A stretch of 58,422 nt of DNA from a virus (Duplodnaviria > Caudoviricetes). Below are positions 1-58,422 of this stretch, one piece after another. Where the stretch lies: the IMG/VR virus record IMGVR_UViG_3300021963_000148, positions 1 through 58,422 of that record; one strand, given 5' to 3'. Numbering within the stretch: the stretch's first letter is position 1; every line of letters starts with the position of its first letter. The position numbers were made by a program, and so were the translations under genes. The notes below the pieces were generated by a model. It did not search any database. It worked only from the letters and a program-made list of their open reading frames with translations, and was not told where the DNA came from.

Positions 1-3000
1 ACTACCCAGGACCTAAGATCTAGTTCGGGCGGCACAGCGTCGATCGTTGACCTAGCTGACTATTCAGACTTTGGTGCCGAAGTTCGCAGCATTGGTTCTG
101 CTTGTGTGTACGGTAACTACGGCGCATATGGAGATGGCGATGGGGTCATAGCATATCTCATCGGACAGAACCTAGCTTATATTGGTCTAGGTAAAGACAC
201 TGATAACGATCCCACATCAGTAATACAAGCTAATGAAATTGTACAACTTAATCGAGCAAAACTCTACTATTCATCTGTAGATGCTCGAGGAAATTTCCGT
301 ATAGGTGAATATTTTTCTGTTAATCAAGACACTGGCGAAGTAGTATTTTCAAACAGTAACTTAGCTGTTACTGGTAGTATTGTTTTAACAGACGGTGTAA
401 ACACTACAACAGTTCAAGCTACAGGTATTGAAACTGGAAATTTAAGAATATCAGGCAACACCATAGAAAGCACTATTAATGAAATTAATATAACGGCTTT
501 CAATAACGAAATTAATCTACAAAGTGACACATTTATCACAGGAAATCTTGATGTTACAGGCAATGTAACCATTGGCGGAAATATAACCATTGGTGATCAA
601 ACTACTGACACTGTAACAATTTCTGCTAGGGTTGACAGTGACATTGTTCCTAAAATTACCGATACATATAATTTAGGTTCTGATAGTCTGCGTTGGAAAG
701 AACTGTTTACAACCAAAGTTACCTTAGACAATATTGTCATTGACGACAACAGAATTTCTACTACAGTTTCAAATTCAGATTTAGAATTTGCTGCCAGCGG
801 CACAGGTCGTATATATGTTCCCGAAGACAATGTTTTATTAGATCAAAATTTAACAGTACTAGGAACAACAAATCTCAACGGTACAACTATAAATGGAAAT
901 GTTACACAGACTGGTAATCTAACACAGACTGGTAACACCACACAAACTGGTGATTACACTTTAAATGGGTTACTGACTGTTGATAGTCTATTGTTAGAAG
1001 GTATTGCTGTACAAGACAACAATATTAGAACTACTAATTCCAACAGCGACCTACAGTTACAAGCCAGCGGCACTGGTAACATTGTTGTTCCTACTAATGA
1101 TGTTGTTATTTCACAAGACTTAACTGTTCTTGGTGCTACAGTATTAAATCAATTACAATTAACAGGGTCAATTACTGCTCCGGAATTTGGCACAGGCGAC
1201 ATTGTTGTATCTGGAAACCTAATAAAAACAACACTAAGCAACAGTGATTTAGAATTGTCTGCTAATGGCACTGGTGTCGTGAACATCTCGTCAAACGATT
1301 TACAAGTTACTAACGACTTTATAGTGTTAGGCAGCACTACATTAGATGATACACAGATTGATGGTACATTAACACATACTGGAACTTTAAATCAAACCGG
1401 CGATACTAATCAAACCGGCAACTATACACTAACTGGTTCAATTGACATCAGCGAAGTTGCTCAGTTTAAAGATGTACGAATCAATGACAACACTGTTAGT
1501 ACTACACTAGGAACTGACCTAGTGTTAGATGCCAGCGGCGCTGGTAAAATTTCAATACCAAATAACAATGTACAGATAGATCAAAATCTAACAGTGCTAG
1601 GTGATCTTACAGCCTACAATATCAACACTATAGGTACAATGACTGCGCCTGTGTTAAGCAATGGCGATATTGAATTAGCTGGAAACTTAATTAGAACCAC
1701 AACCAGCAACAGTGATCTAGAACTACGTGCCAACGGCACAGGGCAAGTACTAGTTCCAACAAATAATGTACAGATAAACAACGATCTCACAGTTAATGGA
1801 ACTGCGTATCTTAACAATTCCACTGTAACTGGCACAATTACACAGGTTGGAAATTTTAATCAAACTGGTACATTTACACAGACTGGTAACTTTACACTTA
1901 ACGGAAATTTATCAGTAACTGGCGAAACACAATTCTATGACATTAACATAGACAACAATGTTATTACTACCACTATTGGTAACAATGACCTTATCTTAGA
2001 AGCAGCAGGCACAGGTAGAGTTTATATTCCTAGTGATAATGTTGTAGTTGAACAAAATCTCACAGTTACTGGAAATATAACTGCTAGCACATTAACCGTA
2101 AATCAAACATTAAACACTGATGCGTTCAGCGATGGCGACATAGTCATTGAAGGTAATTTAATACAGACTACTCTAAGTAACAGCAACTTAGAACTTAGAG
2201 CAAATGGCGCTGGCACGGTTTTAATTCCTAGCAATAATGTTACATTAGGTCAGAATCTAACAGTAACAAATGCTACAACACTAGCAACTACTAATCTTGT
2301 AGGAACACTAACACAAACTGGCAATACTATACAAACTGGAACTGTAAATCAAACTGGAGCTTACAACTTAACAGGTATATTAACAGTCACCGGCGCAGCA
2401 CAGTTTAAAGACATACGTGTTGACAACAATGTAATAACAACAACCATAGGTAACAATGATCTGTTGATACAGGCTGCTGGTTCAGGCAACGTATTCATAC
2501 CTAACAACGACGTGTTGATTACACAAAACTTGTCTGTTACAGGAAATACTACCACAGCAAATCTCACAGCCAGCGGAGAAATAGCAGCACCTACATTAAG
2601 AACTAGTGCTATTAGAATAAATGGCAATTTAATAGAAACCACAGTATCCAACGCTAATTTAGAATTACGTGCTAATGGTACCGGCGCTATTGAAATTGAA
2701 CAGGTATTTGTTAACCAAAGTACTATCAGCACTGAAAACAACGACGATCTAGTATTACAACCTAACGGAACTGGTATTGTAACTATAAATTCTACACAGA
2801 GTTTGAGACTGCCAGTAGGCACTGAGTTACAGCGACCAATTGGTCAAGCCGGTATGGTACGTTTTAATACAGATATTGGGGGGTATGAAGGATTTGATGG
2901 CACAAATTGGCGTAGATTAGACGGAGTATGGGATGTTGACAGAAACACATATATTACTGCTGAACTTACTCCAGGATCAAACGACAATATTATACGATTC

Positions 3001-3462
3001 TACAACAATGGTGCTTTAACAGCGTCATTGACAGCCAGCAGATTAGATGTACCAGAAGTACAAATTGACGATATTAACATCAGCGGCACTACAATATCGA
3101 CCACAGCACCTGATGCTGATATTGTATTTGCTCCAAATGGCACTGGATCTACAATTATTGGCAATTTTGCCTTTAGACAAAATACGATAACTAATACAGT
3201 AGCTGATAGTGTTACTTTTTTTAATCAAACAGGTCTTGGTTATTTTAAAATTTCAGGAACTACTGGATTTGTAATACCAAGCGGTGAAGACAGTCAGCGT
3301 GGCGCATTTGTAGACACAGGGATGATCCGCTTCAACACCACAGATAACCGTGTTGAGATCTACGACGGAACTCAGTGGATTTCAGCCGCAGGCGCAGGCG
3401 GTGGCGTAACAATAACAGAAGCAGAAGATATCGCGATTAGAAACGCACTTATTTTTGGATAA
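1..3462 (+). CDS. Repeat-rich tail fibre/virion structural protein, 5'-truncated
   Basis: The frame is open from base 1 (TTQDLRSSSGG...SACVYGNYG), so the true start lies upstream of the window. About 11 copies of IxxNxIxTTxSNSDLELxAxGTG. Two G(M)(V/I)RFNT...E(G/I)(F/Y)DGTxW motifs typical of phage fibres. SVDARGNFRIG motif shared with the next two giant ORFs. Confidence 0.75.
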   Translation, partial: TTQDLRSSSGGTASIVDLADYSDFGAEVRSIGSACVYGNYGAYGDGDGVIAYLIGQNLAYIGLGKDTDNDPTSVIQANEIVQLNRAKLYYSSVDARGNFRIGEYFSVNQDTGEVVFSNSNLAVTGSIVLTDGVNTTTVQATGIETGNLRISGNTIESTINEINITAFNNEINLQSDTFITGNLDVTGNVTIGGNITIGDQTTDTVTISARVDSDIVPKITDTYNLGSDSLRWKELFTTKVTLDNIVIDDNRISTTVSNSDLEFAASGTGRIYVPEDNVLLDQNLTVLGTTNLNGTTINGNVTQTGNLTQTGNTTQTGDYTLNGLLTVDSLLLEGIAVQDNNIRTTNSNSDLQLQASGTGNIVVPTNDVVISQDLTVLGATVLNQLQLTGSITAPEFGTGDIVVSGNLIKTTLSNSDLELSANGTGVVNISSNDLQVTNDFIVLGSTTLDDTQIDGTLTHTGTLNQTGDTNQTGNYTLTGSIDISEVAQFKDVRINDNTVSTTLGTDLVLDASGAGKISIPNNNVQIDQNLTVLGDLTAYNINTIGTMTAPVLSNGDIELAGNLIRTTTSNSDLELRANGTGQVLVPTNNVQINNDLTVNGTAYLNNSTVTGTITQVGNFNQTGTFTQTGNFTLNGNLSVTGETQFYDINIDNNVITTTIGNNDLILEAAGTGRVYIPSDNVVVEQNLTVTGNITASTLTVNQTLNTDAFSDGDIVIEGNLIQTTLSNSNLELRANGAGTVLIPSNNVTLGQNLTVTNATTLATTNLVGTLTQTGNTIQTGTVNQTGAYNLTGILTVTGAAQFKDIRVDNNVITTTIGNNDLLIQAAGSGNVFIPNNDVLITQNLSVTGNTTTANLTASGEIAAPTLRTSAIRINGNLIETTVSNANLELRANGTGAIEIEQVFVNQSTISTENNDDLVLQPNGTGIVTINSTQSLRLPVGTELQRPIGQAGMVRFNTDIGGYEGFDGTNWRRLDGVWDVDRNTYITAELTPGSNDNIIRFYNNGALTASLTASRLDVPEVQIDDINISGTTISTTAPDADIVFAPNGTGSTIIGNFAFRQNTITNTVADSVTFFNQTGLGYFKISGTTGFVIPSGEDSQRGAFVDTGMIRFNTTDNRVEIYDGTQWISAAGAGGGVTITEAEDIAIRNALIFG

Positions 3463-3467
3463 TACTC

Positions 3468-3797
3468 ATGGCAACATTTTTTAGAAACAAAATTGTAAAC
3501 GAACTAGGAACTACAAGAACTCGGTTAATTGAAACACAACCGGCTAGTCGTATCACAGTCATTGGATTTAGCCTTTGTAATTTAACCACAGCTACAGTAC
3601 GAGTTAGTGTGCTAATTGAAGATGCTAGTTCGGTTATGGGATATTATATAAAAGATATAACCTTGCCACCATATCAAAGTGCTCGTATTGTTAACGGCGG
3701 TGAAAAATTAGTTTTAGCAGAAAACAATGCTATCTATGCGGAATCAGATACAGATAATGCTGTTGATGTTGTTGTTAGTTACGTTGAGTTAGTATAA
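3468..3797 (+). CDS. Small virion-associated protein
   Basis: 109 aa beta-rich ORF, GGA upstream, tightly packed in the structural operon; resembles 16631..16951 (SLCN, KLVL/KILV). Confidence 0.6.
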   Translation: MATFFRNKIVNELGTTRTRLIETQPASRITVIGFSLCNLTTATVRVSVLIEDASSVMGYYIKDITLPPYQSARIVNGGEKLVLAENNAIYAESDTDNAVDVVVSYVELV

Positions 3798-3806
3798 GGA
3801 AAAATC

Positions 3807-4169
3807 ATGTCTACATATTATGTTGGTGATGTTAATTTACAAAATCTTTTAGGAGATGGAGTTCAGCGTTATTTTTATGGGTTAAGAAGAACCGATGATG
3901 GTGATCTTTATATGGGAAAATTAGATCAGTTAAGAGCCGACGATGTTATTACGGTTAATAACCCCGGCTCTACCGAAGACAATTACAACGATTTCGAACT
4001 AGGTATTGATTTTACCGAAGGTCGAGACGTAACACACCAGTTAGTATATGCTAATATCAAATATGAACAATATCGTTGGGACGGTAGAGATTTATTTTAC
4101 TATATCGACGATGACGGACAGCTAGTTATAAGAATTAATGAAAATTACACCTATCCAGCGGGTATATAA
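3807..4169 (+). CDS. Hypothetical virion-associated protein
   Basis: 120 aa ORF with AAGGA RBS; operon context. Confidence 0.6.
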   Translation: MSTYYVGDVNLQNLLGDGVQRYFYGLRRTDDGDLYMGKLDQLRADDVITVNNPGSTEDNYNDFELGIDFTEGRDVTHQLVYANIKYEQYRWDGRDLFYYIDDDGQLVIRINENYTYPAGI

Positions 4170-4172
4170 ATA
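4165..4172 (+). promoter_or_regulatory. T4-type late promoter TATAAATA
   Basis: Exact T4 gp55 late consensus 22 nt upstream of the 4195 ATG. Confidence 0.7.
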
Positions 4173-4194
4173 TTTGGAATTTAAGAGATAAACA

Positions 4195-7100
4195 ATGGCC
4201 GAATTTAAAATAAGTAGAATAAAATTTACCTGGTTAGGTGAATGGGTACCTAGTTTTAACTATGTCAAAGATGATATTGTTAGATACGGAGCAAAGTCCT
4301 ATGCGTGTTTACACGGACACACATCGTCACCAAATTTTTACACTGATTTAGAAAAACAAGATACAACTACAGTTCCAATTACTGCTGATCCTCAGTGGCA
4401 ATTGATGTTTGACGGGTATGAATGGCAAGGCGATTGGATTCCTAATAATTTCTATAATCTTGGCGATTTAGTAAAATATCGCGGTATAGTTTACATCTGT
4501 ATTGAAAGACACACCTCTTTAAGCAGCACAGTCGGTATTGAAGGAAGCATTGTTAAATGGGCACCTTATGCCAAGTCCGAAGAATGGACCGGCGATTGGA
4601 CTCCAAACACCAAATATTCAATCAATGATATTGTAAAGTGGGGCGGAATTGTTTATCGCTGTGTATTTGCTCATATTAGTGCCTCGCTATCATCCGGCCT
4701 TGAACAAAACCAAGGATCTTGGGAAGTTGTAGTTCCTTCTGAGCAATGGAAAGGCAATTGGACAGTTGACACACAATACAAAGTCAACGACATAGTAAAA
4801 TACGGAGGCATTGTTTATCGTTGTAGCATTGCTCACACATCTTCTACAACTGTCGATAATGGACTTGAAATTGATTTAGATTTGCTTGATAGCACATTAA
4901 GTAAATGGGAAATTGTTCAAGAGGGCATTGAATATCTAGGCAATTGGATTCCTGAAATTACAGGAGTTACACCTTCACCCGGGTATAGATATAAATTAAA
5001 TGATGTGGTAAAATGGGGCGCAGGTATTTGGATTTGTTCTGAAGGTCATACGTCAGAAGATACGTTCGATCTTACAAAATGGATTATCTACGTACCAGGA
5101 TTTGAGTATGATAATACTTGGGAGTCTACAACAATATATCAAAAAGGTGATGTAGTTAAGTATGGTGGTTATTCATATTATGCTATTCGAAATAACACAA
5201 ACTCAGTACCATCGACTGCACTTGGCGACAGTACGTTAGACAATTGGGAATTATTAACCAAAGGATTTAAAATACAAGGCGAATGGGCACCTGCTATTGT
5301 TTACAGAGTAGGCGATGTTCTACGTCGCAGTGGTCAATTATATGTTGCGGTCCAAGACACTGCTACAGACCCTAACGATGATTCTATTAATTGGGAATTA
5401 ATTATTCCTGGCGAAAAATGGCAAACTCGCTGGCAGTCTGGTGCTAATTATGTTATTGGAGATATGTTAACTTTTCAAAGTAACACATATCGATGTTTAG
5501 TCAAACATACTTCTAATTTAGCAACAAGACCTGATGTTGATGCTGGCGGACTATGGGCGTTAGTCAACGAAGGTGATGAATTTAATTCTCTAAGAGAGCA
5601 AGGCGATTTAAAATTTTATGGAGTAACTGAGGACGGATCAAGTATTGGAAACACTAATCTTCCAATTGGTATTGATGGTCAGGCCTTACAGGTAACTTCA
5701 TCTAACGAACCGGATTGGGCTTCATTCCAGTTAGTAGAAAAAGTATATTACGTAAGTCTTGACGGTGTTGATCAACCAAACTACGGCACAACAATCAATG
5801 CTCCTTGGCGTACGGTCAAATATGCCTGTGACAGTATAATAGGACCAGCTACTATTTTCATTAAAGTTGGTGTATATTCTGAACAATTACCAATTAAAGT
5901 ACCTAGAGACGTTGCCCTTGTTGGTGAAGAATTACGTAGTACAATAATTGAGCCAGCGCAAGGATATGCGTTGTCTAATATGTTCTATGTTAACAACGGA
6001 ACAGGTATACGAAATATGACGTTGCGTGGATTAAACGGAACACTGGGACCATTTAATCAATATCTAACTCGACGACCAACTGCTGGTGCGTATGTTTCTT
6101 TAGATCCAGGTCTAGGGCCTGACGATACTTCGGTGTGGATTATTAACAAATCATGTTACGTTCAAAACGTAACAACATTTGGTAACGGATGTACAGGTCT
6201 TAAAATAGATGGAGCCATACATCATGGCGGAAACAGATCAATTGTTGCCAACGATTTTACACAGGTATTGTCGGATGGCATTGGCGTGTGGTGTACAAAC
6301 AAAGGGTTAACTGAGCTTGTTTCCGTATTCTCATACTATGGACATATTGGTTACCTAGCAGAAAATGGCGGAAAAATTCGTGCTACTAACGGTAACAGCT
6401 CATATGGCACTTACGGTTGCGTTGCTGAAGGGGTTGCTGAAGATGAATTACCTATTAGCGGAGTTATTAATAACGAAACGCAAGAAGCACAAATTCGAGC
6501 TGCGTTTTCAGGTGAAGCCAATGATGAAATATTAAAATTAGAATTTTCAAATGCTGGCCAGAACTATACTTCTGCTAATTTTGCCTTTACTGGATCAGGA
6601 GTCAATGCTCAAGTAATTGGCGACGAAATTAGAGATAACGCAATTTTTGAAGCAAGGATTTTAGATCCTGTTGATTCTACTGGCAGTGTTGGAGGCGGTG
6701 GCTACATATCAACAGGTAACAATGCTCAAGCAGGTGATCCTTGGTCTGTAACGATTGCCACAGGTGATCAGAATGATATCACTACATATTACGGTTGTAG
6801 AATTATACTTCAAAGTGGTACTGGAACTGGTCAATATGGTAAAGTTGTTGCCTACGACACTGTGTCTAAAATCATAAGTGTAGCTAGCGAACACTTTCAA
6901 ACTATTACTTCTACAGCTACAAGTGTAACAAACAATTTAATATCTGCCGACACATCGTCATTGTATGTTGGTATGCCTGTGTATCTTAGTTATGAAACTA
7001 TAAACGTTGTTATTACTGCTACTTCTGTAGGAACCAATCGTGTAACATTAAACAGCAATGCTGGTCTTGTTGTAGGAATGCCTATAGAATTTGAAGGCCC

Positions 7101-10100
7101 AATAGGTGTAATTTCAGGAGCCACAGTATATTATGTTCAGTCAATTATACCAGGCGGCACACAAATTACAATAAGCACAACTAACGGAGGTGGTGTTCTT
7201 TCTTTAACTAATGCTACTGCTACAATTAACGGTGTTGCTGGCGGAATGTTAGGAGGGTTAACTGCTGGTCAATTGTATTATGTAATAGCAGCTAACTTTT
7301 CATCTACACAATTTGCTGTTAGTACAGCACCTGGCGGTACAGCAGTTACATTAACTACCCAAATAGGATTAATGTATATTGATCGAGCAGGATGGAGTCA
7401 TGTCAATGCTGGCACTACAAATATTGCCTTATTAGACACAACATCAGTATATCGTATAGAACCTCGCCCAACATTTAGTTTGCCACCTTACTCTGAAGTG
7501 GGACTAACAGTAGCAGGTACGGGACTAACTTGGGCCGATGCTGTGTATGGATCAGACAAGTGGGTGTTATTATCGCAATCTGGAACTGTGCTAACATATG
7601 ATGGCAGCAATTTTTCAACAGTTACTTTACCAACACCAGCTGGCGGAGTTTACTCATCAATAAGCTACGGTGGCGGCAAGTTTGTAGCTATTGCCACTAA
7701 CGTAGATAGCGTAGGTAATCCAGCAACAACAGCGTACTCAGCTAATGGGTCTAGTTGGACAGGCGGTACAATGCCTGGTACAACTACAAATTGGATTGAC
7801 ATCACATACGGTGGCGGCAAGTTTGTAGCAGTATCAGCAACATCAGGAACTACGGCTGCGTATAGTTTAGATGGTATATCTTGGTCAAGCGCATCTTTAC
7901 CGTCTTCTGGAATTTGGGCATCAGTGGCGTATGGTGCTGGAAAATTTGTAGCAATTAGAACTACTAGTTCAGTGGCCGCATACAGTTCAGATGGAATTGC
8001 TTGGAGTTCGTCAACTTTACCAGCATCGGCTACGTGGACTTCTGTGACTTTTGGCAATGGTAGATTTGTTGCTGTTGCTTCTGGTGGTACTAGATCCGCT
8101 ATTAGTTTTAACGGGATTGATTGGAGTGAATCAATACTACCAGTATCAACTAATTGGTCTAAGGTGTCCTATGGCCAAGGTCAATTCTTGGCAATATCGT
8201 CGTCTACTACTGCTACTGTGGCATTTTCAGATGATGGTTATTATTGGGAAGCCAAAACAGTGTCAGGCAACATTGGAAGAAACGCAGTAGCGTTTGGAAA
8301 CCCTAATAATATTGGAAGATGGATAACATTGCCAATTAACGGTAACAGCGCAAACAGTATAACATATGGTTCAGCAGCCCGCGGCCGTGTTGAAGTCAAC
8401 GGCGGCAGAATATCGTTAGTAAAATTATGGGATCCGGGTAGCGGTTATATAGGAACAGAACCAACATTAACATTAACAGATCCTAATATAACATCATCAG
8501 CAAACTTTGAATGTCGATTGGCTACAGGTGTGCTTGGAAATCCAACATTTATTAATCGAGGCATTGGATACAAGACTTCTACTACAATAGTAACTGTGTC
8601 GGGTGATGGCTTTGCCAACATATTACCAGTTGGGCAAAATCTAATTCTTGATAATGTTACTAGAATTCCAAGAACTGGCGCAAACCTTACACTAGATCTT
8701 ATATCTTGGGAAACCAGCAATATGCCTTCAAGTAACTTGTGGTCTAGTGTTACTTACGGAGATAAATTTGTTGCGGTGGCCGGAGCAACAGGAACACCAA
8801 CAACTAGCGCAGCATATTCTACTAATGGATCGTCGTGGTTTTCGTCAACCTTGCCAGCATCAGCAGCATGGTGCGGTGTAGCATATGGTAACGGATATTA
8901 TGTAGCAATAGCGTCCGCGTCAACTGAAGCAGCATATTCCGCAAATGGAATAAGTTGGAATTCAGCAGCATTGCCAGCAGGAAGAAATTGGAAATCAGTA
9001 ATTTTTGGCAATGGTGTATTTGTTGCGATTGCTACAGGAACTAATAAAGCAGCATACAGTGTAGATGGACAAAATTGGTTAGAATCAAATATGCCTGCTA
9101 CTGCGGATTGGACTGGCATTGGGTTTGGCAATGGTCTGTTTATGGCGGTTGCCTCTGGTGGTACAATCGCGGCAACATCAAGTAACGGTATTAACTGGAA
9201 CGGCAAAGCATTACCTAGTACAAATTCTTGGAGCTTGGTATCATTCTATGCTGGTCAATTTATAGCGGTAGCAACAGGATCAGACAAACTTGCCTACACC
9301 ACAGACGACGGTACTTCGTGGAATGAAATAACATTGCCAACTAGTGCTACTTGGTCCGCGTTAACACACGCAAACGGAAAATATCTTTTAGCCAGCAGTA
9401 TTGGAGACTTTATAACATCTACTGACGGGTTAACTTGGAAAACTCGATCGATTGAGTTGTTATCAGTAAAATCATTTGCTGCCGGAGCAAACGTATTTGT
9501 AGCAGTAGGAACAGGGCCGTTGTCAGCAGTAGCACCTGACGGTTCTACTGATATTGTTTATAGAGTTTTAACTATTTCATTACTCAGTGGAACGCCGCCA
9601 ACAGCAAGAGTTGCTATACGAGTAAGTCCAGCATTTACAAGAACAAATGCGCCGATCACTGGAGTTGATGTAGTTATACGAGAAAAATATAGTCAAGTGC
9701 GATTAACTGGTCACGATTTCTTAGAAATTGGTACTGGAAATTTTGTTGATACAAACTATCCTTTAACCTCAGTTAATAATTTCCAACCAGATAAAGAAGT
9801 ATACTATCGTGGTGGCGGTCGTGTATTTTACACAAGTACTGACCAAGACGGTAACTTCAGAGTTGGTGAATTATTTGCGGTTGAACAAGCAACAGGTGTT
9901 ATTACAATTAGTGCTGATTATTTCGACTTAAGCGGATTATCAGAAATTAGATTAGGCGGTATTAGGGTAGGCGGTACAGGTGTAGTTATTCGAGAATTTT
10001 CAACAGATGCTACATTTACCGCAGATTCAAACAATATAGTACCAACACAAAAAGCAATTAAAGCCTATATTGGCCGACGTATTTCGGGCGGTGGATCAGA

Positions 10101-10302
10101 TGCTGCAACAGGTAGACTTATTGCTGGTACAGTATCTATTGGGCCTGACAGTATTGGAAATACCACAGGTATTAGGAATCAAATGACAGTGCCAGTGCTG
10201 TTTAAAAAGGGACAGGGCGGTTATATGACCGCTTGGAGCATGTTTGCAGACAGCTTTAATTCGCAGTTAGATTGGCAGGAAGTGGGTAGAGATTTAGGAT
10301 AA
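4195..10302 (+). CDS. Giant virion/tail protein: CBM5/12-like W-x4-Y-x2-(G/N)D-x-V repeats, beta-helix-like core, two BNR-like propeller blocks
   Basis: N-terminal WxxxxxYxxNDIVKYGGxVYxC repeats; YYVSLDG...PWRTVKYAC...IFIKVGVYSE; repeated W.SV.YG.GKFVA...AYS.DG.SW units; C-terminal STDQDGNFRVG and VPTQKAIKAY. Confidence 0.75.
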   Translation: MAEFKISRIKFTWLGEWVPSFNYVKDDIVRYGAKSYACLHGHTSSPNFYTDLEKQDTTTVPITADPQWQLMFDGYEWQGDWIPNNFYNLGDLVKYRGIVYICIERHTSLSSTVGIEGSIVKWAPYAKSEEWTGDWTPNTKYSINDIVKWGGIVYRCVFAHISASLSSGLEQNQGSWEVVVPSEQWKGNWTVDTQYKVNDIVKYGGIVYRCSIAHTSSTTVDNGLEIDLDLLDSTLSKWEIVQEGIEYLGNWIPEITGVTPSPGYRYKLNDVVKWGAGIWICSEGHTSEDTFDLTKWIIYVPGFEYDNTWESTTIYQKGDVVKYGGYSYYAIRNNTNSVPSTALGDSTLDNWELLTKGFKIQGEWAPAIVYRVGDVLRRSGQLYVAVQDTATDPNDDSINWELIIPGEKWQTRWQSGANYVIGDMLTFQSNTYRCLVKHTSNLATRPDVDAGGLWALVNEGDEFNSLREQGDLKFYGVTEDGSSIGNTNLPIGIDGQALQVTSSNEPDWASFQLVEKVYYVSLDGVDQPNYGTTINAPWRTVKYACDSIIGPATIFIKVGVYSEQLPIKVPRDVALVGEELRSTIIEPAQGYALSNMFYVNNGTGIRNMTLRGLNGTLGPFNQYLTRRPTAGAYVSLDPGLGPDDTSVWIINKSCYVQNVTTFGNGCTGLKIDGAIHHGGNRSIVANDFTQVLSDGIGVWCTNKGLTELVSVFSYYGHIGYLAENGGKIRATNGNSSYGTYGCVAEGVAEDELPISGVINNETQEAQIRAAFSGEANDEILKLEFSNAGQNYTSANFAFTGSGVNAQVIGDEIRDNAIFEARILDPVDSTGSVGGGGYISTGNNAQAGDPWSVTIATGDQNDITTYYGCRIILQSGTGTGQYGKVVAYDTVSKIISVASEHFQTITSTATSVTNNLISADTSSLYVGMPVYLSYETINVVITATSVGTNRVTLNSNAGLVVGMPIEFEGPIGVISGATVYYVQSIIPGGTQITISTTNGGGVLSLTNATATINGVAGGMLGGLTAGQLYYVIAANFSSTQFAVSTAPGGTAVTLTTQIGLMYIDRAGWSHVNAGTTNIALLDTTSVYRIEPRPTFSLPPYSEVGLTVAGTGLTWADAVYGSDKWVLLSQSGTVLTYDGSNFSTVTLPTPAGGVYSSISYGGGKFVAIATNVDSVGNPATTAYSANGSSWTGGTMPGTTTNWIDITYGGGKFVAVSATSGTTAAYSLDGISWSSASLPSSGIWASVAYGAGKFVAIRTTSSVAAYSSDGIAWSSSTLPASATWTSVTFGNGRFVAVASGGTRSAISFNGIDWSESILPVSTNWSKVSYGQGQFLAISSSTTATVAFSDDGYYWEAKTVSGNIGRNAVAFGNPNNIGRWITLPINGNSANSITYGSAARGRVEVNGGRISLVKLWDPGSGYIGTEPTLTLTDPNITSSANFECRLATGVLGNPTFINRGIGYKTSTTIVTVSGDGFANILPVGQNLILDNVTRIPRTGANLTLDLISWETSNMPSSNLWSSVTYGDKFVAVAGATGTPTTSAAYSTNGSSWFSSTLPASAAWCGVAYGNGYYVAIASASTEAAYSANGISWNSAALPAGRNWKSVIFGNGVFVAIATGTNKAAYSVDGQNWLESNMPATADWTGIGFGNGLFMAVASGGTIAATSSNGINWNGKALPSTNSWSLVSFYAGQFIAVATGSDKLAYTTDDGTSWNEITLPTSATWSALTHANGKYLLASSIGDFITSTDGLTWKTRSIELLSVKSFAAGANVFVAVGTGPLSAVAPDGSTDIVYRVLTISLLSGTPPTARVAIRVSPAFTRTNAPITGVDVVIREKYSQVRLTGHDFLEIGTGNFVDTNYPLTSVNNFQPDKEVYYRGGGRVFYTSTDQDGNFRVGELFAVEQATGVITISADYFDLSGLSEIRLGGIRVGGTGVVIREFSTDATFTADSNNIVPTQKAIKAYIGRRISGGGSDAATGRLIAGTVSIGPDSIGNTTGIRNQMTVPVLFKKGQGGYMTAWSMFADSFNSQLDWQEVGRDLG

Positions 10303-10321
10303 AGGGCAGTTTTAGGGTATG

Positions 10322-10329
10322 GATAAATA
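10322..10329 (+). promoter_or_regulatory. Late promoter-like GATAAATA
   Basis: TAAATA core in the intergenic gap upstream of the GGAG RBS of the next ORF. Confidence 0.55.
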
Positions 10330-10355
10330 TACTAACATCATAAGCGGAGTGATTG

Positions 10356-13300
10356 ATGGCTGAGTTTAAATTAGGTAGAATACGATTTATTTGGAAAGGC
10401 AATTGGACTGCCGGAACCGCCTACGTCAAAGACGACGTGGTTCGAGTAAACGGTAAAGTCTTTATTTGCGTTATTGGCCACACTGCCGATACTGATTTCT
10501 ATGTAGATTCTGAAAATGTTCCAGCAAGATGGAATCAAATTGCTGACGGTTCAGAATGGCGAGGAGATTGGGTAACCAACGAAGTTTATTACAAAAACGA
10601 CATAGTAAAATATGGCGGACAAGTGTACATCTGTACAGTTGGTCATACATCAGCAGCATCAATTACATTAGGTTTAGAAACTGATTTAAATTTAGGTGAT
10701 AGCACATTATCTAAATGGGATCAATTTGCTGAAAGTTTTGATTGGAAAGGCGATTGGTCAGCAGCTACACGATATAAAGAAAACGATATTGTAAAATACG
10801 GCGGCAATCTTTATCTTTGTAATCTAGGACATACATCTGCTTCTACTATTACTCAAGGTCTTGAGGGTCTAGGTCGAATAACTCCGGGCATTCAAGAAGA
10901 TATTGGAAAATGGGATATCTATTCTGAAGCATTTGATTGGAAAACTGACTGGGCTGTAGCTACTAGATACAAAATCAATGACGTTGTTAAATTTGGCGGC
11001 ACTACATATGTTTGTAATCTAGGACATACATCTGCCGCAACATTTACTCTTGGCCTAGAAGCCGATCAATCCAACTGGGATTATTTTAATCAAGGGATTG
11101 AATATCTAAGCGATTGGGACAATTTTAACGTTGATTATAAAATTAACGATGTAGTAAAGTATGGCGCAAGTCTTTGGATATGTACAGCCAAGCATACTTC
11201 TAGCCTAACAACTACATTTGAAGCTGATGAAGATGCTGGTCGTTGGGCTAGATTTGTTGAAGGCTTAGAGTTTGAAAGTTCTTGGAATACACTAACTATC
11301 TATCAGCCAGGCGATGTGATTACCTACGGTGGTTTTGCTTATATTTCTAAAACAAACCATAGCGGCATTGCTCCTACAACACCAACCACTGGTGCTGTGA
11401 ACTGGGATTTATTTACAACTGGTTTTAAACTACAAAACGATTGGAACTATTCTTTAGATTATAAGATTGGCGACGTAGTAAGACTTAATGGTTATACATA
11501 TACTGCTATCGTTGATGTTCCAAACATAGTAACCACAGCAACTGCAACAGACATTGCTACAAAACGTATCACAGTAACAGATACTACAGGATTTGTAGTA
11601 GGCATGAGTGTGAGATTTGGCGGCACTCTATTTGGAAATTTACAAAACAATGTCACTTACTATGTAAATTCAATACCATCAGGAACAGAATTTACGATTC
11701 GTGTAACAGAATCTGGATCAACACCTGTTGATGTTCAATCATCAACAGGATCAATGACTGTTACAGTAACACCACAGCCACCAAACGCTAGTTATTGGTC
11801 AAGATTAAACAGCGGCATACGCTGGTTTGGCCAATGGCAAGACGATTACGATTATGTGTTAGGTGATGCTGTTAGCTATGGACCTAACAGCTATATTTGT
11901 ATTAACCCACATCATTCAGAAGGGGACGACGGGTCTACATTAACTGTAGGATCTCTAACAACCAGACCGGACGTTGATGTTTCTGGCACATACTGGAATG
12001 TATTAACAGTTGGTAGCGAAACAAATGTTCTAACTACACAGGGCGATATTGTCTATTATGGCGGCGCAGGCCCTACAAGATTACCAATTGGCGCAGATGG
12101 TCAAGTGTTAGTAGTCAACAATGCTGCGGCACCTCAATGGAAATATTGGGGACTCATTGATCAATTATACTATGTTGATATCAACGGTACAGACAGCCCA
12201 GCGCCAACATGGGGGATCACATTAGACAAACCATGGAACACCATACAATATGCTTGTCAACAAATTGAAAAAGGCGCACGAAATCCTAATGCTGCCTATG
12301 CTTTAGAAATTAATAGACAATTTATTCAACGAGAAACTGTTGAATGGATTGATTATCAACGAACAAATAACATTTCTCCGTTTGTTTCTGGCTTTACCTA
12401 CGACAAGACTAAATGTGAACGAGATGTTGGTTATATTTTAGATGCGTTAATTAAAGATGTACGTCAAGGCGGTAATGCTAATACACGTAGAGCAACATTA
12501 GAGTATATTAATAATGCTCCAAACGTTTATTCTTTAGGTCAAGAACAAGAAACTGTGGCAGCTCTTCAGTATGCTATCAACACATTGGCAATTGCTGCTG
12601 TGTTAACTGGTACTCCGCCTGCTGCTAATTACCAAACATTAAACGGCATCTCAGTTGGCAATAGAATCTTACAAATAACAGGCCTAGATGACACTGAACA
12701 AGATGCTTTAAATCAATTAGCTGATCTAAAAGACATAGTGTATGTTAACGTATTAGCTGGTACAACAACAAATTTACCATTAGAAGTACTACCACAAAGA
12801 ACTATTCTAGCTAAGACTGGTGTGTATTATGAAACACTGCCAATTGTTGTGCCTATTAACACAGCAGTAGTTGGTGACGAACTACGATCAACAAATATTA
12901 GACCAGCAGCATCGCAGATTGGATCCGGTGATGTAGCTAAGAGCCTTGATGCTCTGTCACGAATCAGCGCAATAATCAGTGATATTGTACAGGGTAACAC
13001 AGTAGCAAAAACAACAACAGGTTCAAATCCTAACACAGTAGTTCAAAGTCAAACTAAACCGTTTGCTACCGCTACTCAAGGAACCCTGTTAACAGGTTTA
13101 ATAACCAACGCAACAGCATATATTAATTTTTATATCAACGCAACCGGATCTGCTCCTACAATGTCTGGCAGTAACAGTCCAGTGTCATCATATGATGTAT
13201 ATGCTGCTGTTCGTCAATTAGAACTTAATAAAGACTTTATCATTGCTGAAGTTCATGCTTACATAGCATTAACATATCCTTCATATACCTACACACTAGC

Positions 13301-16300
13301 TGCGTGTGCTAGAGATGTTAGCGAATACATAAATGCTTTCAAATATGACTTAATTTACACAGGCAATTACGCAACATTAGTTACTGCTCAATTATACAAA
13401 AACGGTGTAACTGGTTCAATATCAGAGAATATGTTCTTTGTAAGAAACAGCACCGGTCTTCGTAATTGTACTGTACAAGGCCTAACAGGAACACTTGGAG
13501 CTCCTAATGCTTTTGGAACTAGACGACCAACTGCTGGTGCTTATGTTTCCTTAGATCCAGGTTGGGGGACAGGTGATATAAGAGCTTGGATTACCACAAG
13601 ATCATGCTATGTACAAAACGTTACTACCTTTGGTACAGCCTGCGTTGGTCTAATGATTGATGGCAATTTACATGCTGGTGGAAATAAATCTGTAGTTGCC
13701 AACGACTTTACACAGGTATTATCAGATGGTATTGGTGTATGGTGTACGAATTTAGCTAGAACAGAGCTTGTTTCTGTGTTCTCATATTATGGACATATTG
13801 GTTATCTAGCAGAAAACGGTGGTAAGATTCGTGCTACTAACGGTAATAGCTCATATGGTACATTTGGTTGCGTATCTGAAGGTGTTGATCCAACAGAAAC
13901 TGCTATCACTGGCACTGTAAATAACAGATTTGAAGAAGCAGCAGTATCAAAAGTTATAACAAACAACAGTTCAATTCAACGTGTTGAATTTTTAAATGCT
14001 GGTAGTGACTATACATCAGGAACATTTACATTTAACGGCGCTGGTATTAATGCTGAAACAGTTGGCAACGAAGTTCGAGACAACGCTGTTTTTGAAGTAA
14101 GATTGTTAGACTTAGATGATAGTTCTGGACAGTTTGGCGGTCAAGATTATGTCAGCGTTGAAAACGTGGCACAAACTGGATCTAGCACATCAATCACGTT
14201 AGCAGCCACAGACGCAAACACTAGTTCTGCTTATGTTGGAATGAGAATATTGTTAACAGGCGGTACTGGTCAATCACAATTTGGTTACATCAATTCTTAT
14301 AACAGTGGTACTAAAGTAGCACAGATTTACAAAGAATCAACGGGCACAGCAGGTTGGGATCACAGTGTTCCAGGCACAACAATTACTGCGCCTGATGCGT
14401 CAACACAATACATTATTGAACCAAGATTAACATTCACAGCACCGGCATTTACTGACACTGTTACTAATACACTACCAGTAACAGTTGGCATTAATGAAGT
14501 GATATATGCTCCAACAAGATCGTCACACCCAGCAACTTCAGCTACAGGTGGCGCAGGCACGCTGGCAACATTTGATGTTATAAGAATTGGATTAGTGTAC
14601 ACAGTGACTCTAAATTCAGGAGGGTCGGGATACGTTGTAGGAAATACTCTAACGATTGCAGGTACTAGTGTTAACGGTGCTACTCCTACTAATGATATTA
14701 CAATAACTGTAACTAACGTCACATCACCTGCTGGAGTTATCACAGGGTTTACTTCTAGCGGGTACGCTCGTGGTGGCAATTACGTAGCTGTTCCGATCAG
14801 CGGCGCTTCTGGAATGTATTCGCAAGATGCTGTAACATGGACATCAAGTACATTGCCAGCAACTCAAGCATGGTCCAGCGCAGCATTTGGTACAATTGGC
14901 TCTACAGAATATGTAGTAGCACTGCCAAGTTCGGGATCAACCTCGGCGGCATCAAGTACCAATGGCGGCGAAACATGGGCATTAGCAACATTACCACAAA
15001 CTGGAACATATACAGCAGTGGCATTTGGTAATTCAAGATTTGTTGGAGTACGCAGCGATTCCGCTACTCCAGTAGTTTCGACAAACGGTACAACATGGGC
15101 AAACGGTTCTAACACATTGCCGACTGCTACTAGTTGGACTTCGATCACATACGGCGGCGGGAAATTTGTTGCTGTAGCAACAGGCACTAACACTGCCACA
15201 TATAGTTTAGACGGTATAACATGGGCTTCTGCTACATTACCATCTAGCACTACATGGTCAAGTGTGTCCTATGGTAACAACAGATTTGTTGCTGTAAACT
15301 CAACAGGAACAGCAGCCGCATACAGTACAAATGGTACATCATGGACCGCTGTAAGTTCGCCTCCAGGTGCTAACAGAGTGTCTTACGGTCAGGGAGTGTT
15401 CCTTGGAACACGTATTGACTCTGCTGGTACTTCTATTTGGACTTCACCTGATGGTATAGTATGGACTACACGAACCGTGACTAGCGGTCGATATGCTAAA
15501 CCTGCTTTAGGAAATTCAAATTGGACTCCTCGTTGGGCGTTGATCAATAATACTACAGGCACTACAGGAAGATACGTAGTTGCTGGTGCTACAACACAGG
15601 CAAGATGTACAGTAACTGACGGAAAAATTACAGAAATTAGAATTGTAGAACCTGGTAGCGGCTACTCAAGTGCTCCTACTATGACTGTTACTGATCCTAA
15701 CAATACCTACGAAGTGCCATTTACAGTGAGAACAGGCCGTGGTGCTCTAGCAAATCCATCCTTTAGTAACAGAGGAACTTTATGGGTAACTGCTACAGCA
15801 ACAATTACTGGTAATGGATATGCTGATTTATTCCAGCCTGGCAGTTATGTTGACGTTAAAGATTTGTTCAGCGTACCAGTAGCAGGCTCAAACGTTGTAT
15901 TCTCAAGCCTACCAAACAATTATTACAAATTAGTTACAGTTACAAATCTAGCAGGTACTGGACCTTATACTGCTAGATTACAGGTTAGCCCTCCAATAAC
16001 AATCGCTGAAGCACCTGCGCACAACGAATCTTTTGAAGCAAGAATTCGTTATTCACAGTGTCGTTTGACTGGACATGACTTCTTAGATATTGGTACTGGT
16101 AACTTTGCTAATACCAACTACCCAGGATTGCCTTTACAAAACCCTGTTCAAGCATCAGAAACAGTGGAAGGCGGCGGAGGACGAGTGTTCTTTACATCAA
16201 CAGACCAAGACGGTAACTTCCGTGTTGGTGATCTGTTTACTATTGAACAGGCAACAGGTACTGCTAGTTTGAATGCTTCAGCGTTTAATTTAGCTGGACT

Positions 16301-16619
16301 ACAAGAACTTCAGTTGGGTTCTGTGGAATTAGGAACTGGCGGAGCAACAATTACTGAATTTAGTACAGACCCGTTCTTTACAGCTGATTCAGATAGTGTA
16401 ATTCCAACACAACGGGCAATTAAAGCGTATATTGCGTCTCAGATTGGTTCAGGTTCTAGTACTTTGAACGTAAATACACTTACCGCAGGTTCGGTATTTG
16501 TATCTGGGTCAACTATTACAACAACTACTGGATTCAAAATTACAGTTAACACTAAATTTGAATTTACCCGTGGAATTGACGGATACCCAGTAGCAATGAA
16601 TTTGTTCTTACAAGGATAA
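10356..16619 (+). CDS. Giant virion/tail protein, paralogue of 4195..10302, with KCxRD helical insertions
   Basis: Same start (MAEFKLGRIRFIW vs MAEFKISRIKFTW) and near-identical core (ANDFTQVLSDGIGVWCTN...ELVSVFSYYGHIGYLAENGGKIRATNGNSSYGT); one propeller block. The ATG at 10356 follows a GGAG RBS. Confidence 0.75.
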   Translation: MAEFKLGRIRFIWKGNWTAGTAYVKDDVVRVNGKVFICVIGHTADTDFYVDSENVPARWNQIADGSEWRGDWVTNEVYYKNDIVKYGGQVYICTVGHTSAASITLGLETDLNLGDSTLSKWDQFAESFDWKGDWSAATRYKENDIVKYGGNLYLCNLGHTSASTITQGLEGLGRITPGIQEDIGKWDIYSEAFDWKTDWAVATRYKINDVVKFGGTTYVCNLGHTSAATFTLGLEADQSNWDYFNQGIEYLSDWDNFNVDYKINDVVKYGASLWICTAKHTSSLTTTFEADEDAGRWARFVEGLEFESSWNTLTIYQPGDVITYGGFAYISKTNHSGIAPTTPTTGAVNWDLFTTGFKLQNDWNYSLDYKIGDVVRLNGYTYTAIVDVPNIVTTATATDIATKRITVTDTTGFVVGMSVRFGGTLFGNLQNNVTYYVNSIPSGTEFTIRVTESGSTPVDVQSSTGSMTVTVTPQPPNASYWSRLNSGIRWFGQWQDDYDYVLGDAVSYGPNSYICINPHHSEGDDGSTLTVGSLTTRPDVDVSGTYWNVLTVGSETNVLTTQGDIVYYGGAGPTRLPIGADGQVLVVNNAAAPQWKYWGLIDQLYYVDINGTDSPAPTWGITLDKPWNTIQYACQQIEKGARNPNAAYALEINRQFIQRETVEWIDYQRTNNISPFVSGFTYDKTKCERDVGYILDALIKDVRQGGNANTRRATLEYINNAPNVYSLGQEQETVAALQYAINTLAIAAVLTGTPPAANYQTLNGISVGNRILQITGLDDTEQDALNQLADLKDIVYVNVLAGTTTNLPLEVLPQRTILAKTGVYYETLPIVVPINTAVVGDELRSTNIRPAASQIGSGDVAKSLDALSRISAIISDIVQGNTVAKTTTGSNPNTVVQSQTKPFATATQGTLLTGLITNATAYINFYINATGSAPTMSGSNSPVSSYDVYAAVRQLELNKDFIIAEVHAYIALTYPSYTYTLAACARDVSEYINAFKYDLIYTGNYATLVTAQLYKNGVTGSISENMFFVRNSTGLRNCTVQGLTGTLGAPNAFGTRRPTAGAYVSLDPGWGTGDIRAWITTRSCYVQNVTTFGTACVGLMIDGNLHAGGNKSVVANDFTQVLSDGIGVWCTNLARTELVSVFSYYGHIGYLAENGGKIRATNGNSSYGTFGCVSEGVDPTETAITGTVNNRFEEAAVSKVITNNSSIQRVEFLNAGSDYTSGTFTFNGAGINAETVGNEVRDNAVFEVRLLDLDDSSGQFGGQDYVSVENVAQTGSSTSITLAATDANTSSAYVGMRILLTGGTGQSQFGYINSYNSGTKVAQIYKESTGTAGWDHSVPGTTITAPDASTQYIIEPRLTFTAPAFTDTVTNTLPVTVGINEVIYAPTRSSHPATSATGGAGTLATFDVIRIGLVYTVTLNSGGSGYVVGNTLTIAGTSVNGATPTNDITITVTNVTSPAGVITGFTSSGYARGGNYVAVPISGASGMYSQDAVTWTSSTLPATQAWSSAAFGTIGSTEYVVALPSSGSTSAASSTNGGETWALATLPQTGTYTAVAFGNSRFVGVRSDSATPVVSTNGTTWANGSNTLPTATSWTSITYGGGKFVAVATGTNTATYSLDGITWASATLPSSTTWSSVSYGNNRFVAVNSTGTAAAYSTNGTSWTAVSSPPGANRVSYGQGVFLGTRIDSAGTSIWTSPDGIVWTTRTVTSGRYAKPALGNSNWTPRWALINNTTGTTGRYVVAGATTQARCTVTDGKITEIRIVEPGSGYSSAPTMTVTDPNNTYEVPFTVRTGRGALANPSFSNRGTLWVTATATITGNGYADLFQPGSYVDVKDLFSVPVAGSNVVFSSLPNNYYKLVTVTNLAGTGPYTARLQVSPPITIAEAPAHNESFEARIRYSQCRLTGHDFLDIGTGNFANTNYPGLPLQNPVQASETVEGGGGRVFFTSTDQDGNFRVGDLFTIEQATGTASLNASAFNLAGLQELQLGSVELGTGGATITEFSTDPFFTADSDSVIPTQRAIKAYIASQIGSGSSTLNVNTLTAGSVFVSGSTITTTTGFKITVNTKFEFTRGIDGYPVAMNLFLQG

Positions 16620-16630
16620 TGGAGATTTAA

Positions 16631-16951
16631 ATGGCAACAGGAAGATTAGGAGCATCAGACCTTTCAGCAGCGACAAATACGTCGCTATACACTTGCCCCT
16701 CAGATACATTTGCGGTTATTTCAGTATCGCTGTGTAACAGGGCTAACCAAGCATGTAATATACGTATGGCAGTGGCTAATGCTGCTACGCCAACAAATGC
16801 TGAATGGATAGAATTTGACACGGAACTTTTAGGTAAAGGTGTGCTTGAAAGAACTGGTATAGTCATGGACGCAGGCAAAATTTTGGTGGTTTACAGTAAC
16901 CAAGCCAACGTTAGCGCAGTGGCGTTTGGACTCGAAACATCTACGATTTAA
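16631..16951 (+). CDS. Small virion-associated protein
   Basis: 106 aa, GGAGA RBS; MATGRLGASDLSAATNTSLYTCP-type small structural ORF. Confidence 0.6.
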   Translation: MATGRLGASDLSAATNTSLYTCPSDTFAVISVSLCNRANQACNIRMAVANAATPTNAEWIEFDTELLGKGVLERTGIVMDAGKILVVYSNQANVSAVAFGLETSTI

Positions 16952-16959
16952 AATAAATA
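16952..16959 (+). promoter_or_regulatory. Late promoter-like AATAAATA
   Basis: TAAATA core just after the stop codon, upstream of 16977. Confidence 0.5.
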
Positions 16960-16976
16960 TTCCATAGGGGACATAA

Positions 16977-17309
16977 ATGGGAAGATATATTACAACAACT
17001 GGCACAGCAGGCACTACTATACGTGAAGTTAGCAGTGCTTTTAATGCTTCAGTTAATGATCGAATTTTAGCAAATTCGTCAGGCGCTGCGTTTACAATTA
17101 CGCTGCCATCGTCATCGACGTTATTTTTGAATGACACAATTCAAATTATTGACATTGGCGGTGTTACAGCAACAAATAACATCACTGTTGCTCGAAACGG
17201 AGCAAAAATACAAAACGTAGCTGACGATTTAACAATTGACATTAACGGGTCTATTATTACTTTGACATATACTGGTTCGAGTTACGGATGGATTGTATCA
17301 TCGGCTTAA
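16977..17309 (+). CDS. Small tail-fibre-type beta-sandwich protein
   Basis: AFTITLP...DTIQIID...NNITVARNG..I....DLTID....ITLTY.G..YGW resembles T4 gp9/gp10/gp34-type fibre modules. Confidence 0.55.
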   Translation: MGRYITTTGTAGTTIREVSSAFNASVNDRILANSSGAAFTITLPSSSTLFLNDTIQIIDIGGVTATNNITVARNGAKIQNVADDLTIDINGSIITLTYTGSSYGWIVSSA

Positions 17310-17351
17310 TGATGAAACTAATGTTTACAACAAATAGGAAGCGAGAAAACT

Positions 17352-18326
17352 ATGCCTGTATCATTTAAAAGCCTGATAGGGACCAAAACAAATAGTTTCT
17401 ACACCACTAACGGTGATGAAAGCAATTTGGAAAGAGGTCGAGTATGGAGCTATACACCAGGTAACGATTTTTCACAGTTTGCCATGTGCTGGATTGCCCC
17501 GTCCCGCGGTACTGCTGTGATTGAAATTTGGGGTGCTGGCGGAAGTACTGGTCGCATGTGCTGTTGTGGAGGTGGTACTCCTGGCAACGCCGGAGCATAC
17601 TCTAAAAAAACAATTAAGATGGAAGCTGGTTGTTTTATCTGCGGATCAGTGGGTTATGCCTGCGGTAACGATGCTATGTGCTTTAGAGGTTGTTCAGATC
17701 CAACAGGATTATATTGGTACGGCAATTGCGGTACCAGCGGTTGCATGTGCGCTCAAGGTGGCGCAGGCGGCAGAAGTATGTGCTCTACTGGTACATCTTT
17801 GTTCTGTTGCTTTGTAAACCAAAGCCATTGTTTTTCTGGACCATACAATGATAACTGCGGATTGATTTGTAACTACTTCGGTGGTATTTGGATTGCCTGT
17901 GCCTACGGCGGTGATGTTAATCGATGTGGACATTTTTCATGTTCACTGTTTGTTGGCTGCTCGCCACAGTGTCCTTGTTCATTCCAATATTTTATGGCTA
18001 CACCTGCTGGTCAATTTGCCAAATGTGGCGGAGTTGTTCAGTTTGGTGTTGAAGACGGTAATGAGTTTTCAAACTGGTCAGGGCAGGGCCCACACCAACA
18101 TCAAGCAGGATTAAACGGATTATCTAGAAAACCCAATGGCGGTGTGCCTTGGGCATACTGCTGGGGAGCTGGTGTAGGTTGCGGCTGTTACGAAAACCAA
18201 GGCTGCTCAACAAACATGCCACCGGGTCATCCTGCTATGGCTGTTCACCCATGCCCTGGCGTTAGAGACAACGGTAACCGCGGTGGTCACGGCGCAATAA
18301 GAATTAAGTTTATCGAAGGAATTTAA
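17352..18326 (+). CDS. Cys/Gly-rich putative adhesin, paralogue 1
   Basis: About 30 Cys in 324 aa (hand count); W.AP...IEIWGAGG...GGHGAIRIKF glycine-rich-domain frame. Confidence 0.6.
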   Translation: MPVSFKSLIGTKTNSFYTTNGDESNLERGRVWSYTPGNDFSQFAMCWIAPSRGTAVIEIWGAGGSTGRMCCCGGGTPGNAGAYSKKTIKMEAGCFICGSVGYACGNDAMCFRGCSDPTGLYWYGNCGTSGCMCAQGGAGGRSMCSTGTSLFCCFVNQSHCFSGPYNDNCGLICNYFGGIWIACAYGGDVNRCGHFSCSLFVGCSPQCPCSFQYFMATPAGQFAKCGGVVQFGVEDGNEFSNWSGQGPHQHQAGLNGLSRKPNGGVPWAYCWGAGVGCGCYENQGCSTNMPPGHPAMAVHPCPGVRDNGNRGGHGAIRIKFIEGI

Positions 18327-18327
18327 T

Positions 18328-19326
18328 ATGCCAACGTCGTTTAGATCACTAACAAGAACAAAATTAAATTTTATTGCTGACGAAGAAGAAAATCTCGAAC
18401 AAGGTAGAATTTGGGCATTTACTCACGGCAACGTAAGAACAAAACACTGTACAGGATTTTGTTGGACTGCTCCTAGCGCAGGATGTGTGACATTAGAAAT
18501 ATGGGGTGCTGGCGGCAGCGGCGCAAAAATGTGTTGTTGTGGTGCCGGCATTCCTGGAAATCCAGGTGCTTATTCTAAAAGATCATTTGTCACAAACACA
18601 GGTTGTAAAATCTGCGGTGATGTAGGTTTTAGTTGCGGCAACGCCAATGACCTTTGCTTCCGTGGCTGTTCTGAATCCACGCAGGTATGCTGGTTCAGTT
18701 CAACAACTAATGGTTGTATGTGCGCTCAAGGTGGGCGTGGAGGTACTAGTTACTGCTCCACTGGTACTGCTTTATATTGTTGTTTTATTGCTGGTAATTT
18801 TTGCGGAACACAAGTTGGCAGCCCAGGCTGTGGAATTATATGTAATTATGGTCCAGGCACCGGTACTTGCTGTGCCCAAGCCTATGGCGGTGATGTAAAC
18901 TGTTTTGGTGGATTTAGCTGTGTGAGCTTTTTTGGTTGCTTGCCAACATGTCCTTGTTTGTTTCAATACCACCATGCTATACCAGCAGGCAGATATGCGC
19001 AAGATGGTGGTGTTATTACGTACACTACTGATGCTGACAATGGTGCTGAAAACTGGTCAGGTACTGGATTAAACGGATTTTTAGTTGGACTTGGTGTTGC
19101 TGGAAAAAGTCCATCACATGGATACATGAATAATAACTGCTGGACAGGCGGAAGATCATGTGGGTGCTATGACGGTCAAGGTTGTATAGTGTTTGTGCCG
19201 CCCGGGTTTCCAGGAAGACCAGGAAAGGGATGCCCAGATGTTCGAGATCACGGCGGCCGTGGCGGACATGGTGCTGTGCGTATTCGATTCGTTGCAGCAG
19301 GAACTCGAAACAATTTCTTAGAATAA
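18328..19326 (+). CDS. Cys/Gly-rich putative adhesin, paralogue 2
   Basis: About 32 Cys; WTAP...LEIWGAGGSGAKMCCC...GGRGGHGAVRIRF. Confidence 0.6.
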   Translation: MPTSFRSLTRTKLNFIADEEENLEQGRIWAFTHGNVRTKHCTGFCWTAPSAGCVTLEIWGAGGSGAKMCCCGAGIPGNPGAYSKRSFVTNTGCKICGDVGFSCGNANDLCFRGCSESTQVCWFSSTTNGCMCAQGGRGGTSYCSTGTALYCCFIAGNFCGTQVGSPGCGIICNYGPGTGTCCAQAYGGDVNCFGGFSCVSFFGCLPTCPCLFQYHHAIPAGRYAQDGGVITYTTDADNGAENWSGTGLNGFLVGLGVAGKSPSHGYMNNNCWTGGRSCGCYDGQGCIVFVPPGFPGRPGKGCPDVRDHGGRGGHGAVRIRFVAAGTRNNFLE

Positions 19327-19339
19327 AGAGAGAATACAG

Positions 19340-20302
19340 ATGCCAACGTCGTTACAATTATTAGTTAGATCAAGATCAATAGCTCGAGAAGAAGAGAATA
19401 TCGAAAAAGGTCGTATTTGGGTATATACTCCTGGTACATTTTACACAAATCTTGTTAACGGATTTTGTTGGCAAGCACCAGGGACCGGAACTGCTGTTAT
19501 TGAGCTATGGGGTGCTGGCGGCAGCGGTGGTCGTATGTGCTGTTGCGGTGGCGGCCTTCCGGGCAATGCCGGAGCATACTCAAAACGAACCATACAGGTA
19601 TGCGCAGGAAAATATGTGTGTGGCGGCCTAGGATTTAGCTGCGGCAACGCAGACGCTATTTGTTTCCGTGGTTGTTCAGACTCATCGGGATTATGTTGGC
19701 AGGGTGCTGCTAGTACCAATGGTTGTATGTGTGCGCAAGGCGGCGCTGGCGGAAGATCATTCTGCTCAACAGGCACATCAATGTACTGTTGTTTTGCTGC
19801 TAACGGGTTTTGTGCTCGTGGACCATACAACGACAACTGTGGGTTAATCTGTAACTACTTCAGTGGTATTTGGATTGCCTGTGGTTACGGTGGCGATGTT
19901 AACTGTTGTGGACAGTTTAGTTGTACTTCGTTCAACGGATGTCAACCAAGTTGTACCTGCTGTTTTGCTTATCACATAGCCACACCAGCTAATTTTTATA
20001 GTTGCTGCGGCGGGACTGCTGCTTATCAAACAGAAGATGATAACAGACATACCAATGGACATAACGGTCAAGGTAAGATGCAGTCTATAAACGCAATCGC
20101 ATCATTGAGCAGAAGCCCAACTACGGGAGTTCCTCACAGTTATTGCTGGCGTTCAGATCGTGCTTGTGGCTGTTACGAAATGCAGGGTTGTACACCTTAT
20201 ATTCCACCAGGAACTGGCGGATGGGCACCAAGACCATGTCCAGATCACAGAGATCACGCAGGTCGTGGCGGTCACGGCGCTGTACGCATTAAATTCTTTT
20301 GA
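19340..20302 (+). CDS. Cys/Gly-rich putative adhesin, paralogue 3
   Basis: About 33 Cys; WQAP...IELWGAGGSGGRMCCC...GRGGHGAVRIKFF. Confidence 0.6.
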   Translation: MPTSLQLLVRSRSIAREEENIEKGRIWVYTPGTFYTNLVNGFCWQAPGTGTAVIELWGAGGSGGRMCCCGGGLPGNAGAYSKRTIQVCAGKYVCGGLGFSCGNADAICFRGCSDSSGLCWQGAASTNGCMCAQGGAGGRSFCSTGTSMYCCFAANGFCARGPYNDNCGLICNYFSGIWIACGYGGDVNCCGQFSCTSFNGCQPSCTCCFAYHIATPANFYSCCGGTAAYQTEDDNRHTNGHNGQGKMQSINAIASLSRSPTTGVPHSYCWRSDRACGCYEMQGCTPYIPPGTGGWAPRPCPDHRDHAGRGGHGAVRIKFF

Positions 20303-20308
20303 TAAATA
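20301..20308 (+). promoter_or_regulatory. Late promoter-like GATAAATA
   Basis: TAAATA core overlapping the stop codon, upstream of a GAGG RBS. Confidence 0.5.
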
Positions 20309-20324
20309 GATTTAGAGGATAATT

Positions 20325-20969
20325 ATGAGAAAAGCATTTACTTTTTTATTACCAGATGAACCATATAAAACAACCACTGTTAACAATTATACAGTGAATG
20401 CTGTTTATACAGGTCCAAGATATCTTGCCCTATGCGTAATTGACGCTACTGGCGAGATCAAATATATTGCCAAACGTGCTGACACTGAAGCAGAATTAAA
20501 TTTTGAAGCATTAGTCGATGACGATCCAGAAACTACTTTTATTAAATTAGACGCAGATGTGCACACATATCAAGCAGCATATTTGACCAATTCCTACGAA
20601 TACGCCCAAGAAATTTCAGATTACGAAGAAGATGTCCCTGGCGGAAAATACACATATCAATACGATCAAAAGCAAGGCGCATTGGGTCAATGTCGTTGGG
20701 TTAATGACTTGAAATACGTTGACGGAAATTACGTAGGTCCAAGATTCCGTGAGCATGCCAATTCTAGAGCAAGTTTTTTTGAAAGTATAAAACTTGTGAT
20801 TCCTGCGATTGAAAATGCTATTTCACAGCGTGTTGAAAATCTTTATACAGACGAAGATGTTCAAAAATTAGAAGATCATTTAGATTTTTTAAAAAATATT
20901 GAAACAACATACGCAGGTGTTGACCACTGGAAAATTCCTTTCCCAAGCGATTTGCCAAATTACTATTAA
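20325..20969 (+). CDS. Hypothetical protein, possible tail-fibre assembly chaperone
   Basis: Acidic 214 aa ORF directly after the fibre paralogues; its C-terminus (LDFLKNIE...WKIPFP) loosely resembles tail assembly chaperone ends. Confidence 0.4.
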   Translation: MRKAFTFLLPDEPYKTTTVNNYTVNAVYTGPRYLALCVIDATGEIKYIAKRADTEAELNFEALVDDDPETTFIKLDADVHTYQAAYLTNSYEYAQEISDYEEDVPGGKYTYQYDQKQGALGQCRWVNDLKYVDGNYVGPRFREHANSRASFFESIKLVIPAIENAISQRVENLYTDEDVQKLEDHLDFLKNIETTYAGVDHWKIPFPSDLPNYY

Positions 20970-20987
20970 AAATACTTGAACCAAGAT

Positions 20988-21033
20988 TAGGTTCTGTGTT
21001 ATTATTGTTTGATACATAGTAACACAGAACCTA
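20988..21033 (+). repeat. 14-bp perfect inverted repeat (TAGGTTCTGTGTTA / TAACACAGAACCTA)
   Basis: Arms at 20988-21001 and 21020-21033; the loop contains GATACATA. Confidence 0.85.
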
Positions 21034-21049
21034 TTTTCTTGGAGTATAA

Positions 21050-21994
21050 ATGGAGAAACGCTCTAAAGCATTTTTTATCAACGGCGGTGCGGGCCGTATG
21101 TTATGTTCAGTACCCGCATTTGAAAAATATGAACAAGAGTCCGGCGATAAAGATTTTATCATAGTCTGCGAAGGCGGAACGGATGTGTTCAAAGGGCATC
21201 CTACCTTAGATTCTAGGACCTATGATGTTTGGCACAAAAATCTTTTTGTAGAAAAACTCAAAGACAAAGACATCTATACCATAGAACCTTATCGTGTTTG
21301 GGAATATTACAATCAAAAATGTAGTATTGCTCAAGCAATAGATATTGAAATTAATAAACAAGGTATTAGAGAATTATCAAAACCCACACTACGACTAAGC
21401 AAAGACGAGTTAATTGCTGGTCGTCAATTAATCAGCGAAGTTAAAAAGAAACTAAAAAAAGAAAAAGTAATAGTATTCCAGCCATTTGGCCGTGGCATTG
21501 AATATCTCGATGAATCATTTGTAGACAGAACTTCTAGAAGCATTGAATATAAAGATGTTAAAAAAATAATTCAAAAACTTCAAGAAAAGGGGTTTGCTGT
21601 AATAATGATGAGCGAAATAAAACTTGATTTAACTCAAGAAAAAAATATCAAAGATGAAATAGCATTTCCAGAAAATGTATCAATTAGACAATGGGCTGCT
21701 GTGATAAAATACGCTGATCACTTTTTAGGGTGTGATAGTTTAGGACAACACCTTGCTTATTCTATGGATAGGCCATCGACTGTAGTGTTTGGCTCTACGT
21801 ATCCTATAAATGTTTCTTATCCTAACGCTAAGAACTTTAATATTTTAGACATGGGTGAAGAACTTCGAGAATACAGTCCTATTAGAATCACTATGGATGA
21901 GCGCATTGATAGAAAACATGAAAGTCTTATGACAATGACTCCTGAAATTATTGACTATGTAGTTGACGCTGTAATAGGAAAACATAAAAAATGA
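21050..21994 (+). CDS. GT9-like (heptosyltransferase-family) glycosyltransferase
   Basis: N-terminal GGAGR..., VIVFQPFG, and WAAVIKYADHFLGCDSLGQHLAYSMDRPSTVVFGST matching the GT9 D-S-x-x-x-H-L-A...V-F-G-x-T signature; GGAG RBS. Confidence 0.7.
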   Translation: MEKRSKAFFINGGAGRMLCSVPAFEKYEQESGDKDFIIVCEGGTDVFKGHPTLDSRTYDVWHKNLFVEKLKDKDIYTIEPYRVWEYYNQKCSIAQAIDIEINKQGIRELSKPTLRLSKDELIAGRQLISEVKKKLKKEKVIVFQPFGRGIEYLDESFVDRTSRSIEYKDVKKIIQKLQEKGFAVIMMSEIKLDLTQEKNIKDEIAFPENVSIRQWAAVIKYADHFLGCDSLGQHLAYSMDRPSTVVFGSTYPINVSYPNAKNFNILDMGEELREYSPIRITMDERIDRKHESLMTMTPEIIDYVVDAVIGKHKK

Positions 21995-23820
21995 ACACTG
22001 AACAACAAGATTTAACTCCAAAATTAAAAACAGGGTGGATAGCAGCCATAGCACGTGGCCATAACTCTGGAGTTTGTTTATTAAAAGACGGAGAAATTGT
22101 ATTTTCTATAGAAGAAGAAAGATTGACACGCCACAAGTACGACGGCGGCCCATATGCTTCTATAATGAAAATTTTAGAGTATACTGATAAATTAGATTAT
22201 CTAGTCGTTGCTCACACACAGAAATTAAATGATACTGCTGGCCGAGTTGACTACACCGGAGACGATGTGTATACCGGGCTAGCTCGTAAAATGGGATTGA
22301 TTGATCGAAAAGCCAATCTCTACAATCACCCACAGGTCATTGATCTTAGCTTTTTACATCATAAATTACATGCTGCTTGTGCTTTTTACAGATCAGGATG
22401 GGAAGAAGCTGTTTCTTTAATTGTTGATGGTGCTGGAACATTCATTCCTTTATCCTATGATAATCAACAGATATGGAGTTACGAAGTAGAGACAATTGTT
22501 GACTGTGCGTATCCTTCTCAATTTACTACCTTATACAAACATTACGGTGTGCGTGAAGGTATCCCAGCACAGTATTATGACAAACTTCCTTCTGATCAGT
22601 TTGGCGAAGCTGGAGAATTTCATCAAGCATGGGTTTCTGACCGAGCCGGTATTGTTAAAACCTACGAAGGTGTTACAGAGTACTGCGGCTTTACTGCTAT
22701 TGAAGCAGGAAAGACCATGGGATTGTTTCCATACGGTAAGCCTAACGATAAGATACCTAAGTTATTTGAATCAAACTCAAAGTTTCCTGTTTCAAACAGA
22801 AACTTAATTGTTCCAATGTATCCATCGAGTTCAACAGTTAACGCAAACCTTTTTGATTTTTTAGATGAAAATCCAGAAGATGAAAAAACTGATGTTACTA
22901 CTTTACAGAATCGTAGAGATATGGCCTACGCTGTACAGACTGAAACACAAGAACAAGTTTTAAAATTAATTCGAAAAGCTTCTGAAATGAGTGGTAAGAA
23001 GCGAGTAGTGATCAGTGGAGGTTATGGTTTAAATTGTGTAGCCAACTATTATTACTTAGAACATCTTAAAAACGAAGGTATTGAAATTTATGTAGAACCA
23101 ATTTCAAACGATGCCGGTACTGCGATGGGAGCAGCATTGATGTTTTGGCATGCCTTAGACGACAACATGACAATTCAAAAACTCGATACGTTGTATCTTG
23201 GACCAGTTCATACATACACACAATCTGAAATTGAAGAAAAAGTTAAATTTGCTGGAGGCAAGCTGACTGATGCCACACACAAAGATGTTGTTAAACTGTT
23301 ACGTGAAAAGAACATTGTTACGATATTTCAAGGACGTTCAGAAAACGGTCCAAGAGCATTAGGCAATCGTTCAGTGCTTTTTGACCCTACATTTCCAGAT
23401 GGCAAGGACTATGTAAATCAAGTAAAACATCGCGAATACTTCCGACCATTTGCTGGCAGTATTTTAGAAGAAGATGCGCACGATTGGTTTGATCTACGTG
23501 GAATGAAAAACAGCCCACACATGATGTACGCTGTAAATTGCCAGCCCGGTGTTGAAGAAAAGATTCCAAGTATTATTCATGAAGATCATACTTGTCGTAT
23601 TCAAACAGTTAATCCTGAGCAAAACAAACATTATTATGATTTGATCAAAGCATTTAAAGACGAAACTGGAATCCCTATTTTGTTTAATACTAGTTTTAAT
23701 TTGGGCGGAGATCCGTTAGTTGAAACTCTAGATGATGCTATAGATACGCTGATGCGCAGTGATATTGAATATTTGTATTTGCCCGAATATGGCAAGCTAA
23801 TAAAAATAGAAAACAGCTAA
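21991..23820 (+). CDS. Carbamoyltransferase, NodU/CmcH/TobZ family
   Basis: EEERLTRHK, HHKLHAACAF, VDGAG, GKTMGL, SGGYGLNCVAN, NDAGTAMGA, GPRALGNRS, KHREYFRPFA, NTSFN; ATGA overlap with the GT gene. Confidence 0.92.
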   Translation: MNTEQQDLTPKLKTGWIAAIARGHNSGVCLLKDGEIVFSIEEERLTRHKYDGGPYASIMKILEYTDKLDYLVVAHTQKLNDTAGRVDYTGDDVYTGLARKMGLIDRKANLYNHPQVIDLSFLHHKLHAACAFYRSGWEEAVSLIVDGAGTFIPLSYDNQQIWSYEVETIVDCAYPSQFTTLYKHYGVREGIPAQYYDKLPSDQFGEAGEFHQAWVSDRAGIVKTYEGVTEYCGFTAIEAGKTMGLFPYGKPNDKIPKLFESNSKFPVSNRNLIVPMYPSSSTVNANLFDFLDENPEDEKTDVTTLQNRRDMAYAVQTETQEQVLKLIRKASEMSGKKRVVISGGYGLNCVANYYYLEHLKNEGIEIYVEPISNDAGTAMGAALMFWHALDDNMTIQKLDTLYLGPVHTYTQSEIEEKVKFAGGKLTDATHKDVVKLLREKNIVTIFQGRSENGPRALGNRSVLFDPTFPDGKDYVNQVKHREYFRPFAGSILEEDAHDWFDLRGMKNSPHMMYAVNCQPGVEEKIPSIIHEDHTCRIQTVNPEQNKHYYDLIKAFKDETGIPILFNTSFNLGGDPLVETLDDAIDTLMRSDIEYLYLPEYGKLIKIENS

Positions 23821-23824
23821 AAAC

Positions 23825-23845
23825 ACCCCCGCAAGGGGGTTTTTT
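23825..23845 (+). terminator. Rho-independent terminator
   Basis: ACCCCC-GCAA-GGGGGT followed by TTTTT. Confidence 0.85.
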
Positions 23846-23861
23846 ATTATATTCAAAATCT

Positions 23862-23869
23862 GTTAAATA
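23862..23869 (+). promoter_or_regulatory. Late promoter-like GTTAAATA
   Basis: TAAATA core between the terminator and the 23891 start. Confidence 0.5.
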
Positions 23870-23890
23870 CATAATAACCTCGAGCGAGCT

Positions 23891-25453
23891 ATGGCAGATT
23901 TTAACAAGTATTTTGTACCTAATGTAAAAAACACCCTACAAGTCAAAAATGGGGTGAATTTTCTTCACAAAGGCCCATGGATACAGATCTTTGATGATAC
24001 TGAAATCGACAGATGGTATGTTGGCGATTTTGCCAGCGCCAGCTATCAGCTTTCCATCGAGTTTAATTCAAACAAAAAAGAAACACTACAGGTATTAGTT
24101 GTAGCTAGACCAGATTACGCAAATTATTCTATTATTGGTCGAGTTGCCATCGACGACGAACTTGTAGATATTTCAGCTACTGTTAATAACAGCTATCTTA
24201 GTTTAAAATTGTCACCTAAAATTCCAGCATATCGTGGAATGAAAGCAATTTATAAAGCAAACTACTCAGGTGTTTTAAACGAAATTGAACGTCCGGCCAC
24301 TCCAACGTTTTTAGTACCTTCGACAGTGCCTTCAACACCGGGCACTGGTGGTGGCGGTGGGTCAAGTGTAGACTTAGGTTCAATCACACAAGACATTGTT
24401 CCGTCAACTGCTGGCTCTGTAAATTTAGGATCTTTGGCAAATAATTGGAATGACCTGTATCTACAAAATTCTATAGTGTTAAACGGTGCTGTTATATCTA
24501 GCACAGGATCAAATGCTATCGAATTACCATTTGGATCTACTATTGGCGGCACAGCATTAAATTTCTTTTCTAGACTAGCAGTTTCAGGCGAAAGCGATGT
24601 TGTTGCTGAAACACCAAACGACACAGTTACACTAGTAGCAGGAACTGGCATTAGCATATCCACTGACCCACTAACTGACTCAATAGTAATTACAAATACA
24701 GGTAGCGGCACTGAAGGCGGTGGTGGCGGGGGCGGTAGTACATCATTGTCAAACTCATTTACAACTATAGCCGTGTTGGGCCAATCAAACGTAGTTGCTG
24801 ATACTCCGTCAGACACGTTAACTTTAGTAGCCGGCAGCGGAATGACTATATCTACTAATGCTGCTGCTGATACTATTATATTTTCTTCCACAGGTGGCAG
24901 CGGAGGTGGCAGCGGAGGTACAGCAGCATCTGTGCTTGTTCAAGAAATTACAACAGGAATATTTCCGTTAGTAGTATCAACAGGAGTTGATTCTGTATCA
25001 GGACAATCTCTGTATGCTGACACGGCGGTAACACTAAACACTGCTACAAATGTTTTAACTGTTACTGCTACACAAGCACAATGGGCGGACTTAGCAGAAA
25101 ATTATCAAGCAGATTTTAACTATGCCCCAGGGACTGTGTTAGAATTTGGTGGCGAATACGAAGTAACCGAAGCCACAGACGAAACAAGACGTGTAGCTGG
25201 AGTAGTATCAACTAGCCCAGCACATTTGATGAATAGTAAATTGATTGGAAATAATGTTGTTGCCATTGCTCTTCAAGGTCGTGTCCCATGTAAAGTTCGT
25301 GGAAAAATTAGAAAAGGCGATTTAATGGTAAGTGGCGGTGGCGGATACGCAAGACCAACACAGGATCCTAAAATTGGCACAATCATTGGAAAAGCCCTAG
25401 AAGACTTTAACGATGTTGAAGGTGTTATAGAAGTGGTAGTAGGCAGGCTATAA
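23891..25453 (+). CDS. Tail fibre protein with C-terminal intramolecular chaperone/peptidase G2-like domain
   Basis: C-terminal WADLAENY.AD..Y.PGTV...VAGVVSTSPAHLMN...IALQGRVPCKV.G.I.KGDLMV...IIGKALE; two internal VVA(E/D)TP.DT.TLVAG.G repeats; Gly linkers. Confidence 0.75.
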   Translation: MADFNKYFVPNVKNTLQVKNGVNFLHKGPWIQIFDDTEIDRWYVGDFASASYQLSIEFNSNKKETLQVLVVARPDYANYSIIGRVAIDDELVDISATVNNSYLSLKLSPKIPAYRGMKAIYKANYSGVLNEIERPATPTFLVPSTVPSTPGTGGGGGSSVDLGSITQDIVPSTAGSVNLGSLANNWNDLYLQNSIVLNGAVISSTGSNAIELPFGSTIGGTALNFFSRLAVSGESDVVAETPNDTVTLVAGTGISISTDPLTDSIVITNTGSGTEGGGGGGGSTSLSNSFTTIAVLGQSNVVADTPSDTLTLVAGSGMTISTNAAADTIIFSSTGGSGGGSGGTAASVLVQEITTGIFPLVVSTGVDSVSGQSLYADTAVTLNTATNVLTVTATQAQWADLAENYQADFNYAPGTVLEFGGEYEVTEATDETRRVAGVVSTSPAHLMNSKLIGNNVVAIALQGRVPCKVRGKIRKGDLMVSGGGGYARPTQDPKIGTIIGKALEDFNDVEGVIEVVVGRL

Positions 25454-25456
25454 ATA
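25449..25456 (+). promoter_or_regulatory. T4-type late promoter TATAAATA
   Basis: Exact consensus overlapping the stop codon, 13 nt before the 25470 ATG. Confidence 0.65.
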
Positions 25457-25469
25457 CTCTGGATAAATT

Positions 25470-26021
25470 ATGACTGTAGGACAAAAAGCATTTAAAAGTG
25501 ATTTTGGGTATCAAAGCCCGGGATTTTCTGTTGACGATCAAGGAAACTTAATTGCTAATGATTTTATTCTTAGCGGTTCTGGTTCATTGTTTTCGTCTGG
25601 CGGCACCTCTTTAAACAGTATTGTAATAAACAGCAGTCTAAGAACATTAGGCACACTGACACAATTACAAGTCAATGGTGATGTATATCTTAAAAATAAC
25701 AATGTAAGCAGATTATCGATTGTATCGGGTCGTATTGTTATAAACAGCCAGACAGTAGGAACTGTTGACAACGTAAACATTGGTACGATAGCTCCCGGGA
25801 CTGTGTCAGCATACCAAGTAAATTTGGTAAGTAACGGTGTTAGTCCAGCTGGTTTGAATATAGATAATGCTGATATATCTGCGTCAGGCGCGGAAGTTAA
25901 CGGAATTATGACATTTGTTGACGGACTAGTAGTACCAATACCAACAACAGCAACACAAGCAGCAAGAAAAGATTATGTAGACAACTCAGTTATCGCTTTT
26001 GCGGTAGCATTTGGAGCCTAA
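25470..26021 (+). CDS. Short fibre-like structural protein
   Basis: SSLRTLGTLTQLQV and PTTATQAARKDYVD fibre motifs; hydrophobic IAFAVAFG end similar to the end of the first ORF. Confidence 0.6.
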   Translation: MTVGQKAFKSDFGYQSPGFSVDDQGNLIANDFILSGSGSLFSSGGTSLNSIVINSSLRTLGTLTQLQVNGDVYLKNNNVSRLSIVSGRIVINSQTVGTVDNVNIGTIAPGTVSAYQVNLVSNGVSPAGLNIDNADISASGAEVNGIMTFVDGLVVPIPTTATQAARKDYVDNSVIAFAVAFGA

Positions 26022-26030
26022 GAGAGAAAC

Positions 26031-29000
26031 ATGGCAAAGAAAAAGATTAACAATTACGTATTTAGACCGGGCATGAGTTACTTAGGTAACTTAAAACCAA
26101 ACGCCTACGCCAGTATATTAGCAAATAGAGAACACTTAAAAAAGGAACTGTCGGGTTTCATTAATCGTCGTGTTACTGTTGATACTGCGTTTCAATATTA
26201 TCCAGAAGCAATTCGATTATTAACTAATAATAGAACCTACATGCAATACGAAGTTGTTGCGTGGATACAATATCAAGTTGCTAATAATATTGCTCCGTTT
26301 GTTGGTTATACCTACGACAGTGCTAAATGTTTAAGAGATACATTGTATAATATCGATGCGTACATCCATGATTTACGTTACGGCGGCAATGAAGAAACAA
26401 GAAGGATCGCAGGGTTTTATTGGATTGGGTCAACGCCACAAATTGACGGTCCGCGAACTCCAGAAACTGCAGCATATACATTTCTAAGATCGTTAATCAA
26501 CAACTATATTTTAACTAGAACAGCAGCGCCTTCATATCAAGGCACATATTCTCAGTATACTACAAGTCCCTCGGCAGAATCTCAAGTTGCTTCAAAAGTT
26601 ACAGCTCTAACACAGATAACCATTGATGTAATAACCAACGGTCTAAGTTCTTTACCGGCTATTCAATACAAAGCATCTACCTATGAAAATTACACATATA
26701 GTGTAGAAAAATGCGAAAGAGATTTTGGTTTTGTTATTGACGCATATCTAAATGATTTACGATATGACGGTACCGAGGACACTACTCGTGTTGTTAAATT
26801 ATATTATGACGGCGATACACTTCAAGTTGACGGCAGCGGCCAAGCAGAAGTTGAAGCTCATCGATTTATTCGTGAAAGAATAAACTCAAATATTATACAA
26901 AACGTAGTAGGCACAGAAGATTATACAGAAGCCGTGCGACTGTTGACCGAAAATAAAACGTATCTTCAATACGAAGTTACTGCTTGGATTCAAGATCAAA
27001 TAGACACTGCTTCAAAATGTGTTCGAGATATTGGGTATCTTATAGACGGTGTTCAATATGATGTAGTGCTTGGAACAAATTATAACGCAGTCTTTTTAGG
27101 TCTAGCTGAATATAATTCTTTAGACAACGATTTTATTGTGTTAGATACTATTCGACGAGCAGGATTAGAAGTAGCAGACCTAACAGCAGTAGCAGCAAGC
27201 ACCGCTGCTACAACTAGAGCAACAACATTTTTTAACGAAGTTCGTGACATTGCTACTAACGGAAGAACTGCTGCCGATGTAATAACTTTCACAAACCCAA
27301 CATCAGCTACAGCTAGTCAAATTGCTGCCAAAGACAAACTAATAGCAAACAAAAATTTCCTAGCTGCCGAAGTCAATGCTTGGGTAGCTGACACATATCC
27401 GTTACACGATCATGACGAAGCAAAATGTACACGAGATGTCAAGTATGCCATAGACGCTATTTGTTACGACATACTGTATGGTGGCAATTCAGCCACATAC
27501 GATCAGGCTAAATTTTTCTTCTATGGATTTGCCAGCGGCGCACCTGGAATCGATCCAACACATAGATTACAAACTGTAGCAGCGTATGGAAGATTAAAAA
27601 CAATTATAGCTCAGGTAGTACAAGGAGTTCCAGTAATTAAAACAACTACTGGTTCAACTCCAAATACACTAACACAGGTAACTTCTGGTGCTAACGCCAG
27701 CTCTGGTGATGCTACTACTATACAAACATTGGTTCAAATCACTGCCGATGTTGTTAACGCTACGACACAAGCAGCAGCAAATTTAATACTAGCATCTATA
27801 CCCAGAACCTTACCAAATGTTTCGTGGGCACCTACCGCATTACAAAATGCGCAGTCGGCAATAGCAGCCGCAAAAACAACTATTGTTAACGGTGTTGTAG
27901 ATTTCAATGGATTCACTTACGATCAAGCCAAATGTATTCGAGATGCTGGCTATGTGATAGACGCTTATATCTATGATCTACGATATAACGGTAACGAAGA
28001 AACTTATCGTGTTACTACAAAATATTATTATGGCAACGAAATACAAGTTGACGGCGATAGATATCCAGAAGCCTATGCTCATACTTTCTTAAGAAATACT
28101 ATTAACAATTACATATTACCTCGTATTGTTGCGCCGTCTTTTCAAAATGTCTACACACAGGTAACAACTTCTCCGTCGGCCGAAAGTGGTGCTACTTCAA
28201 GAATTACTGCTCTATCTGATGTGTTGATTAATTTGTTGTTAAATGGAACTGGATCATTGCCAGCAATATCATATAGAACTGTTCCATATCAAGTGTTAAC
28301 TCCCCAAGTAGTAACAGTTGGTCTAACCCCAGAAACCGGAGCAGCAGCAAAAATAGTCGAATTGTCAAATATTTTGTTAACATTAATTCCTGGCGGTCTT
28401 AGTGTATTGGCAACACCAATATCAAGTACATATGGTCGACTTAAAATTCAAGGCAAATATACTACCGATGATTTTTTACTGATCACTAATACGTCAACAA
28501 ATAATATTATCTACAATTTTAGTAACATCGACACCGGTGGAACTATTGAACAAGAAGTACTAGAAGACGACGATTTTGTTAAGTTTTTACAAACAACCGA
28601 TGGAGTCACATCGATTAAACTTAACTACGACACGTCGTCAATGAGCAGCAACGATGACATACAAATTTTTGTTGAAAATTCAGAACAGATAGTAAGACCT
28701 TATGATTTTGGCACTGACGCTATTGAACGGCATCGTGTGGCAACACCGCAAAGTATGTTAGATGCTGACTTTGAATACGGTCTCCAACCAACTAAGTGGC
28801 AGGCTATTGCTGTAGCTCGAGGTTATCCAAGTATATACGAAATTCCAGGTACTGATCAAGATGTAACCAGTATTTTGTCAGACGCTTCTGCTGGAACTAG
28901 TGGCGTTGGCGGTTCACTGATCACTGTTACAACTAATTCATCACATGGATTTAGTGTAGGAACTCCAGTTACTATTAGAGGACTAACGCAATCAATACCT

Positions 29001-32000
29001 AGTGTGTCTAGAGCAGAAGGTTCTTTCGTTATCACAGCAGTTCCAACAAATAGAACATTTTCATACTATGCCAAAGCAAGAGTCGGAACAGCAAACCCTA
29101 CAGAGCTGTCAACGACCTTTGCGCAAATTAGACAGGGCGGCTTTTATACCGGTGCTGAAATTGGAACCCCTGTATTCACAGTGACTAGTAATGGTACTAG
29201 CGGAACATTATCTACAGCTTGGAATATTGCCACAAGTTCTAACAGAATAGCATTTACAGGAACTGCTCCGGAACTAGGAGCACCAATAACAGGCACCGGC
29301 CTTGGTGTTGGTTCACAGGTAACTTCAATATTGGGCACCGGCGGTGTAGTAGTTACTCCGTTACTGACTGCTGATTATCCAATAGGCACAACAGTAGTGT
29401 CTGTGTCCAGCACCAGTAGTGTACAAGTTGGACTTGGAGTCAGCGATGGCTCAGGCACAGCAACATTTGTTACAGAAATTAACGGATTAGATCTTACATT
29501 ATCAAGACCTTTAGCAGCAGCTATCAAAGGAAACACAGTTACCTATAGTGGTATATCTGGGACTAATGTCGTAGGTATAGGTAGCAGCGCAACCTTTGAT
29601 ATTACTAGAGATAATACAACCACTTACTCATCAATAATTCTTAATACGCCCGGCACTGATTATGCTGAAGGCGACACTATTAAAATATTAGGCACTGCTC
29701 TTGGCGGCACATCCACAGCAAATGACCTTTATTTAAACGTTGAAACAATTGGCGGTGGTGGATCTATAGTGAGTGTATCTGTTATTGAGGGTGAGGCAAA
29801 TCCTGTAGCTAATCAAACAGTAACAGGTGTTGACAACACTGTTTATACCACAGCAGCAGCAGGAACTGGAGCAGTATTCCAAGTAACAAGATCAGGTAGT
29901 GCGTACACTGCTGGCATAACAACAGCAGGTTCAAATTATTCAAACAGTGAAACTTTTACAGTTCCAGGAACTGTGTTTACCCTTGGAGCAAGTCCAGCAA
30001 ACGATGTTACTATAACTGTGTCACAGGTAGCAAATTCGTATACCAGTATAATACAAGATTCTACAACTGGCGTAGGCAGTGCTGCACAATTTTCAATATC
30101 AAGAAACGGCACTGTGTATTCAGTGACATTAACTAATCCGGGCTCGGCATACATTGACACCGAAGTGCTGACAATATTTGGCACACAACTTGGCGGAGCA
30201 TCGCCTGCTAACGATCTAACAATCAGCGTAGTGTCTACAACGCTCACTGGCGGCATATCTACATTTACAAGTTCAGGATTGGCCAGCAATTTATCAGGAG
30301 CAATCACTGAAGTTGCTGTAACAGGTACTGGAGCATATCAAGTTACCTATACAAATATTGGTGGTTCAAATGTAGCAGCTCTGGGCACATCGGCACAATT
30401 TACTGTGACTAGAACTGGTAGCACCTACAGCTCAATCACTGTTAGCAACGGCGGAACAAATTATCGTGTCGGAAATAAAATATTACTTAGCGGAACCTCA
30501 TTGGGCGGCGCAACCCCTACCAATGATGTTGAAGTAACTGTTGGCACAGTATCCACAGGTGCTATTGTAGATCCTATTTTTATAGGTACACATACTGCTT
30601 CTGCTGGATTTACGTTTGCTTTATATTCTTCAATCACAGTCAGCGAATTTACCACAGCAGTAATACCGCAATCTACTACATTGTCGTTTGCTGCGTTGGC
30701 TACTATTCGAGTAGACTTTTTAGCAGCGCACGGAATACCTCCAGGTGGAGCATTTATTGTAGTTCCTACGTCGGATAACGGCTCAAACAATCACACACTA
30801 GCTGGCGGCTCATACACAGCAACATCTATACCAACTGCTACTTCTTTAAGTTATCAAGCTAGAGCAGCTGGCTCGATTTCAGGAACAATTACTGGAAGAA
30901 TTTATGCAAGACCAGATTCGTTCTTTACACATAGACCATTTGATGGCGGTGTTCAATTGGGCACAGGCGGGCCACAACACGGAGTACAAGCAGTACGTCA
31001 AAGTAAAAAGTATATTCGTTATCAGTCTGGTAAAGGTATCATGTATACCACTGGTGCGTTATTTGCTCCAAGTTACGATATACAAAATATTGTTGCCGAA
31101 GGTGTTGAAGTTGGTTCAGTGATTACAATTACTTTAGATGAAAACGATCATGGTTTTCAAATTGGCGCAAAGGTAAGAATCACTGGAGTAATAACACCTG
31201 GGTACGACAGTAACACAGAATATTATCCAGACGAAGATTACACAGTTACTGAAGTTGTTAGCGAACGAGTATTTCGTGTAACAGCATTAAGAAGACTAGG
31301 ATCAAAAATTCCAACATTAGGATTTAGCTGTCAAGTATCTACCTTAAATTGGAAAGGTGCTGTGGTAAGAGCAGGTGCGTTTGATGATCAAAACGGCATG
31401 TTCTGGGAATACAATGGCGACGAACTAGCAGTAGTTCAACGCTCATCAACCAAACAGCTAGCTGGAACAATCACTGCTGTTCCAGGCAGTAACACAATCA
31501 TAGGAACAAACAGTCGTTTCTTAGATCAACTTAAAGCTGGTGATTTTGTAGTAGTCAAAGGAATGACACATGTGATCACCACAGTGGCCTCAGATACATC
31601 TATAACTGTTAATCCAGATTTCCGTGGTGTTAGCACAGTAACAGGCAGTAAAATATGTTTGGTTACAGACAAGCGAGTGCCTCAGCATGAGTTTAATCGA
31701 GATCGATTAGACGGTACTGGACCAAGCGGCTACAAAGTTGACATTACAAAAATGCAGATGATTGGTATCCAATACACTTGGTATGGTGCTGGATTTATTG
31801 ATTTTATGATACGTGGTAGCGATGGTAATTTTGTGTTTGCGCATCGTATGCGAAATTCCAACGTTAATTCAGAAGCGTTTATGCGTACTGGTAACTTGCC
31901 GGTGAGATATGAAGTTGCTAACTACGGTGCTGTGTCACGATTAACCAGCAGTATTTCACCTTCGGCGTCAACAATACCTGTAGAATCAACAGAATTTTTT

Positions 32001-33863
32001 CCGGATTCGGGTGTTGTGTATGTAGACAACGAACTTATATCTTATACAGGAAAAACAGCCACAACCTTAACTGGCGCTGTTCGTAGTGCGCAATTAAGTA
32101 ATTTCCAATCAGGAGCATTAAGAAGTTACAGAGCAGGAGTTGCCGCTGACCATACTCAGAAAACTGGAGTCATTTTATTAACAAACACTACAACGCCGTT
32201 GATTAGCCACTGGGGTAGTGCGTTTTTAACTGACGGAAGATTTGACGAAGATCGAGGATATTTGTTTAGCTATACATCAACTGGTAACTCAATTTCTACT
32301 ACAAAGAAAACAGTGTTTTTGATTCGATTAGCACCATCTGTATCAAACGCGGTGGTGGGAGACTTAGGGGAAAGAGAACTGTTAAACAGAGCTCAGTTAC
32401 TGCTTAACGAAATTTCTATTGCGTCAGACACAGGCACAGGTGGTATCGTGGTTGAAGGTGTATTGAATCCACAAAACTATCCGTTGAATCCGGGCGACAT
32501 TACATGGGGTAGACTAAGCGGTCTAGCTCAAGGTGGACAACCAAGTTTTGCTCAGATCGCTCCGGGTGGTTCTGTTAACTGGGCAGGCGGCGGATCTTAT
32601 ACATTTACCACAGCTACTGCGCTTAACACAGTAACTGGTAACGCTACTGTTCCTACAGGTACTGCCTTTAACAGAAGTTCTGGAACAACTATTGCGTATG
32701 TTACAAGAACCAGTTGGGACGGTATTGGCGCTGTAGTAGGTCAAGCAGTTTCTGATGCCAAATTTCCATCAGGAACTACAGTAACCGCTAGAACACTTAG
32801 CCCAACACCTACAGCAACTACGTTGCCGCAACTATCATCTTCAGCACAACGAGTATTCACGATAGGGTCTGGCAGCTTTGTATTGTATTATTATCAAGCA
32901 AGTTGGGCAACATTACAAGGATCAACTACAGTAACTGACATTTTTACCAATGATACTAGCTTGTTTGCTGACGGCACATACGTAACAGCCGTAACAGGAC
33001 CAAGCGGCGGCTATTATACTGTTTCTTTCAGCACCCCTACACTAAGAAACAGTAACAACAATGAGTTTAATTCGTTTAGATTTGCTGGTAATAGAGCTAT
33101 TGGAAATACCATACATTTCTTCCAACAAGCTAGCTGGGCTGCTTTACCTGTTGATGTTATCGCAGGACAAACAACCAACGATGGCAAGTTTAGTGGTGGA
33201 ACTCAAATTAGTTCTGTAAGTACCCTAAGAACATTTGCGGGAACTAGTTATTATGCTGTGACTTTTAACGCAGGAAATACTGCTTTAGTTTCTGCCAGTG
33301 GTACTGTGACGTTTAATACAACGTTGTATTACACACTATCGTTTAGTAGAGCATCAACATCTGCGGTTAATAACACTAATAATATTACATTTTCGTTGGC
33401 ACAATCTACTGCTAATACTTCTACAATTTACTTTACACAAGCAAGTTGGGAAGCATCAGGCGCAGCAGCCAACACTGAAATTGCTACAACAGAAACTAAG
33501 TTTCCTGCTGGTACTCGTGTACAATCAGTAAGTACTTTACAAACATTTGCCAGCACGACCTATTACACTGTTACGTTTACTCAGACAACAAACGTTGTGA
33601 TAACTGGCGGCAATACAGTACAGTTCCAATTTGGTAATCCGCCTTATGCGTTACCGGGCGAAACTATATTTTCGTTCATTACCAATCCGGGCTCTACAGA
33701 CGCACTGAGTTTGAATAGTTTGAAAGAATTAACAACTACAGCACTTGGTGGTCGTGGCACATTCCCAAATGGTCCTGACGTATTGGCTATTAACGTGTAT
33801 AAGGTATCAGGAACAGCGGTTCCGGCAAATATTATTTTGCGTTGGTCTGAAGCTCAAGCCTAA
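26031..33863 (+). CDS. Giant virion structural protein (2610 aa) with five KCxRD helical repeats and Ser/Thr/Gly-rich beta repeats
   Basis: KC(L/E/V/T/I)RD...IDA...D.RY.G repeats; SMLDADFEYGLQPTKW; G..Y...D.I.I.GT.LGG..P.ND repeats; RQSKKYIRYQSGKG; IQYTWYGAG. Confidence 0.75.
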   Translation: MAKKKINNYVFRPGMSYLGNLKPNAYASILANREHLKKELSGFINRRVTVDTAFQYYPEAIRLLTNNRTYMQYEVVAWIQYQVANNIAPFVGYTYDSAKCLRDTLYNIDAYIHDLRYGGNEETRRIAGFYWIGSTPQIDGPRTPETAAYTFLRSLINNYILTRTAAPSYQGTYSQYTTSPSAESQVASKVTALTQITIDVITNGLSSLPAIQYKASTYENYTYSVEKCERDFGFVIDAYLNDLRYDGTEDTTRVVKLYYDGDTLQVDGSGQAEVEAHRFIRERINSNIIQNVVGTEDYTEAVRLLTENKTYLQYEVTAWIQDQIDTASKCVRDIGYLIDGVQYDVVLGTNYNAVFLGLAEYNSLDNDFIVLDTIRRAGLEVADLTAVAASTAATTRATTFFNEVRDIATNGRTAADVITFTNPTSATASQIAAKDKLIANKNFLAAEVNAWVADTYPLHDHDEAKCTRDVKYAIDAICYDILYGGNSATYDQAKFFFYGFASGAPGIDPTHRLQTVAAYGRLKTIIAQVVQGVPVIKTTTGSTPNTLTQVTSGANASSGDATTIQTLVQITADVVNATTQAAANLILASIPRTLPNVSWAPTALQNAQSAIAAAKTTIVNGVVDFNGFTYDQAKCIRDAGYVIDAYIYDLRYNGNEETYRVTTKYYYGNEIQVDGDRYPEAYAHTFLRNTINNYILPRIVAPSFQNVYTQVTTSPSAESGATSRITALSDVLINLLLNGTGSLPAISYRTVPYQVLTPQVVTVGLTPETGAAAKIVELSNILLTLIPGGLSVLATPISSTYGRLKIQGKYTTDDFLLITNTSTNNIIYNFSNIDTGGTIEQEVLEDDDFVKFLQTTDGVTSIKLNYDTSSMSSNDDIQIFVENSEQIVRPYDFGTDAIERHRVATPQSMLDADFEYGLQPTKWQAIAVARGYPSIYEIPGTDQDVTSILSDASAGTSGVGGSLITVTTNSSHGFSVGTPVTIRGLTQSIPSVSRAEGSFVITAVPTNRTFSYYAKARVGTANPTELSTTFAQIRQGGFYTGAEIGTPVFTVTSNGTSGTLSTAWNIATSSNRIAFTGTAPELGAPITGTGLGVGSQVTSILGTGGVVVTPLLTADYPIGTTVVSVSSTSSVQVGLGVSDGSGTATFVTEINGLDLTLSRPLAAAIKGNTVTYSGISGTNVVGIGSSATFDITRDNTTTYSSIILNTPGTDYAEGDTIKILGTALGGTSTANDLYLNVETIGGGGSIVSVSVIEGEANPVANQTVTGVDNTVYTTAAAGTGAVFQVTRSGSAYTAGITTAGSNYSNSETFTVPGTVFTLGASPANDVTITVSQVANSYTSIIQDSTTGVGSAAQFSISRNGTVYSVTLTNPGSAYIDTEVLTIFGTQLGGASPANDLTISVVSTTLTGGISTFTSSGLASNLSGAITEVAVTGTGAYQVTYTNIGGSNVAALGTSAQFTVTRTGSTYSSITVSNGGTNYRVGNKILLSGTSLGGATPTNDVEVTVGTVSTGAIVDPIFIGTHTASAGFTFALYSSITVSEFTTAVIPQSTTLSFAALATIRVDFLAAHGIPPGGAFIVVPTSDNGSNNHTLAGGSYTATSIPTATSLSYQARAAGSISGTITGRIYARPDSFFTHRPFDGGVQLGTGGPQHGVQAVRQSKKYIRYQSGKGIMYTTGALFAPSYDIQNIVAEGVEVGSVITITLDENDHGFQIGAKVRITGVITPGYDSNTEYYPDEDYTVTEVVSERVFRVTALRRLGSKIPTLGFSCQVSTLNWKGAVVRAGAFDDQNGMFWEYNGDELAVVQRSSTKQLAGTITAVPGSNTIIGTNSRFLDQLKAGDFVVVKGMTHVITTVASDTSITVNPDFRGVSTVTGSKICLVTDKRVPQHEFNRDRLDGTGPSGYKVDITKMQMIGIQYTWYGAGFIDFMIRGSDGNFVFAHRMRNSNVNSEAFMRTGNLPVRYEVANYGAVSRLTSSISPSASTIPVESTEFFPDSGVVYVDNELISYTGKTATTLTGAVRSAQLSNFQSGALRSYRAGVAADHTQKTGVILLTNTTTPLISHWGSAFLTDGRFDEDRGYLFSYTSTGNSISTTKKTVFLIRLAPSVSNAVVGDLGERELLNRAQLLLNEISIASDTGTGGIVVEGVLNPQNYPLNPGDITWGRLSGLAQGGQPSFAQIAPGGSVNWAGGGSYTFTTATALNTVTGNATVPTGTAFNRSSGTTIAYVTRTSWDGIGAVVGQAVSDAKFPSGTTVTARTLSPTPTATTLPQLSSSAQRVFTIGSGSFVLYYYQASWATLQGSTTVTDIFTNDTSLFADGTYVTAVTGPSGGYYTVSFSTPTLRNSNNNEFNSFRFAGNRAIGNTIHFFQQASWAALPVDVIAGQTTNDGKFSGGTQISSVSTLRTFAGTSYYAVTFNAGNTALVSASGTVTFNTTLYYTLSFSRASTSAVNNTNNITFSLAQSTANTSTIYFTQASWEASGAAANTEIATTETKFPAGTRVQSVSTLQTFASTTYYTVTFTQTTNVVITGGNTVQFQFGNPPYALPGETIFSFITNPGSTDALSLNSLKELTTTALGGRGTFPNGPDVLAINVYKVSGTAVPANIILRWSEAQA

Positions 33864-33867
33864 ACCG

Positions 33868-33897
33868 TTGACATCTTAGGGTCATACCGTATAAAAT
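33868..33897 (+). promoter_or_regulatory. Sigma70-like promoter TTGACA-N18-TAAAAT
   Basis: TTGACA at 33868-33873, TAAAAT at 33892-33897, ATG 5 nt downstream; the -10 is flanked by the inverted repeat GGGTCATAC/GTATGACCC. Confidence 0.6.
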
Positions 33898-33902
33898 ATA
33901 GT

Positions 33903-34295
33903 ATGACCCGAATATTCGTTAACGGCACTTTTGACATTTTACATATTGGACATCTAGAACTGCTGAAATATGCTCGCAGTTTAGGTGACCATCTCACCGT
34001 TGGCATTGACTCTGATGCTAGAGTATCCAGGCTCAAAGGCCCAACTCGACCAATAAACAATCAACAAGAACGAACAACAATGTTACAGCATCTACGATCA
34101 GTTGATGATGTTGTAGTTTTTGATACAGAACAAGAACTAGTTGATCTTATTGCCAATTCGGATATTATAGTCAAAGGCAGCGACTATCAAGGAAAGCCTA
34201 TTGTAGGCGCACATGTTAGTAAGCAATTAGTATTTTTTGAAAGAATCGATGGATATTCAACAACAGAAAAAATTCAAGATATTATTGATCGGTGA
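33903..34295 (+). CDS. hldC: Heptose-1-phosphate nucleotidyltransferase (HldE domain II / HldC-like)
   Basis: NGTFDILHIGH (HIGH motif), VGIDSD..V.RLKGPTRPIN, VKGSDY, GYSTT. Confidence 0.85.
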   Translation: MTRIFVNGTFDILHIGHLELLKYARSLGDHLTVGIDSDARVSRLKGPTRPINNQQERTTMLQHLRSVDDVVVFDTEQELVDLIANSDIIVKGSDYQGKPIVGAHVSKQLVFFERIDGYSTTEKIQDIIDR

Positions 34296-34998
34296 CAACT
34301 GCCTTGACATATATCAATACGGCACCGTAGATAGAATCAGTCCAGAAGCCCCTGTGCCAGTGTTTAAGTTTAGCTACGAAGAACACAGTCCGGGTATGGC
34401 TGGCAATGTTGCTTGTAATCTAAAAGCACTAGGCTGTGATGTTGACTACTTACACGGAGAGACTAGTACAAAAACTAGACTTGTAGATATTCGCAGTAAA
34501 CAACAGATTGTTAGAATAGATAATGATGTTGTTTCACAACCTATTGAATTTGAAACAGCAATACCTAAAATCTATGATGCTATTGTTATCAGCGACTACG
34601 ATAAAGGCACAGTGTCTTACGATATTATTGAAGAAGCTATTGCTACTAGAATGCCTGTGTTTGTTGACACAAAAAAAACAGATCTAGAACGACTTCAAGG
34701 TGCTTGGGTTAAAATTAACGAATTAGAATACAGCAAAATTAAATCTGAGTGTACAGGATTAATAGTTACCAAAGGTGCTAAAGGCGCAGTAATACCACAT
34801 CATGAATTTTCTTCTTCTGCTCCTGTGGTTGAAGTAGTGGATGTTACCGGAGCTGGAGACACATTTCTAGCTGCGTTAACGTATATGTATCTAGAAACAA
34901 AACAAATTACATCTGCTGTAGATTTTTCTAACAAAGCTGCGTCAATAACAGTACAACACGTAGGTTGTTATGCTCCAAATTTAAAGGAAATAAAATGA
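34249..34998 (+). CDS. hldA: Heptose-7-phosphate kinase (HldE domain I / HldA-like, PfkB family)
   Basis: IGD.CLD.Y.YG.VDRISPEAPVPV, GMAGNVA.NL, KTR, SDYDKG, VDVTGAGDTF. Start taken at ATG 34249 (TTG at 34237 is an alternative). Confidence 0.88.
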   Translation: MDIQQQKKFKILLIGDNCLDIYQYGTVDRISPEAPVPVFKFSYEEHSPGMAGNVACNLKALGCDVDYLHGETSTKTRLVDIRSKQQIVRIDNDVVSQPIEFETAIPKIYDAIVISDYDKGTVSYDIIEEAIATRMPVFVDTKKTDLERLQGAWVKINELEYSKIKSECTGLIVTKGAKGAVIPHHEFSSSAPVVEVVDVTGAGDTFLAALTYMYLETKQITSAVDFSNKAASITVQHVGCYAPNLKEIK

Positions 34999-35393
34999 CA
35001 CAATTACAAGGTTATCAAGAAAAAGGGTGGGGTTACGAATTAATATTTGCCACCAACGAGCATTATACAGGAAAAATTTTATGCTTTACAAAAGTAGGTG
35101 CTAAGTTCAGCATGCACTTTCACAAAGACAAAGTAGAAACTTGGTTTGTTAATACTGGAAAATTTAAAGTTCGATGGATAGATACTAGTAACGCAATCCT
35201 TTTTGAAAAGGAACTTAACACCGGCGACACTTGGCATAATCCTCCACTTCAGCCACATCAATTAGAAGCACTAACACCAAACGCAATGATTTTTGAAGTA
35301 AGCACTGCGGATTCTGTTGAAGACAATTATAGAATTATTCCAGGTGACAGTCAAGTAGTGTTGCCCGCAGACGGTGAAGGTACATTGTCATGA
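34995..35393 (+). CDS. Cupin, mannose-6-phosphate isomerase type II-like
   Basis: KGWGYE...FSMHFH..K.ETW...GD.WHNPP.QPHQL...FEVST; ATG at 34995 with AAGGA RBS and ATGA overlap. Confidence 0.75.
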   Translation: MTQLQGYQEKGWGYELIFATNEHYTGKILCFTKVGAKFSMHFHKDKVETWFVNTGKFKVRWIDTSNAILFEKELNTGDTWHNPPLQPHQLEALTPNAMIFEVSTADSVEDNYRIIPGDSQVVLPADGEGTLS

Positions 35394-35881
35394 ACATCTA
35401 TCTAGACATGGATGATGTAGTTGCTGATTGGTTTGGCTACGCTAGAGCCTATCTCAAAGAACCGTTTTTTAAAGATGGCGACTTACTGCCTGAGACAACT
35501 TGGCGTAGGCTCAAAGATGATCAGCGAATGTATAGTAAGCTGCCAATAAAAGAAGGAGCTCACGAATTAGTAAAATGGGTCACTGATTATAAAACAAAAA
35601 CAAACTGTGGATTGTATTTTTTAAGTGCTATTCCTAAAGGCAATGACATGCCATGGGCTCCACAGGATAAAGTATTTTGGGCATTTGAAAATTTCCCACA
35701 CATTCCAGTATTTCTTGGTCCTTACAGCTATGAAAAACATATGCACTGTCGTAACGTAGGCGACATTCTAATTGACGACAGGACCTCAAATTGCGAAGAA
35801 TGGATTCAAGCTGGCGGCCGAGCACACATTTATAAAGATTGGCCTAATTGTAAAACTTGGCTGGAGAAGACCCTAGGATGA
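35390..35881 (+). CDS. HAD phosphatase, 5'(3')-deoxyribonucleotidase (NT5C)-like
   Basis: IYLDMDDVVADW (DxD motif I), FLSA, K..W, ILIDDR..NC.EW..AGG. Confidence 0.75.
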   Translation: MNIYLDMDDVVADWFGYARAYLKEPFFKDGDLLPETTWRRLKDDQRMYSKLPIKEGAHELVKWVTDYKTKTNCGLYFLSAIPKGNDMPWAPQDKVFWAFENFPHIPVFLGPYSYEKHMHCRNVGDILIDDRTSNCEEWIQAGGRAHIYKDWPNCKTWLEKTLG

Positions 35882-36750
35882 TAGTAGTTACTGGCGCAGC
35901 GGGATTTATAGGATCTAATATAGTTCATGGCCTAAACAAACTAGGACGCACTGACATTATCTGTGTTGACAATTCTCGTGCTAATATAGAGTTGACCTAT
36001 GACAAATGGCTTTCTATTGACGAGTTTTATGAAGAATTTAACAAATGGAATAAAGTTGAGGTTGTTTATCACGAGGGTGCGATATCTAGTACAACAGAAC
36101 GTGATAAAAATCTAATACACAGAAAAAATAAAAATCCCACAGTGTTTCTTATAGATAAAGCAATCGAACATGATTTTCTTTTATCATATGCTAGCTCTGC
36201 TAGTGTGTATGGAGCCGGGCCGTTGTTTAAAGAAAATCAATCTCTCGATCCTAGATCTTTGTACGCACAAAGCAAAGCCGACACAGATTACTATACCGCT
36301 ATCAAACTATTAGAAAATCCTAGAGCTAAGTTACAAGGCTGGAGATATTTTAATGTATATGGCAATGGTGAAAAGCACAAAGGAGCGCAGGCAAGTCCTA
36401 TACACAAGTTTTCTCAACAGGCACAGATAGAAGGAACTGTGTTTGTATTCAAAGGCAGTGAAAATTTTCTAAGAGATTTTATCTGTGTTGATGATATTGT
36501 TAATATTAAATTGTCAGTAGGACACTGGCACAGCGGTATATTCAATTTAGGCACAGGCACAGTTATTTCTTTCAAAGATGTAGCTGAGCTTGTTGCTAAA
36601 AAATACAATGCTTCGATAAAAGAAATTGAATTTCCTGCTGAATTAGAAGGGCAGTATCAGACGTACACCTGTGCTGATATAGAAAAATTAAAATCAGTGA
36701 TTGGGGATTACCAATTTATTTCGGTAAAAGATTTTCTAGATCGACTCTAA
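35878..36750 (+). CDS. hldD: ADP-L-glycero-D-manno-heptose 6-epimerase
   Basis: MIVVTGAAGFIGSNIV, HEGAISSTTE, YASSASVYG, YAQSK, RYFNVYGNGEKHKGAQAS, RDFI, YQTYTCAD. Confidence 0.88.
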   Translation: MIVVTGAAGFIGSNIVHGLNKLGRTDIICVDNSRANIELTYDKWLSIDEFYEEFNKWNKVEVVYHEGAISSTTERDKNLIHRKNKNPTVFLIDKAIEHDFLLSYASSASVYGAGPLFKENQSLDPRSLYAQSKADTDYYTAIKLLENPRAKLQGWRYFNVYGNGEKHKGAQASPIHKFSQQAQIEGTVFVFKGSENFLRDFICVDDIVNIKLSVGHWHSGIFNLGTGTVISFKDVAELVAKKYNASIKEIEFPAELEGQYQTYTCADIEKLKSVIGDYQFISVKDFLDRL

Positions 36751-36973
36751 GTTTGTTGAGTTCGGCTCGAGCGTCGACATGAAAAGAATAATTAATTGGA
36801 GCCCAAGCAACGTTTTCCAAAGTGTCGTCGATTCTTTTTACAGCATCTGTAAATCGACGAAAAAGTTTTTCAGCTTGAGCTTTTTTGTCGCCGTCTAATT
36901 GATCTATAACTTCTTTAAATCGATCAAAATCTTTTTTAAACTGAGCATTATTTTTAATAGTTAAGAATGTCAT
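36716..36973 (-). CDS. Hypothetical helical protein
   Basis: 85 aa ORF overlapping the upstream ORF by ATGA. Confidence 0.55.
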   Translation of the reverse strand: MTFLTIKNNAQFKKDFDRFKEVIDQLDGDKKAQAEKLFRRFTDAVKRIDDTLENVAWAPINYSFHVDARAELNKLRVDLENLLPK

Positions 36974-37356
36974 AGGTCTTTCCCCATTAATAATATTGTG
37001 TTTATTTTGGTTTGAATTATTTTATTTGCCAGTGTTGCTTTTAGCCCACTGTGTAAATTTTTTGGAAGATTAGTCAACGTTGCCCAGCAATAAGTTTCAT
37101 CGTTGCTGGCTGTGAAATCATCGTTGATCAAACAGATGTATGTGGAAAATTCAAACCCTTGATCTTGACTCAAATATAATTCTATTGGAATTAATTTTGA
37201 TTCTTTATCATAGTATGATTTGATAACTGGAGTCGCATCTTCAATAACAGACTGTGATCGAGTAAATGTAGGCACAATCCATTTTCCTTCGTTCAACAGA
37301 AGAAAAATTCTAGAAGATTTTTTTGAAATAAAAAGTATACCGGCATGTTTCTGCAT
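36970..37356 (-). CDS. Degenerate Nudix-fold-like protein
   Basis: AGILF...RIFLLL...W..P, F.F.TY.C...F, YCW....LPK.LH.GL resemble phage Nudix proteins but no GX5EX7REUXEE box is present. Start placed at MQKHAG after TACATA-N5. Confidence 0.45.
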   Translation of the reverse strand: MQKHAGILFISKKSSRIFLLLNEGKWIVPTFTRSQSVIEDATPVIKSYYDKESKLIPIELYLSQDQGFEFSTYICLINDDFTASNDETYCWATLTNLPKNLHSGLKATLANKIIQTKINTILLMGKDL

Positions 37357-37373
37357 GCTAATATGTATCAACC

Positions 37374-38816
37374 TTAAAGATCAAAACTCCAATATCCGGC
37401 AGTGTATTCACCTTCAAATGACTTGAGCCACTGTTCTCCATCCCACTTATATTGAATTTTAGTTCTTAAATTAGTAACATAAGAAACAGTATCGACGCTG
37501 GCCGAATTAAACGATACTACCCAATTTGTGCCGTTCCACTCAATTATGTCATTAGCTTTGGCTACAAGATCAACGTTGGTAACGCCTTTCCACCCATCAG
37601 CACCATCTGTGTTATTTTCGTTGCCAATGTCCTCTAAGATCAAATATCTAGTTCCTACAGGGATATTTGCTTTAGATTCAAATGCGGTCAACGGATTAAA
37701 TGTCTGTGGATTAATTATTGATGTAACATGAGTTAGTGTATTGGTTGGCAATGTTCCAGAATCAAATGACACAACCAAGTAGGTTGGATCTAATTCGTTG
37801 ACTGAGAATGTGCCTATAATTTCGCTGCCATTTGGTTGTAAAAATCTAATTCTACTAATATCAGCTTTATAACCTACATACTGTAACAATACTTTATTCC
37901 AGTCAATGCGTTCGCCTTGTTTGACTCCCATTTCTAAACCCATTTCTTTAATGGCTTCGTTGGGATCTAACACGGACACATAATAGGTGTTCATATCAAC
38001 ACCTGTTATTGATTTATCAGCAACCAACAACACACCGTATTGGCCAGGGGTTACTATAGATGCGTATAAGTTAGCCTCTGGACCGTCAGTGATATCAAGA
38101 TTAAATGCCAGTTCATTTACAGGTCTTAATTCGCCGTCGGCATTAAACATATTCATAATAATGTTTTGTATAACACCAAGTTTTTTAACTTTAGCAGGCG
38201 GGCTAATGTATATAGGCATTTCAAAATCTAAAGTACAAATATCAATTTCGTCTTCAGTGCCAGCAGGTATTGTTCTTGAACTGAATGTTGAACTAACTAA
38301 ATCAATGACACTTAAACTAGTCCAATCAATATAGTTGTCTGTGGTTTGTACTTCAAGACTTGGATTAAACAGTACTAGGATTTGCTCTAACAGTTGTAAT
38401 TTTTGATCTGTGTTTGAAGACCATATGTCAGCTCTCATGCTTAACTTAAACGGAGTAGGCATCAAACGTTCTACGGTATACCCACCGCCTTGATAATTTT
38501 CATAAAGAGGTTTTCCGTTTTCATCATATTCACTAAACGCTCTTTCTCTTATGTTAACTTTTGATACAAAACTAGGATCAGCTAATCTTGATCTGTCTAT
38601 TTCTAGACTTGTGATATAACATGCCACACGTGGCACAGATGGTAATTTGTTGCTGGAATTTTCAGCAATAATACTGCCAACTTGTCTACTAAGGTCACCG
38701 TAAAGCACAGGCACTTGGCGTAAGGTGCCGTCACCTGACTTGTAATTAAAACCTATAAAGATACGCATAAACTGAGTAACGTATCGTCTTATCTGTCCGT
38801 CGTAGAAAAAATCCAT
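37374..38816 (-). CDS. Tail sheath stabiliser/terminator, T4 gp15-like
   Basis: FFYDGQIRRY..QF.RIF, VPV.YG, P.P..L...DIW..N.DQKLQLLEQIL.LFNP, L.F.MPIYISPP; C-terminal extension. Confidence 0.75.
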   Translation of the reverse strand: MDFFYDGQIRRYVTQFMRIFIGFNYKSGDGTLRQVPVLYGDLSRQVGSIIAENSSNKLPSVPRVACYITSLEIDRSRLADPSFVSKVNIRERAFSEYDENGKPLYENYQGGGYTVERLMPTPFKLSMRADIWSSNTDQKLQLLEQILVLFNPSLEVQTTDNYIDWTSLSVIDLVSSTFSSRTIPAGTEDEIDICTLDFEMPIYISPPAKVKKLGVIQNIIMNMFNADGELRPVNELAFNLDITDGPEANLYASIVTPGQYGVLLVADKSITGVDMNTYYVSVLDPNEAIKEMGLEMGVKQGERIDWNKVLLQYVGYKADISRIRFLQPNGSEIIGTFSVNELDPTYLVVSFDSGTLPTNTLTHVTSIINPQTFNPLTAFESKANIPVGTRYLILEDIGNENNTDGADGWKGVTNVDLVAKANDIIEWNGTNWVVSFNSASVDTVSYVTNLRTKIQYKWDGEQWLKSFEGEYTAGYWSFDL

Positions 38817-40132
38817 TATTCGTCTGCCTTAGGTCTTAAAGCCTTGCTAAGGCTTTGCTTCTCTGGTACTTGTTTGCCGTCAATGGTATTGACTTTGGTA
38901 TTATTAATAAATGTTCCTCGCTGATTTAATCTTGGCTCAGCTGACTCAGAACCGTTATTGCTCATGGTCATACGCACATTATCTTCGTACTTGACCCAAC
39001 GTTTGCCATCGTATCTAAACAATCGTTTAGGAAAATAATCTGTTCGTAGACAAAATTGCCCTTCTACCGGCGATAAAGGAAATGCTATACCGCTGGTAAA
39101 GGGAGCACCGTTTGGTGGCAATGCTTCTTGGTGATAGCTATCATAACCATCTTTAACTGGATGAGCTACTACATAACTAGCATCTACGCCTGCGTTTGGA
39201 TCGTCATTGTCAACCGTAACTGCTTCGCCATCGGCGGTTACTAGTTTTATTTTACCATTGTCATCTAACGGAACAGTATAAAACATAGAAGTATCATATC
39301 CACTTTTTGGAGCATCGGCTTCTGCTTGATCTAAAACTGCCTGTGTTATTTGCATTTCAGTTTCATAGGTACTCATTATATCTCTAAGAGTATCGGCATC
39401 TCGATAGTAAGTGGTATTTGGTGGAGTGACACCTGTGACTTCTGATATCACTGTGTATTTTCTACCGTCTGGTCCTGTTACTACATCATCTGGATAATAG
39501 GTAGTTGTAGATGACCACCCGCCTTTGTAATTTTCAGTATCGGCAATGCCGTCTAAAATTTGTTTAAACTCTTGACTGTCTACTAACGGTTTACATTTTG
39601 CTCGATATAGATGAGGATACCATGTTGCTGAGAAACCTTCAGCTGCTCTATTAACTTCTTGTATAACATAAAATCTTTTAAGAGCAAACTTAAGATCATT
39701 AAGAGCATACTCGTCCTTAAGATGCGGTAATTCTAATACATCGCCTGCCATAATCTTACGACCTAATTTTTCTACAGTATCGTTAATATGGAAGGTGATA
39801 AAAATTGTATCGTTTTGTAAAAATAAACCAAATTGACTTAGGTTAAAATCTATGTCTTGAATATTGTATATGCCTCTCATTACATAAACATCAGGGTCAT
39901 ACTTGCGATCACGATTTTCTAAAAATAACAAATCTTGTATTTGAAGCTCAGGAATACCGCCTGTGTATTGCGGAGTCGTTGGTGTACTTTCGCCTGGTAG
40001 CGGAGCGCCTGGTCCTACGTATTTGTGGACTAAAACGTCGGTTCCGCCTACTTGGAACATTTCCCAAATATTGCGATCAAAGAACCTATAATCGTTGCCC
40101 TTTTCGGGCTTGTATAATGAAAGTCTTGGCAT
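38816..40132 (-). CDS. Neck protein, T4 gp14-like
   Basis: MPRLSLY...DLLFLENRDRKY...FNLSQFGLFLQND...GDVLELPHL...WYPHLYR; located between gp13- and gp15-like genes. Start taken at 40132. Confidence 0.65.
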   Translation of the reverse strand: MPRLSLYKPEKGNDYRFFDRNIWEMFQVGGTDVLVHKYVGPGAPLPGESTPTTPQYTGGIPELQIQDLLFLENRDRKYDPDVYVMRGIYNIQDIDFNLSQFGLFLQNDTIFITFHINDTVEKLGRKIMAGDVLELPHLKDEYALNDLKFALKRFYVIQEVNRAAEGFSATWYPHLYRAKCKPLVDSQEFKQILDGIADTENYKGGWSSTTTYYPDDVVTGPDGRKYTVISEVTGVTPPNTTYYRDADTLRDIMSTYETEMQITQAVLDQAEADAPKSGYDTSMFYTVPLDDNGKIKLVTADGEAVTVDNDDPNAGVDASYVVAHPVKDGYDSYHQEALPPNGAPFTSGIAFPLSPVEGQFCLRTDYFPKRLFRYDGKRWVKYEDNVRMTMSNNGSESAEPRLNQRGTFINNTKVNTIDGKQVPEKQSLSKALRPKADE

Positions 40133-40139
40133 AGTCATA

Positions 40140-40160
40140 TATTTACCGCAGCAATAAATA
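40140..40160. promoter_or_regulatory. Back-to-back divergent late promoters
   Basis: GGTAAATA on the minus strand (40140-40147) and AATAAATA on the plus strand (40153-40160). Confidence 0.65.
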
Positions 40161-40165
40161 CTAGC

Positions 40166-40930
40166 ATGAGCCAACTAGATCAAGAAAAACAAAAAGTCTA
40201 CGATTACTGTAAAACTATGCTGGGCGACGGTATGGTTGACGTTGAACTAGACCCAAAACACTACGAAACAGCACTAGATCGTGCCCTTGCTATTTTTAGA
40301 CAGCGCAGCGATAATTCTGTAGAAGAGAGCTTTGCTTTTTTAACACTTCAACTTGACCAGAACGAATACATACTGCCCAAAGAAATACAAGTAGTACGTG
40401 AAATATATCGAAGAAGCATAGGGTCAAAATCGGGTGGCGGCAACGGCGGTACTGTTTTTGAACCATTTAACTTAGCCTACACAAACACTTATTTGTTATC
40501 ATCAACAAACATGGGTGGGCTTTTAACCTACGAATTATTTGCCCAATATCAAGAACGTGTAGGTAAAATGTTTGGTAGCTTTATTCAATTTACTTGGCAT
40601 GCGCAAAGTCGTAAATTAACAATACATCAAAGACCAAGATCCGACGAGGAACTAATGCTTTGGGTATACAACACACGCCCAGACCACGCTATACTTACAG
40701 ACACTTACGCTAATATCTGGATCAAAGATTATACTTTGGCTAATTGTAAGATGATGTTAGGTCAAGCTCGTGAAAAATTTGCTGGCATAGCTGGTCCACA
40801 GGGAGGCACACAGCTAAACGGAGCGGCCCTCAAACAAGAAGCTGCTGCTGATATCGAAAGACTAACCGCAGAATTAGTTAACTATGTTCCAGGACACGCC
40901 AACGCAGGATATACATTTGTGATTGGCTAA
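40166..40930 (+). CDS. Neck protein, T4 gp13-like
   Basis: YCKTMLG...VDVELD...ALD.AL; WIKDYTLA.CK.MLG.AR.KF..I.GPQGG.QLNG..LK.EA; ends FVIG. Confidence 0.8.
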   Translation: MSQLDQEKQKVYDYCKTMLGDGMVDVELDPKHYETALDRALAIFRQRSDNSVEESFAFLTLQLDQNEYILPKEIQVVREIYRRSIGSKSGGGNGGTVFEPFNLAYTNTYLLSSTNMGGLLTYELFAQYQERVGKMFGSFIQFTWHAQSRKLTIHQRPRSDEELMLWVYNTRPDHAILTDTYANIWIKDYTLANCKMMLGQAREKFAGIAGPQGGTQLNGAALKQEAAADIERLTAELVNYVPGHANAGYTFVIG

Positions 40931-40937
40931 GCCACAC

Positions 40938-40987
40938 TTGACACAGAACAAAAAGCCCTTTATTATATAACAAATAGAGGGCTTTTT
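40938..40987 (+). promoter_or_regulatory. Sigma70-like promoter overlapping a hairpin/terminator
   Basis: TTGACA (40938)-N17-TATTAT (40961); inverted repeat AAAAAGCCCTTTATT / AATAGAGGGCTTTTT. Confidence 0.6.
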
Positions 40988-40988
40988 T

Positions 40989-41636
40989 ATGATCATAGGA
41001 ATCTGCGGTTTTATTGGTACTGGCAAAGACACCATTGCTGACTATCTGGTAAACTTTCATGAGTTTCGTAGGGACAGTTTTGCTAACACGCTTAAAGATG
41101 CTGTAAGTGCTGTATTTGGTTGGGACCGAGTTATGTTAGAAGGTCGTACCAAAGAAGCTCGTGAGTGGCGTGAGCAAGTAGATCCGTGGTGGGCAGAACG
41201 TCTAAACATGCCACATCTAACTCCTAGATGGGTACTACAATATTGGGGCACAGAAGTTTGCCGCAAAGGTTTTAATGACGATATTTGGATTGCTAGCTTA
41301 GAAAATAAGCTCAGTAAAAGTCAAGATAACATTGTAATCAGCGATGTGCGTTTCCCTAACGAAGTAGCAGCTATAAAACGTGCCGGTGGTATGGTCATAC
41401 GAGTAGTTCGTGGCGATGAACCTGTTTGGTTTGACACTGCTAGACTTGCTTGCCAAGGCGATAAAACAGCGTTAGAAACAATGGCAACTGAGCATCGCAT
41501 TCACGCATCTGAATGGGCTTGGGCAAACACTGATTTTGACGTAGTTGTTGATAACAATGGAACTATTGATGACCTGTTTAAACAAAGCGAACTACTGGTT
41601 AAAAATCAGCAGTTAGATCTCCTTGTTTCCATTTAA
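40989..41636 (+). CDS. Deoxynucleoside monophosphate kinase, T4 gp1-like
   Basis: IIGICGFIGTGKDT P-loop, FA..LKD, TPR..LQ.WGTE..R, VISDVRFPNE, HASE, NNGTIDDL. Confidence 0.9.
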   Translation: MIIGICGFIGTGKDTIADYLVNFHEFRRDSFANTLKDAVSAVFGWDRVMLEGRTKEAREWREQVDPWWAERLNMPHLTPRWVLQYWGTEVCRKGFNDDIWIASLENKLSKSQDNIVISDVRFPNEVAAIKRAGGMVIRVVRGDEPVWFDTARLACQGDKTALETMATEHRIHASEWAWANTDFDVVVDNNGTIDDLFKQSELLVKNQQLDLLVSI

Positions 41637-41934
41637 TACCTTCTTTGGCTAATATTCGCTGACAGTTAGCACAGACTGTTTTAAGATTGCTAGGACGACA
41701 ATTATTAAGATTTTCGTCAACATGATATACCGCAAAAACTTCTTTATGTTGAGATTTAAATCCGCACTTGTCGCATTGTGATTTTTTTCGATATCCAGCT
41801 CTGTGCCATTTAGGTATTCCAAAGAACTTGCCTTTTTTTAAACAAGTTTCACACATGGACCTGTAGAAAGTTTTACCATTTTTATGGTAGTTAACCGCAG
41901 AGGGTCTTAAACCGCATTCGCATAAAGGTCTCAT
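41599..41934 (-). CDS. Zinc-binding HNH-like endonuclease
   Basis: CECG, CETC, CDKCG, VYHVDENLNN...NLKTVCANC. Confidence 0.7.
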   Translation of the reverse strand: MRPLCECGLRPSAVNYHKNGKTFYRSMCETCLKKGKFFGIPKWHRAGYRKKSQCDKCGFKSQHKEVFAVYHVDENLNNCRPSNLKTVCANCQRILAKEGIKWKQGDLTADF

Positions 41935-41998
41935 ACAAATACTTACCCTTTTCTTTCCCTTTCCTGAGGGTTATAACAGTGTATTTTTGGCAAACGGC

Positions 41999-42006
41999 GC
42001 TAAATA
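41999..42006 (+). promoter_or_regulatory. Late promoter-like GCTAAATA
   Basis: TAAATA core upstream of the AGGAG RBS of the sheath gene. Confidence 0.55.
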
Positions 42007-42041
42007 TCTATACAAAGTTTTAACCATCAGGAGAGAACGGC

Positions 42042-45000
42042 ATGGCCCTAACATCACCAGGCGTACAGGTTACAGTAAATGACGAGAGTTTTTATACCCC
42101 AGCAGAAGCAGGGACAACACCTCTTATTATCGTAGCCACAGCCCAGAATAAATCAAACGCTAGCGGAACTGGCATTGCCAGAGGCACACTCGCAGCAAAC
42201 ATTGGAACAGTATATAGAGTTTCAAGTCAGAGAGAACTTGTAGACTTTTATGGTACTCCAACTTTTAAAAGAACAATTTCAGGAAGTTCTAGAAACGGAG
42301 ACGAGCAAAATGAATACGGTCTCCAAGCAGCTTATAGTTTCTTAGGAATTTCAAATACAGCATATATCGCAAGAGCAGATATCAATTTAAATGACCTGTC
42401 TGGAACTTCGACAGTTCCGGGATCAGAAGCATCAGAAGGCCAATGGTGGTTAGACACCCAAAGCACTAAATGGGGTATTTTTGAATGGGATGCTTCTCCA
42501 GCTTCTCTTGGTGGCCAAAAGTTTGTTGCTAAAACTCCTATTGTGTTATCAGAATCAGATGCTGACAAAATTGACGGCAACGAACCAGCAAGCGGTGTTG
42601 GTAAAGTAGGCGATTACGCTGTAGTTGCTAAGTCAGATGTTATTAGATATTTTTACAAAGGTAAAGACTACACAGGCCTAGCTACTTCAGCAGCTTGGAC
42701 ACTAGTTGGTTCAAAAGATTGGAGAGGTACATCTCCTACAATAGTTACTACAACAGCAGGATATGCTTCTTCAGGCCTATCAAGCAGTGGCTATAAATTT
42801 ATAATCAACGGTGTTTCAATCACTGTTGGTTCGGGCAATGATCTTGCTACTGAAATGGTTAGCTTGATCAACGGTTATGCTATACAAGGCGTTAGAGCAG
42901 GAGTAGTAAACGGCAAAGTTGGTTTCTTTGTAACCAGCAACACTGACGAAGCAGGCGATTCTACAGATACAGAAGGTGCTTCTATTACATTCCAAACAAG
43001 TCCAGAAAATCCATCAATTACTATTGCTAGTATTTTTGGATTCGCAGAAGGACAGTATTTTGCTCCTGACTTAGCTATTGCTCCACACACCACAGTTCCA
43101 CAGTGGAAAGCTGGCACACAAGAGCCTCGTCCAAGTGGATCAGTTTGGGTTAAATCAACAGAACCAAACAGTGGCGCTCGTTGGAGAATTAAGAAATGGA
43201 ACAGTTCATCTAAAGCATGGATTGAAACTGTAGCTCCTTTATACAGCGCAGGCCACACAGCTATCTATGGTCTAGATAAAGCCAGCGGTGGAGAGAAAAT
43301 TTCCAAAGATGCTGTCTATGTTCAGTATAACTATTCAGAAGATACTGGCTATGATGACACTCCACAAACAGCTAGTTTTAAAATTTTTGTAAGACGAGCA
43401 ACTGGCGCAACAGCCATTGTTTCAGATCAAATTGGTACAGGTACATTATCTGCTGGTTCTAAATCGTTTACAATTAGAGAAAGCGTACTAGGCAGCAGAC
43501 TGTTAGGAACTCCAGATCCGTTAGGAATCAGTGCTCCAGCTCCAGTTACTATCACATTTACCGCGGCCAGCAATGCCACAGACGCAAACGCTATTGCCGA
43601 AGCAATTAATGCTTCAACTTTGGTTAACGTAGAAGCATCTGTTTCTAACGGTAAACTAGTAATCAGTCACAAACTAGGTGGCGAATTTAGACTGTTAGAC
43701 ACTAACGATGCTCTAGCAGACATTGGCTATACAGGTTTTAATATCTCAAACGGCGACGGCACAGTTGACTTATATGATGCGCCAGCTGGTGAAACATACG
43801 ACTTTATTGCCAGCAATTGGTTGCCAATGGCAGGTTCTGCTACAGGTTATGTAGCTGACATGGATCCTCCATTAAACGATCCAACAGATGGACAGCTATG
43901 GTATTCAAGTTCTCTAAACCAAATTGATATTATGGTCCACGACGGTAACACTTGGGTAGGATACCTAAACGAGTTTCCGTCAGCTGATCCAGCAGGCCCA
44001 ATAATTTCTGCTACAAAACCAGTAAAACAAAGCGACGGCGCATCAAATCTTGCTGCTGGCGATTTATGGATTGACAGCAGTGATACTGAAAACTATCCAA
44101 CAGTATATCGTTGGAACACAGATACTTTAAAATGGGTTCAAATTGACACTGGTGATAACACTTCTGAAGAAGGAATATTATTTGCCGATGCTCGTTGGAC
44201 TACAGGTCCAGGTGCCGGAACAGAAAGCACTGAGCCAGCAGATATTGCTGACTTGTTAGTGTCAGATTTCTTAGACTTTGACGCACCTGATCCAGAATTG
44301 TATCCACAAGGTATGCTGTTATGGAACACACGTAGAAGTGGGTTCAATGTTAAAGCATATCGCGCAGACTATGTTAGCACAGAAGATGATAATCCAAGAC
44401 AAGGCGATGAATCAATGGCTGACTATCAGCCAGCACGTTGGGTCACAGTGTCAGGGTCAACATTTGGCCGTAAAGCACAGCGTCAAGTTATTGTAGCTGC
44501 TTTAAAAGCAACTATTACAACTAACCAACAAATTAGAGAAGACGAAGTTCGTAGTTTTAATCTAATTGCTTGCCCAGGATATCCAGAAGTTCTACAAAAT
44601 CTAGTTGATTTAAACAATGATCGTGGAGGTACTGCGTTTGTTGTTGGTGACAGTCCAATGCGTCTAGCCGCAGACACTACTTCGATCACTAACTGGGGAA
44701 GTAACGCTAACGGTGCTACTGACAACGGTGACTCAGGTTTAGTAACGTATGATCCATACGCAGCGGTATTTTACCCAAGCGGATTGACCAACGATAACAC
44801 TGGTAACAGCATTGTAGTTCCAGCAAGTCACATGATGCTAAAAACTATTGCTCTAAGCGACCAAGTTGCTTATCCATGGTTTGCTCCAGCAGGTATTCGT
44901 AGAGGTGCTATTACTAACGCAACCGCAGTTGGTTACATTGACACAACATCAGGTGAGTTCAAATCAGTGAGCTTAACTGAAGGTCAGCGTGATGCGCTGT

Positions 45001-45419
45001 ACAATGTCAAAGTTAACCCACTAACATTCTTTAACGGTGTTGGCCTAGTTAACTATGGTCAAAGAACACGATCAGCTGGAAGTTCAGCACTTGATCGTAT
45101 TAACGTAGCACGTCTAGTAGTTTATCTAAGAACACAGCTGAATAAACTAGCTAAACCGTTTGTTTTTGAACCTAACGATAAGATCACTAGAGACGAAATC
45201 AAACAGGCAATTGAAAGTCTATTGTTAGAGTTAACTGGTTTACGAGCAATCTATGACTATGCTGTTGTATGTGATGAAACAAACAATACACCAGCAAGAA
45301 TAGACAGAAACGAGTTGTATGTTGATATCGCAATAGAACCTGTAAAAGCTATTGAATTTATCTACATACCATTAAGACTTAAGAACACAGGAGAGATTCA
45401 GGGCGCAAGAGCATCGTAA
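42042..45419 (+). CDS. Contractile tail sheath protein, T4 gp18-like, with large insertion
   Basis: MALTSPGVQV...; PWFAPAGIRRG; LY..KVNP; GQRT...SALDRINVARL; FEPND..TR; VVCDETNNTP.RIDRNEL.VDI.I.P.KA.EFI. Confidence 0.93.
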   Translation: MALTSPGVQVTVNDESFYTPAEAGTTPLIIVATAQNKSNASGTGIARGTLAANIGTVYRVSSQRELVDFYGTPTFKRTISGSSRNGDEQNEYGLQAAYSFLGISNTAYIARADINLNDLSGTSTVPGSEASEGQWWLDTQSTKWGIFEWDASPASLGGQKFVAKTPIVLSESDADKIDGNEPASGVGKVGDYAVVAKSDVIRYFYKGKDYTGLATSAAWTLVGSKDWRGTSPTIVTTTAGYASSGLSSSGYKFIINGVSITVGSGNDLATEMVSLINGYAIQGVRAGVVNGKVGFFVTSNTDEAGDSTDTEGASITFQTSPENPSITIASIFGFAEGQYFAPDLAIAPHTTVPQWKAGTQEPRPSGSVWVKSTEPNSGARWRIKKWNSSSKAWIETVAPLYSAGHTAIYGLDKASGGEKISKDAVYVQYNYSEDTGYDDTPQTASFKIFVRRATGATAIVSDQIGTGTLSAGSKSFTIRESVLGSRLLGTPDPLGISAPAPVTITFTAASNATDANAIAEAINASTLVNVEASVSNGKLVISHKLGGEFRLLDTNDALADIGYTGFNISNGDGTVDLYDAPAGETYDFIASNWLPMAGSATGYVADMDPPLNDPTDGQLWYSSSLNQIDIMVHDGNTWVGYLNEFPSADPAGPIISATKPVKQSDGASNLAAGDLWIDSSDTENYPTVYRWNTDTLKWVQIDTGDNTSEEGILFADARWTTGPGAGTESTEPADIADLLVSDFLDFDAPDPELYPQGMLLWNTRRSGFNVKAYRADYVSTEDDNPRQGDESMADYQPARWVTVSGSTFGRKAQRQVIVAALKATITTNQQIREDEVRSFNLIACPGYPEVLQNLVDLNNDRGGTAFVVGDSPMRLAADTTSITNWGSNANGATDNGDSGLVTYDPYAAVFYPSGLTNDNTGNSIVVPASHMMLKTIALSDQVAYPWFAPAGIRRGAITNATAVGYIDTTSGEFKSVSLTEGQRDALYNVKVNPLTFFNGVGLVNYGQRTRSAGSSALDRINVARLVVYLRTQLNKLAKPFVFEPNDKITRDEIKQAIESLLLELTGLRAIYDYAVVCDETNNTPARIDRNELYVDIAIEPVKAIEFIYIPLRLKNTGEIQGARAS

Positions 45420-45423
45420 TTAG

Positions 45424-45443
45424 AAGGGGTTTATACCCCTTTT
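45424..45443 (+). terminator. Rho-independent terminator
   Basis: AAGGGGT-TTAT-ACCCCTT followed by TT. Confidence 0.7.
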
Positions 45444-45450
45444 GATTCGT

Positions 45451-45458
45451 GATAAATA
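45451..45458 (+). promoter_or_regulatory. Late promoter-like GATAAATA
   Basis: TAAATA core between the terminator and the GGAG RBS of the tube gene. Confidence 0.55.
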
Positions 45459-45480
45459 ACATTACCCGGAGCAAACAGAT

Positions 45481-46122
45481 ATGGCAATTTCAACACTATC
45501 AAAATTATCAGTACCCTTAGCAACTGATGCTTCATCATCAAGTCAAGGCTTGTTGATGCCTAAGCTAAAGTATAGATTTAGGGTCACACTACAGGGCTTC
45601 GGTGCTAACGGTACGGTGCCCACAGAGCTAACAAAACAAGTAATGGACATTACTCGTCCTAAGATTAACTTTGAAGAAATCGAACTTCCAGTTTACAATT
45701 CTAGAGTATATCTAGCTGGTAGACACAATTGGGAGCCGTTAACACTCAACGTTAGAGATGACGCTACTGGAGCAATCCAAAGATTGTGCGGAGAACAAAT
45801 TCAGAAACAATTTGACTTCTTTGAACAGTCTGGCGCAGCATCTGGACAAGACTACAAGTTTACCACAGTTATTGAAGTACTAGACGGCGGTAATGGTACA
45901 CAAACACCAAACACATTAGAAACATTTGAATGCTATGGTTGTTTTGTACAAAATATTGACTACGGCGATCTAAACTACACAACCAACGAAGCAGCCAGCA
46001 TATCATTAGCTATTAGATATGACAACGCTATTCAGTACAAAGGCGGCGGCGTTGACGGCATTGGCCGTAATATTGGTGCTAGAACAATTGGCGCACTATC
46101 AACTGGTGGTGGCGGTTTGTAA
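45481..46122 (+). CDS. Tail tube protein, T4 gp19-like
   Basis: KLKYRFRV, RP...FEEI....YNSRVYLAG...W..L.L..RDD, E.F...GCF...IDYGDLNY, I.L.IRYDNA; follows the sheath gene. Confidence 0.85.
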   Translation: MAISTLSKLSVPLATDASSSSQGLLMPKLKYRFRVTLQGFGANGTVPTELTKQVMDITRPKINFEEIELPVYNSRVYLAGRHNWEPLTLNVRDDATGAIQRLCGEQIQKQFDFFEQSGAASGQDYKFTTVIEVLDGGNGTQTPNTLETFECYGCFVQNIDYGDLNYTTNEAASISLAIRYDNAIQYKGGGVDGIGRNIGARTIGALSTGGGGL

Positions 46123-46138
46123 CAGTTACACAGTAATT

Positions 46139-46169
46139 AAAAAGCCCAATTTAAAGTTGGGCTTTTTTT
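46139..46169 (+). terminator. Rho-independent terminator (possibly bidirectional)
   Basis: AAAAAGCCCAA-TTTAAAG-TTGGGCTTTTTTT. Confidence 0.8.
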
Positions 46170-46185
46170 ACGACTAAATAATTAT

Positions 46186-47307
46186 ATGGCAGATAAAACT
46201 ACTAGATTTTTACAAGGCTTTGGTGCCGGAATAACTAATCCCAAAGGAAACCTTGGTGATGCTCGTCACGCGGCACGTCTTTATACTGATCACACCTTTG
46301 CTCGAGCACCTCGAACAAAGTTCATGTACTATGTGTATCTTGAACTAAACCCAAAGGCTATTCGATCAGCATCATGGAAACTTAGACATCAATTAGAAGC
46401 TGGGCTGTTAGTTAAATCAGCAGATTTACCTAAAATTACCATGGAACACGAAGTTAAAAATATGTACAACAAAAAGAAAGTTGTATATAAAGATATAAAA
46501 TTTGAGCCGTTAAATCTTCAATTCCATGATGATAATCTAGGTATTACCAATTCGTTATATGCGTTATATTACGGATACCATTCACCAGAACGATTTTTAA
46601 CTACAGAAGTAGCACATGCCGACCCTGGAAGTAGCACAGGAAGTCCATATTGGAAGGAACGTGGTGGTGCTAGATATGGCCTAGATCAAAACGGTAGCGA
46701 TGAAAGTTTTTTTAAATCTATACAAATTTACACACTAGCTAGAAAATCATGGAACGGATATAAATTAATTAACCCTAGAGTAGTTAATTGGAGCCATGGC
46801 TCAGTTGATCAAACAGCCAGTAACGGAACTATTGAAAGCGGCATGACAGTGGTCTATGAAAGTGTAATGTATGGTCAAGGAGTGGTTACAAAAAATGGAA
46901 AATTACCTCCACAGTTTGGTACCGTACACTACGACAAAGTTCCAAGTCCATTAAGTCTAGGTGGCGGAGTGAATCCAAGCATATTTGGACTTACTGGAGT
47001 ATTTGGCCAACCAACAGAAATTCTTCAAGATGCTGCGGATATTTTTAAAGACTATTACGAAGCTGGCGACGAAATGGGCGGCGGCCTATTACAAACTGCT
47101 ATTAAAGCTGTTAATTTTTATAAGAGTGTGGCCAGCATCAGTAAAGAAAGTTTAATAGCGGATGCTACAAATATTTTAGCTTCGCCAAACGCACTCACTA
47201 ATGTCACTAGCGGTCTTCCTGGAATTAGTTTTGGAACACCACCGGGTTTTGCCTCAGGCAATGCTCCTGAGGTAACACCTGGGCGGCCAGTAGTAAATTT
47301 GGATTAA
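46186..47307 (+). CDS. Tail-tube-fold baseplate protein (gp54/gp48-like)
   Basis: LLVKSADLPK.......KN.YN.K..V...I.FEP..L.FHDD; Y.L.NP....W; M.V.YE, a tube-like pattern. Confidence 0.55.
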   Translation: MADKTTRFLQGFGAGITNPKGNLGDARHAARLYTDHTFARAPRTKFMYYVYLELNPKAIRSASWKLRHQLEAGLLVKSADLPKITMEHEVKNMYNKKKVVYKDIKFEPLNLQFHDDNLGITNSLYALYYGYHSPERFLTTEVAHADPGSSTGSPYWKERGGARYGLDQNGSDESFFKSIQIYTLARKSWNGYKLINPRVVNWSHGSVDQTASNGTIESGMTVVYESVMYGQGVVTKNGKLPPQFGTVHYDKVPSPLSLGGGVNPSIFGLTGVFGQPTEILQDAADIFKDYYEAGDEMGGGLLQTAIKAVNFYKSVASISKESLIADATNILASPNALTNVTSGLPGISFGTPPGFASGNAPEVTPGRPVVNLD

Positions 47308-47313
47308 ATTTAA

Positions 47314-47706
47314 ATGAATAATTTCCCATCACAAATTAAATCAAATCTACCAGCGCAAACTGACAGCGTTGACAGCGCAGATTTTGCTAAAGTATATTTT
47401 AACAATTATGCCGACCCTGGAGAAGAATATAAATCCGGTGATGTTGATGCGGCTGTTGCGTTCTTAGAACAAAAAGGTTTTGGACAACAAGCATCAATTG
47501 TCACCGCTATTATTTTGTTAAAACAAGCAAAGATTGAAAACATCTCAGTTAATGCTTTATTAGATACGCTCAAAGGTTTAGAAAGTTTAGAGTTATCTTC
47601 TATTGTTAGTACTATTTTAAATCAAAATAGATCAGCAACATCAAAATTAGGTTACAGAGTAACTCAGTCTGTAAATCAATTTCAAGTTAGAAATGTAGTG
47701 GCCTAA
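47314..47706 (+). CDS. Hypothetical protein
   Basis: 130 aa ORF tightly packed in the late operon. Confidence 0.6.
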   Translation: MNNFPSQIKSNLPAQTDSVDSADFAKVYFNNYADPGEEYKSGDVDAAVAFLEQKGFGQQASIVTAIILLKQAKIENISVNALLDTLKGLESLELSSIVSTILNQNRSATSKLGYRVTQSVNQFQVRNVVA

Positions 47707-48146
47707 TGGGTAAATTTGCTCAAGGAAGATTTGAAATGAAAAATCCTGACAAATATATCGGGAAAAGAACTCCTTTGGCTCGCAGTAGTTGGGAATTTGT
47801 TTTTATGCGAATGCTTGACGAACATCCAGGTGTACAAAATTGGGCCAGCGAAAGCATACAGATTCCCTACAAAGATCCGCTAACAGGAAAAAGCACAATT
47901 TACGTACCAGATTTTTTTGTTGTGTATGTAGACAAAGACAAAAACAAACACGCAGAAGTCGTTGAAGTAAAACCCAGTAACCACATGTTAAAAGAACGTG
48001 TGGGCAAGAGTTTATATAATCAAGAACAATATGTAAAAAACATAGCCAAATGGGAAGCTGCCAATGCTTGGTGTAAACAACAAGGCATTCGTTTTCGAGT
48101 AGTCAACGAAGACGATATTTTTCATAAAGGCACAAAGCGCAGATAA
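47706..48146 (+). CDS. Head completion nuclease, T4 gp4-like (TnsA-like PD-(D/E)xK)
   Basis: G.F...NP.KY.G, RSSWE..FM, W.SE...IPY, Y.PDF, EVKP, N.AKW.AA..WC...G..F....E. Confidence 0.88.
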   Translation: MGKFAQGRFEMKNPDKYIGKRTPLARSSWEFVFMRMLDEHPGVQNWASESIQIPYKDPLTGKSTIYVPDFFVVYVDKDKNKHAEVVEVKPSNHMLKERVGKSLYNQEQYVKNIAKWEAANAWCKQQGIRFRVVNEDDIFHKGTKRR

Positions 48147-48153
48147 GTAAAGT

Positions 48154-48633
48154 ATGACTAAAAAATTAGAAGAACTTTTTAATCTTGACACGCCAACTCC
48201 AGAAGTTGTGCCCGAAATAGAAGCTGAGCAATCAAAGGACCAAGTACGCAGCCTTGAACGCAGCTATAAAGAAATTGAACACATAGCTGGGACTTTGCCA
48301 GCAATTGACGACCTCGAAAATTTAGACGAAAAGGATCTAGACGACCTAGCTAAAAAAGCAGAATTAGCCTACGACGATCTAATGGATTTGGGCATGAACG
48401 TAGAAGTTCGCTACAGCGGCCGTATTTTTGAAGTGGCAGGTACTATGATGAAAAACGCCATAGATGCTAAATCAGCAAAGATTGATAAAAAATTAAAGTC
48501 AGTAGAATTAAAACTTAGAAAGCTCAAAATAGACAAAGATGCGGGAGAAGATGACGGAAATATGCTTAACGGGCAAGGATACGTTATTACTGATCGCAAC
48601 GAGCTTCTTAAAAAACTTTCAGGAAAAGCATAA
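48154..48633 (+). CDS. Terminase small subunit, gp16-like
   Basis: Helical ORF with RIFEVAGTMMKNAIDAK and terminal DRNELLK.L; upstream of the large terminase. Confidence 0.6.
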   Translation: MTKKLEELFNLDTPTPEVVPEIEAEQSKDQVRSLERSYKEIEHIAGTLPAIDDLENLDEKDLDDLAKKAELAYDDLMDLGMNVEVRYSGRIFEVAGTMMKNAIDAKSAKIDKKLKSVELKLRKLKIDKDAGEDDGNMLNGQGYVITDRNELLKKLSGKA

Positions 48634-48641
48634 ATATGAGT

Positions 48642-49208
48642 ATGAAAACATTTAATGAATATCTTACCGAAAGCAAGAAAACATATGGTTTCCGTATTAA
48701 GGTAGCCGGTAATCTAGCGGAAGGATTTGCCGATAAAGTTAAGTCAGGTTTGGCAAAATACGGTTGTATGAAAGTTGAAAAATCAACTACAACACCTATT
48801 CGCCCTACAGCATTAGATTTTCCAGAATTAAAAAACATCGAAGTAACAATGTTTGAAGCTGATTGCGAATATCCTGTAACACCGCAACAAGTATCTATCC
48901 TTATTCGTGAATTCACTGGGATGCCGGAAAGTCATTTCCGTGTAAGAAATATCAACGACACTTCAGAAGAAGGATATTTTGATCCAGCAGAGCCCAACGG
49001 CAAATCATTGTTAAACACAGATTTAACAGATCCAGAAAAAATCCGTCATAGAGATTATTTTGGTGACGACCACGTAACAAACTTTTTAAAAGACATTGCC
49101 AAAGAAGCAAAAGCTCGTAAAAAAGACGAAGGGCAAAATGTCGAATATAAATTACCTAAACATAAAGAAGACAAGGCAGGCACTAAAAGTGCTGTTGGGA
49201 GCAAATAA
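48642..49208 (+). CDS. Hypothetical protein with a capsid-targeting-like N-terminus
   Basis: MKTFNEYLTE when started at ATG 48642, which follows TAAATA-N5. Confidence 0.6.
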   Translation: MKTFNEYLTESKKTYGFRIKVAGNLAEGFADKVKSGLAKYGCMKVEKSTTTPIRPTALDFPELKNIEVTMFEADCEYPVTPQQVSILIREFTGMPESHFRVRNINDTSEEGYFDPAEPNGKSLLNTDLTDPEKIRHRDYFGDDHVTNFLKDIAKEAKARKKDEGQNVEYKLPKHKEDKAGTKSAVGSK

Positions 49209-49714
49209 TGAATTTTCAAGATATCTACAAAAAAGTAGTTGAACTAGACCAGCCCAAAGCACAGGTTAACGAAGAATGCGGCATGCCTCCAAGTATGGGA
49301 TCAACACCGTCAACACCTCCACCAAGTGTAAGCATCAATCTTAATGCTCAGGGCATGGATAACATAGAAAGTCTATTTAAATTAATGACTAAAGTTAATC
49401 CTGACATGATGCCTAAGACTGCTGAGCCGATGCCTAGTATGACTAACCCAGTAATGAAATTAGCTATGGCTAAAAAGCCAGGAGACGACGTCGAATTAGA
49501 AGATGGATTTGACACAGCCACTACTGCGCCTAATCCAGAATACAAAGATATTTCTGCTTCTATTCCTAACGGCAATGATATTCACAAACCTAAAAGAGCA
49601 TTTCCAGCAACTGCCGGTGGCGATAACCCAATGAATGTTGGCGAACACAGCGATCTAGTTAACAGTATTAAAACACAACTACTAGCACAGTTAGCTGAAC
49701 ATAAAAAACAATAA
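49208..49714 (+). CDS. Hypothetical low-complexity protein
   Basis: 168 aa, Pro/Met-rich, GGAG RBS, TAATG overlap with the previous gene. Confidence 0.6.
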   Translation: MNFQDIYKKVVELDQPKAQVNEECGMPPSMGSTPSTPPPSVSINLNAQGMDNIESLFKLMTKVNPDMMPKTAEPMPSMTNPVMKLAMAKKPGDDVELEDGFDTATTAPNPEYKDISASIPNGNDIHKPKRAFPATAGGDNPMNVGEHSDLVNSIKTQLLAQLAEHKKQ

Positions 49715-49729
49715 TAGATCATAAGATCC

Positions 49730-49757
49730 AAATAGGCTCTACGGAGCCTATTTTTTT
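49730..49757 (+). terminator. Rho-independent terminator
   Basis: AAATAGGCTC-TACG-GAGCCTATTT followed by TTTT. Confidence 0.85.
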
Positions 49758-49771
49758 CAGTAAATATTAGT

Positions 49772-51358
49772 ATGGCAAAATCATTAGATGGCGTATTAAT
49801 CAAAAAGGCACACAAGCCCGAACGATATACCCTTGAAGAAGTAAAACACCTAGAAGCATGTATGGATCCAGTAACTGGTCCGTTATATTTCATGCGACAT
49901 TTTTTAAAAATACAGCACCCTGTTAGAGGTGCTATTGACTTTGAACCTTACGACTATCAGGTAAGATTGATCGAAGCATACCATTCACACAAAGATGTAA
50001 TTGCTATGTTACCTCGTCAGATGGGTAAAACAACCTGTGCCTGCGGATACTTACTTTGGTTTACACAATTTGTTCCTGAAGCACAGGTGTTGATTGCTGC
50101 TCACAAGTACGAAGGTGCGCAAGACATTATGAATCGTTATCGTTATGGCTATGAGAACTTGCCAGATTTTATTCGTGCTGGTGTTATCAGTTACAACAGA
50201 AACACTATCGAATTTGACAACGGTGCTCGAATACAAGCAACCACAACAACAGAAAATACCGGTCGTGGTAAATCTCTTTCATTGATTTACTGTGATGAGT
50301 TTGCGTTTGTGCAACCACCAGAAAAAGCCAAAGAGTTCTGGACTGCGTTAAGTCCAACACTGTCAACAGGTGGTCGTGCTATTATAACATCAACACCTAA
50401 CTCAGACGAAGATCAGTTTGCTATGATCTGGACTGAAGCTAATAAAAAGTTTGATGAGTATGGCAACGAACAAGAATTAGGTGTAAACGGATTCTTTCCT
50501 TACTTTGCTCATTGGAATGAACATCCAGATCGTGATGACGCATGGGCAGCAGTTGAACGCAGTAAGATCGGCGAAGAACGTTTCCGTCGTGAGTTTGACT
50601 GCGAATTCTTGATCTTTGATGAAACGCTGATCAATGCTGTAAAACTAGCTGAACTAGAAGGCAAAGACCCTATTATGTCTATGGGTCAAACACGTTGGTA
50701 CAAAGACATTGATCCTAGATGTACATATCTGGTAGCACTTGATCCTAGTCTAGGCACAGGCGGCGACTACGGAGCAATTCAAGTTTTTGAAATGCCGTCA
50801 ATGACTCAGGTTGCAGAATGGCATCATAATTTAACACCTATACAGTCGCAGGTTAAACATCTTAGAGAAATTTGTAAGTATATACAATCTCGAGGTGAAG
50901 AACTAGGCGGAAATCCGCAGATTTATTATTCTGTGGAGAATAACACCCTAGGTGAAGCAGCACTAATCGTTATCAGTGACATTGGTGAAGAAAACTTTCC
51001 AGGTTTATTCTTAAGCGAACCTATACGAAAAGGACACATACGTAAATTCCGTAAAGGGTTTAATACCACACACAGAACTAAAATAACATCATGTAGCATA
51101 TTGAAAAATATGTTAGAAAATTACAGAATGAAGATCAGTTCAAAACCTTTGATTTCTGAACTTAAAACATTCATAGCACATGGGGTTGGATTTGGAGCAA
51201 AAACAGGAGAGCACGACGACTTGGTCAGCTCAACTCTGTTAATTGTACGCATGGCTGGCGTCCTAAGTGATTGGGATCCGCAAATCTACGAAAAAATGAC
51301 CGAAAAATTAAGCGAAGATCAGATGCCTATGCCGATCTTTGTCAGTTCAGGATTTTGA
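49772..51358 (+). CDS. Terminase large subunit, T4 gp17-like
   Basis: PRQMGKTT (Walker A), LIYCDEFAFV (Walker B), ITSTPN, ALDPSLGTGGDY, VENN, HDDLV. Confidence 0.95.
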   Translation: MAKSLDGVLIKKAHKPERYTLEEVKHLEACMDPVTGPLYFMRHFLKIQHPVRGAIDFEPYDYQVRLIEAYHSHKDVIAMLPRQMGKTTCACGYLLWFTQFVPEAQVLIAAHKYEGAQDIMNRYRYGYENLPDFIRAGVISYNRNTIEFDNGARIQATTTTENTGRGKSLSLIYCDEFAFVQPPEKAKEFWTALSPTLSTGGRAIITSTPNSDEDQFAMIWTEANKKFDEYGNEQELGVNGFFPYFAHWNEHPDRDDAWAAVERSKIGEERFRREFDCEFLIFDETLINAVKLAELEGKDPIMSMGQTRWYKDIDPRCTYLVALDPSLGTGGDYGAIQVFEMPSMTQVAEWHHNLTPIQSQVKHLREICKYIQSRGEELGGNPQIYYSVENNTLGEAALIVISDIGEENFPGLFLSEPIRKGHIRKFRKGFNTTHRTKITSCSILKNMLENYRMKISSKPLISELKTFIAHGVGFGAKTGEHDDLVSSTLLIVRMAGVLSDWDPQIYEKMTEKLSEDQMPMPIFVSSGF

Positions 51359-51369
51359 TAAATATTAAC

Positions 51370-53268
51370 ATGGAAGATAATCTTAAAAGCGTAAGCACAG
51401 ACTTATTTTATAAAATAAGAAGCCGTTTCTCTGGCCTAAAACTAGGTTCAGAAACTGGCGAAGTAACCATAAACCCAGAAGAAGCTGTGTTTTTTGATTT
51501 TGATTACATGGAGGGCGAAAACCCTATTGGCCATGTAAGCATCAGCCTTGCTGAGCCTTCTAACATGAAGGTCTATTACAGCACTGGTATTGCCGAAGGC
51601 ATGGACAGTGTTCAAAAAACTAACTGGTATGATTTCCTAAGAGGATTAAGAGAGTTCGCTAAAAGACGTTTAATGAGTTTTGATACTCGCGATATATCTA
51701 AAGACAATCTTGATAAAAGAGATTACGCTTTCCTCACTCAATACGCAAACAATTCGCCCATTGGAGAAGCAATTATGAAAGAAGGCATGTATGGTAGCAC
51801 AAAAACCAGCTATCAAAAATTAGAAAACACAACGCTGATAATCAAGCACAACCAAACAGTTGACGAAAACAGCCCGGGAGCAAGAACAAGAAACATCAGC
51901 GCAATGTTCATTGAAAATGGCCAAGGCGAACGTTTCAAATATCCATTTATTCATCTAGCCGGTGCTCGTGCTATGCAAAGACACGTACAGGAAGGTGGAT
52001 TACCCTACGACGATATTGGTCGACATATCATTAACATGAGTGAACAAATTGCTCAGTTAAAGAATTTTGGAAACTATGTTGTTCGTAACGATTTAATGAA
52101 TTCCGATACAAATAATATTGTTGAAAAAAGCGGACAGGCACTTAACTCTCTTAGAGAAGAAATTAAAAAACTTGCTAGACAAAATTATTATCATCAATTT
52201 AAAGAAACTTTTCAAAGTCAAACACAAGCCGAAGTACCACAAGATGTAATAGAAGATCTTACAAACAAATTTACGGTTAAAAACTTCAAAGAAGATATCA
52301 AGAGTGTATTCCCATTGATTTATAATCTAATGAGAGAGGAAGACAACGGATTAGGCTATGACGACATAGTCGCAATGACACAAGAAGCTGTAGAAGAACA
52401 AGACCTAAGCACAACATACACATTTGAAAATGATTTTGAAAACTTCGAATCTTGGGTTTTGAATTTAGGCGAAGAATCAGCAATACTCAGCGGTGATGAA
52501 GAAGAAAAAACCGCTGCTATTGAAGAATTACAAAAATTAGTAGACGAACATTTTCCAGCAGGCGTAGATGGCTCAAATGCTATTGGCAGTCTCAAAGGCA
52601 TTATTGACGATCCACAATTACACCAAGAAATAAAACAAGCAGCCAAAGAAGATTCAGACACTTGTGTACGTCCATTAGTATACCAATGGTTACAGGACAA
52701 CGCACCAGAAGTTATTGATGAATTAGATTTTGGTGACATGGACATGCCTCAACCAGAGTATGATGACGAAGGTGGCGAAACTGACGACGGTTATGCACTA
52801 GCATCAGCAGGGTTTGGCTCAGATGAAGACTACGGCGATTATGGCAACGATCAATACGAAGCCAGCGATCCAAATCATCCAGAGTACGACAAACAAGATG
52901 ACTACGATTTATCGCCAGCACAACGTGGCAAAGGCACAGACAAATATCGCTTACCAGATCCTAAAAAACATGACGACCGTCATGCTCGAGATTTCCGTAA
53001 GCGCACAGGTCAAGAAGAATCTTTGAATATTACTGAATTGGCAGCATTTATAGGCTCATTCTATGATAAACAAAACGAAGAATTTCCAAAAGGCCAAACA
53101 GCAATTGTAACCATGTGTGGTAAAAAATATGGTGATAAGGCAGCTATACTAGCACAGGAAATGATTGGTAGATTAGACCAACGTAAACTAGCTGGTAATC
53201 AACAGGTACTTCAAAATTCAGCATCGAACAGTGATTTAGAAAGAATCAAAAAATTATCAGGCATATAA
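51370..53268 (+). CDS. Hypothetical acidic late protein (possible head-associated protein)
   Basis: ATG at 51370 after TAAATA-N5; GERFKYPFIHLAGARAMQRHV core, very acidic C-terminal third, ends LERIKKLSGI. Confidence 0.6.
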   Translation: MEDNLKSVSTDLFYKIRSRFSGLKLGSETGEVTINPEEAVFFDFDYMEGENPIGHVSISLAEPSNMKVYYSTGIAEGMDSVQKTNWYDFLRGLREFAKRRLMSFDTRDISKDNLDKRDYAFLTQYANNSPIGEAIMKEGMYGSTKTSYQKLENTTLIIKHNQTVDENSPGARTRNISAMFIENGQGERFKYPFIHLAGARAMQRHVQEGGLPYDDIGRHIINMSEQIAQLKNFGNYVVRNDLMNSDTNNIVEKSGQALNSLREEIKKLARQNYYHQFKETFQSQTQAEVPQDVIEDLTNKFTVKNFKEDIKSVFPLIYNLMREEDNGLGYDDIVAMTQEAVEEQDLSTTYTFENDFENFESWVLNLGEESAILSGDEEEKTAAIEELQKLVDEHFPAGVDGSNAIGSLKGIIDDPQLHQEIKQAAKEDSDTCVRPLVYQWLQDNAPEVIDELDFGDMDMPQPEYDDEGGETDDGYALASAGFGSDEDYGDYGNDQYEASDPNHPEYDKQDDYDLSPAQRGKGTDKYRLPDPKKHDDRHARDFRKRTGQEESLNITELAAFIGSFYDKQNEEFPKGQTAIVTMCGKKYGDKAAILAQEMIGRLDQRKLAGNQQVLQNSASNSDLERIKKLSGI

Positions 53269-53289
53269 AAATATATAGATAGTCAAATT

Positions 53290-53310
53290 GGGCACTTCGG
53301 TGCCCTTTTT
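53290..53310 (+). terminator. Rho-independent terminator with UUCG tetraloop
   Basis: GGGCAC-TTCG-GTGCCC followed by TTTTT. Confidence 0.9.
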
Positions 53311-53412
53311 CTTGATCAGTTTTACCGAACCACGTTTACTGACCATTGCTCTTTGGCGTTATATATACAGTTGCTGAGTATTTCAGCAACAAAACAAAAT
53401 GGAGATTTTCAT

Positions 53413-53592
53413 ATGAAATCGATCGTAGCATTAACCGCTGCTCTTTTTGCAGCAACGACAGCATTTGCTCAAGCACCTGCTAAGAAGGAAGCAGACAAGG
53501 AAGTAAAAGCAGCCCCTGCTGCTTCTAAACCTGCTGATGCTAAAGCTGCTCCTGCTAAGAAAGAAGAAAAGAAAGACGCAGCTAAAAAGTAA
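53413..53592 (+). CDS. Small secreted Ala/Lys/Pro-rich protein (59 aa)
   Basis: GGAGA RBS at 53401; MKSIVALTAALFAATTAFA is a Sec-type signal ending in AFA, followed by APAKKE repeats. Confidence 0.75.
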   Translation: MKSIVALTAALFAATTAFAQAPAKKEADKEVKAAPAASKPADAKAAPAKKEEKKDAAKK

Positions 53593-53601
53593 TCTGCGAG
53601 T

Positions 53602-53632
53602 AGAGAAGGTCTCTTTTGAGGCCTTTTCTTTT
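53602..53632 (+). terminator. Rho-independent terminator
   Basis: AGAGAAGGTCTC-TTTT-GAGGCCTTTTCT (with G-U pairs) followed by TTT. Confidence 0.7.
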
Positions 53633-53657
53633 GGCAAAAAAATATTTTGATACATAC

Positions 53658-53740
53658 TTGACCTTGCTAAATAAAAAGCGCATACTATAACATATGCGTA
53701 CAAGGCATAACATTTTAGGCATAACACAAGGAGGCATTTA
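53658..53740 (+). promoter_or_regulatory. gp32 leader: promoter elements, hairpin and direct repeats
   Basis: TTGACC at 53658, TAAATA at 53668, CGCATA/TATGCG inverted repeat at 53679-53698, AGGCATAACA twice plus AGGCAT over the AAGGAGG RBS. Confidence 0.55.
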
Positions 53741-53742
53741 AA

Positions 53743-54717
53743 ATGGCAACATTAGCAGAAATTCGTGCGAAACTTCAAGAAGCACAAACAGGCCCAAGCG
53801 GCAAATCAAGCGGCGGCGACAACGCAATTTATCCACACTGGAACATGGAAGAAGGTAAAGAAGCAACTATTCGTTTCTTGCCAGATGGTGATTCATCTAA
53901 CACATTCTTCTGGGCAGAACGTGCGATGATCAAATTGCCATTCGCTGGTATCAAAGGCGACACAGGCAGCAAGCCAGTACAAGTACAAGTCCCATGTATG
54001 GAAATGTGGAATGAAACATGTCCAATTCTTTCAGAAGTGCGTGGCTGGTTCAAAGACAAGTCGTTAGAAGATATGGGCCGTAGATACTGGAAAAAGCGTT
54101 CATACATTTTCCAAGGTTACGTAGTGAAAAGTCCTATCGCCGAAGATACGACACCAGAAAACCCAATTCGTAGATTTATTATTGGTCCTCAAATCTATCA
54201 AATCATCCGTTCAGCATTGATGGATCCAGAACTCAATGAGTTGCCAACAGATTTCTTACACGGTGTTGATTTCCGTATTGCTAAGACATCTAAAGGTGGC
54301 TATGCTGATTATTCTACTTCTAAATGGTCACGTAACGAACGTGCTCTATCAGCTGAAGAAGCAGCAGCGATTGAAACACATGGTTTGTTTAATCTCAAAG
54401 ATTTCTTACCTAAGAAACCAACTGATGTCGAACTTAAAGTTATCAAAGAGATGTTTGAAGCATCTGTTGATGGCGAAGCTTATGACATGGATCGTTGGGG
54501 TCAATACTTCAAACCAGCAGGCATGAGCCAAGCAACTGGTGATCCTTTGAAGGCATCATCACGCCCAGCGGCTGTTGCTGACGAAGTTGATGACGAGCCT
54601 GCTCCAGCAGTAAGCCGTCCTGCTCCAGTAGCAGAGACTCAAACAGCAGCCCCTGCTTCTGAAAATAACAGTCGTGCGCAAGACATCCTTGCCATGATTC
54701 GTAACCGTCAGAAGTAA
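53743..54717 (+). CDS. Single-stranded DNA-binding protein, T4 gp32-like
   Basis: ATIRFLPD, VPCMEMW..TCPI, YWKKRSY, G.DFRI.K..KGGYADYSTSKW, acidic/Ala-rich tail. Confidence 0.9.
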   Translation: MATLAEIRAKLQEAQTGPSGKSSGGDNAIYPHWNMEEGKEATIRFLPDGDSSNTFFWAERAMIKLPFAGIKGDTGSKPVQVQVPCMEMWNETCPILSEVRGWFKDKSLEDMGRRYWKKRSYIFQGYVVKSPIAEDTTPENPIRRFIIGPQIYQIIRSALMDPELNELPTDFLHGVDFRIAKTSKGGYADYSTSKWSRNERALSAEEAAAIETHGLFNLKDFLPKKPTDVELKVIKEMFEASVDGEAYDMDRWGQYFKPAGMSQATGDPLKASSRPAAVADEVDDEPAPAVSRPAPVAETQTAAPASENNSRAQDILAMIRNRQK

Positions 54718-54728
54718 TATGACTAAAC

Positions 54729-54759
54729 ATAGAGTGTGGCGTAATGCCACGCTCTATTT
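54729..54759 (+). terminator. Stem-loop / weak terminator between gp32 and uvsX
   Basis: ATAGAGTGTGGC-GTAAT-GCCACGCTCTAT followed by TT. Confidence 0.65.
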
Positions 54760-54777
54760 CTCAACAGGGCTATAATA

Positions 54778-55857
54778 ATGACAAAAGCATTCGATATTTC
54801 TAAATTTAGAAAATCAATAACTAAATCCATCGAAGGACTTAGTGTTGGTTTTAATGATCCAACAGACTGGATTTCAACAGGCAACTATGCCTTAAACTAT
54901 TTGATCAGCGGCAACTTTAATCGTGGTGTTCCGTTGGGCAAAGTCACAGTATTTGCTGGCGAATCTGGCGCAGGTAAATCATATATCTGCTCAGGCAATC
55001 TTATTCGTCACGCACAAGAACAAGGTATCTATCCAATTTTAATTGACAGCGAAAACGCTCTAGATGAAAAATGGCTACACGCACTAGGTGTAGATACCAG
55101 CGAAGGTAAACTGTTAAAACTTAACATGGCAATGATCGACGATGTTGCTAAAACCATTCATGAATTTATGAATGAGTACAAAGCAATGGCAGACGAAGAC
55201 AAACCTAAGGTTTTATTTGTTATTGATTCACTAGGTATGTTACTGACTCCAACAGACGTTAATCAGTTTGAAGCAGGCGATCTTAAAGGTGACATGGGCC
55301 GTAAACCTAAGGCACTAACCGCATTGGTTCGTAACTGCGTTAACATGTTCGGTAGCCATAATGTTGGTCTAGTAGCAACTAATCACACATATGCTAGCCA
55401 AGATATGTTTGATCCAGATGACAAGATCTCCGGCGGACAAGGCTTTATCTATGCGTCTAGTATTGTTGTTGCTATGCGTAAGCTGAAGTTAAAAACAGAC
55501 GCCGACGGCAATAAGACTACAACTGTAAATGGTATTCGTGCCGCATGTAAGATCATGAAAACACGTTACGCAAAGCCATTTGAAAGTGTACAAGTTGAAA
55601 TTCCTTATGAAACAGGTATGAGTCCATATAGTGGATTAGTCGACTTGTTTGAAGCCAAAGGTATGCTCAAGAAAGAAGGAAACAGTCTTGTATATGTGAC
55701 CAAAGAAGGTGAGATCATCAAGCAGTTCCGCAAGGCTTGGGAGAAAAATGAAAAGGACGGTCTTACCATTATGATGGAAGACATTTCAAAACATGGCGAA
55801 AATTCCGTATCAGAGATAACTACAAATGTTGAACCTGAAACGGAGACCCAAGAATGA
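54778..55857 (+). CDS. uvsX: RecA-like recombinase UvsX
   Basis: STGNYALN, AGESGAGKS (Walker A), IDSENALD, VIDSLGML, TNHTY, SGGQGFIYASS, KTRY. Confidence 0.93.
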   Translation: MTKAFDISKFRKSITKSIEGLSVGFNDPTDWISTGNYALNYLISGNFNRGVPLGKVTVFAGESGAGKSYICSGNLIRHAQEQGIYPILIDSENALDEKWLHALGVDTSEGKLLKLNMAMIDDVAKTIHEFMNEYKAMADEDKPKVLFVIDSLGMLLTPTDVNQFEAGDLKGDMGRKPKALTALVRNCVNMFGSHNVGLVATNHTYASQDMFDPDDKISGGQGFIYASSIVVAMRKLKLKTDADGNKTTTVNGIRAACKIMKTRYAKPFESVQVEIPYETGMSPYSGLVDLFEAKGMLKKEGNSLVYVTKEGEIIKQFRKAWEKNEKDGLTIMMEDISKHGENSVSEITTNVEPETETQE

Positions 55858-56090
55858 AAGATGATTTGATTGCCGATATCTGGAATGTAATGAGCGAGCA
55901 TATTCCAGAAAAATTCAAAAAAGACGTAGCCGCAGACTTTGTTAGTACTCTGTTAGACTACGGTGTAAAAGAATCAGTGCTCGACAATCTTTTAGGAATT
56001 GATCCTTTCCTTGACGAAGCTATAGAATATTCCCTAGACGGAGAAGACTACAGCGACGATGAGGATAGTTATGATGATGAGGATCAATGA
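55854..56090 (+). CDS. Small acidic hypothetical protein
   Basis: 78 aa, ATGA overlaps on both sides, Asp-rich tail. Confidence 0.65.
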   Translation: MKDDLIADIWNVMSEHIPEKFKKDVAADFVSTLLDYGVKESVLDNLLGIDPFLDEAIEYSLDGEDYSDDEDSYDDEDQ

Positions 56091-56542
56091 ACTGGTACGA
56101 TAAGATCTCCAAGGATATTTCACATATTCCAGACGCTGCTGTATATTATGAATCAGAATTACAAGCAGCAAAGGTTGAAGTTAAGATCTATGGGAATGTC
56201 GAAAAAGCAGCAGCAAATATGCCTGGAATAATCGAGCATCGCTTTAATCAGCTACAAGAGATTGAAGCGGTACTCGAGTACCTTAACATTGAACTACGTC
56301 GTTTAAAAAGTCAGCATTTTAGAAAATATCTTGAAAATTATCAACGTGCTTTGTCGTCAAGAGACTGTGAAAAATTTGTAGACGGCGAAGCTGACGTTGT
56401 AGACTTTGAGAAAATTATTAACGAATTTGCTCTGCTACGTAATAAGTGGCTAGGCATTATCAAAGCACTTGATCAAAAGCAATGGCAGTTAACTAACATT
56501 GTTAAACTGCGTGTTGCCGGTATGGAGGACGCAACGCTTTGA
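56087..56542 (+). CDS. uvsY: Recombination mediator UvsY
   Basis: Helical 151 aa protein, KFVDGEADV...L.IIKALDQKQWQL.NIVKL...G; near uvsX. Confidence 0.8.
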   Translation: MNWYDKISKDISHIPDAAVYYESELQAAKVEVKIYGNVEKAAANMPGIIEHRFNQLQEIEAVLEYLNIELRRLKSQHFRKYLENYQRALSSRDCEKFVDGEADVVDFEKIINEFALLRNKWLGIIKALDQKQWQLTNIVKLRVAGMEDATL

Positions 56543-57327
56543 AAATAGGTATTATTGGTTTTGGTTTTGTAGGCGGCGCAGTAGGTTGGGCATATAGAAA
56601 TGCTGATCTTATTATTAGAGATCCTAAACTACAAGACTCAGCAAGTTTAGATAAGTTTGTAGATCGAGATGCTATCTTTATTTGTGTGCCTAGTCCGTCA
56701 ACGGAAGATGGCCACTGCGATACTTCTATCCTTGAACAAGTATTAAAAGAATTGTTGTTTGTAACAATTCAAAATCCCAAGGTTGTATTGATTAGTAAAT
56801 CTACTGCGCCACCGAGCGTCTATAAACGACTTCAACAAGAATATCCAAATCTTATTCATGTACCGGAGTTTTTAACACAGGCAAATGCCAATGCTGATTA
56901 TGCTAATGCAGACTACTGTGTTATTGGCGGAGATTACGATTGGGCAGTTAGAGCTCGAGAAGTCCTTGTCTACGGTCGTAAATTAACCCACAACAAACAT
57001 ATTATTGTCCCAATTGAAACTGCTTCAATGTACAAGTATATGATGAATAGTTATCTTGCTGCTAAAGTAACATTTATGAATGACTTTAAAAAACTTGCTG
57101 ACGCAGAAGGAGTTGATATCAAAGACCTAGCATACTTAGCGGCCTATGATGATCGAATTGGTACAACGCATATGGAAGTGCCAGGACCTGATGGCCAGTA
57201 TGGTTGGGGTGGCGCCTGTTTTCCTAAAGATGTTGCTGCGATAATAATGGAAGGACTAGACCTAGGAGTTGATCTTAAACTACTAGGCCGAGTTGAAGAT
57301 ATTAATAAGAAACATCGAGCTCTTTGA
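56539..57327 (+). CDS. UDP-glucose/GDP-mannose 6-dehydrogenase family protein (short form)
   Basis: IGIIGFGFVG, FICVPSP, KST.PP, PEFL, KY..N.YLA.KV.F.N, D.RIG, GWGGACFPKD. Confidence 0.88.
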   Translation: MKIGIIGFGFVGGAVGWAYRNADLIIRDPKLQDSASLDKFVDRDAIFICVPSPSTEDGHCDTSILEQVLKELLFVTIQNPKVVLISKSTAPPSVYKRLQQEYPNLIHVPEFLTQANANADYANADYCVIGGDYDWAVRAREVLVYGRKLTHNKHIIVPIETASMYKYMMNSYLAAKVTFMNDFKKLADAEGVDIKDLAYLAAYDDRIGTTHMEVPGPDGQYGWGGACFPKDVAAIIMEGLDLGVDLKLLGRVEDINKKHRAL

Positions 57328-58216
57328 GTTTTTCTTCTACGTAATCTTCTATACGTTTAGTAGGTTGCCAACCTAGTACAGTTTTAATTTTTTCGTTGTT
57401 GGCCAATGTGATATAAGCCTCGCCTAATCGCGGGGCTATCATTTTTGTATTCTCTGAAATCATCGCAGCAAGTTCTAGCACAGAATGATTTGTACCTGTG
57501 CCAACATTAAACACTTCACCGTATCGTTCGTGATCTACAGACATTGCTAGTATATTAGCATTTACAATATCGCCGACGTGAGTAAAATCTCTACGTTGTG
57601 TTCCGTCTGGAACTATGGTTAATGATTCGCCTGCTTTGTGTTGTCTTAGAAACAAACCTACCACAGGAGCATATGGACCACGTAAGGGTTCTCTATCGCC
57701 ATAGACATTAAAATATCTAAAAATCACAGTTGGTAATTTAAATAAATCCGTGTACATTTTACATAGTTTTTCGCCGGATACTTTTGATACTGAATAAGGA
57801 TTAAGACAATCGTCTGGCATGTCTTCACTCAAGGGTGGTTCATTTTTTAAACCGTAACCAGATGATGTGGAACTATACATCACTTTTTTGACACCGGCTT
57901 CCCTACTACATTGTAATACTGTTGCTGTGCCTAGTACATTGGTTTTAACAGTTCGCAGTGGGTTTAAAATTGTAGGCTGTATTCTAGATTCAGCAGCACA
58001 ATGGAATACGTAATCAACACCTTCGTATAATTCTCTTGTTAATTCATAGTCAGCAATGTCGTATTTGTAATACCAAGCTCTATTATTATAATAAAATTGA
58101 TCGTGTGTTTCTGCTGTTTCTGTATCAAGAACAACAACTTCGTGTCCTAGGTCTATTAAGCGATCAACAATATGTGAGCCAATAAACCCAGCTCCTCCAG
58201 TTACTAATGATTTCAT
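57302..58216 (-). CDS. NAD-dependent nucleotide-sugar epimerase/dehydratase
   Basis: MKSLVTGGAGFIGSH, VFHCAA, TNVLGT, SSTSS.YG, PYSVSK (YxxxK), RYFNVYG, RDFTHV. Confidence 0.9.
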   Translation of the reverse strand: MKSLVTGGAGFIGSHIVDRLIDLGHEVVVLDTETAETHDQFYYNNRAWYYKYDIADYELTRELYEGVDYVFHCAAESRIQPTILNPLRTVKTNVLGTATVLQCSREAGVKKVMYSSTSSGYGLKNEPPLSEDMPDDCLNPYSVSKVSGEKLCKMYTDLFKLPTVIFRYFNVYGDREPLRGPYAPVVGLFLRQHKAGESLTIVPDGTQRRDFTHVGDIVNANILAMSVDHERYGEVFNVGTGTNHSVLELAAMISENTKMIAPRLGEAYITLANNEKIKTVLGWQPTKRIEDYVEEKLKELDVSY

Positions 58217-58422
58217 TTTAATGTGTCCCAATTTATGCGTCTAACTAATGATTCTTTTTCATCCATTGTTTTTGATCTACCGATTACCTGAGGATGTATT
58301 TCCATTTTTATTATTTCTGAGTTCATCGCAACATCTGAAATTATGTAAGAATTTTTGTATGTTTCTACTAATTTTTTAGCAGCCACAGGTTTAATAATAT
58401 ATCCCGAAGTTCCTGGAATAAA
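58213..58422 (-). CDS. GT25-like glycosyltransferase, C-terminal fragment (runs off the window)
   Basis: Hand translation of the minus strand gives FIPGTSGYIIKPVAAKKLVETY...SDVAM...WDTLK*; GT.GY.I...AAKKL is GT25-like; ATGA overlap with the epimerase. Confidence 0.6.
   Translation of the reverse strand, partial: FIPGTSGYIIKPVAAKKLVETYKNSYIISDVAMNSEIIKMEIHPQVIGRSKTMDEKESLVRRINWDTLK

What the first reader, a model, noticed from the sequence alone, without database searches (positions are those of the whole stretch)
21050..23820. GT9-like transferase and carbamoyltransferase cassette inside the tail-fibre cluster: candidate virion heptosylation/carbamoylation system
Seen: the two genes are translationally coupled (ATGA), bounded by a hairpin and a strong terminator, and sit between fibre genes rich in Ser/Thr. 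The same window encodes nucleotide-heptose synthesis (33903-36750). Known: GT9 enzymes (WaaC/WaaF) use ADP-heptose, the Aah/TibC enzymes heptosylate Ser/Thr of adhesins, and NodU/TobZ enzymes O-carbamoylate sugars. Inference: the phage makes its own heptose donor, transfers it to virion proteins (or host LPS) and carbamoylates the sugar. Alternative: the carbamoyltransferase acts on hydroxymethylated DNA bases, as described for some phage homologues.
Basis: partly seen in the sequence, partly recalled or inferred. Interest (0 to 1): 0.85.

Follow-up and report, generated by a model that had tools for sequence, protein, structure and literature searches.

The report
Phage sugar-decorating gene pair beside tail fibres
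A large aquatic phage carries, inside its tail-fibre gene block, an always-paired sugar transferase and sugar carbamoylating enzyme, plus genes for the activated seven-carbon sugar heptose, so it probably decorates its own host-binding fibres or the host surface, though this is untested.

Summary
ORF 21050-21994 (314 aa) has a GT9 fold. It overlaps by ATGA with ORF 21991-23820 (609 aa), a NodU/TobZ-type O-carbamoyltransferase. A very stable hairpin lies upstream and a clean terminator downstream.

The GT belongs to a family seen here only in phage or phage-like contigs. A carbamoyltransferase lies within about 3 kb in 98 of 98 close loci. In phage isolates the orthologous carbamoyltransferase clade occurs in exactly the 23 records that carry the GT. 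Every complete GT-bearing isolate genome (19 of 19) also has the heptose-7-phosphate kinase. In P-SSM2, S-CAM1 and S-SSM7 the heptose genes follow in the same gene block, immediately in the first two.

The pair sits beside Cys/Gly-rich proteins whose fold resembles phage fibres, and beside a chaperone-like gene. This module recurs in T4-like cyanophages and in the roughly 360 kb jumbo lineage of this window.

No thymidylate-synthase-type hydroxymethylase occurs in relatives, which argues against 5hmC carbamoylation.

The donor (ADP-heptose) is well supported by linkage. The acceptor is not shown. Fibre or adhesin glycosylation is my best guess (about 0.4), and host envelope glycan is the main rival.

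The genes were previously annotated as "LPS genes" or "hypothetical". I rate this a new variant of a known kind, interest 0.55.

The parts
20988..21033 (+). Long perfect hairpin between the chaperone-like gene and the GT, followed by a U-rich stretch. Probably an attenuator, terminator or RNA-stability element.
   Evidence: sequence.: -35.4 kcal/mol, z -9.0. A strongly folding element (z <= -3) lies in the 100 nt upstream of the GT in 40 of 71 distinct related loci.
21050..21994 (+). GT9-fold glycosyltransferase of a divergent family seen here only in phage or phage-like contigs (PHROG 8954). Predicted donor is ADP-heptose. Acceptor unknown.
   Evidence: AF2 pLDDT 95.9. The ten best PDB neighbours are all GT9: 3tov, WaaF 1psw, WaaC 2gt1/2h1h/6dfe, TibC 4rap (4rb4 at rank 16). 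D229 and H234 align to WaaC D261 and H266.
21991..23820 (+). NodU/CmcH/TobZ-family O-carbamoyltransferase (Kae1-like N domain plus YrdC-like C domain).
   Evidence: PDB: 7xb6 E 1.2e-55, GdmN, novobiocin carbamoyltransferase, TobZ.
23825..23846 (+). Intrinsic-terminator-like GC hairpin followed by a T run, directly after the CT stop codon.
17352..20302 (+). Three paralogous Cys/Gly-rich proteins (324, 332 and 320 aa; 9-10% Cys, 17-19% Gly) with a fibre or adhesin-like glycine-rich fold. Candidate receptor-binding proteins and candidate acceptors.
   Evidence: composition. AF2 pLDDT 80.9. Foldseek: cyanophage Pam3 fibre 7ypx E 1.2e-6, Bxb1 tail tip, ALK/LTK glycine-rich domain. Such ORFs lie within 7 kb of the GT in 66 of 70 loci. 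They occur in 0 of 4 GT-less cyanomyovirus genomes.
20325..20969 (+). Acidic 214-aa protein (PHROG 9740), probably a fibre assembly chaperone-like factor.
   Evidence: A gene matching it by tblastn lies just upstream of the GT in 59 of 83 loci. In locus L058 a 309-aa ORF beside the cassette, whose N-terminus I judged by eye to resemble this protein (tblastn at 1e-5 found no match there), carries Phage_tail_APC at E 5.7e-6 (26.5 bits, just under the 26.6 cut-off).
23891..25453 (+). Fibre protein (520 aa, 19.6% S+T, Gly/Ser linkers) directly downstream.
   Evidence: A homologue lies within 1.5 kb of the GT-CT pair in 65 of 83 loci.
33903..34295 (+). Heptose-1-phosphate adenylyltransferase-like protein (HldE/RfaE domain II).
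   Evidence: TIGR02199 E 6.3e-34, below the cut-off.
34237..34998 (+). Heptose-7-phosphate kinase-like protein (HldE/RfaE domain I, PfkB).
   Evidence: TIGR02198 E 1.6e-46, below the cut-off.
34965..35393 (+). Small cupin (PHROG 7851, named 'cysteine dioxygenase'). It may stand in for the missing sugar-phosphate isomerase, or it may modify the sugar nucleotide. Unresolved.
   Evidence: weak Lyx_isomer and MannoseP_isomer hits only.
35390..35881 (+). HAD/NT5C-like phosphatase. Best named match is 5'-3' deoxyribonucleotidase. A role as GmhB-like phosphatase is only a possibility.
   Evidence: No tblastn match in any of the 83 loci (L001-L083; most flanks stop short of the heptose genes).
35857..36750 (+). 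ADP-glycero-manno-heptose 6-epimerase-like protein (HldD).
   Evidence: TIGR02197 E 1.1e-72, 244.9 bits against a cut-off of 274.6..

Best explanation
The two genes form one sugar-decoration unit of the phage's receptor-binding (tail-fibre) module.

Step 1, inferred from linkage: the phage's own HldE-like kinase, HldE-like adenylyltransferase and HldD-like epimerase make ADP-heptose in the infected cell. The isomerase and phosphatase steps come from the host or from the unassigned cupin and HAD genes.

Step 2: the GT9-fold enzyme transfers heptose in the cytoplasm. The fold and the nucleotide-sugar motif are shown. Donor and acceptor are inferred.

Step 3: the NodU/TobZ-type enzyme activates carbamoyl phosphate with ATP and O-carbamoylates a hydroxyl of that sugar. 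Family membership is shown. The substrate is inferred by analogy with 7-O-carbamoyl-heptose in the Pseudomonas LPS core.

The acceptor I think most likely is a phage protein of the same module, namely the Cys/Gly-rich fibre or adhesin-like proteins or the Ser/Thr-rich fibres. The virion would then carry carbamoyl-heptose on its host-recognition apparatus.

The upstream hairpin probably lowers read-through from the highly expressed structural genes into the enzyme genes.

My confidence by layer:
- One GT plus O-carbamoyltransferase pathway: about 0.85.
- Heptose as the donor: about 0.65.
- A virion protein as the acceptor: about 0.4.
For: Enzyme identities.

Obligate pairing:
- A CT lies on the same strand within 3.2 kb downstream of the GT in 83 of 83 viral or isolate loci.
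- A CT lies within 3 kb in 15 of 15 MAG-binned loci, down to 37% GT identity.
- CT orthologues at 43.7% identity or more occur in exactly the 23 phage records that carry the GT.
- The next CT clade (40.6% or less) lies in unrelated, non-fibre contexts.

Heptose linkage:
- In S-CAM1 and P-SSM2 the order GT, CT, adenylyltransferase, kinase, cupin, epimerase is contiguous. In S-SSM7 four other genes separate the CT from the heptose genes. It is also contiguous in jumbo relative L011.
- The kinase is present in 22 of 23 GT records; the miss is a 4.1 kb fragment. It is present in 19 of 19 complete isolate genomes.
- A strong HldD hit occurs in 17 of 21 large records and in 5 of 5 complete ones.
- Distant GT homologues in N4-like Vibrio and Aeromonas phages lack the kinase. 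From recall, those hosts make ADP-heptose themselves.

Acceptor context:
- The family was found only in viral or MAG-binned phage-like contigs.
- The module of Cys/Gly-rich proteins, chaperone-like gene, GT and CT recurs in Kyanoviridae isolates and in this jumbo lineage.
- Cys/Gly-rich ORFs lie within 7 kb of the GT in 66 of 70 loci. They are present in 3 of 3 GT-bearing isolates and in 0 of 4 GT-less cyanomyoviruses.
- These proteins have a fibre-like fold.
- The SBP1 homologue sits between a tail fibre gene and a tail protein gene.
- The acceptor-side N domain cannot be aligned to WaaC or WaaF by sequence.
- The N domain is not consistently basic: median pI 6.8 across 70 members, against 9.7-10.0 for WaaF and WaaC.
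- Cyanobacterial LPS is reported to lack heptose and Kdo (PMC4515613, abstract only).

Precedents:
- GT9-fold protein heptosyltransferase TibC is among the structural neighbours.
- WapO (PA5005) is the putative carbamoyltransferase of the Pseudomonas core heptoses; that paper's table gives its P. syringae counterpart as a Cm-(->7) carbamoyltransferase (PMC8005017, passages).
Against: - No direct evidence for any acceptor.
- The tail-fibre region of T4-like marine phages is a known hypervariable island where 'LPS-related' genes accumulate (PMC7029224, passages). In S-SSM7 the same stretch also holds denV, a halogenase and 2OG oxygenases. Position alone could therefore reflect a permissive site.
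- Classical GT9 acceptors are LPS cores.
- The window's own N domain is basic (pI 8.9).
- The TibC-type Cys cluster is absent.
- In the beta1-alpha1 loop, where I recall WaaC having its catalytic Asp, this family has G-G-A-G-R. The catalytic base is therefore unidentified.
- The Cys/Gly-rich family has no nearly invariant Ser or Thr.
- Heptose genes also occur in cyanophages without this GT: S-T4, Sf-CH5, Sf-CH8, P-TIM68 and S-SM2.
- GmhA is absent and GmhB is unclear, so the pathway is not shown to be complete.
- The control set for the Cys/Gly-rich co-occurrence is small, and the lineages are not independent.
Confidence: 0.4

Rival explanations
1. Host envelope remodelling. The GT adds heptose to a host lipid-linked glycan (LPS core, O-antigen precursor or another surface polysaccharide) and the CT carbamoylates it. 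This would change the receptor landscape of the infected cell, giving superinfection exclusion or less loss of progeny on debris. It is the 'LPS gene' reading of Sullivan et al. 2005.
For: - The GT9 family is best known for LPS heptosyltransferases. Weak NCBIfam hits go to RfaQ and to heptosyltransferases I and III.
- The Pseudomonas inner core combines GT9 heptosyltransferases with the carbamoyltransferase WapO (PMC8005017).
- The window GT's N domain is basic (pI 8.9).
- P-SSM2 and S-SSM7 carry large clusters of further sugar genes (PMC1079782 and PMC3037559, passages).
- Phages of very different backbones keep glycosyltransferases in the fibre hypervariable region (PMC7029224).
Against: - The family was found only in viral contigs, and its N domain is unlike WaaC or WaaF.
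- The same family serves phages of Prochlorococcus and Synechococcus and a jumbo lineage whose near-complete relatives lack psbA. That is hard to reconcile with one host-specific acceptor.
- Cyanobacterial LPS is reported to lack heptose and Kdo (abstract only).
- The genes are packed on the structural strand with no promoter-like gap in front. This suggests late expression, when envelope remodelling would bring little. That is inference only.
- N-domain pI is not conserved as basic across the family.
Confidence: 0.25
2. Another cytoplasmic acceptor. The pair builds a carbamoylated heptoside on something other than a fibre protein or LPS. Candidates are another virion component (capsid, baseplate, internal protein), a free oligosaccharide, or a small metabolite. 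Its place in the fibre block would then be a by-product of that region's plasticity.
For: - The fibre region is a hypervariable island holding unrelated auxiliary genes.
- In some relatives one or two extra unassigned ORFs (287-307 aa, no Pfam or PHROG) sit between the GT and the CT. This hints at a longer tailoring pathway.
- The solved homologues of the CT act on small molecules: tobramycin, novobiocin and geldanamycin.
Against: - The module is kept together with Cys/Gly-rich fibre-like proteins and a chaperone-like gene across distant phage backbones.
- The distant SBP1 homologue again lies between tail genes.
Confidence: 0.2
3. DNA hypermodification. The CT carbamoylates 5-hydroxymethylcytosine (as shown for a metavirome enzyme), and the GT glycosylates hydroxymethylated bases.
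For: A phage carbamoyltransferase of the same two Pfam domains makes 5-carbamoyloxymethylcytosine in vitro (PMC8670742, abstract and passages).
Against: - That activity is tied to a neighbouring thymidylate-synthase-family hydroxymethylase. In that study, CTs on unmodified contigs were flanked by glycosyltransferases instead.
- PF00303 is absent from S-SSM7, S-CAM1 and P-SSM2.
- PF00303 is also absent from five relatives of the window, two of them 98-100% complete, and from the window itself.
- The pair lies in the fibre block, not with nucleotide-metabolism genes.
- Not tested: TET/JBP-type routes to 5hmC, and direct sequence comparison with the characterised enzyme.
Confidence: 0.03
4. The GT9-fold protein is not an enzyme but a fibre-assembly or structural factor that kept the fold.
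For: - It always lies with fibre and chaperone-like genes.
- No acidic residue is seen where I recall the WaaC catalytic Asp.
Against: - The nucleotide-sugar motif D229-S230-x-x-x-H234 is invariant or nearly so across 70 diverse members, and so are Q144-P145-x-G147 and R163-S164.
- It is obligately paired with a sugar-tailoring enzyme and linked to donor synthesis.
Confidence: 0.03

Closest known systems
Pseudomonas LPS inner-core system: GT9 heptosyltransferases WaaC/WaaF plus carbamoyltransferase WapO (PA5005), giving 7-O-carbamoyl-L,D-heptose
   Same: The same two enzyme families are combined with ADP-heptose supply. This is the only well-known natural O-carbamoylated heptose (PMC8005017 passages, PMC7168646 figure legend).
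   Different: - Bacterial and chromosomal, with Kdo2-lipid A core as acceptor.
- The phage GT shares only the C-domain motif with WaaC and WaaF.
- The phage GT scores far below the heptosyltransferase equivalog cut-offs.
- Similarity of the phage CT to WapO itself was not tested.
Bacterial autotransporter heptosyltransferases (Aah, TibC)
   Same: GT9-like fold. TibC structures 4rap and 4rb4 are among the neighbours, at ranks 9, 10 and 16. They are cytoplasmic O-heptosylation enzymes acting on an adhesin encoded next door and using ADP-heptose.
   Different: No conserved Cys cluster (the TibC Fe-Cys4 site and dodecamer are recalled, not tested). Only 11-12% identity. No autotransporter is present, and these enzymes have no paired carbamoyltransferase.
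'LPS gene' cluster of T4-like cyanophages P-SSM2, S-SSM7 and S-CAM1 (T4-GC 302-308)
   Same: Direct homologues: GT 43-55% and CT 47-62% identity. Same order and same fibre-block position. The heptose genes were noted in print in 2005 and 2010 as putative LPS genes of unknown role.
   Different: - In those records the GT is annotated 'hypothetical protein'.
- In those phages the heptose genes lie downstream in the same block, immediately in P-SSM2 and S-CAM1. In this window three fibre genes (about 10 kb) separate them.
- The window GT lacks the 55-100 aa low-complexity C-terminal tail.
- The host phage here is a jumbo myovirus, not a member of the Kyanoviridae.
Mycobacteriophage virion glycosylation by phage-encoded glycosyltransferases
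   Same: Tailed phages that glycosylate their own structural proteins using enzymes encoded beside the structural genes. I saw this only through search listings of citing papers. The primary study is recalled.
   Different: Different GT families, sugars and targets (capsid and tail tube). No phage-encoded donor pathway and no carbamoylation.
Metavirome 5-hydroxymethylcytosine carbamoyltransferase (MetaGPA)
   Same: Same Pfam domain pair, and phage-encoded.
   Different: Linked to a thymidylate-synthase-type hydroxymethylase, which is absent here and in relatives.
TobZ, NovN, GdmN and NodU O-carbamoyltransferases
   Same: Full-length homology. The GH..G, HHxxH and DG motifs of the N domain and the C domain are conserved in the alignment to 7xb6.
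   Different: Their substrates are antibiotics or Nod factors. NodU equivalog score is 142.6 against a cut-off of 1000.

Membership tests
Glycosyltransferase family 9 (Pfam PF01075 / CAZy GT9) | Match to the family model above its curated cut-off | tested here: met
   32.9 bits against a cut-off of 22, E 5.4e-8. Only the C-domain part is matched (profile positions 127-226 of 247).
Glycosyltransferase family 9 (Pfam PF01075 / CAZy GT9) | Two-domain GT-B fold whose nearest solved structures are GT9 enzymes | tested here: met
   (pLDDT 95.9, pTM 0.93); ranks 1-10 are all GT9 (3tov, 1psw, 2gt1, 2h1h, 2h1f, 6dfe, 4rap), E 4e-11 to 3e-9, TMq 0.51-0.70, identity 11-14%.
Glycosyltransferase family 9 (Pfam PF01075 / CAZy GT9) | C-domain nucleotide-sugar motif D-S/T-G-x-x-H | tested here: met
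   D229 and H234 align to WaaC D261 and H266. Both are invariant in 70 family members.
Glycosyltransferase family 9 (Pfam PF01075 / CAZy GT9) | N-terminal catalytic Asp after strand 1 (WaaC D13; residue recalled) | tested here: inconclusive
   The corresponding loop reads G12-G13-A-G15-R16, with no acidic residue. No residue-level structural superposition was available. E79 and D159 are conserved candidates.
LPS heptosyltransferases I/II/III (NCBIfam equivalogs) | Score above the equivalog cut-off | tested here: not met
   25.0 against 467 (RfaQ), 23.2 against 170 (III), 22.2 against 185 (I).
LPS heptosyltransferases I/II/III (NCBIfam equivalogs) | Use of ADP-heptose as donor | not testable with these tools
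   Supported only by gene linkage.
Autotransporter heptosyltransferases (Aah/TibC) | Conserved Cys cluster binding iron, and oligomeric ring (features recalled) | tested here: not met
   only two alignment columns hold Cys in at least half of 70 members. Oligomeric state was not tested.
Autotransporter heptosyltransferases (Aah/TibC) | Gene adjacent to its adhesin substrate | tested here: inconclusive
   Fibre or adhesin-like genes are adjacent, but no substrate relation is shown.
NodU/CmcH/TobZ O-carbamoyltransferases | Both Carbam_trans_N and Carbam_trans_C domains in one chain | tested here: met
   E 1.4e-29 and 3.1e-58, both above their cut-offs. PHROG 1601 E 8.7e-168.
NodU/CmcH/TobZ O-carbamoyltransferases | Conserved His/Asp motifs of the Kae1-like domain (their role as metal ligands is recalled) | tested here: met
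   alignment to 7xb6: GHNSG matches GHDAA, HHKLH matches HHRAH, DGA matches DGQ.
NodU (NCBIfam equivalog NF041651) | Score above the equivalog cut-off | tested here: not met
   142.6 bits against a cut-off of 1000.
Phage 5hmC carbamoyltransferase system | Co-occurrence with a thymidylate-synthase-family dCMP hydroxymethylase | tested here: not met
   PF00303 is absent in the window, in 3 isolate genomes and in 5 relatives including 2 near-complete ones. The control rang in 10 of 14 reference genomes.
Phage 5hmC carbamoyltransferase system | Close sequence relation to the characterised enzyme | not tested
   The enzyme's sequence is printed in PMC8670742 but is not a stored protein, so I did not type it.
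ADP-L-glycero-beta-D-manno-heptose pathway (GmhA, HldE, GmhB, HldD) | HldE kinase, HldE adenylyltransferase and HldD epimerase | tested here: met
   E 1.6e-46, 6.3e-34 and 1.1e-72. These are the best-scoring families for each protein, though all fall below the equivalog cut-offs.
ADP-L-glycero-beta-D-manno-heptose pathway (GmhA, HldE, GmhB, HldD) | SIS-type sedoheptulose-7-phosphate isomerase GmhA | tested here: not met
   no SIS_2 match in the window, G001, G003, P-SSM2 or S-CAM1. The gene annotated 'phosphoheptose isomerase' in P-SSM2 and S-CAM1 gives only weak HAD-type hits.
ADP-L-glycero-beta-D-manno-heptose pathway (GmhA, HldE, GmhB, HldD) | GmhB-type HAD phosphatase | tested here: inconclusive
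   ORF 35390-35881 is HAD/NT5C-like. Its best named family is 5'-3' deoxyribonucleotidase, and it was not found in related loci.

The most novel reading that the evidence does not exclude
A mobile receptor-binding module is shared between T4-like cyanophages and a jumbo myovirus lineage of about 360 kb. It carries its own glycosylation machinery. Phage-made ADP-heptose is transferred by a phage-restricted GT9 enzyme onto the phage's Cys/Gly-rich adhesins or fibres and is then O-carbamoylated. Virions would then present carbamoyl-heptose on the host-recognition apparatus. This would be the first tail-fibre glycosylation system of a tailed phage that brings its own sugar-nucleotide supply.
Probability: 0.35. 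Interest if true: 0.8.

Novelty: new variant of a known kind. Interest (0 to 1): 0.55.

Why it matters
If the acceptor is a fibre or adhesin, these widespread aquatic phages tune or shield their host-recognition proteins with a sugar that their cyanobacterial hosts are reported not to put in LPS. That would add a post-translational layer to host range, adsorption and resistance in globally abundant phage-host pairs. It would also explain genes labelled 'LPS genes' or 'stuffer DNA' since 2005.

If the acceptor is the host envelope, this would be a lytic-phage receptor-masking system.

Either way the result is directly testable. Isolates with the cassette are in culture (S-CAM1, S-SSM7, P-SSM2), and the expected mass shifts are specific.

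The GT family would also be a new branch of GT9 with a non-LPS-type acceptor domain.

Tried and rejected
- Megablast of the region against phage records found nothing. Protein-level searches were needed.
- phmmer of the GT against PDB sequences found nothing. The family profile reached WaaF and WaaC only at E 0.05-0.4.
- T4-type late promoter TATAAATA is not enriched: 2 found, 5.7 expected. I drew no timing inference from promoters.
- tblastn of the fib520 N-terminal domain and of a Cys/Gly-rich protein against phage records gave no match. For the Cys/Gly-rich query this is probably due to the low-complexity filter, because my own unfiltered tblastn did hit S-CAM1.
- A profile of the Cys/Gly-rich family (A3) found nothing in 5 GT-less cyanophages. 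It also missed 2 of 3 positive controls, so that result is uninformative. I replaced it with a composition scan of four whole genomes.
- Complex prediction of the GT with a Cys/Gly-rich protein returned no verdict. It counts neither for nor against binding.
- The look-up of sequencing runs listed no RNA holder. This is no evidence on expression, and read laying was not used.
- Literature on P-SSM2 transcription gave nothing on these genes. Gene-level expression classes may sit in supplements, which are closed.
- Virion proteomics in the supplements of PMC3037559 could bear on whether T4-GC 302 and 303 or the Cys/Gly-rich proteins are virion components. I could not see them.
- Two full-text searches found no paper proposing heptosylation of phage fibres.
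- The extra ORFs between GT and CT in relatives have no Pfam, PHROG or named Atlas cluster. My impression of an SGNH-like N-terminal motif is untested.

Full report
**What is there**

The window is a 58.4 kb viral contig fragment with a CheckV completeness estimate of 17%.

ORF 21050-21994 (314 aa) and ORF 21991-23820 (609 aa) lie on the + strand and overlap as ATGA.

The first ORF matches Pfam Glyco_transf_9 above its cut-off, but only over the C-terminal part of the model (E 5.4e-8). It also matches PHROG 8954, of unknown function, at E 1.7e-135.

The second ORF has both carbamoyltransferase domains (E 1.4e-29 and 3.1e-58). It matches PHROG 1601 'Nol-like carbamoyltransferase'. It aligns over most of its length to solved O-carbamoyltransferases: 7xb6 at 1.2e-55, then GdmN, the novobiocin enzyme and TobZ.

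The 80-nt gap in front of the pair folds into a long hairpin (-35.4 kcal/mol, z -9.0, 0 of 200 shuffles as good). A GC stem followed by six T lies directly after the second stop codon. The number of terminator-like sites in 17-37 kb is not above chance (16 found, 13.9 expected), so only this one site is notable.

An element that folds at z <= -3 lies in the 100 nt upstream of the GT in 40 of 71 distinct related loci. A comparable downstream element occurs in 23 of 71. The upstream hairpin is therefore a recurrent but not universal feature.

**The glycosyltransferase**

No PDB sequence is found by phmmer. A profile of 70 diverse family members reaches WaaF (E 0.049) and WaaC (E 0.3-0.4) only at the C-domain motif.

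The AlphaFold model is very confident (pLDDT 95.9, pTM 0.93). Its ten best Foldseek neighbours in the PDB are all GT9 enzymes:
- a Veillonella GT9 (3tov);
- WaaF (1psw);
- WaaC (2gt1, 2h1h, 2h1f, 6dfe);
- the protein heptosyltransferase TibC (4rap; 4rb4 follows at rank 16).

These hits have E 4e-11 to 3e-9, TMq 0.51-0.70 and 11-14% identity.

Profile-profile alignment places invariant D229 and H234 on WaaC D261 and H266. It aligns the whole C domain to WaaF at 79% probability. The N domain, which binds the acceptor in GT-B enzymes, cannot be aligned by sequence.

In the loop after strand 1 the family has G-G-A-G-R. This is where I recall WaaC having its catalytic Asp, so the base is unidentified. 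E79 and D159 are conserved candidates.

The protein scores far below the NCBIfam heptosyltransferase equivalog cut-offs. It lacks a conserved Cys cluster. I therefore file it as a divergent GT9-fold family, not as WaaC/F/Q and not as an Aah/TibC-type enzyme.

**Distribution of the family**

- 426 clusters at 50% identity reach E <= 0.001 among 1.84 billion representatives.
- Among phage isolates, 26 records match. Of these, 23 match at 37-55% identity and nearly full length. All 23 are Synechococcus or Prochlorococcus myoviruses or marine single-cell viral contigs.
- The other three match at 24% identity. They are an Aeromonas phage and an N4-like Vibrio phage present as two records.
- A pattern scan of one genome for each of 185,579 prokaryote species found 15 loci. 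All are in metagenome-assembled bins of unrelated phyla, and several carry fibre genes, so they look like phage contigs.
- That scan used two family-specific peptide patterns and would miss distant bacterial relatives.

**Pairing with the carbamoyltransferase**

In 83 of 83 loci (3 isolates plus 80 IMG/VR contigs) the CT lies on the same strand within 3.2 kb downstream of the GT. The spacings fall into four classes:
- about 0.95 kb, directly adjacent as in this window;
- about 1.1-1.2 kb, where the GT carries a C-terminal tail;
- about 1.8-1.95 kb, with one extra ORF of 287-307 aa that has no family;
- about 2.83 kb, with two such ORFs.

All 15 MAG-binned loci also have a CT within 3 kb, 14 downstream and 1 upstream, down to 37% GT identity.

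Among phage isolates, 136 records hold a CT homologue. The 23 with at least 43.7% identity are exactly the 23 that hold the GT. The next clade (40.6% or less: S-CAM8, P-RSM4, S-TIM4, S-SSM5, S-CAM9, S-RIM44) lies among 2OG oxygenases, psbA or thyX, not among fibres. The GT-linked CT is therefore a distinct subfamily.

**Link to heptose**

The window encodes three enzymes whose best-scoring families are heptose-specific, all below the equivalog cut-offs:
- an rfaE domain II adenylyltransferase (E 6.3e-34);
- an rfaE domain I kinase (E 1.6e-46);
- an HldD epimerase (E 1.1e-72, 244.9 bits against a cut-off of 274.6).

In P-SSM2 and S-CAM1 the order GT, CT, adenylyltransferase, kinase, small HAD-like gene, cupin, epimerase is contiguous. 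In S-SSM7 four other genes lie between the CT and the heptose genes. The cassette is also contiguous in jumbo relative L011. In this window three fibre genes, about 10 kb, separate the two halves.

Co-occurrence counts:
- The kinase occurs in 34 of 50,697 phage records.
- 22 of the 23 GT records are among those 34. The miss is a 4.1 kb fragment.
- All 19 complete GT-bearing isolate genomes have the kinase.
- A strong HldD match (E <= 1e-55) is present in 17 of 21 large GT-bearing records, and in 5 of 5 complete or near-complete ones. The four without it are fragments estimated at 40-60% complete.
- Conversely, 12 kinase-bearing records lack this GT (S-T4, Sf-CH5, Sf-CH8, P-TIM68, S-SM2 and others). 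Heptose genes are therefore not exclusive to it.
- The distant GT homologues in the Vibrio and Aeromonas phages come without the kinase. From recall, those hosts make ADP-heptose themselves.

The pathway is not demonstrably complete:
- No SIS-type GmhA exists in the window, in two near-complete relatives, or in P-SSM2 or S-CAM1.
- The gene annotated 'phosphoheptose isomerase' in the isolates gives only weak HAD-type hits.
- The window's HAD-like ORF is closest to a deoxyribonucleotidase family and had no tblastn match in any of the 83 related loci, most of whose flanks stop short of the heptose genes.
- The conserved small cupin has only weak sugar-isomerase-type hits.

**The neighbourhood**

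Upstream lie three paralogous proteins with 9-10% Cys and 17-19% Gly, then an acidic 214-aa protein.

The Cys/Gly-rich protein folds with moderate confidence (pLDDT 80.9). Its best structural neighbours are the cyanophage Pam3 fibre (7ypx, E 1.2e-6), Bxb1 tail-tip proteins and the glycine-rich domain of ALK/LTK. It is most likely a fibre or adhesin.

In locus L058 a 309-aa ORF next to the cassette, whose N-terminus I judged by eye to resemble the 214-aa protein, carries a tail-assembly-chaperone domain just under its cut-off. tblastn at 1e-5 found no match to the 214-aa protein in that locus.

P-SSM2, S-SSM7 and S-CAM1 have two or three such Cys/Gly-rich genes directly upstream of their GT. 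The 225-aa gene among them in P-SSM2 and the 241-aa one in S-CAM1 (weak tblastn match, 25% identity) look chaperone-like by size, position and N-terminal sequence.

Cys/Gly-rich ORFs lie within 7 kb of the GT in 66 of 70 loci that have at least 4 kb of upstream sequence. Four complete GT-less cyanomyoviruses have none. The sample is small and the lineages are not independent.

The N4-like Vibrio phage keeps its distant GT homologue between a tail fibre gene and a tail protein gene.

**The phage itself**

A relative with 95% GT identity is a 364 kb contig rated 100% complete, and another is 353 kb at 98%. Neither has psbA.

A structural protein of the window finds its nearest isolates among PA5oct-like and Rak2-like jumbo phages. 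The fibre module is therefore shared between a jumbo lineage and the T4-like cyanophages.

**Weighing the readings**

DNA modification is unlikely. The characterised 5hmC carbamoyltransferase is tied to a thymidylate-synthase-type hydroxymethylase. In that study, CTs on unmodified contigs were flanked by glycosyltransferases instead (PMC8670742, passages). PF00303 is absent from three isolate genomes, from five relatives and from the window.

Between a virion protein and a host glycan as acceptor, the evidence is circumstantial.

For the virion:
- the family was found only in viral contigs;
- the acceptor domain differs in sequence from those of WaaC and WaaF;
- the module travels with fibre-like proteins across unrelated phage backbones and very different hosts;
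- cyanobacterial LPS reportedly lacks heptose and Kdo (PMC4515613, abstract only);
- N-domain charge is not conserved (median pI 6.8, against 9.7-10.0 for WaaF and WaaC).

For the host envelope:
- the classical GT9 acceptors are LPS cores;
- Pseudomonas combines GT9 heptosyltransferases with WapO (PMC8005017, passages);
- the fibre region is a known hypervariable island that collects 'LPS' genes (PMC7029224, passages);
- the window's own N domain is basic (pI 8.9).

My odds are 0.4 for a virion protein, 0.25 for the host envelope, 0.2 for another acceptor, 0.03 for DNA and 0.03 for a non-enzymatic role.

**Novelty**

The heptose genes and the CT have been listed since 2005 and 2010 as putative LPS genes or auxiliary genes of unknown role (PMC1079782, PMC3037559, passages). 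The GT was annotated 'hypothetical' in isolates, while JGI auto-annotation calls close relatives 'ADP-heptose:LPS heptosyltransferase'.

As far as my searches go, three things are not in print:
- the obligate GT-CT pairing;
- the restriction of the GT family to phages and its divergent acceptor domain;
- its linkage to Cys/Gly-rich fibre-like proteins, and its presence in a jumbo lineage.

I rate it a new variant of a known kind, with interest 0.55.

Noticed in passing
window 17352-20302: Three tandem paralogues (324, 332 and 320 aa) with 9-10% Cys and 17-19% Gly, carrying conserved CCC and GG motifs. The model's fold resembles the cyanophage Pam3 fibre, Bxb1 tail-tip proteins and the ALK/LTK glycine-rich domain. 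What more than 30 cysteines do in a cytoplasmically assembled fibre protein (metal sites or disulfides) is unexplained.
   Followed up: partly
whole window; relatives G001 (L004) and G003 (L021): The window belongs to a jumbo myovirus lineage of about 350-365 kb. The relatives are rated 98-100% complete and lack psbA. The nearest isolates for one structural protein are PA5oct-like and Rak2-like phages. Yet its fibre module (Cys/Gly-rich genes, chaperone-like gene, GT, CT) is shared with T4-like cyanophages, which suggests exchange of a whole receptor-binding module between phage families.
   Followed up: partly
L003 12027-12371 (P-SSM2 PSSM2_311); L002 11916-12239 (S-CAM1): The GenBank product name 'phosphoheptose isomerase' looks wrong. 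These proteins of 107-114 aa give only weak HAD-phosphatase-type Pfam hits, and no SIS domain exists anywhere in these genomes. The neighbouring cupin, annotated 'cysteine dioxygenase', may be the real isomerase or a sugar-nucleotide epimerase.
   Followed up: partly
L058 11008-12831; L018 11071-11934: In a subset of relatives, one or two paralogous ORFs of 287-307 aa lie between the GT and the CT. Their N-terminus is conserved (it begins MSRLF, followed by a G-C-S motif). They have no Pfam, PHROG or named Atlas cluster. They may be a further tailoring enzyme of the same pathway.
   Followed up: partly
L001-L003 (GT homologues of S-SSM7, S-CAM1, P-SSM2): Cyanophage GT homologues carry a low-complexity C-terminal tail of 55-100 aa rich in Lys, Pro, Gln and Ser. 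The window protein lacks it. Its function is unknown.
   Followed up: no
L106 2364-4619 (S-RIM44): A different cyanophage carbamoyltransferase (39% identity) is split into two ORFs and lies directly after thyX. This recalls the thymidylate-synthase linkage reported for DNA-modifying CTs, although ThyX is a different family.
   Followed up: no
window 4195-16619 and 26031-33863: Three giant fibre-like ORFs (2035, 2088 and 2610 aa; 20-23% S+T; pI 4.8-5.1) flank the module. Two small fibre-fragment-like ORFs (16631-16951 and 16977-17309) match tail-fibre PHROGs.
   Followed up: no
window, both strands: The T4 late-promoter motif TATAAATA is not enriched (2 found, 5.7 expected). This phage probably uses another late promoter.
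   Followed up: partly

Follow-up and report, generated by a model that had tools for sequence, protein, structure and literature searches.

The closest described route to nucleotide-activated heptose is the GmhA/HldE/GmhB/HldD pathway of Escherichia coli, whose five steps are the same as those proposed below and whose transferase, kinase, and epimerase have homologues in the phage locus described here. In viruses, heptose kinases and nucleotidyltransferases have been reported to make ADP-heptose (Tang et al., Science 2024, as described in the commentary PMC11461863). The survey in that work searched by homology for the canonical isomerase and the canonical phosphatase, and, as far as two commentaries on it show, makes no mention of a cupin isomerase or of alternative HADs. 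Genomes of cyanomyophages carry an 'LPS/heptose' module (T4-GC 304-308; carriers include P-SSM2, S-SSM7, S-SM2, S-CAM1, and P-TIM68) that comprises the same set of nucleotidyltransferase, kinase, small HAD, cupin, and epimerase, and often adjoins carbamoyltransferase and tail-fibre-like genes. This heptose module, long recorded in cyanomyophage genomes, is mis-annotated there: the phosphatase, a 107-aa mini-HAD (TIGR01689-like, 3e-8), is labelled 'phosphoheptose isomerase' in the records, and the cupin 'putative nucleotidyltransferase' or 'cysteine dioxygenase'.

Cupins are known to perform sugar phosphate isomerizations. The archaeal cupin-type phosphoglucose isomerase is a small metal cupin that catalyzes an aldose-ketose reaction done elsewhere by SIS-fold enzymes; it belongs to a different cupin family from the phage cupin. 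Between them, 73 members of the phage cupin family match 13 Pfam families, and PF06560 is not one of these. Nearer to the phage protein are the cupin domains of type II phosphomannose isomerases (PMI), represented by the mannose-6-phosphate isomerase (MPI) of cyanophage S-SCSM1 and, according to excerpts of PMC9602691, by the C-terminal domain of AlgA/PslB. The S-SCSM1 enzyme shares the fold, and its motifs follow one another in the same order (K/R-x-W-G, S-x-(Q/H)-x-H, Glu, distal His), whereas its first ligand is Gln rather than His and its partners are GDP-mannose/fucose rather than heptose genes.

The present locus lies in a window (the whole stretch of DNA analysed, 58,422 bp) that is a complete IMG/VR record with a CheckV completeness of 17%; the phage of origin has a genome of ~350 kb, so the window is a fragment. 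The five overlapping genes of the original prediction (nucleotidyltransferase, kinase, cupin, HAD phosphatase, and epimerase) were confirmed as co-oriented open reading frames at 33903-36750 on the plus strand, forming a translationally coupled operon of a ~350 kb aquatic myophage. The features are as follows.

33868..33897 (+), promoter-like site (TTGACA, 18 nt, TAAAAT), with the first gene 5 nt downstream
33903..34295 (+), nucleotidyltransferase (NT), HldE domain II-like, 130 aa; PF01467, TIGR02199, phrog_7878
34237..34998 (+), shortened pfkB sugar kinase, HldE domain I-like, ~243-253 aa; TIGR02198, phrog_8133
34995..35393 (+), metal cupin, type-II-PMI-like, 132 aa from ATG; proposed sedoheptulose-7-phosphate isomerase
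35390..35881 (+), HAD phosphatase with small C1 cap, NT5C-like by sequence, 163 aa; PF06941, phrog_2643
35878..36750 (+), HldD-like ADP-glyceromanno-heptose 6-epimerase (SDR), 290 aa from ATG; TIGR02197

The NT and kinase frames overlap by ~50 nt, and ATGA start/stop overlaps join kinase to cupin, cupin to HAD, and HAD to epimerase. The start of the kinase is uncertain, at TTG 34237 (253 aa) or ATG 34249; the listed frames of the cupin and the epimerase open at TTG 34965 and TTG 35857, with ATG starts at 34995 and 35878, respectively. The promoter-like site agrees with the consensus at 11 of 12 positions, a consensus match only, and carries little weight because the 4 kb region contains 21 such sites where shuffled sequence would give 13.5. 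Compared with the cyanomyophages, in which the epimerase is frequently on the opposite strand, the present operon is co-oriented and belongs to a much larger, uncultured phage; its cupin and kinase are 33-42% and 36-46% identical to their cyanomyophage counterparts. Compared with the E. coli pathway, kinase and transferase are separate genes, the kinase is ~70 residues shorter, and a cupin and a capped HAD are found instead of the SIS-fold GmhA and the HAD-IIIA GmhB.

The putative roles of NT, kinase, and epimerase are assigned by homology to HldE domain II, HldE domain I, and HldD, with catalytic motifs present in all three, while all three fall below the NCBIfam equivalog cut-offs. The NT matches CTP_transf_like (PF01467, 9.7e-18), phrog_7878 (4.4e-42), and, as the best of 13 families matched and over its full length, rfaE_dom_II (TIGR02199, 6.3e-34; 116.9 bits, cut-off 181.5). 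Its translation contains H-I-G-H at residues 14-17 and a C-terminal R-I-D-G-Y-S-T-T, corresponding to H-x-G-H and G-x-S-T-T motifs whose definitions draw in part on PMC11461863; the Arg five residues before S-T-T fits the 'STTR5' motif that PMC11461863 links to the additional use of CTP and UTP. The kinase matches PfkB above the cut-off (PF00294, 3.8e-22), phrog_8133 (1.2e-89), and rfaE_dom_I (TIGR02198, 1.6e-46; 158.9 bits, cut-off 345), the last in three stretches of a protein of ~243 aa against a 315-position profile, and has the D-x-T-G-A-G-D motif of pfkB enzymes as D-V-T-G-A-G-D. The epimerase narrowly misses the cut-off of heptose_epim (TIGR02197, 1.1e-72; 244.9 bits, cut-off 274.6), which it covers from position 1 to 304 of 316, and carries the SDR motifs GxxGxxG and YxxxK as G-A-A-G-F-I-G and Y-A-Q-S-K.

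The best explanation for the whole, which we favour at slightly better than even confidence on the strength of comparative sequence analysis, is that the operon builds nucleotide-activated L-glycero-beta-D-manno-heptose from the central metabolite sedoheptulose-7-phosphate. In the proposed pathway, the cupin would first isomerise the ketose sedoheptulose-7-phosphate to the manno-aldose, which is the reaction of GmhA in bacteria and the proposed seven-carbon counterpart of the conversion of fructose-6-phosphate to mannose-6-phosphate; the two ketoses have the same configuration at C1-C5. The pfkB kinase would phosphorylate C1 of the heptose-7-phosphate, the HAD encoded after the cupin may, with less confidence, take off the 7-phosphate, the cytidylyltransferase-fold enzyme would join heptose-1-phosphate and an NTP into NDP-heptose, and the HldD-like SDR would epimerise C6''.

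The original prediction noted no gmhA or gmhB in the window, and searches agree. Nothing in the window matched TIGR00441, tblastn with E. coli GmhA found nothing below E 2, and searches for a GmhB-like or mini-HAD gene were negative across the 58,422 bp. As the record is 17% complete, absence from the window says little; it became meaningful because complete relatives were searched. The relative G001 (363,943 bp, 100% complete) has the same five-gene order with 71-89% protein identity and yielded no SIS_2 and no GmhB-like match. Overall, SIS_2 found no match in any of 11 phage genomes that are complete or nearly so, nor in any of 100 viral records (0/50 with the cupin, 0/50 with the GmhB-like phosphatase), and none of the 13 phage records matched by tblastn with E. 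coli GmhA was a cupin record. Since the cupin is a jelly roll without a SIS domain, it would, if it performs the GmhA reaction, be an analogue of GmhA rather than a member of its family.

The cupin is inferred to be a diverged relative of type II PMI with a His/His/Glu/His metal site. It matches Cupin_2 (1.9e-6), and its structural model is an all-beta jelly roll (pLDDT 93.7). Of the metal-site residues, H43 and H88 do not vary across alignment A2, while H41 and E48 are conserved in 90% of the rows or more. When the profile of the 73-member cupin family was compared by hhalign with the type II MPI of S-SCSM1, a single-domain protein, the probability was 96.7% (E 3.9e-10, 103 columns); KGWG lies opposite KPWG and S-x-H-x-H opposite S-x-Q-x-H, and the Glu and distal His pair with their equivalents. 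Relative to the PMI motif, the Ser, second His, Glu, and distal His are aligned, Lys replaces Arg, and the Gln that serves PMIs as first metal ligand is replaced by His, which 90% or more of the A2 rows have. The Ser and Lys/Arg positions serve phosphate binding and catalysis in PMI, according to excerpts of PMC9602691.

This relationship raises the possibility that the cupin is an ordinary mannose-6-phosphate isomerase, carried as an auxiliary metabolic gene for central carbon metabolism or GDP-mannose supply and placed among sugar genes without a role in heptose synthesis. Many members are called 'mannose-6-phosphate isomerase-like protein' by JGI, MannoseP_isomer (PF01050) is matched by 33 of the 73, and the small S-SCSM1 cupin of a GDP-mannose/fucose cluster has been published as an MPI (excerpts of PMC9602691). 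Such a role is nonetheless very unlikely: the genes that accompany the family are those for heptose kinase, transferase, and HldD rather than mannose genes; neither mannose-1-phosphate guanylyltransferase nor phosphomannomutase is seen in the operon; pairwise identity to the S-SCSM1 MPI is just 24%; and, judging from the HldD reaction, a C6'' epimerase would have no substrate in a hexose pathway. The window's own cupin is below threshold for PF01050 (E 0.01), while the cupin part of a fused protein (P0134) reaches 31 bits against a cut-off of 23.6.

Family matches and fold comparisons leave room for a different role, in which the cupin acts later, on the nucleotide sugar, as a metal-dependent epimerase or isomerase of an SDR keto intermediate in the manner of CapF or WbuC, and the first isomerisation is left to the host or to an unrecognised phage enzyme. 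Besides PF01050, the 73 members match Lyx_isomer (29/73) and, almost as often as these isomerase families, PF14667 (25/73), which we take to be a CapF-like cupin. The fold search returned generic metal cupins only (oxalate decarboxylase, quercetinase, KdgF, D-lyxose isomerase, and the CapF cupin at E 1.9e-7), and the WbuC family is a weak match (2.4e-4). The motif-by-motif alignment to PMI, including the Ser and Lys/Arg positions, argues against this later role, as do the 0 of 73 members with RmlC or FdtA Pfam matches.

Genomic context bears on the same question. The same cupin is found alongside heptose genes in hundreds of other phages. A search with the cupin gave 575 viral loci; of the best 80, 75 contain NT, kinase, or epimerase and 72 contain all three, leaving 5 in which the cupin stands without heptose genes. 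A GmhB-like phosphatase profile gave 401 viral loci, and in the best 80 of these cupin, kinase, and epimerase are each present in 80/80. In a collection of phage records, 31 of the 35 with the kinase were among the 35 with the cupin. The loci are sampled from related phage lineages, so these counts are not independent events. In one genome (G003, 94% complete), the cupin lies ~207 kb away from NT-kinase-epimerase. In phage Bellamy, the cupin belongs to a GDP-type cluster, with an HddA-like kinase (7.2e-83) on one side and an HddC-like transferase (4.2e-17) on the other, so that the cupin stays constant while its partners switch anomer and nucleotide type.

Linkage alone cannot separate a first-step from an NDP-sugar role, because the cupin is just as constantly accompanied by an SDR (72/80 of the best of 575 loci, 80/80 of the best of 401). 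The Bellamy cupin also adjoins 4,6-dehydratase-like and RmlD-like genes, a setting that a cupin epimerase would suit in Campylobacter pathways, and the commonest fused type, NT-cupin (10 of 19 longer cupin forms, one cluster having 93 members), is compatible with either role. The remaining fusions join the cupin to two kinds of HAD phosphatase, NT5C-like (P0134, 3 cluster members, on several contigs) and mini-HAD (P0153, 4 members, and P0135), which points to the sugar-phosphate stage rather than the nucleotide sugar. Moreover, neither a 4,6-dehydratase nor a C4 oxidase occurs in the operon or the ADP-type clusters, and with a late-acting cupin no isomerase for the pathway would be left in 10 phage genomes that carry the cupin and are complete or nearly so. 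The cultured phages among these, like the other cultured carriers of the heptose module, infect cyanobacteria; heptoses are reported not to be present in cyanobacterial LPS, according to excerpts of a review (PMC4390846). A role of the cupin on the nucleotide sugar is accordingly improbable, though somewhat less so than that of an ordinary MPI. The cupin is most probably the first-step sedoheptulose-7-phosphate isomerase, a role well supported, if indirectly, by PMI homology, linkage, fusions, and the lack of SIS/GmhA; the predicted replacement of GmhA by the cupin thus has comparative support.

The HAD protein is a candidate heptose-1,7-bisphosphate 7-phosphatase, a weaker claim than that for the cupin. 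By sequence it resembles 5'(3')-deoxyribonucleotidases: it matches NT5C (PF06941) over 136 residues at 4.9e-5 and 23.7 bits, just below the cut-off of 24.8, and phrog_2643 at 7.9e-20, the annotation of which agrees with NT5C. The motif I region, D-M-D-D-V-V-A-D-W, we likewise take to resemble NT5C. Across 26 sequences, none of the superfamily residues D6, D8, K94, K116, D129, and D130 varies, and the structural model (pLDDT 91.6) has a Rossmann-like core with a helical insert after motif I. The assignment to NT5C is soft, as the Pfam match is below its cut-off, 0 NCBIfam families match, and Foldseek with the model returned weak matches without any NT5C structure, the best being generic HADs and HisB-N with TM ~0.5 (HisB-N: 4.1e-4, TM 0.53).

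Such a protein could be a deoxyribonucleotidase or general phosphatase that arrived in the operon by chance, with the 7-phosphate removed by a phosphatase of the host or one of low specificity, or the step dispensable; this is compatible with the cupin as isomerase and is a serious contender, at somewhat less than an even chance. Among the best 80 of 215 HAD loci, 71 have zero heptose genes within 5 kb. Two close copies (L085, 75% identity, in a record without the cupin, and L118, 69%) have a head-tail adaptor-like gene on one side and a dNMP kinase on the other, and a third (L162, 57%) is near nrdB-like and glutaredoxin-like ORFs, as read by eye. The heptose role of the HAD is undercut because close orthologues, 57-75% identical, are mostly away from heptose genes. 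The in-operon HADs form one clade nested within the stand-alone copies, and no residues set them apart. Furthermore, 33 of the best 80 of 575 cupin loci (~40%) have heptose genes but none of three HAD types, a locus collinear with the window (L013) has none either, and, according to a commentary (PMC11461863) on Tang et al. 2024, viruses lack the phosphatase although viral enzymes made ADP-heptose in vitro.

Against chance arrival, the HAD sits exactly where other loci have mini-HAD or GmhB-like genes, and ATGA overlaps couple it to both of its neighbours: all three HAD types (NT5C-like, mini-HAD, and GmhB-like) are seen adjoining the cupin, and another locus collinear with the window (L022) has a mini-HAD between cupin and epimerase. 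The in-operon position is retained among copies down to 73% identity, the NT5C-like HAD is itself fused to the cupin on several contigs, and in the complete relative G001 the NT5C-like HAD is present and a GmhB-like gene is not, while G002 shows the opposite. Under the pathway proposed here, a stand-alone phage HAD gene would have been recruited into the slot of the GmhB-like or 107-aa mini-HAD phosphatases. The original proposal that five genes map onto five steps is therefore plausible and partly supported, well if indirectly in its cupin half and less so in the replacement of GmhB by the HAD, for which the slot and one fusion family speak and against which stand the stand-alone orthologues and the ~40% of clusters that are HAD-less.

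Two further genes, 12 kb upstream of the heptose operon, suggest a use for its product.

21050..21994 (+), GT9-family glycosyltransferase, heptosyltransferase-like, 314 aa; PF01075
21991..23820 (+), NodU/CmcH-type carbamoyltransferase, 609 aa; its start lies within the 3' end of the GT9 gene

The GT9 protein matches PF01075 at 5.4e-8 (32.9 bits, cut-off 22), with weak matches to RfaQ and heptosyltransferases I and III; the donor-binding C-terminal half alone is matched, and scores against NCBIfam equivalogs are far below cut-offs. From its neighbourhood only, GT9 is probably the consumer of the NDP-heptose, which it would use, perhaps together with the carbamoyltransferase, to modify a phage or host surface structure. 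The carbamoyltransferase is recognized by Carbam_trans_C (3.1e-58), Carbam_trans_N (1.4e-29), and NodU (1.7e-41), and such a gene is also found beside the heptose module in S-CAM1, Sf-FS3, and P-SSM2 according to the record annotations.

The record of 58,422 bp has no end repeats and is rated 17% complete by CheckV. In addition to the tail sheath, it codes for tail-tube, large terminase, head-tail adaptor-like and sheath-stabiliser-like proteins, together with gp32-like and RecA/UvsX-like proteins, a repertoire typical of a large contractile-tailed phage. Relatives reside on contigs of 345-364 kb that are rated 94-100% complete, which puts the parent genome at probably ~350 kb. The features relevant here are:

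4195-10302, 10353-16619 and 26031-33863: three giant ORFs of 2035, 2088 and 2610 aa, rich in Gly, Thr and Ser
21050-21994: GT9-family (heptosyltransferase) gene, 12 kb upstream of the operon and ahead of a giant ORF
21991-23820: NodU-type carbamoyltransferase gene, overlapping the GT9 gene
33903-36750 (+): five heptose ORFs, starting directly after the 2610-aa ORF
40166-40930: head-tail adaptor-like gene
40989-41636: dNMP kinase (PF21448), inside the structural module between the head-tail adaptor-like gene and the tail sheath
42042-45419: tail sheath

The five-gene heptose operon of the original prediction is present as described, with overlapping genes, and the feature belongs to the NDP-heptose modules already known from viruses. 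In profile searches, the first gene product is a cytidylyltransferase-fold protein nearest to HldE domain II, and the second is a pfkB kinase, shortened and nearest to HldE domain I. They are followed by a Cupin_2 protein, a HAD phosphatase, and an SDR protein nearest to HldD, with ATGA overlaps at the kinase/cupin, cupin/HAD, and HAD/epimerase junctions. The three 'Hld' matches are top hits by a wide margin, yet they score under the NCBI equivalog cut-offs, and hence the proteins are named HldE-like and HldD-like and not as members of these families. A weakly evidenced promoter-like site is located immediately upstream of the first gene.

The cupin had been proposed to replace GmhA, the SIS-fold sedoheptulose-7-phosphate isomerase. 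Its sequence harbors a classical two-motif cupin metal site, and its AlphaFold model, for which 73 diverse relatives were used, shows one jelly roll with high confidence (pLDDT 93.7). In an alignment of 14 sequences, H43 and H88 are invariant, as are K10, W12, G13, E15, K27, S39, K46, E101, D110, and R113, and H41 and E48 are kept in at least 90% of rows. Foldseek with the model retrieved generic metal cupins only, as did the PDB-chain search with the cupin profile, in which oxalate decarboxylase is the top match; the structural and PDB matches include sugar isomerases (D-lyxose/D-mannose isomerase, Z5688), KdgF, and the CapF cupin, and leave the function unassigned. When the 73 relatives were scanned singly against Pfam, 33 matched type II phosphomannose isomerase (PMI), 29 D-lyxose isomerase, 25 PF14667, and none an RmlC- or FdtA-type model; the window cupin itself matches only Cupin_1, Cupin_2, and PF14667.

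Profile comparison of the cupin family with the 'MPI' of cyanophage S-SCSM1 gave a 96.7% probability over nearly the whole domain, placing K-G-W-G on K-P-W-G and S-x-H-x-H on S-x-Q-x-H, with the Glu and the distal His in register. In the S-SCSM1 study (PMC9602691), this MPI is a single-domain type II enzyme whose Ser is assigned to phosphate binding; the Gln is assigned to catalysis and ring opening, zinc is bound by the His, and a catalytic role is given to the Arg/Lys preceding W-G. Its gene neighbours encode GDP-mannose dehydratase, GDP-fucose synthase, and fucosyltransferases, a setting in which it is very likely a true PMI. In contrast, the window-cupin family, 24% identical to it, is partnered by heptose genes and by its sequences constitutes a separate, essentially viral branch. 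More than 3,000 protein clusters of the viral cupin/'MPI' class were recovered; a Protein Atlas search returned viral cupin clusters only, and a single-protein scan of genome contigs with the cupin gave only 3 loci, all on MAG contigs resembling phage DNA. A 76%-identical cupin is present on 335 kb and 153 kb contigs (L164, L165) of a MAG labelled Candidatus Neomarinimicrobiota. The former agrees in size with jumbo phage genomes, and the contigs could be phage sequence misbinned with bacterial DNA or could point to the host.

The cupin search yielded 575 viral loci, and the neighbourhoods of the best 80 (66-98% identity) were surveyed with a reach of 6 kb. Of these best 80, 75 have one or more of the three heptose genes, 73 have kinase plus transferase, and 72 have all three, with the cupin alone in five. 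A sample drawn without recourse to the cupin was based on a profile of the canonical-looking GmhB-like phosphatases (~205 aa, D-R-D-G-V-I-N) seen beside the cupin; a scan with a single GmhB-like protein found 19 close relatives, and the alignment-based profile found 401 viral loci. Among the best 80 of the 401, cupin, kinase, and epimerase are each present at all 80, a GmhA-like sequence is present at none, and the cupin lies at most 60 bp upstream of the phosphatase at 43. These clusters consist of HldE, HldD, GmhB, and the cupin, and are therefore the canonical set with the cupin in GmhA's place. The loci stem from related phages, and the counts thus overstate independent events.

The kinase and the cupin were each found in 35 records of the phage collection, and 31 records have both. 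The kinase without the cupin occurs in four records: a Salmonella contig, a fragment of 5.5 kb, and two copies of a megaphage (LR756501) whose kinase stands alone, without heptose neighbours. Two of the four cupin-only records are of Synechococcus phage Bellamy, where a run at 4973-8774 of locus L172 encodes an HddA-like GHMP kinase (7.2e-83), the cupin, an HddC-like transferase (4.2e-17), an RmlD-like protein, and a GDP-mannose-dehydratase-like protein, with no HAD seen beside it. In appearance, this cyanophage run is a cluster of the GDP-6-deoxy-heptose type, and we take it to resemble the GDP-alpha-heptose/6-deoxy-heptose route of Yersinia and Campylobacter. Kinase, anomer, and nucleotide set the two heptose routes apart, and the isomerase and phosphatase steps are common to them; judged by gene content, the cupin tracks the common portion.

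One relative, G003 (345 kb, 94% complete; L073, L163), has its cupin ~207 kb from the nucleotidyltransferase-kinase-epimerase genes, next to tail-fibre-like genes and two tryptophan-halogenase-type flavoprotein-like genes (by eye), and searches of this genome gave no HAD of the GmhB-like or NT5C-like type. Also by eye, 2OG-Fe(II) oxygenase-like ORFs are interspersed among heptose genes in several relatives, at viral loci L016 (3866-4486 and 5291-6004) and L163 (8037-8606), and prolyl-4-hydroxylase-like genes are annotated inside the heptose cluster of Sf-FS3.

The absence of gmhA, originally noted for the window, was followed into other phage genomes and records. Pfam SIS_2, for which the E. 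coli control was positive, was unmatched in 11 complete or near-complete phage genomes, 10 of them cupin-bearing; the 11 are the three near-complete ~350 kb relatives, P-SSM2, S-SSM7, S-SM2, P-TIM68, Bellamy, and megaphage LR756501, as well as S-CAM1 and Sf-FS3, scanned at E 0.1. At E 0.01, SIS_2 matched none of 50 records, mostly longer contigs, picked from the 80 cupin-sampled viral records and none of 50 sampled via GmhB-like genes, most of these 100 records being fragments. In a tblastn search, E. coli GmhA matched 13 of 50,697 phage records, including Caulobacter phage Cr30 and one megaphage; no cupin record is among the 13, and a GmhA homologue and the kinase occur together in a single Salmonella contig of the collection. 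TIGR00441 at E 0.1 had no match in the control genome, Synechococcus elongatus, and cyanobacterial LPS is reported in a review to be devoid of KDO and heptoses (PMC4390846).

Fusion proteins were sought among representative proteins (1683 matches at E 0.001) and 'longer' forms (19 matches), and they reveal three partners of the cupin, namely the NT5C-like HAD, the mini-HAD (a 107-aa phosphatase of cyanophage modules), and the heptose nucleotidyltransferase. The NT5C-like HAD of fusion P0134 is 29% identical to the window HAD, and this cluster has 3 members on contigs of up to 53 kb. The mini-HAD is joined to the cupin in P0153 (4 members), P0135 (484 aa), and P0291 (490 aa); the last two share an extra C-terminal region of ~250 aa that matched no Pfam family when P0135 was scanned. 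Of the 19 longer forms, 10 are nucleotidyltransferase-cupin fusions, whose clusters reach 93 members. The cupin-phosphatase fusions argue for action at the sugar-phosphate stage, and the cupin-transferase fusion fits any pathway role. The proposal that the cupin stands in for GmhA draws on PMI homology, linkage in two differently drawn samples, occurrence in both pathway variants, the fusions, and the lack of SIS genes, and from these comparative lines of sequence evidence we infer that the cupin would act as the isomerase. This idea was not found in the open-access literature searched.

The gene set of the window operon is also present in the cultured cyanomyophages P-SSM2, S-SSM7, S-SM2, S-CAM1, S-CAM3, P-TIM68, S-T4, Sf-FS3, Sf-CH5/8, P-SSM5, and S-SSM6a. 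Older cyanophage records number the module genes as T4-like gene clusters 304-308, and a genome announcement lists 'heptose-related LPS genes' for such a cyanophage (PMC7378029). At the DNA level, the phage collection gave only short matches of 70-74% in 8 Synechococcus phage records. The cyanomyophage module encodes kinase, transferase, epimerase, phosphatase, and cupin but no recognisable isomerase. The label 'phosphoheptose isomerase' is instead carried by mini-HADs of 107-108 aa:

L001:6732-7055: mini-HAD of S-CAM1
L002:7325-7651: mini-HAD of Sf-FS3

The mini-HADs in the P-SSM2, S-SSM7, S-SM2, and P-TIM68 records bear the same label. The mini-HAD matches the capsule-biosynthesis HAD phosphatase model TIGR01689 (3e-8) and HAD-IIIA (0.04) and has the D-x-D-G-T motif; no SIS domain was found in the 107-108 aa proteins. 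The cyanophage cupin, 39% identical to that of the window, goes under 'putative nucleotidyltransferase' or 'cysteine dioxygenase', and both labels, the HAD as isomerase and the cupin as nucleotidyltransferase or dioxygenase, look like inherited misannotations. In S-SM2 (L169) and P-TIM68 (L170), a protein annotated as 'transketolase central region' is encoded directly upstream of the heptose kinase and could supply sedoheptulose-7-phosphate; the mini-HAD occurs twice in the S-SM2 run, which also includes a class II aldolase.

The window HAD had been put forward as a replacement of the HAD-IIIA phosphatase GmhB. Its best Pfam match is NT5C, with a score just below the family cut-off, and its model (pLDDT 91.6) gave weak generic HAD matches only in Foldseek, with HisB-N second; the NT5C assignment is soft. 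GmhB-like, mini-HAD, and NT5C-like HAD genes are each seen adjoining the cupin. The viral locus L022 keeps the gene order of the window between the giant ORF and the dNMP kinase, except that its cupin-epimerase slot is occupied by a mini-HAD. In the complete relative G001, the NT5C-like HAD is present and a GmhB-like gene is absent, with the opposite in G002.

The HAD search returned 215 viral loci. Among the best 80 examined, 71 have no heptose gene within 5 kb, six have the HAD in the operon slot, two have the cluster ~3 kb off, and one has an epimerase-like match 5 kb off. The HAD copies at L085 (75% identity) and L118 (69%) immediately precede the dNMP kinase, as insertions between homologues of window 40166-40930 and 40989-41636, and at L162 the HAD is near ribonucleotide reductase beta-like and glutaredoxin-like ORFs (both by eye). 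The cupin is absent from the 135 kb record of L085, and heptose genes are absent from the 17 kb upstream. No residue separates in-operon from stand-alone HADs; in the HAD tree, five in-operon copies and one stand-alone copy form a well-supported clade (96/98) nested among stand-alone copies, a topology consistent with the one-time recruitment of a gene that already existed.

Heptose genes and cupin, yet none of the three HAD types, are present at 33 of the best 80 cupin loci, and L013 is collinear with the window with the HAD absent; thus, the phage may do without the phosphatase or obtain it in trans. In line with this, a commentary states that viral enzyme sets made ADP-heptose although a viral phosphatase was not found (PMC11461863). 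The slot, the HAD-cupin fusion, and the G001/G002 exchange speak for a pathway role of the window HAD, and its position makes a stand-in for GmhB plausible; the locations of its orthologues, mostly away from heptose genes, contradict this in part, and a pathway role is about evenly balanced.

The heptose module is set among tail, fibre, and neck genes in the window and in cyanophages, and a carbamoyltransferase adjoins the heptose genes in S-CAM1, Sf-FS3, and P-SSM2. A reasonable guess is that the product decorates the virion fibre or the host envelope, and the three giant ORFs are candidate fibre proteins and candidate targets of glycosylation. The C-terminal part of the 2610-aa ORF is kept in relatives with an adjoining heptose module. 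In the window transferase, an Arg is positioned five residues ahead of S-T-T; by the description of the STTR5 motif in the commentary (PMC11461863), CTP and UTP are predicted to be possible substrates as well.

A broader reading is advanced only tentatively, and we regard it as rather doubtful in its entirety. The viral type II PMI-cupin branch would be a phage phosphoheptose isomerase, a non-orthologous replacement of the SIS-fold GmhA, and the abundant 'viral mannose-6-phosphate isomerase/cupin' pool of ocean viromes would partly feed heptose synthesis and not central carbon; the three unrelated HAD types beside the cupin (GmhB-like, 107-aa mini-HAD, and NT5C-like) would be interchangeable, and the phage GT9, perhaps with the carbamoyltransferase, would heptosylate phage fibres or the envelope of heptose-less hosts. 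Were the cupin the isomerase, the heptose pathway would gain a second, structurally unrelated entry enzyme. Such a role of the cupin, if true, would correct a twenty-year chain of cyanophage annotations ('phosphoheptose isomerase' for a HAD; 'nucleotidyltransferase' or 'cysteine dioxygenase' for the cupin) and change how the abundant viral cupin/'MPI' genes of marine viromes are read. It would also account for NDP-heptose being made by cyanobacterial phages themselves, the host LPS reportedly being without heptose, and, with GmhB-like genes at 401 viral loci, would qualify the published claim of no pathway phosphatase in viruses.

Two further loci of the window were observed. A 146-aa ORF (47706-48146) that matches the N-terminal domain of TnsA-like endonucleases (1e-22) lies between the tail-tube and terminase genes and may have been inserted there in the manner of a homing endonuclease. 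At the window edge, 56539-58231 constitutes a second sugar-nucleotide locus, in which a 262-aa UDP-glucose/GDP-mannose dehydrogenase-like protein with N-terminal and central domains only (56539-57327, +) converges with an NAD-dependent epimerase/dehydratase (57302-58231, -; Epimerase, 1.5e-56) that is 28% identical to the HldD-like gene product.
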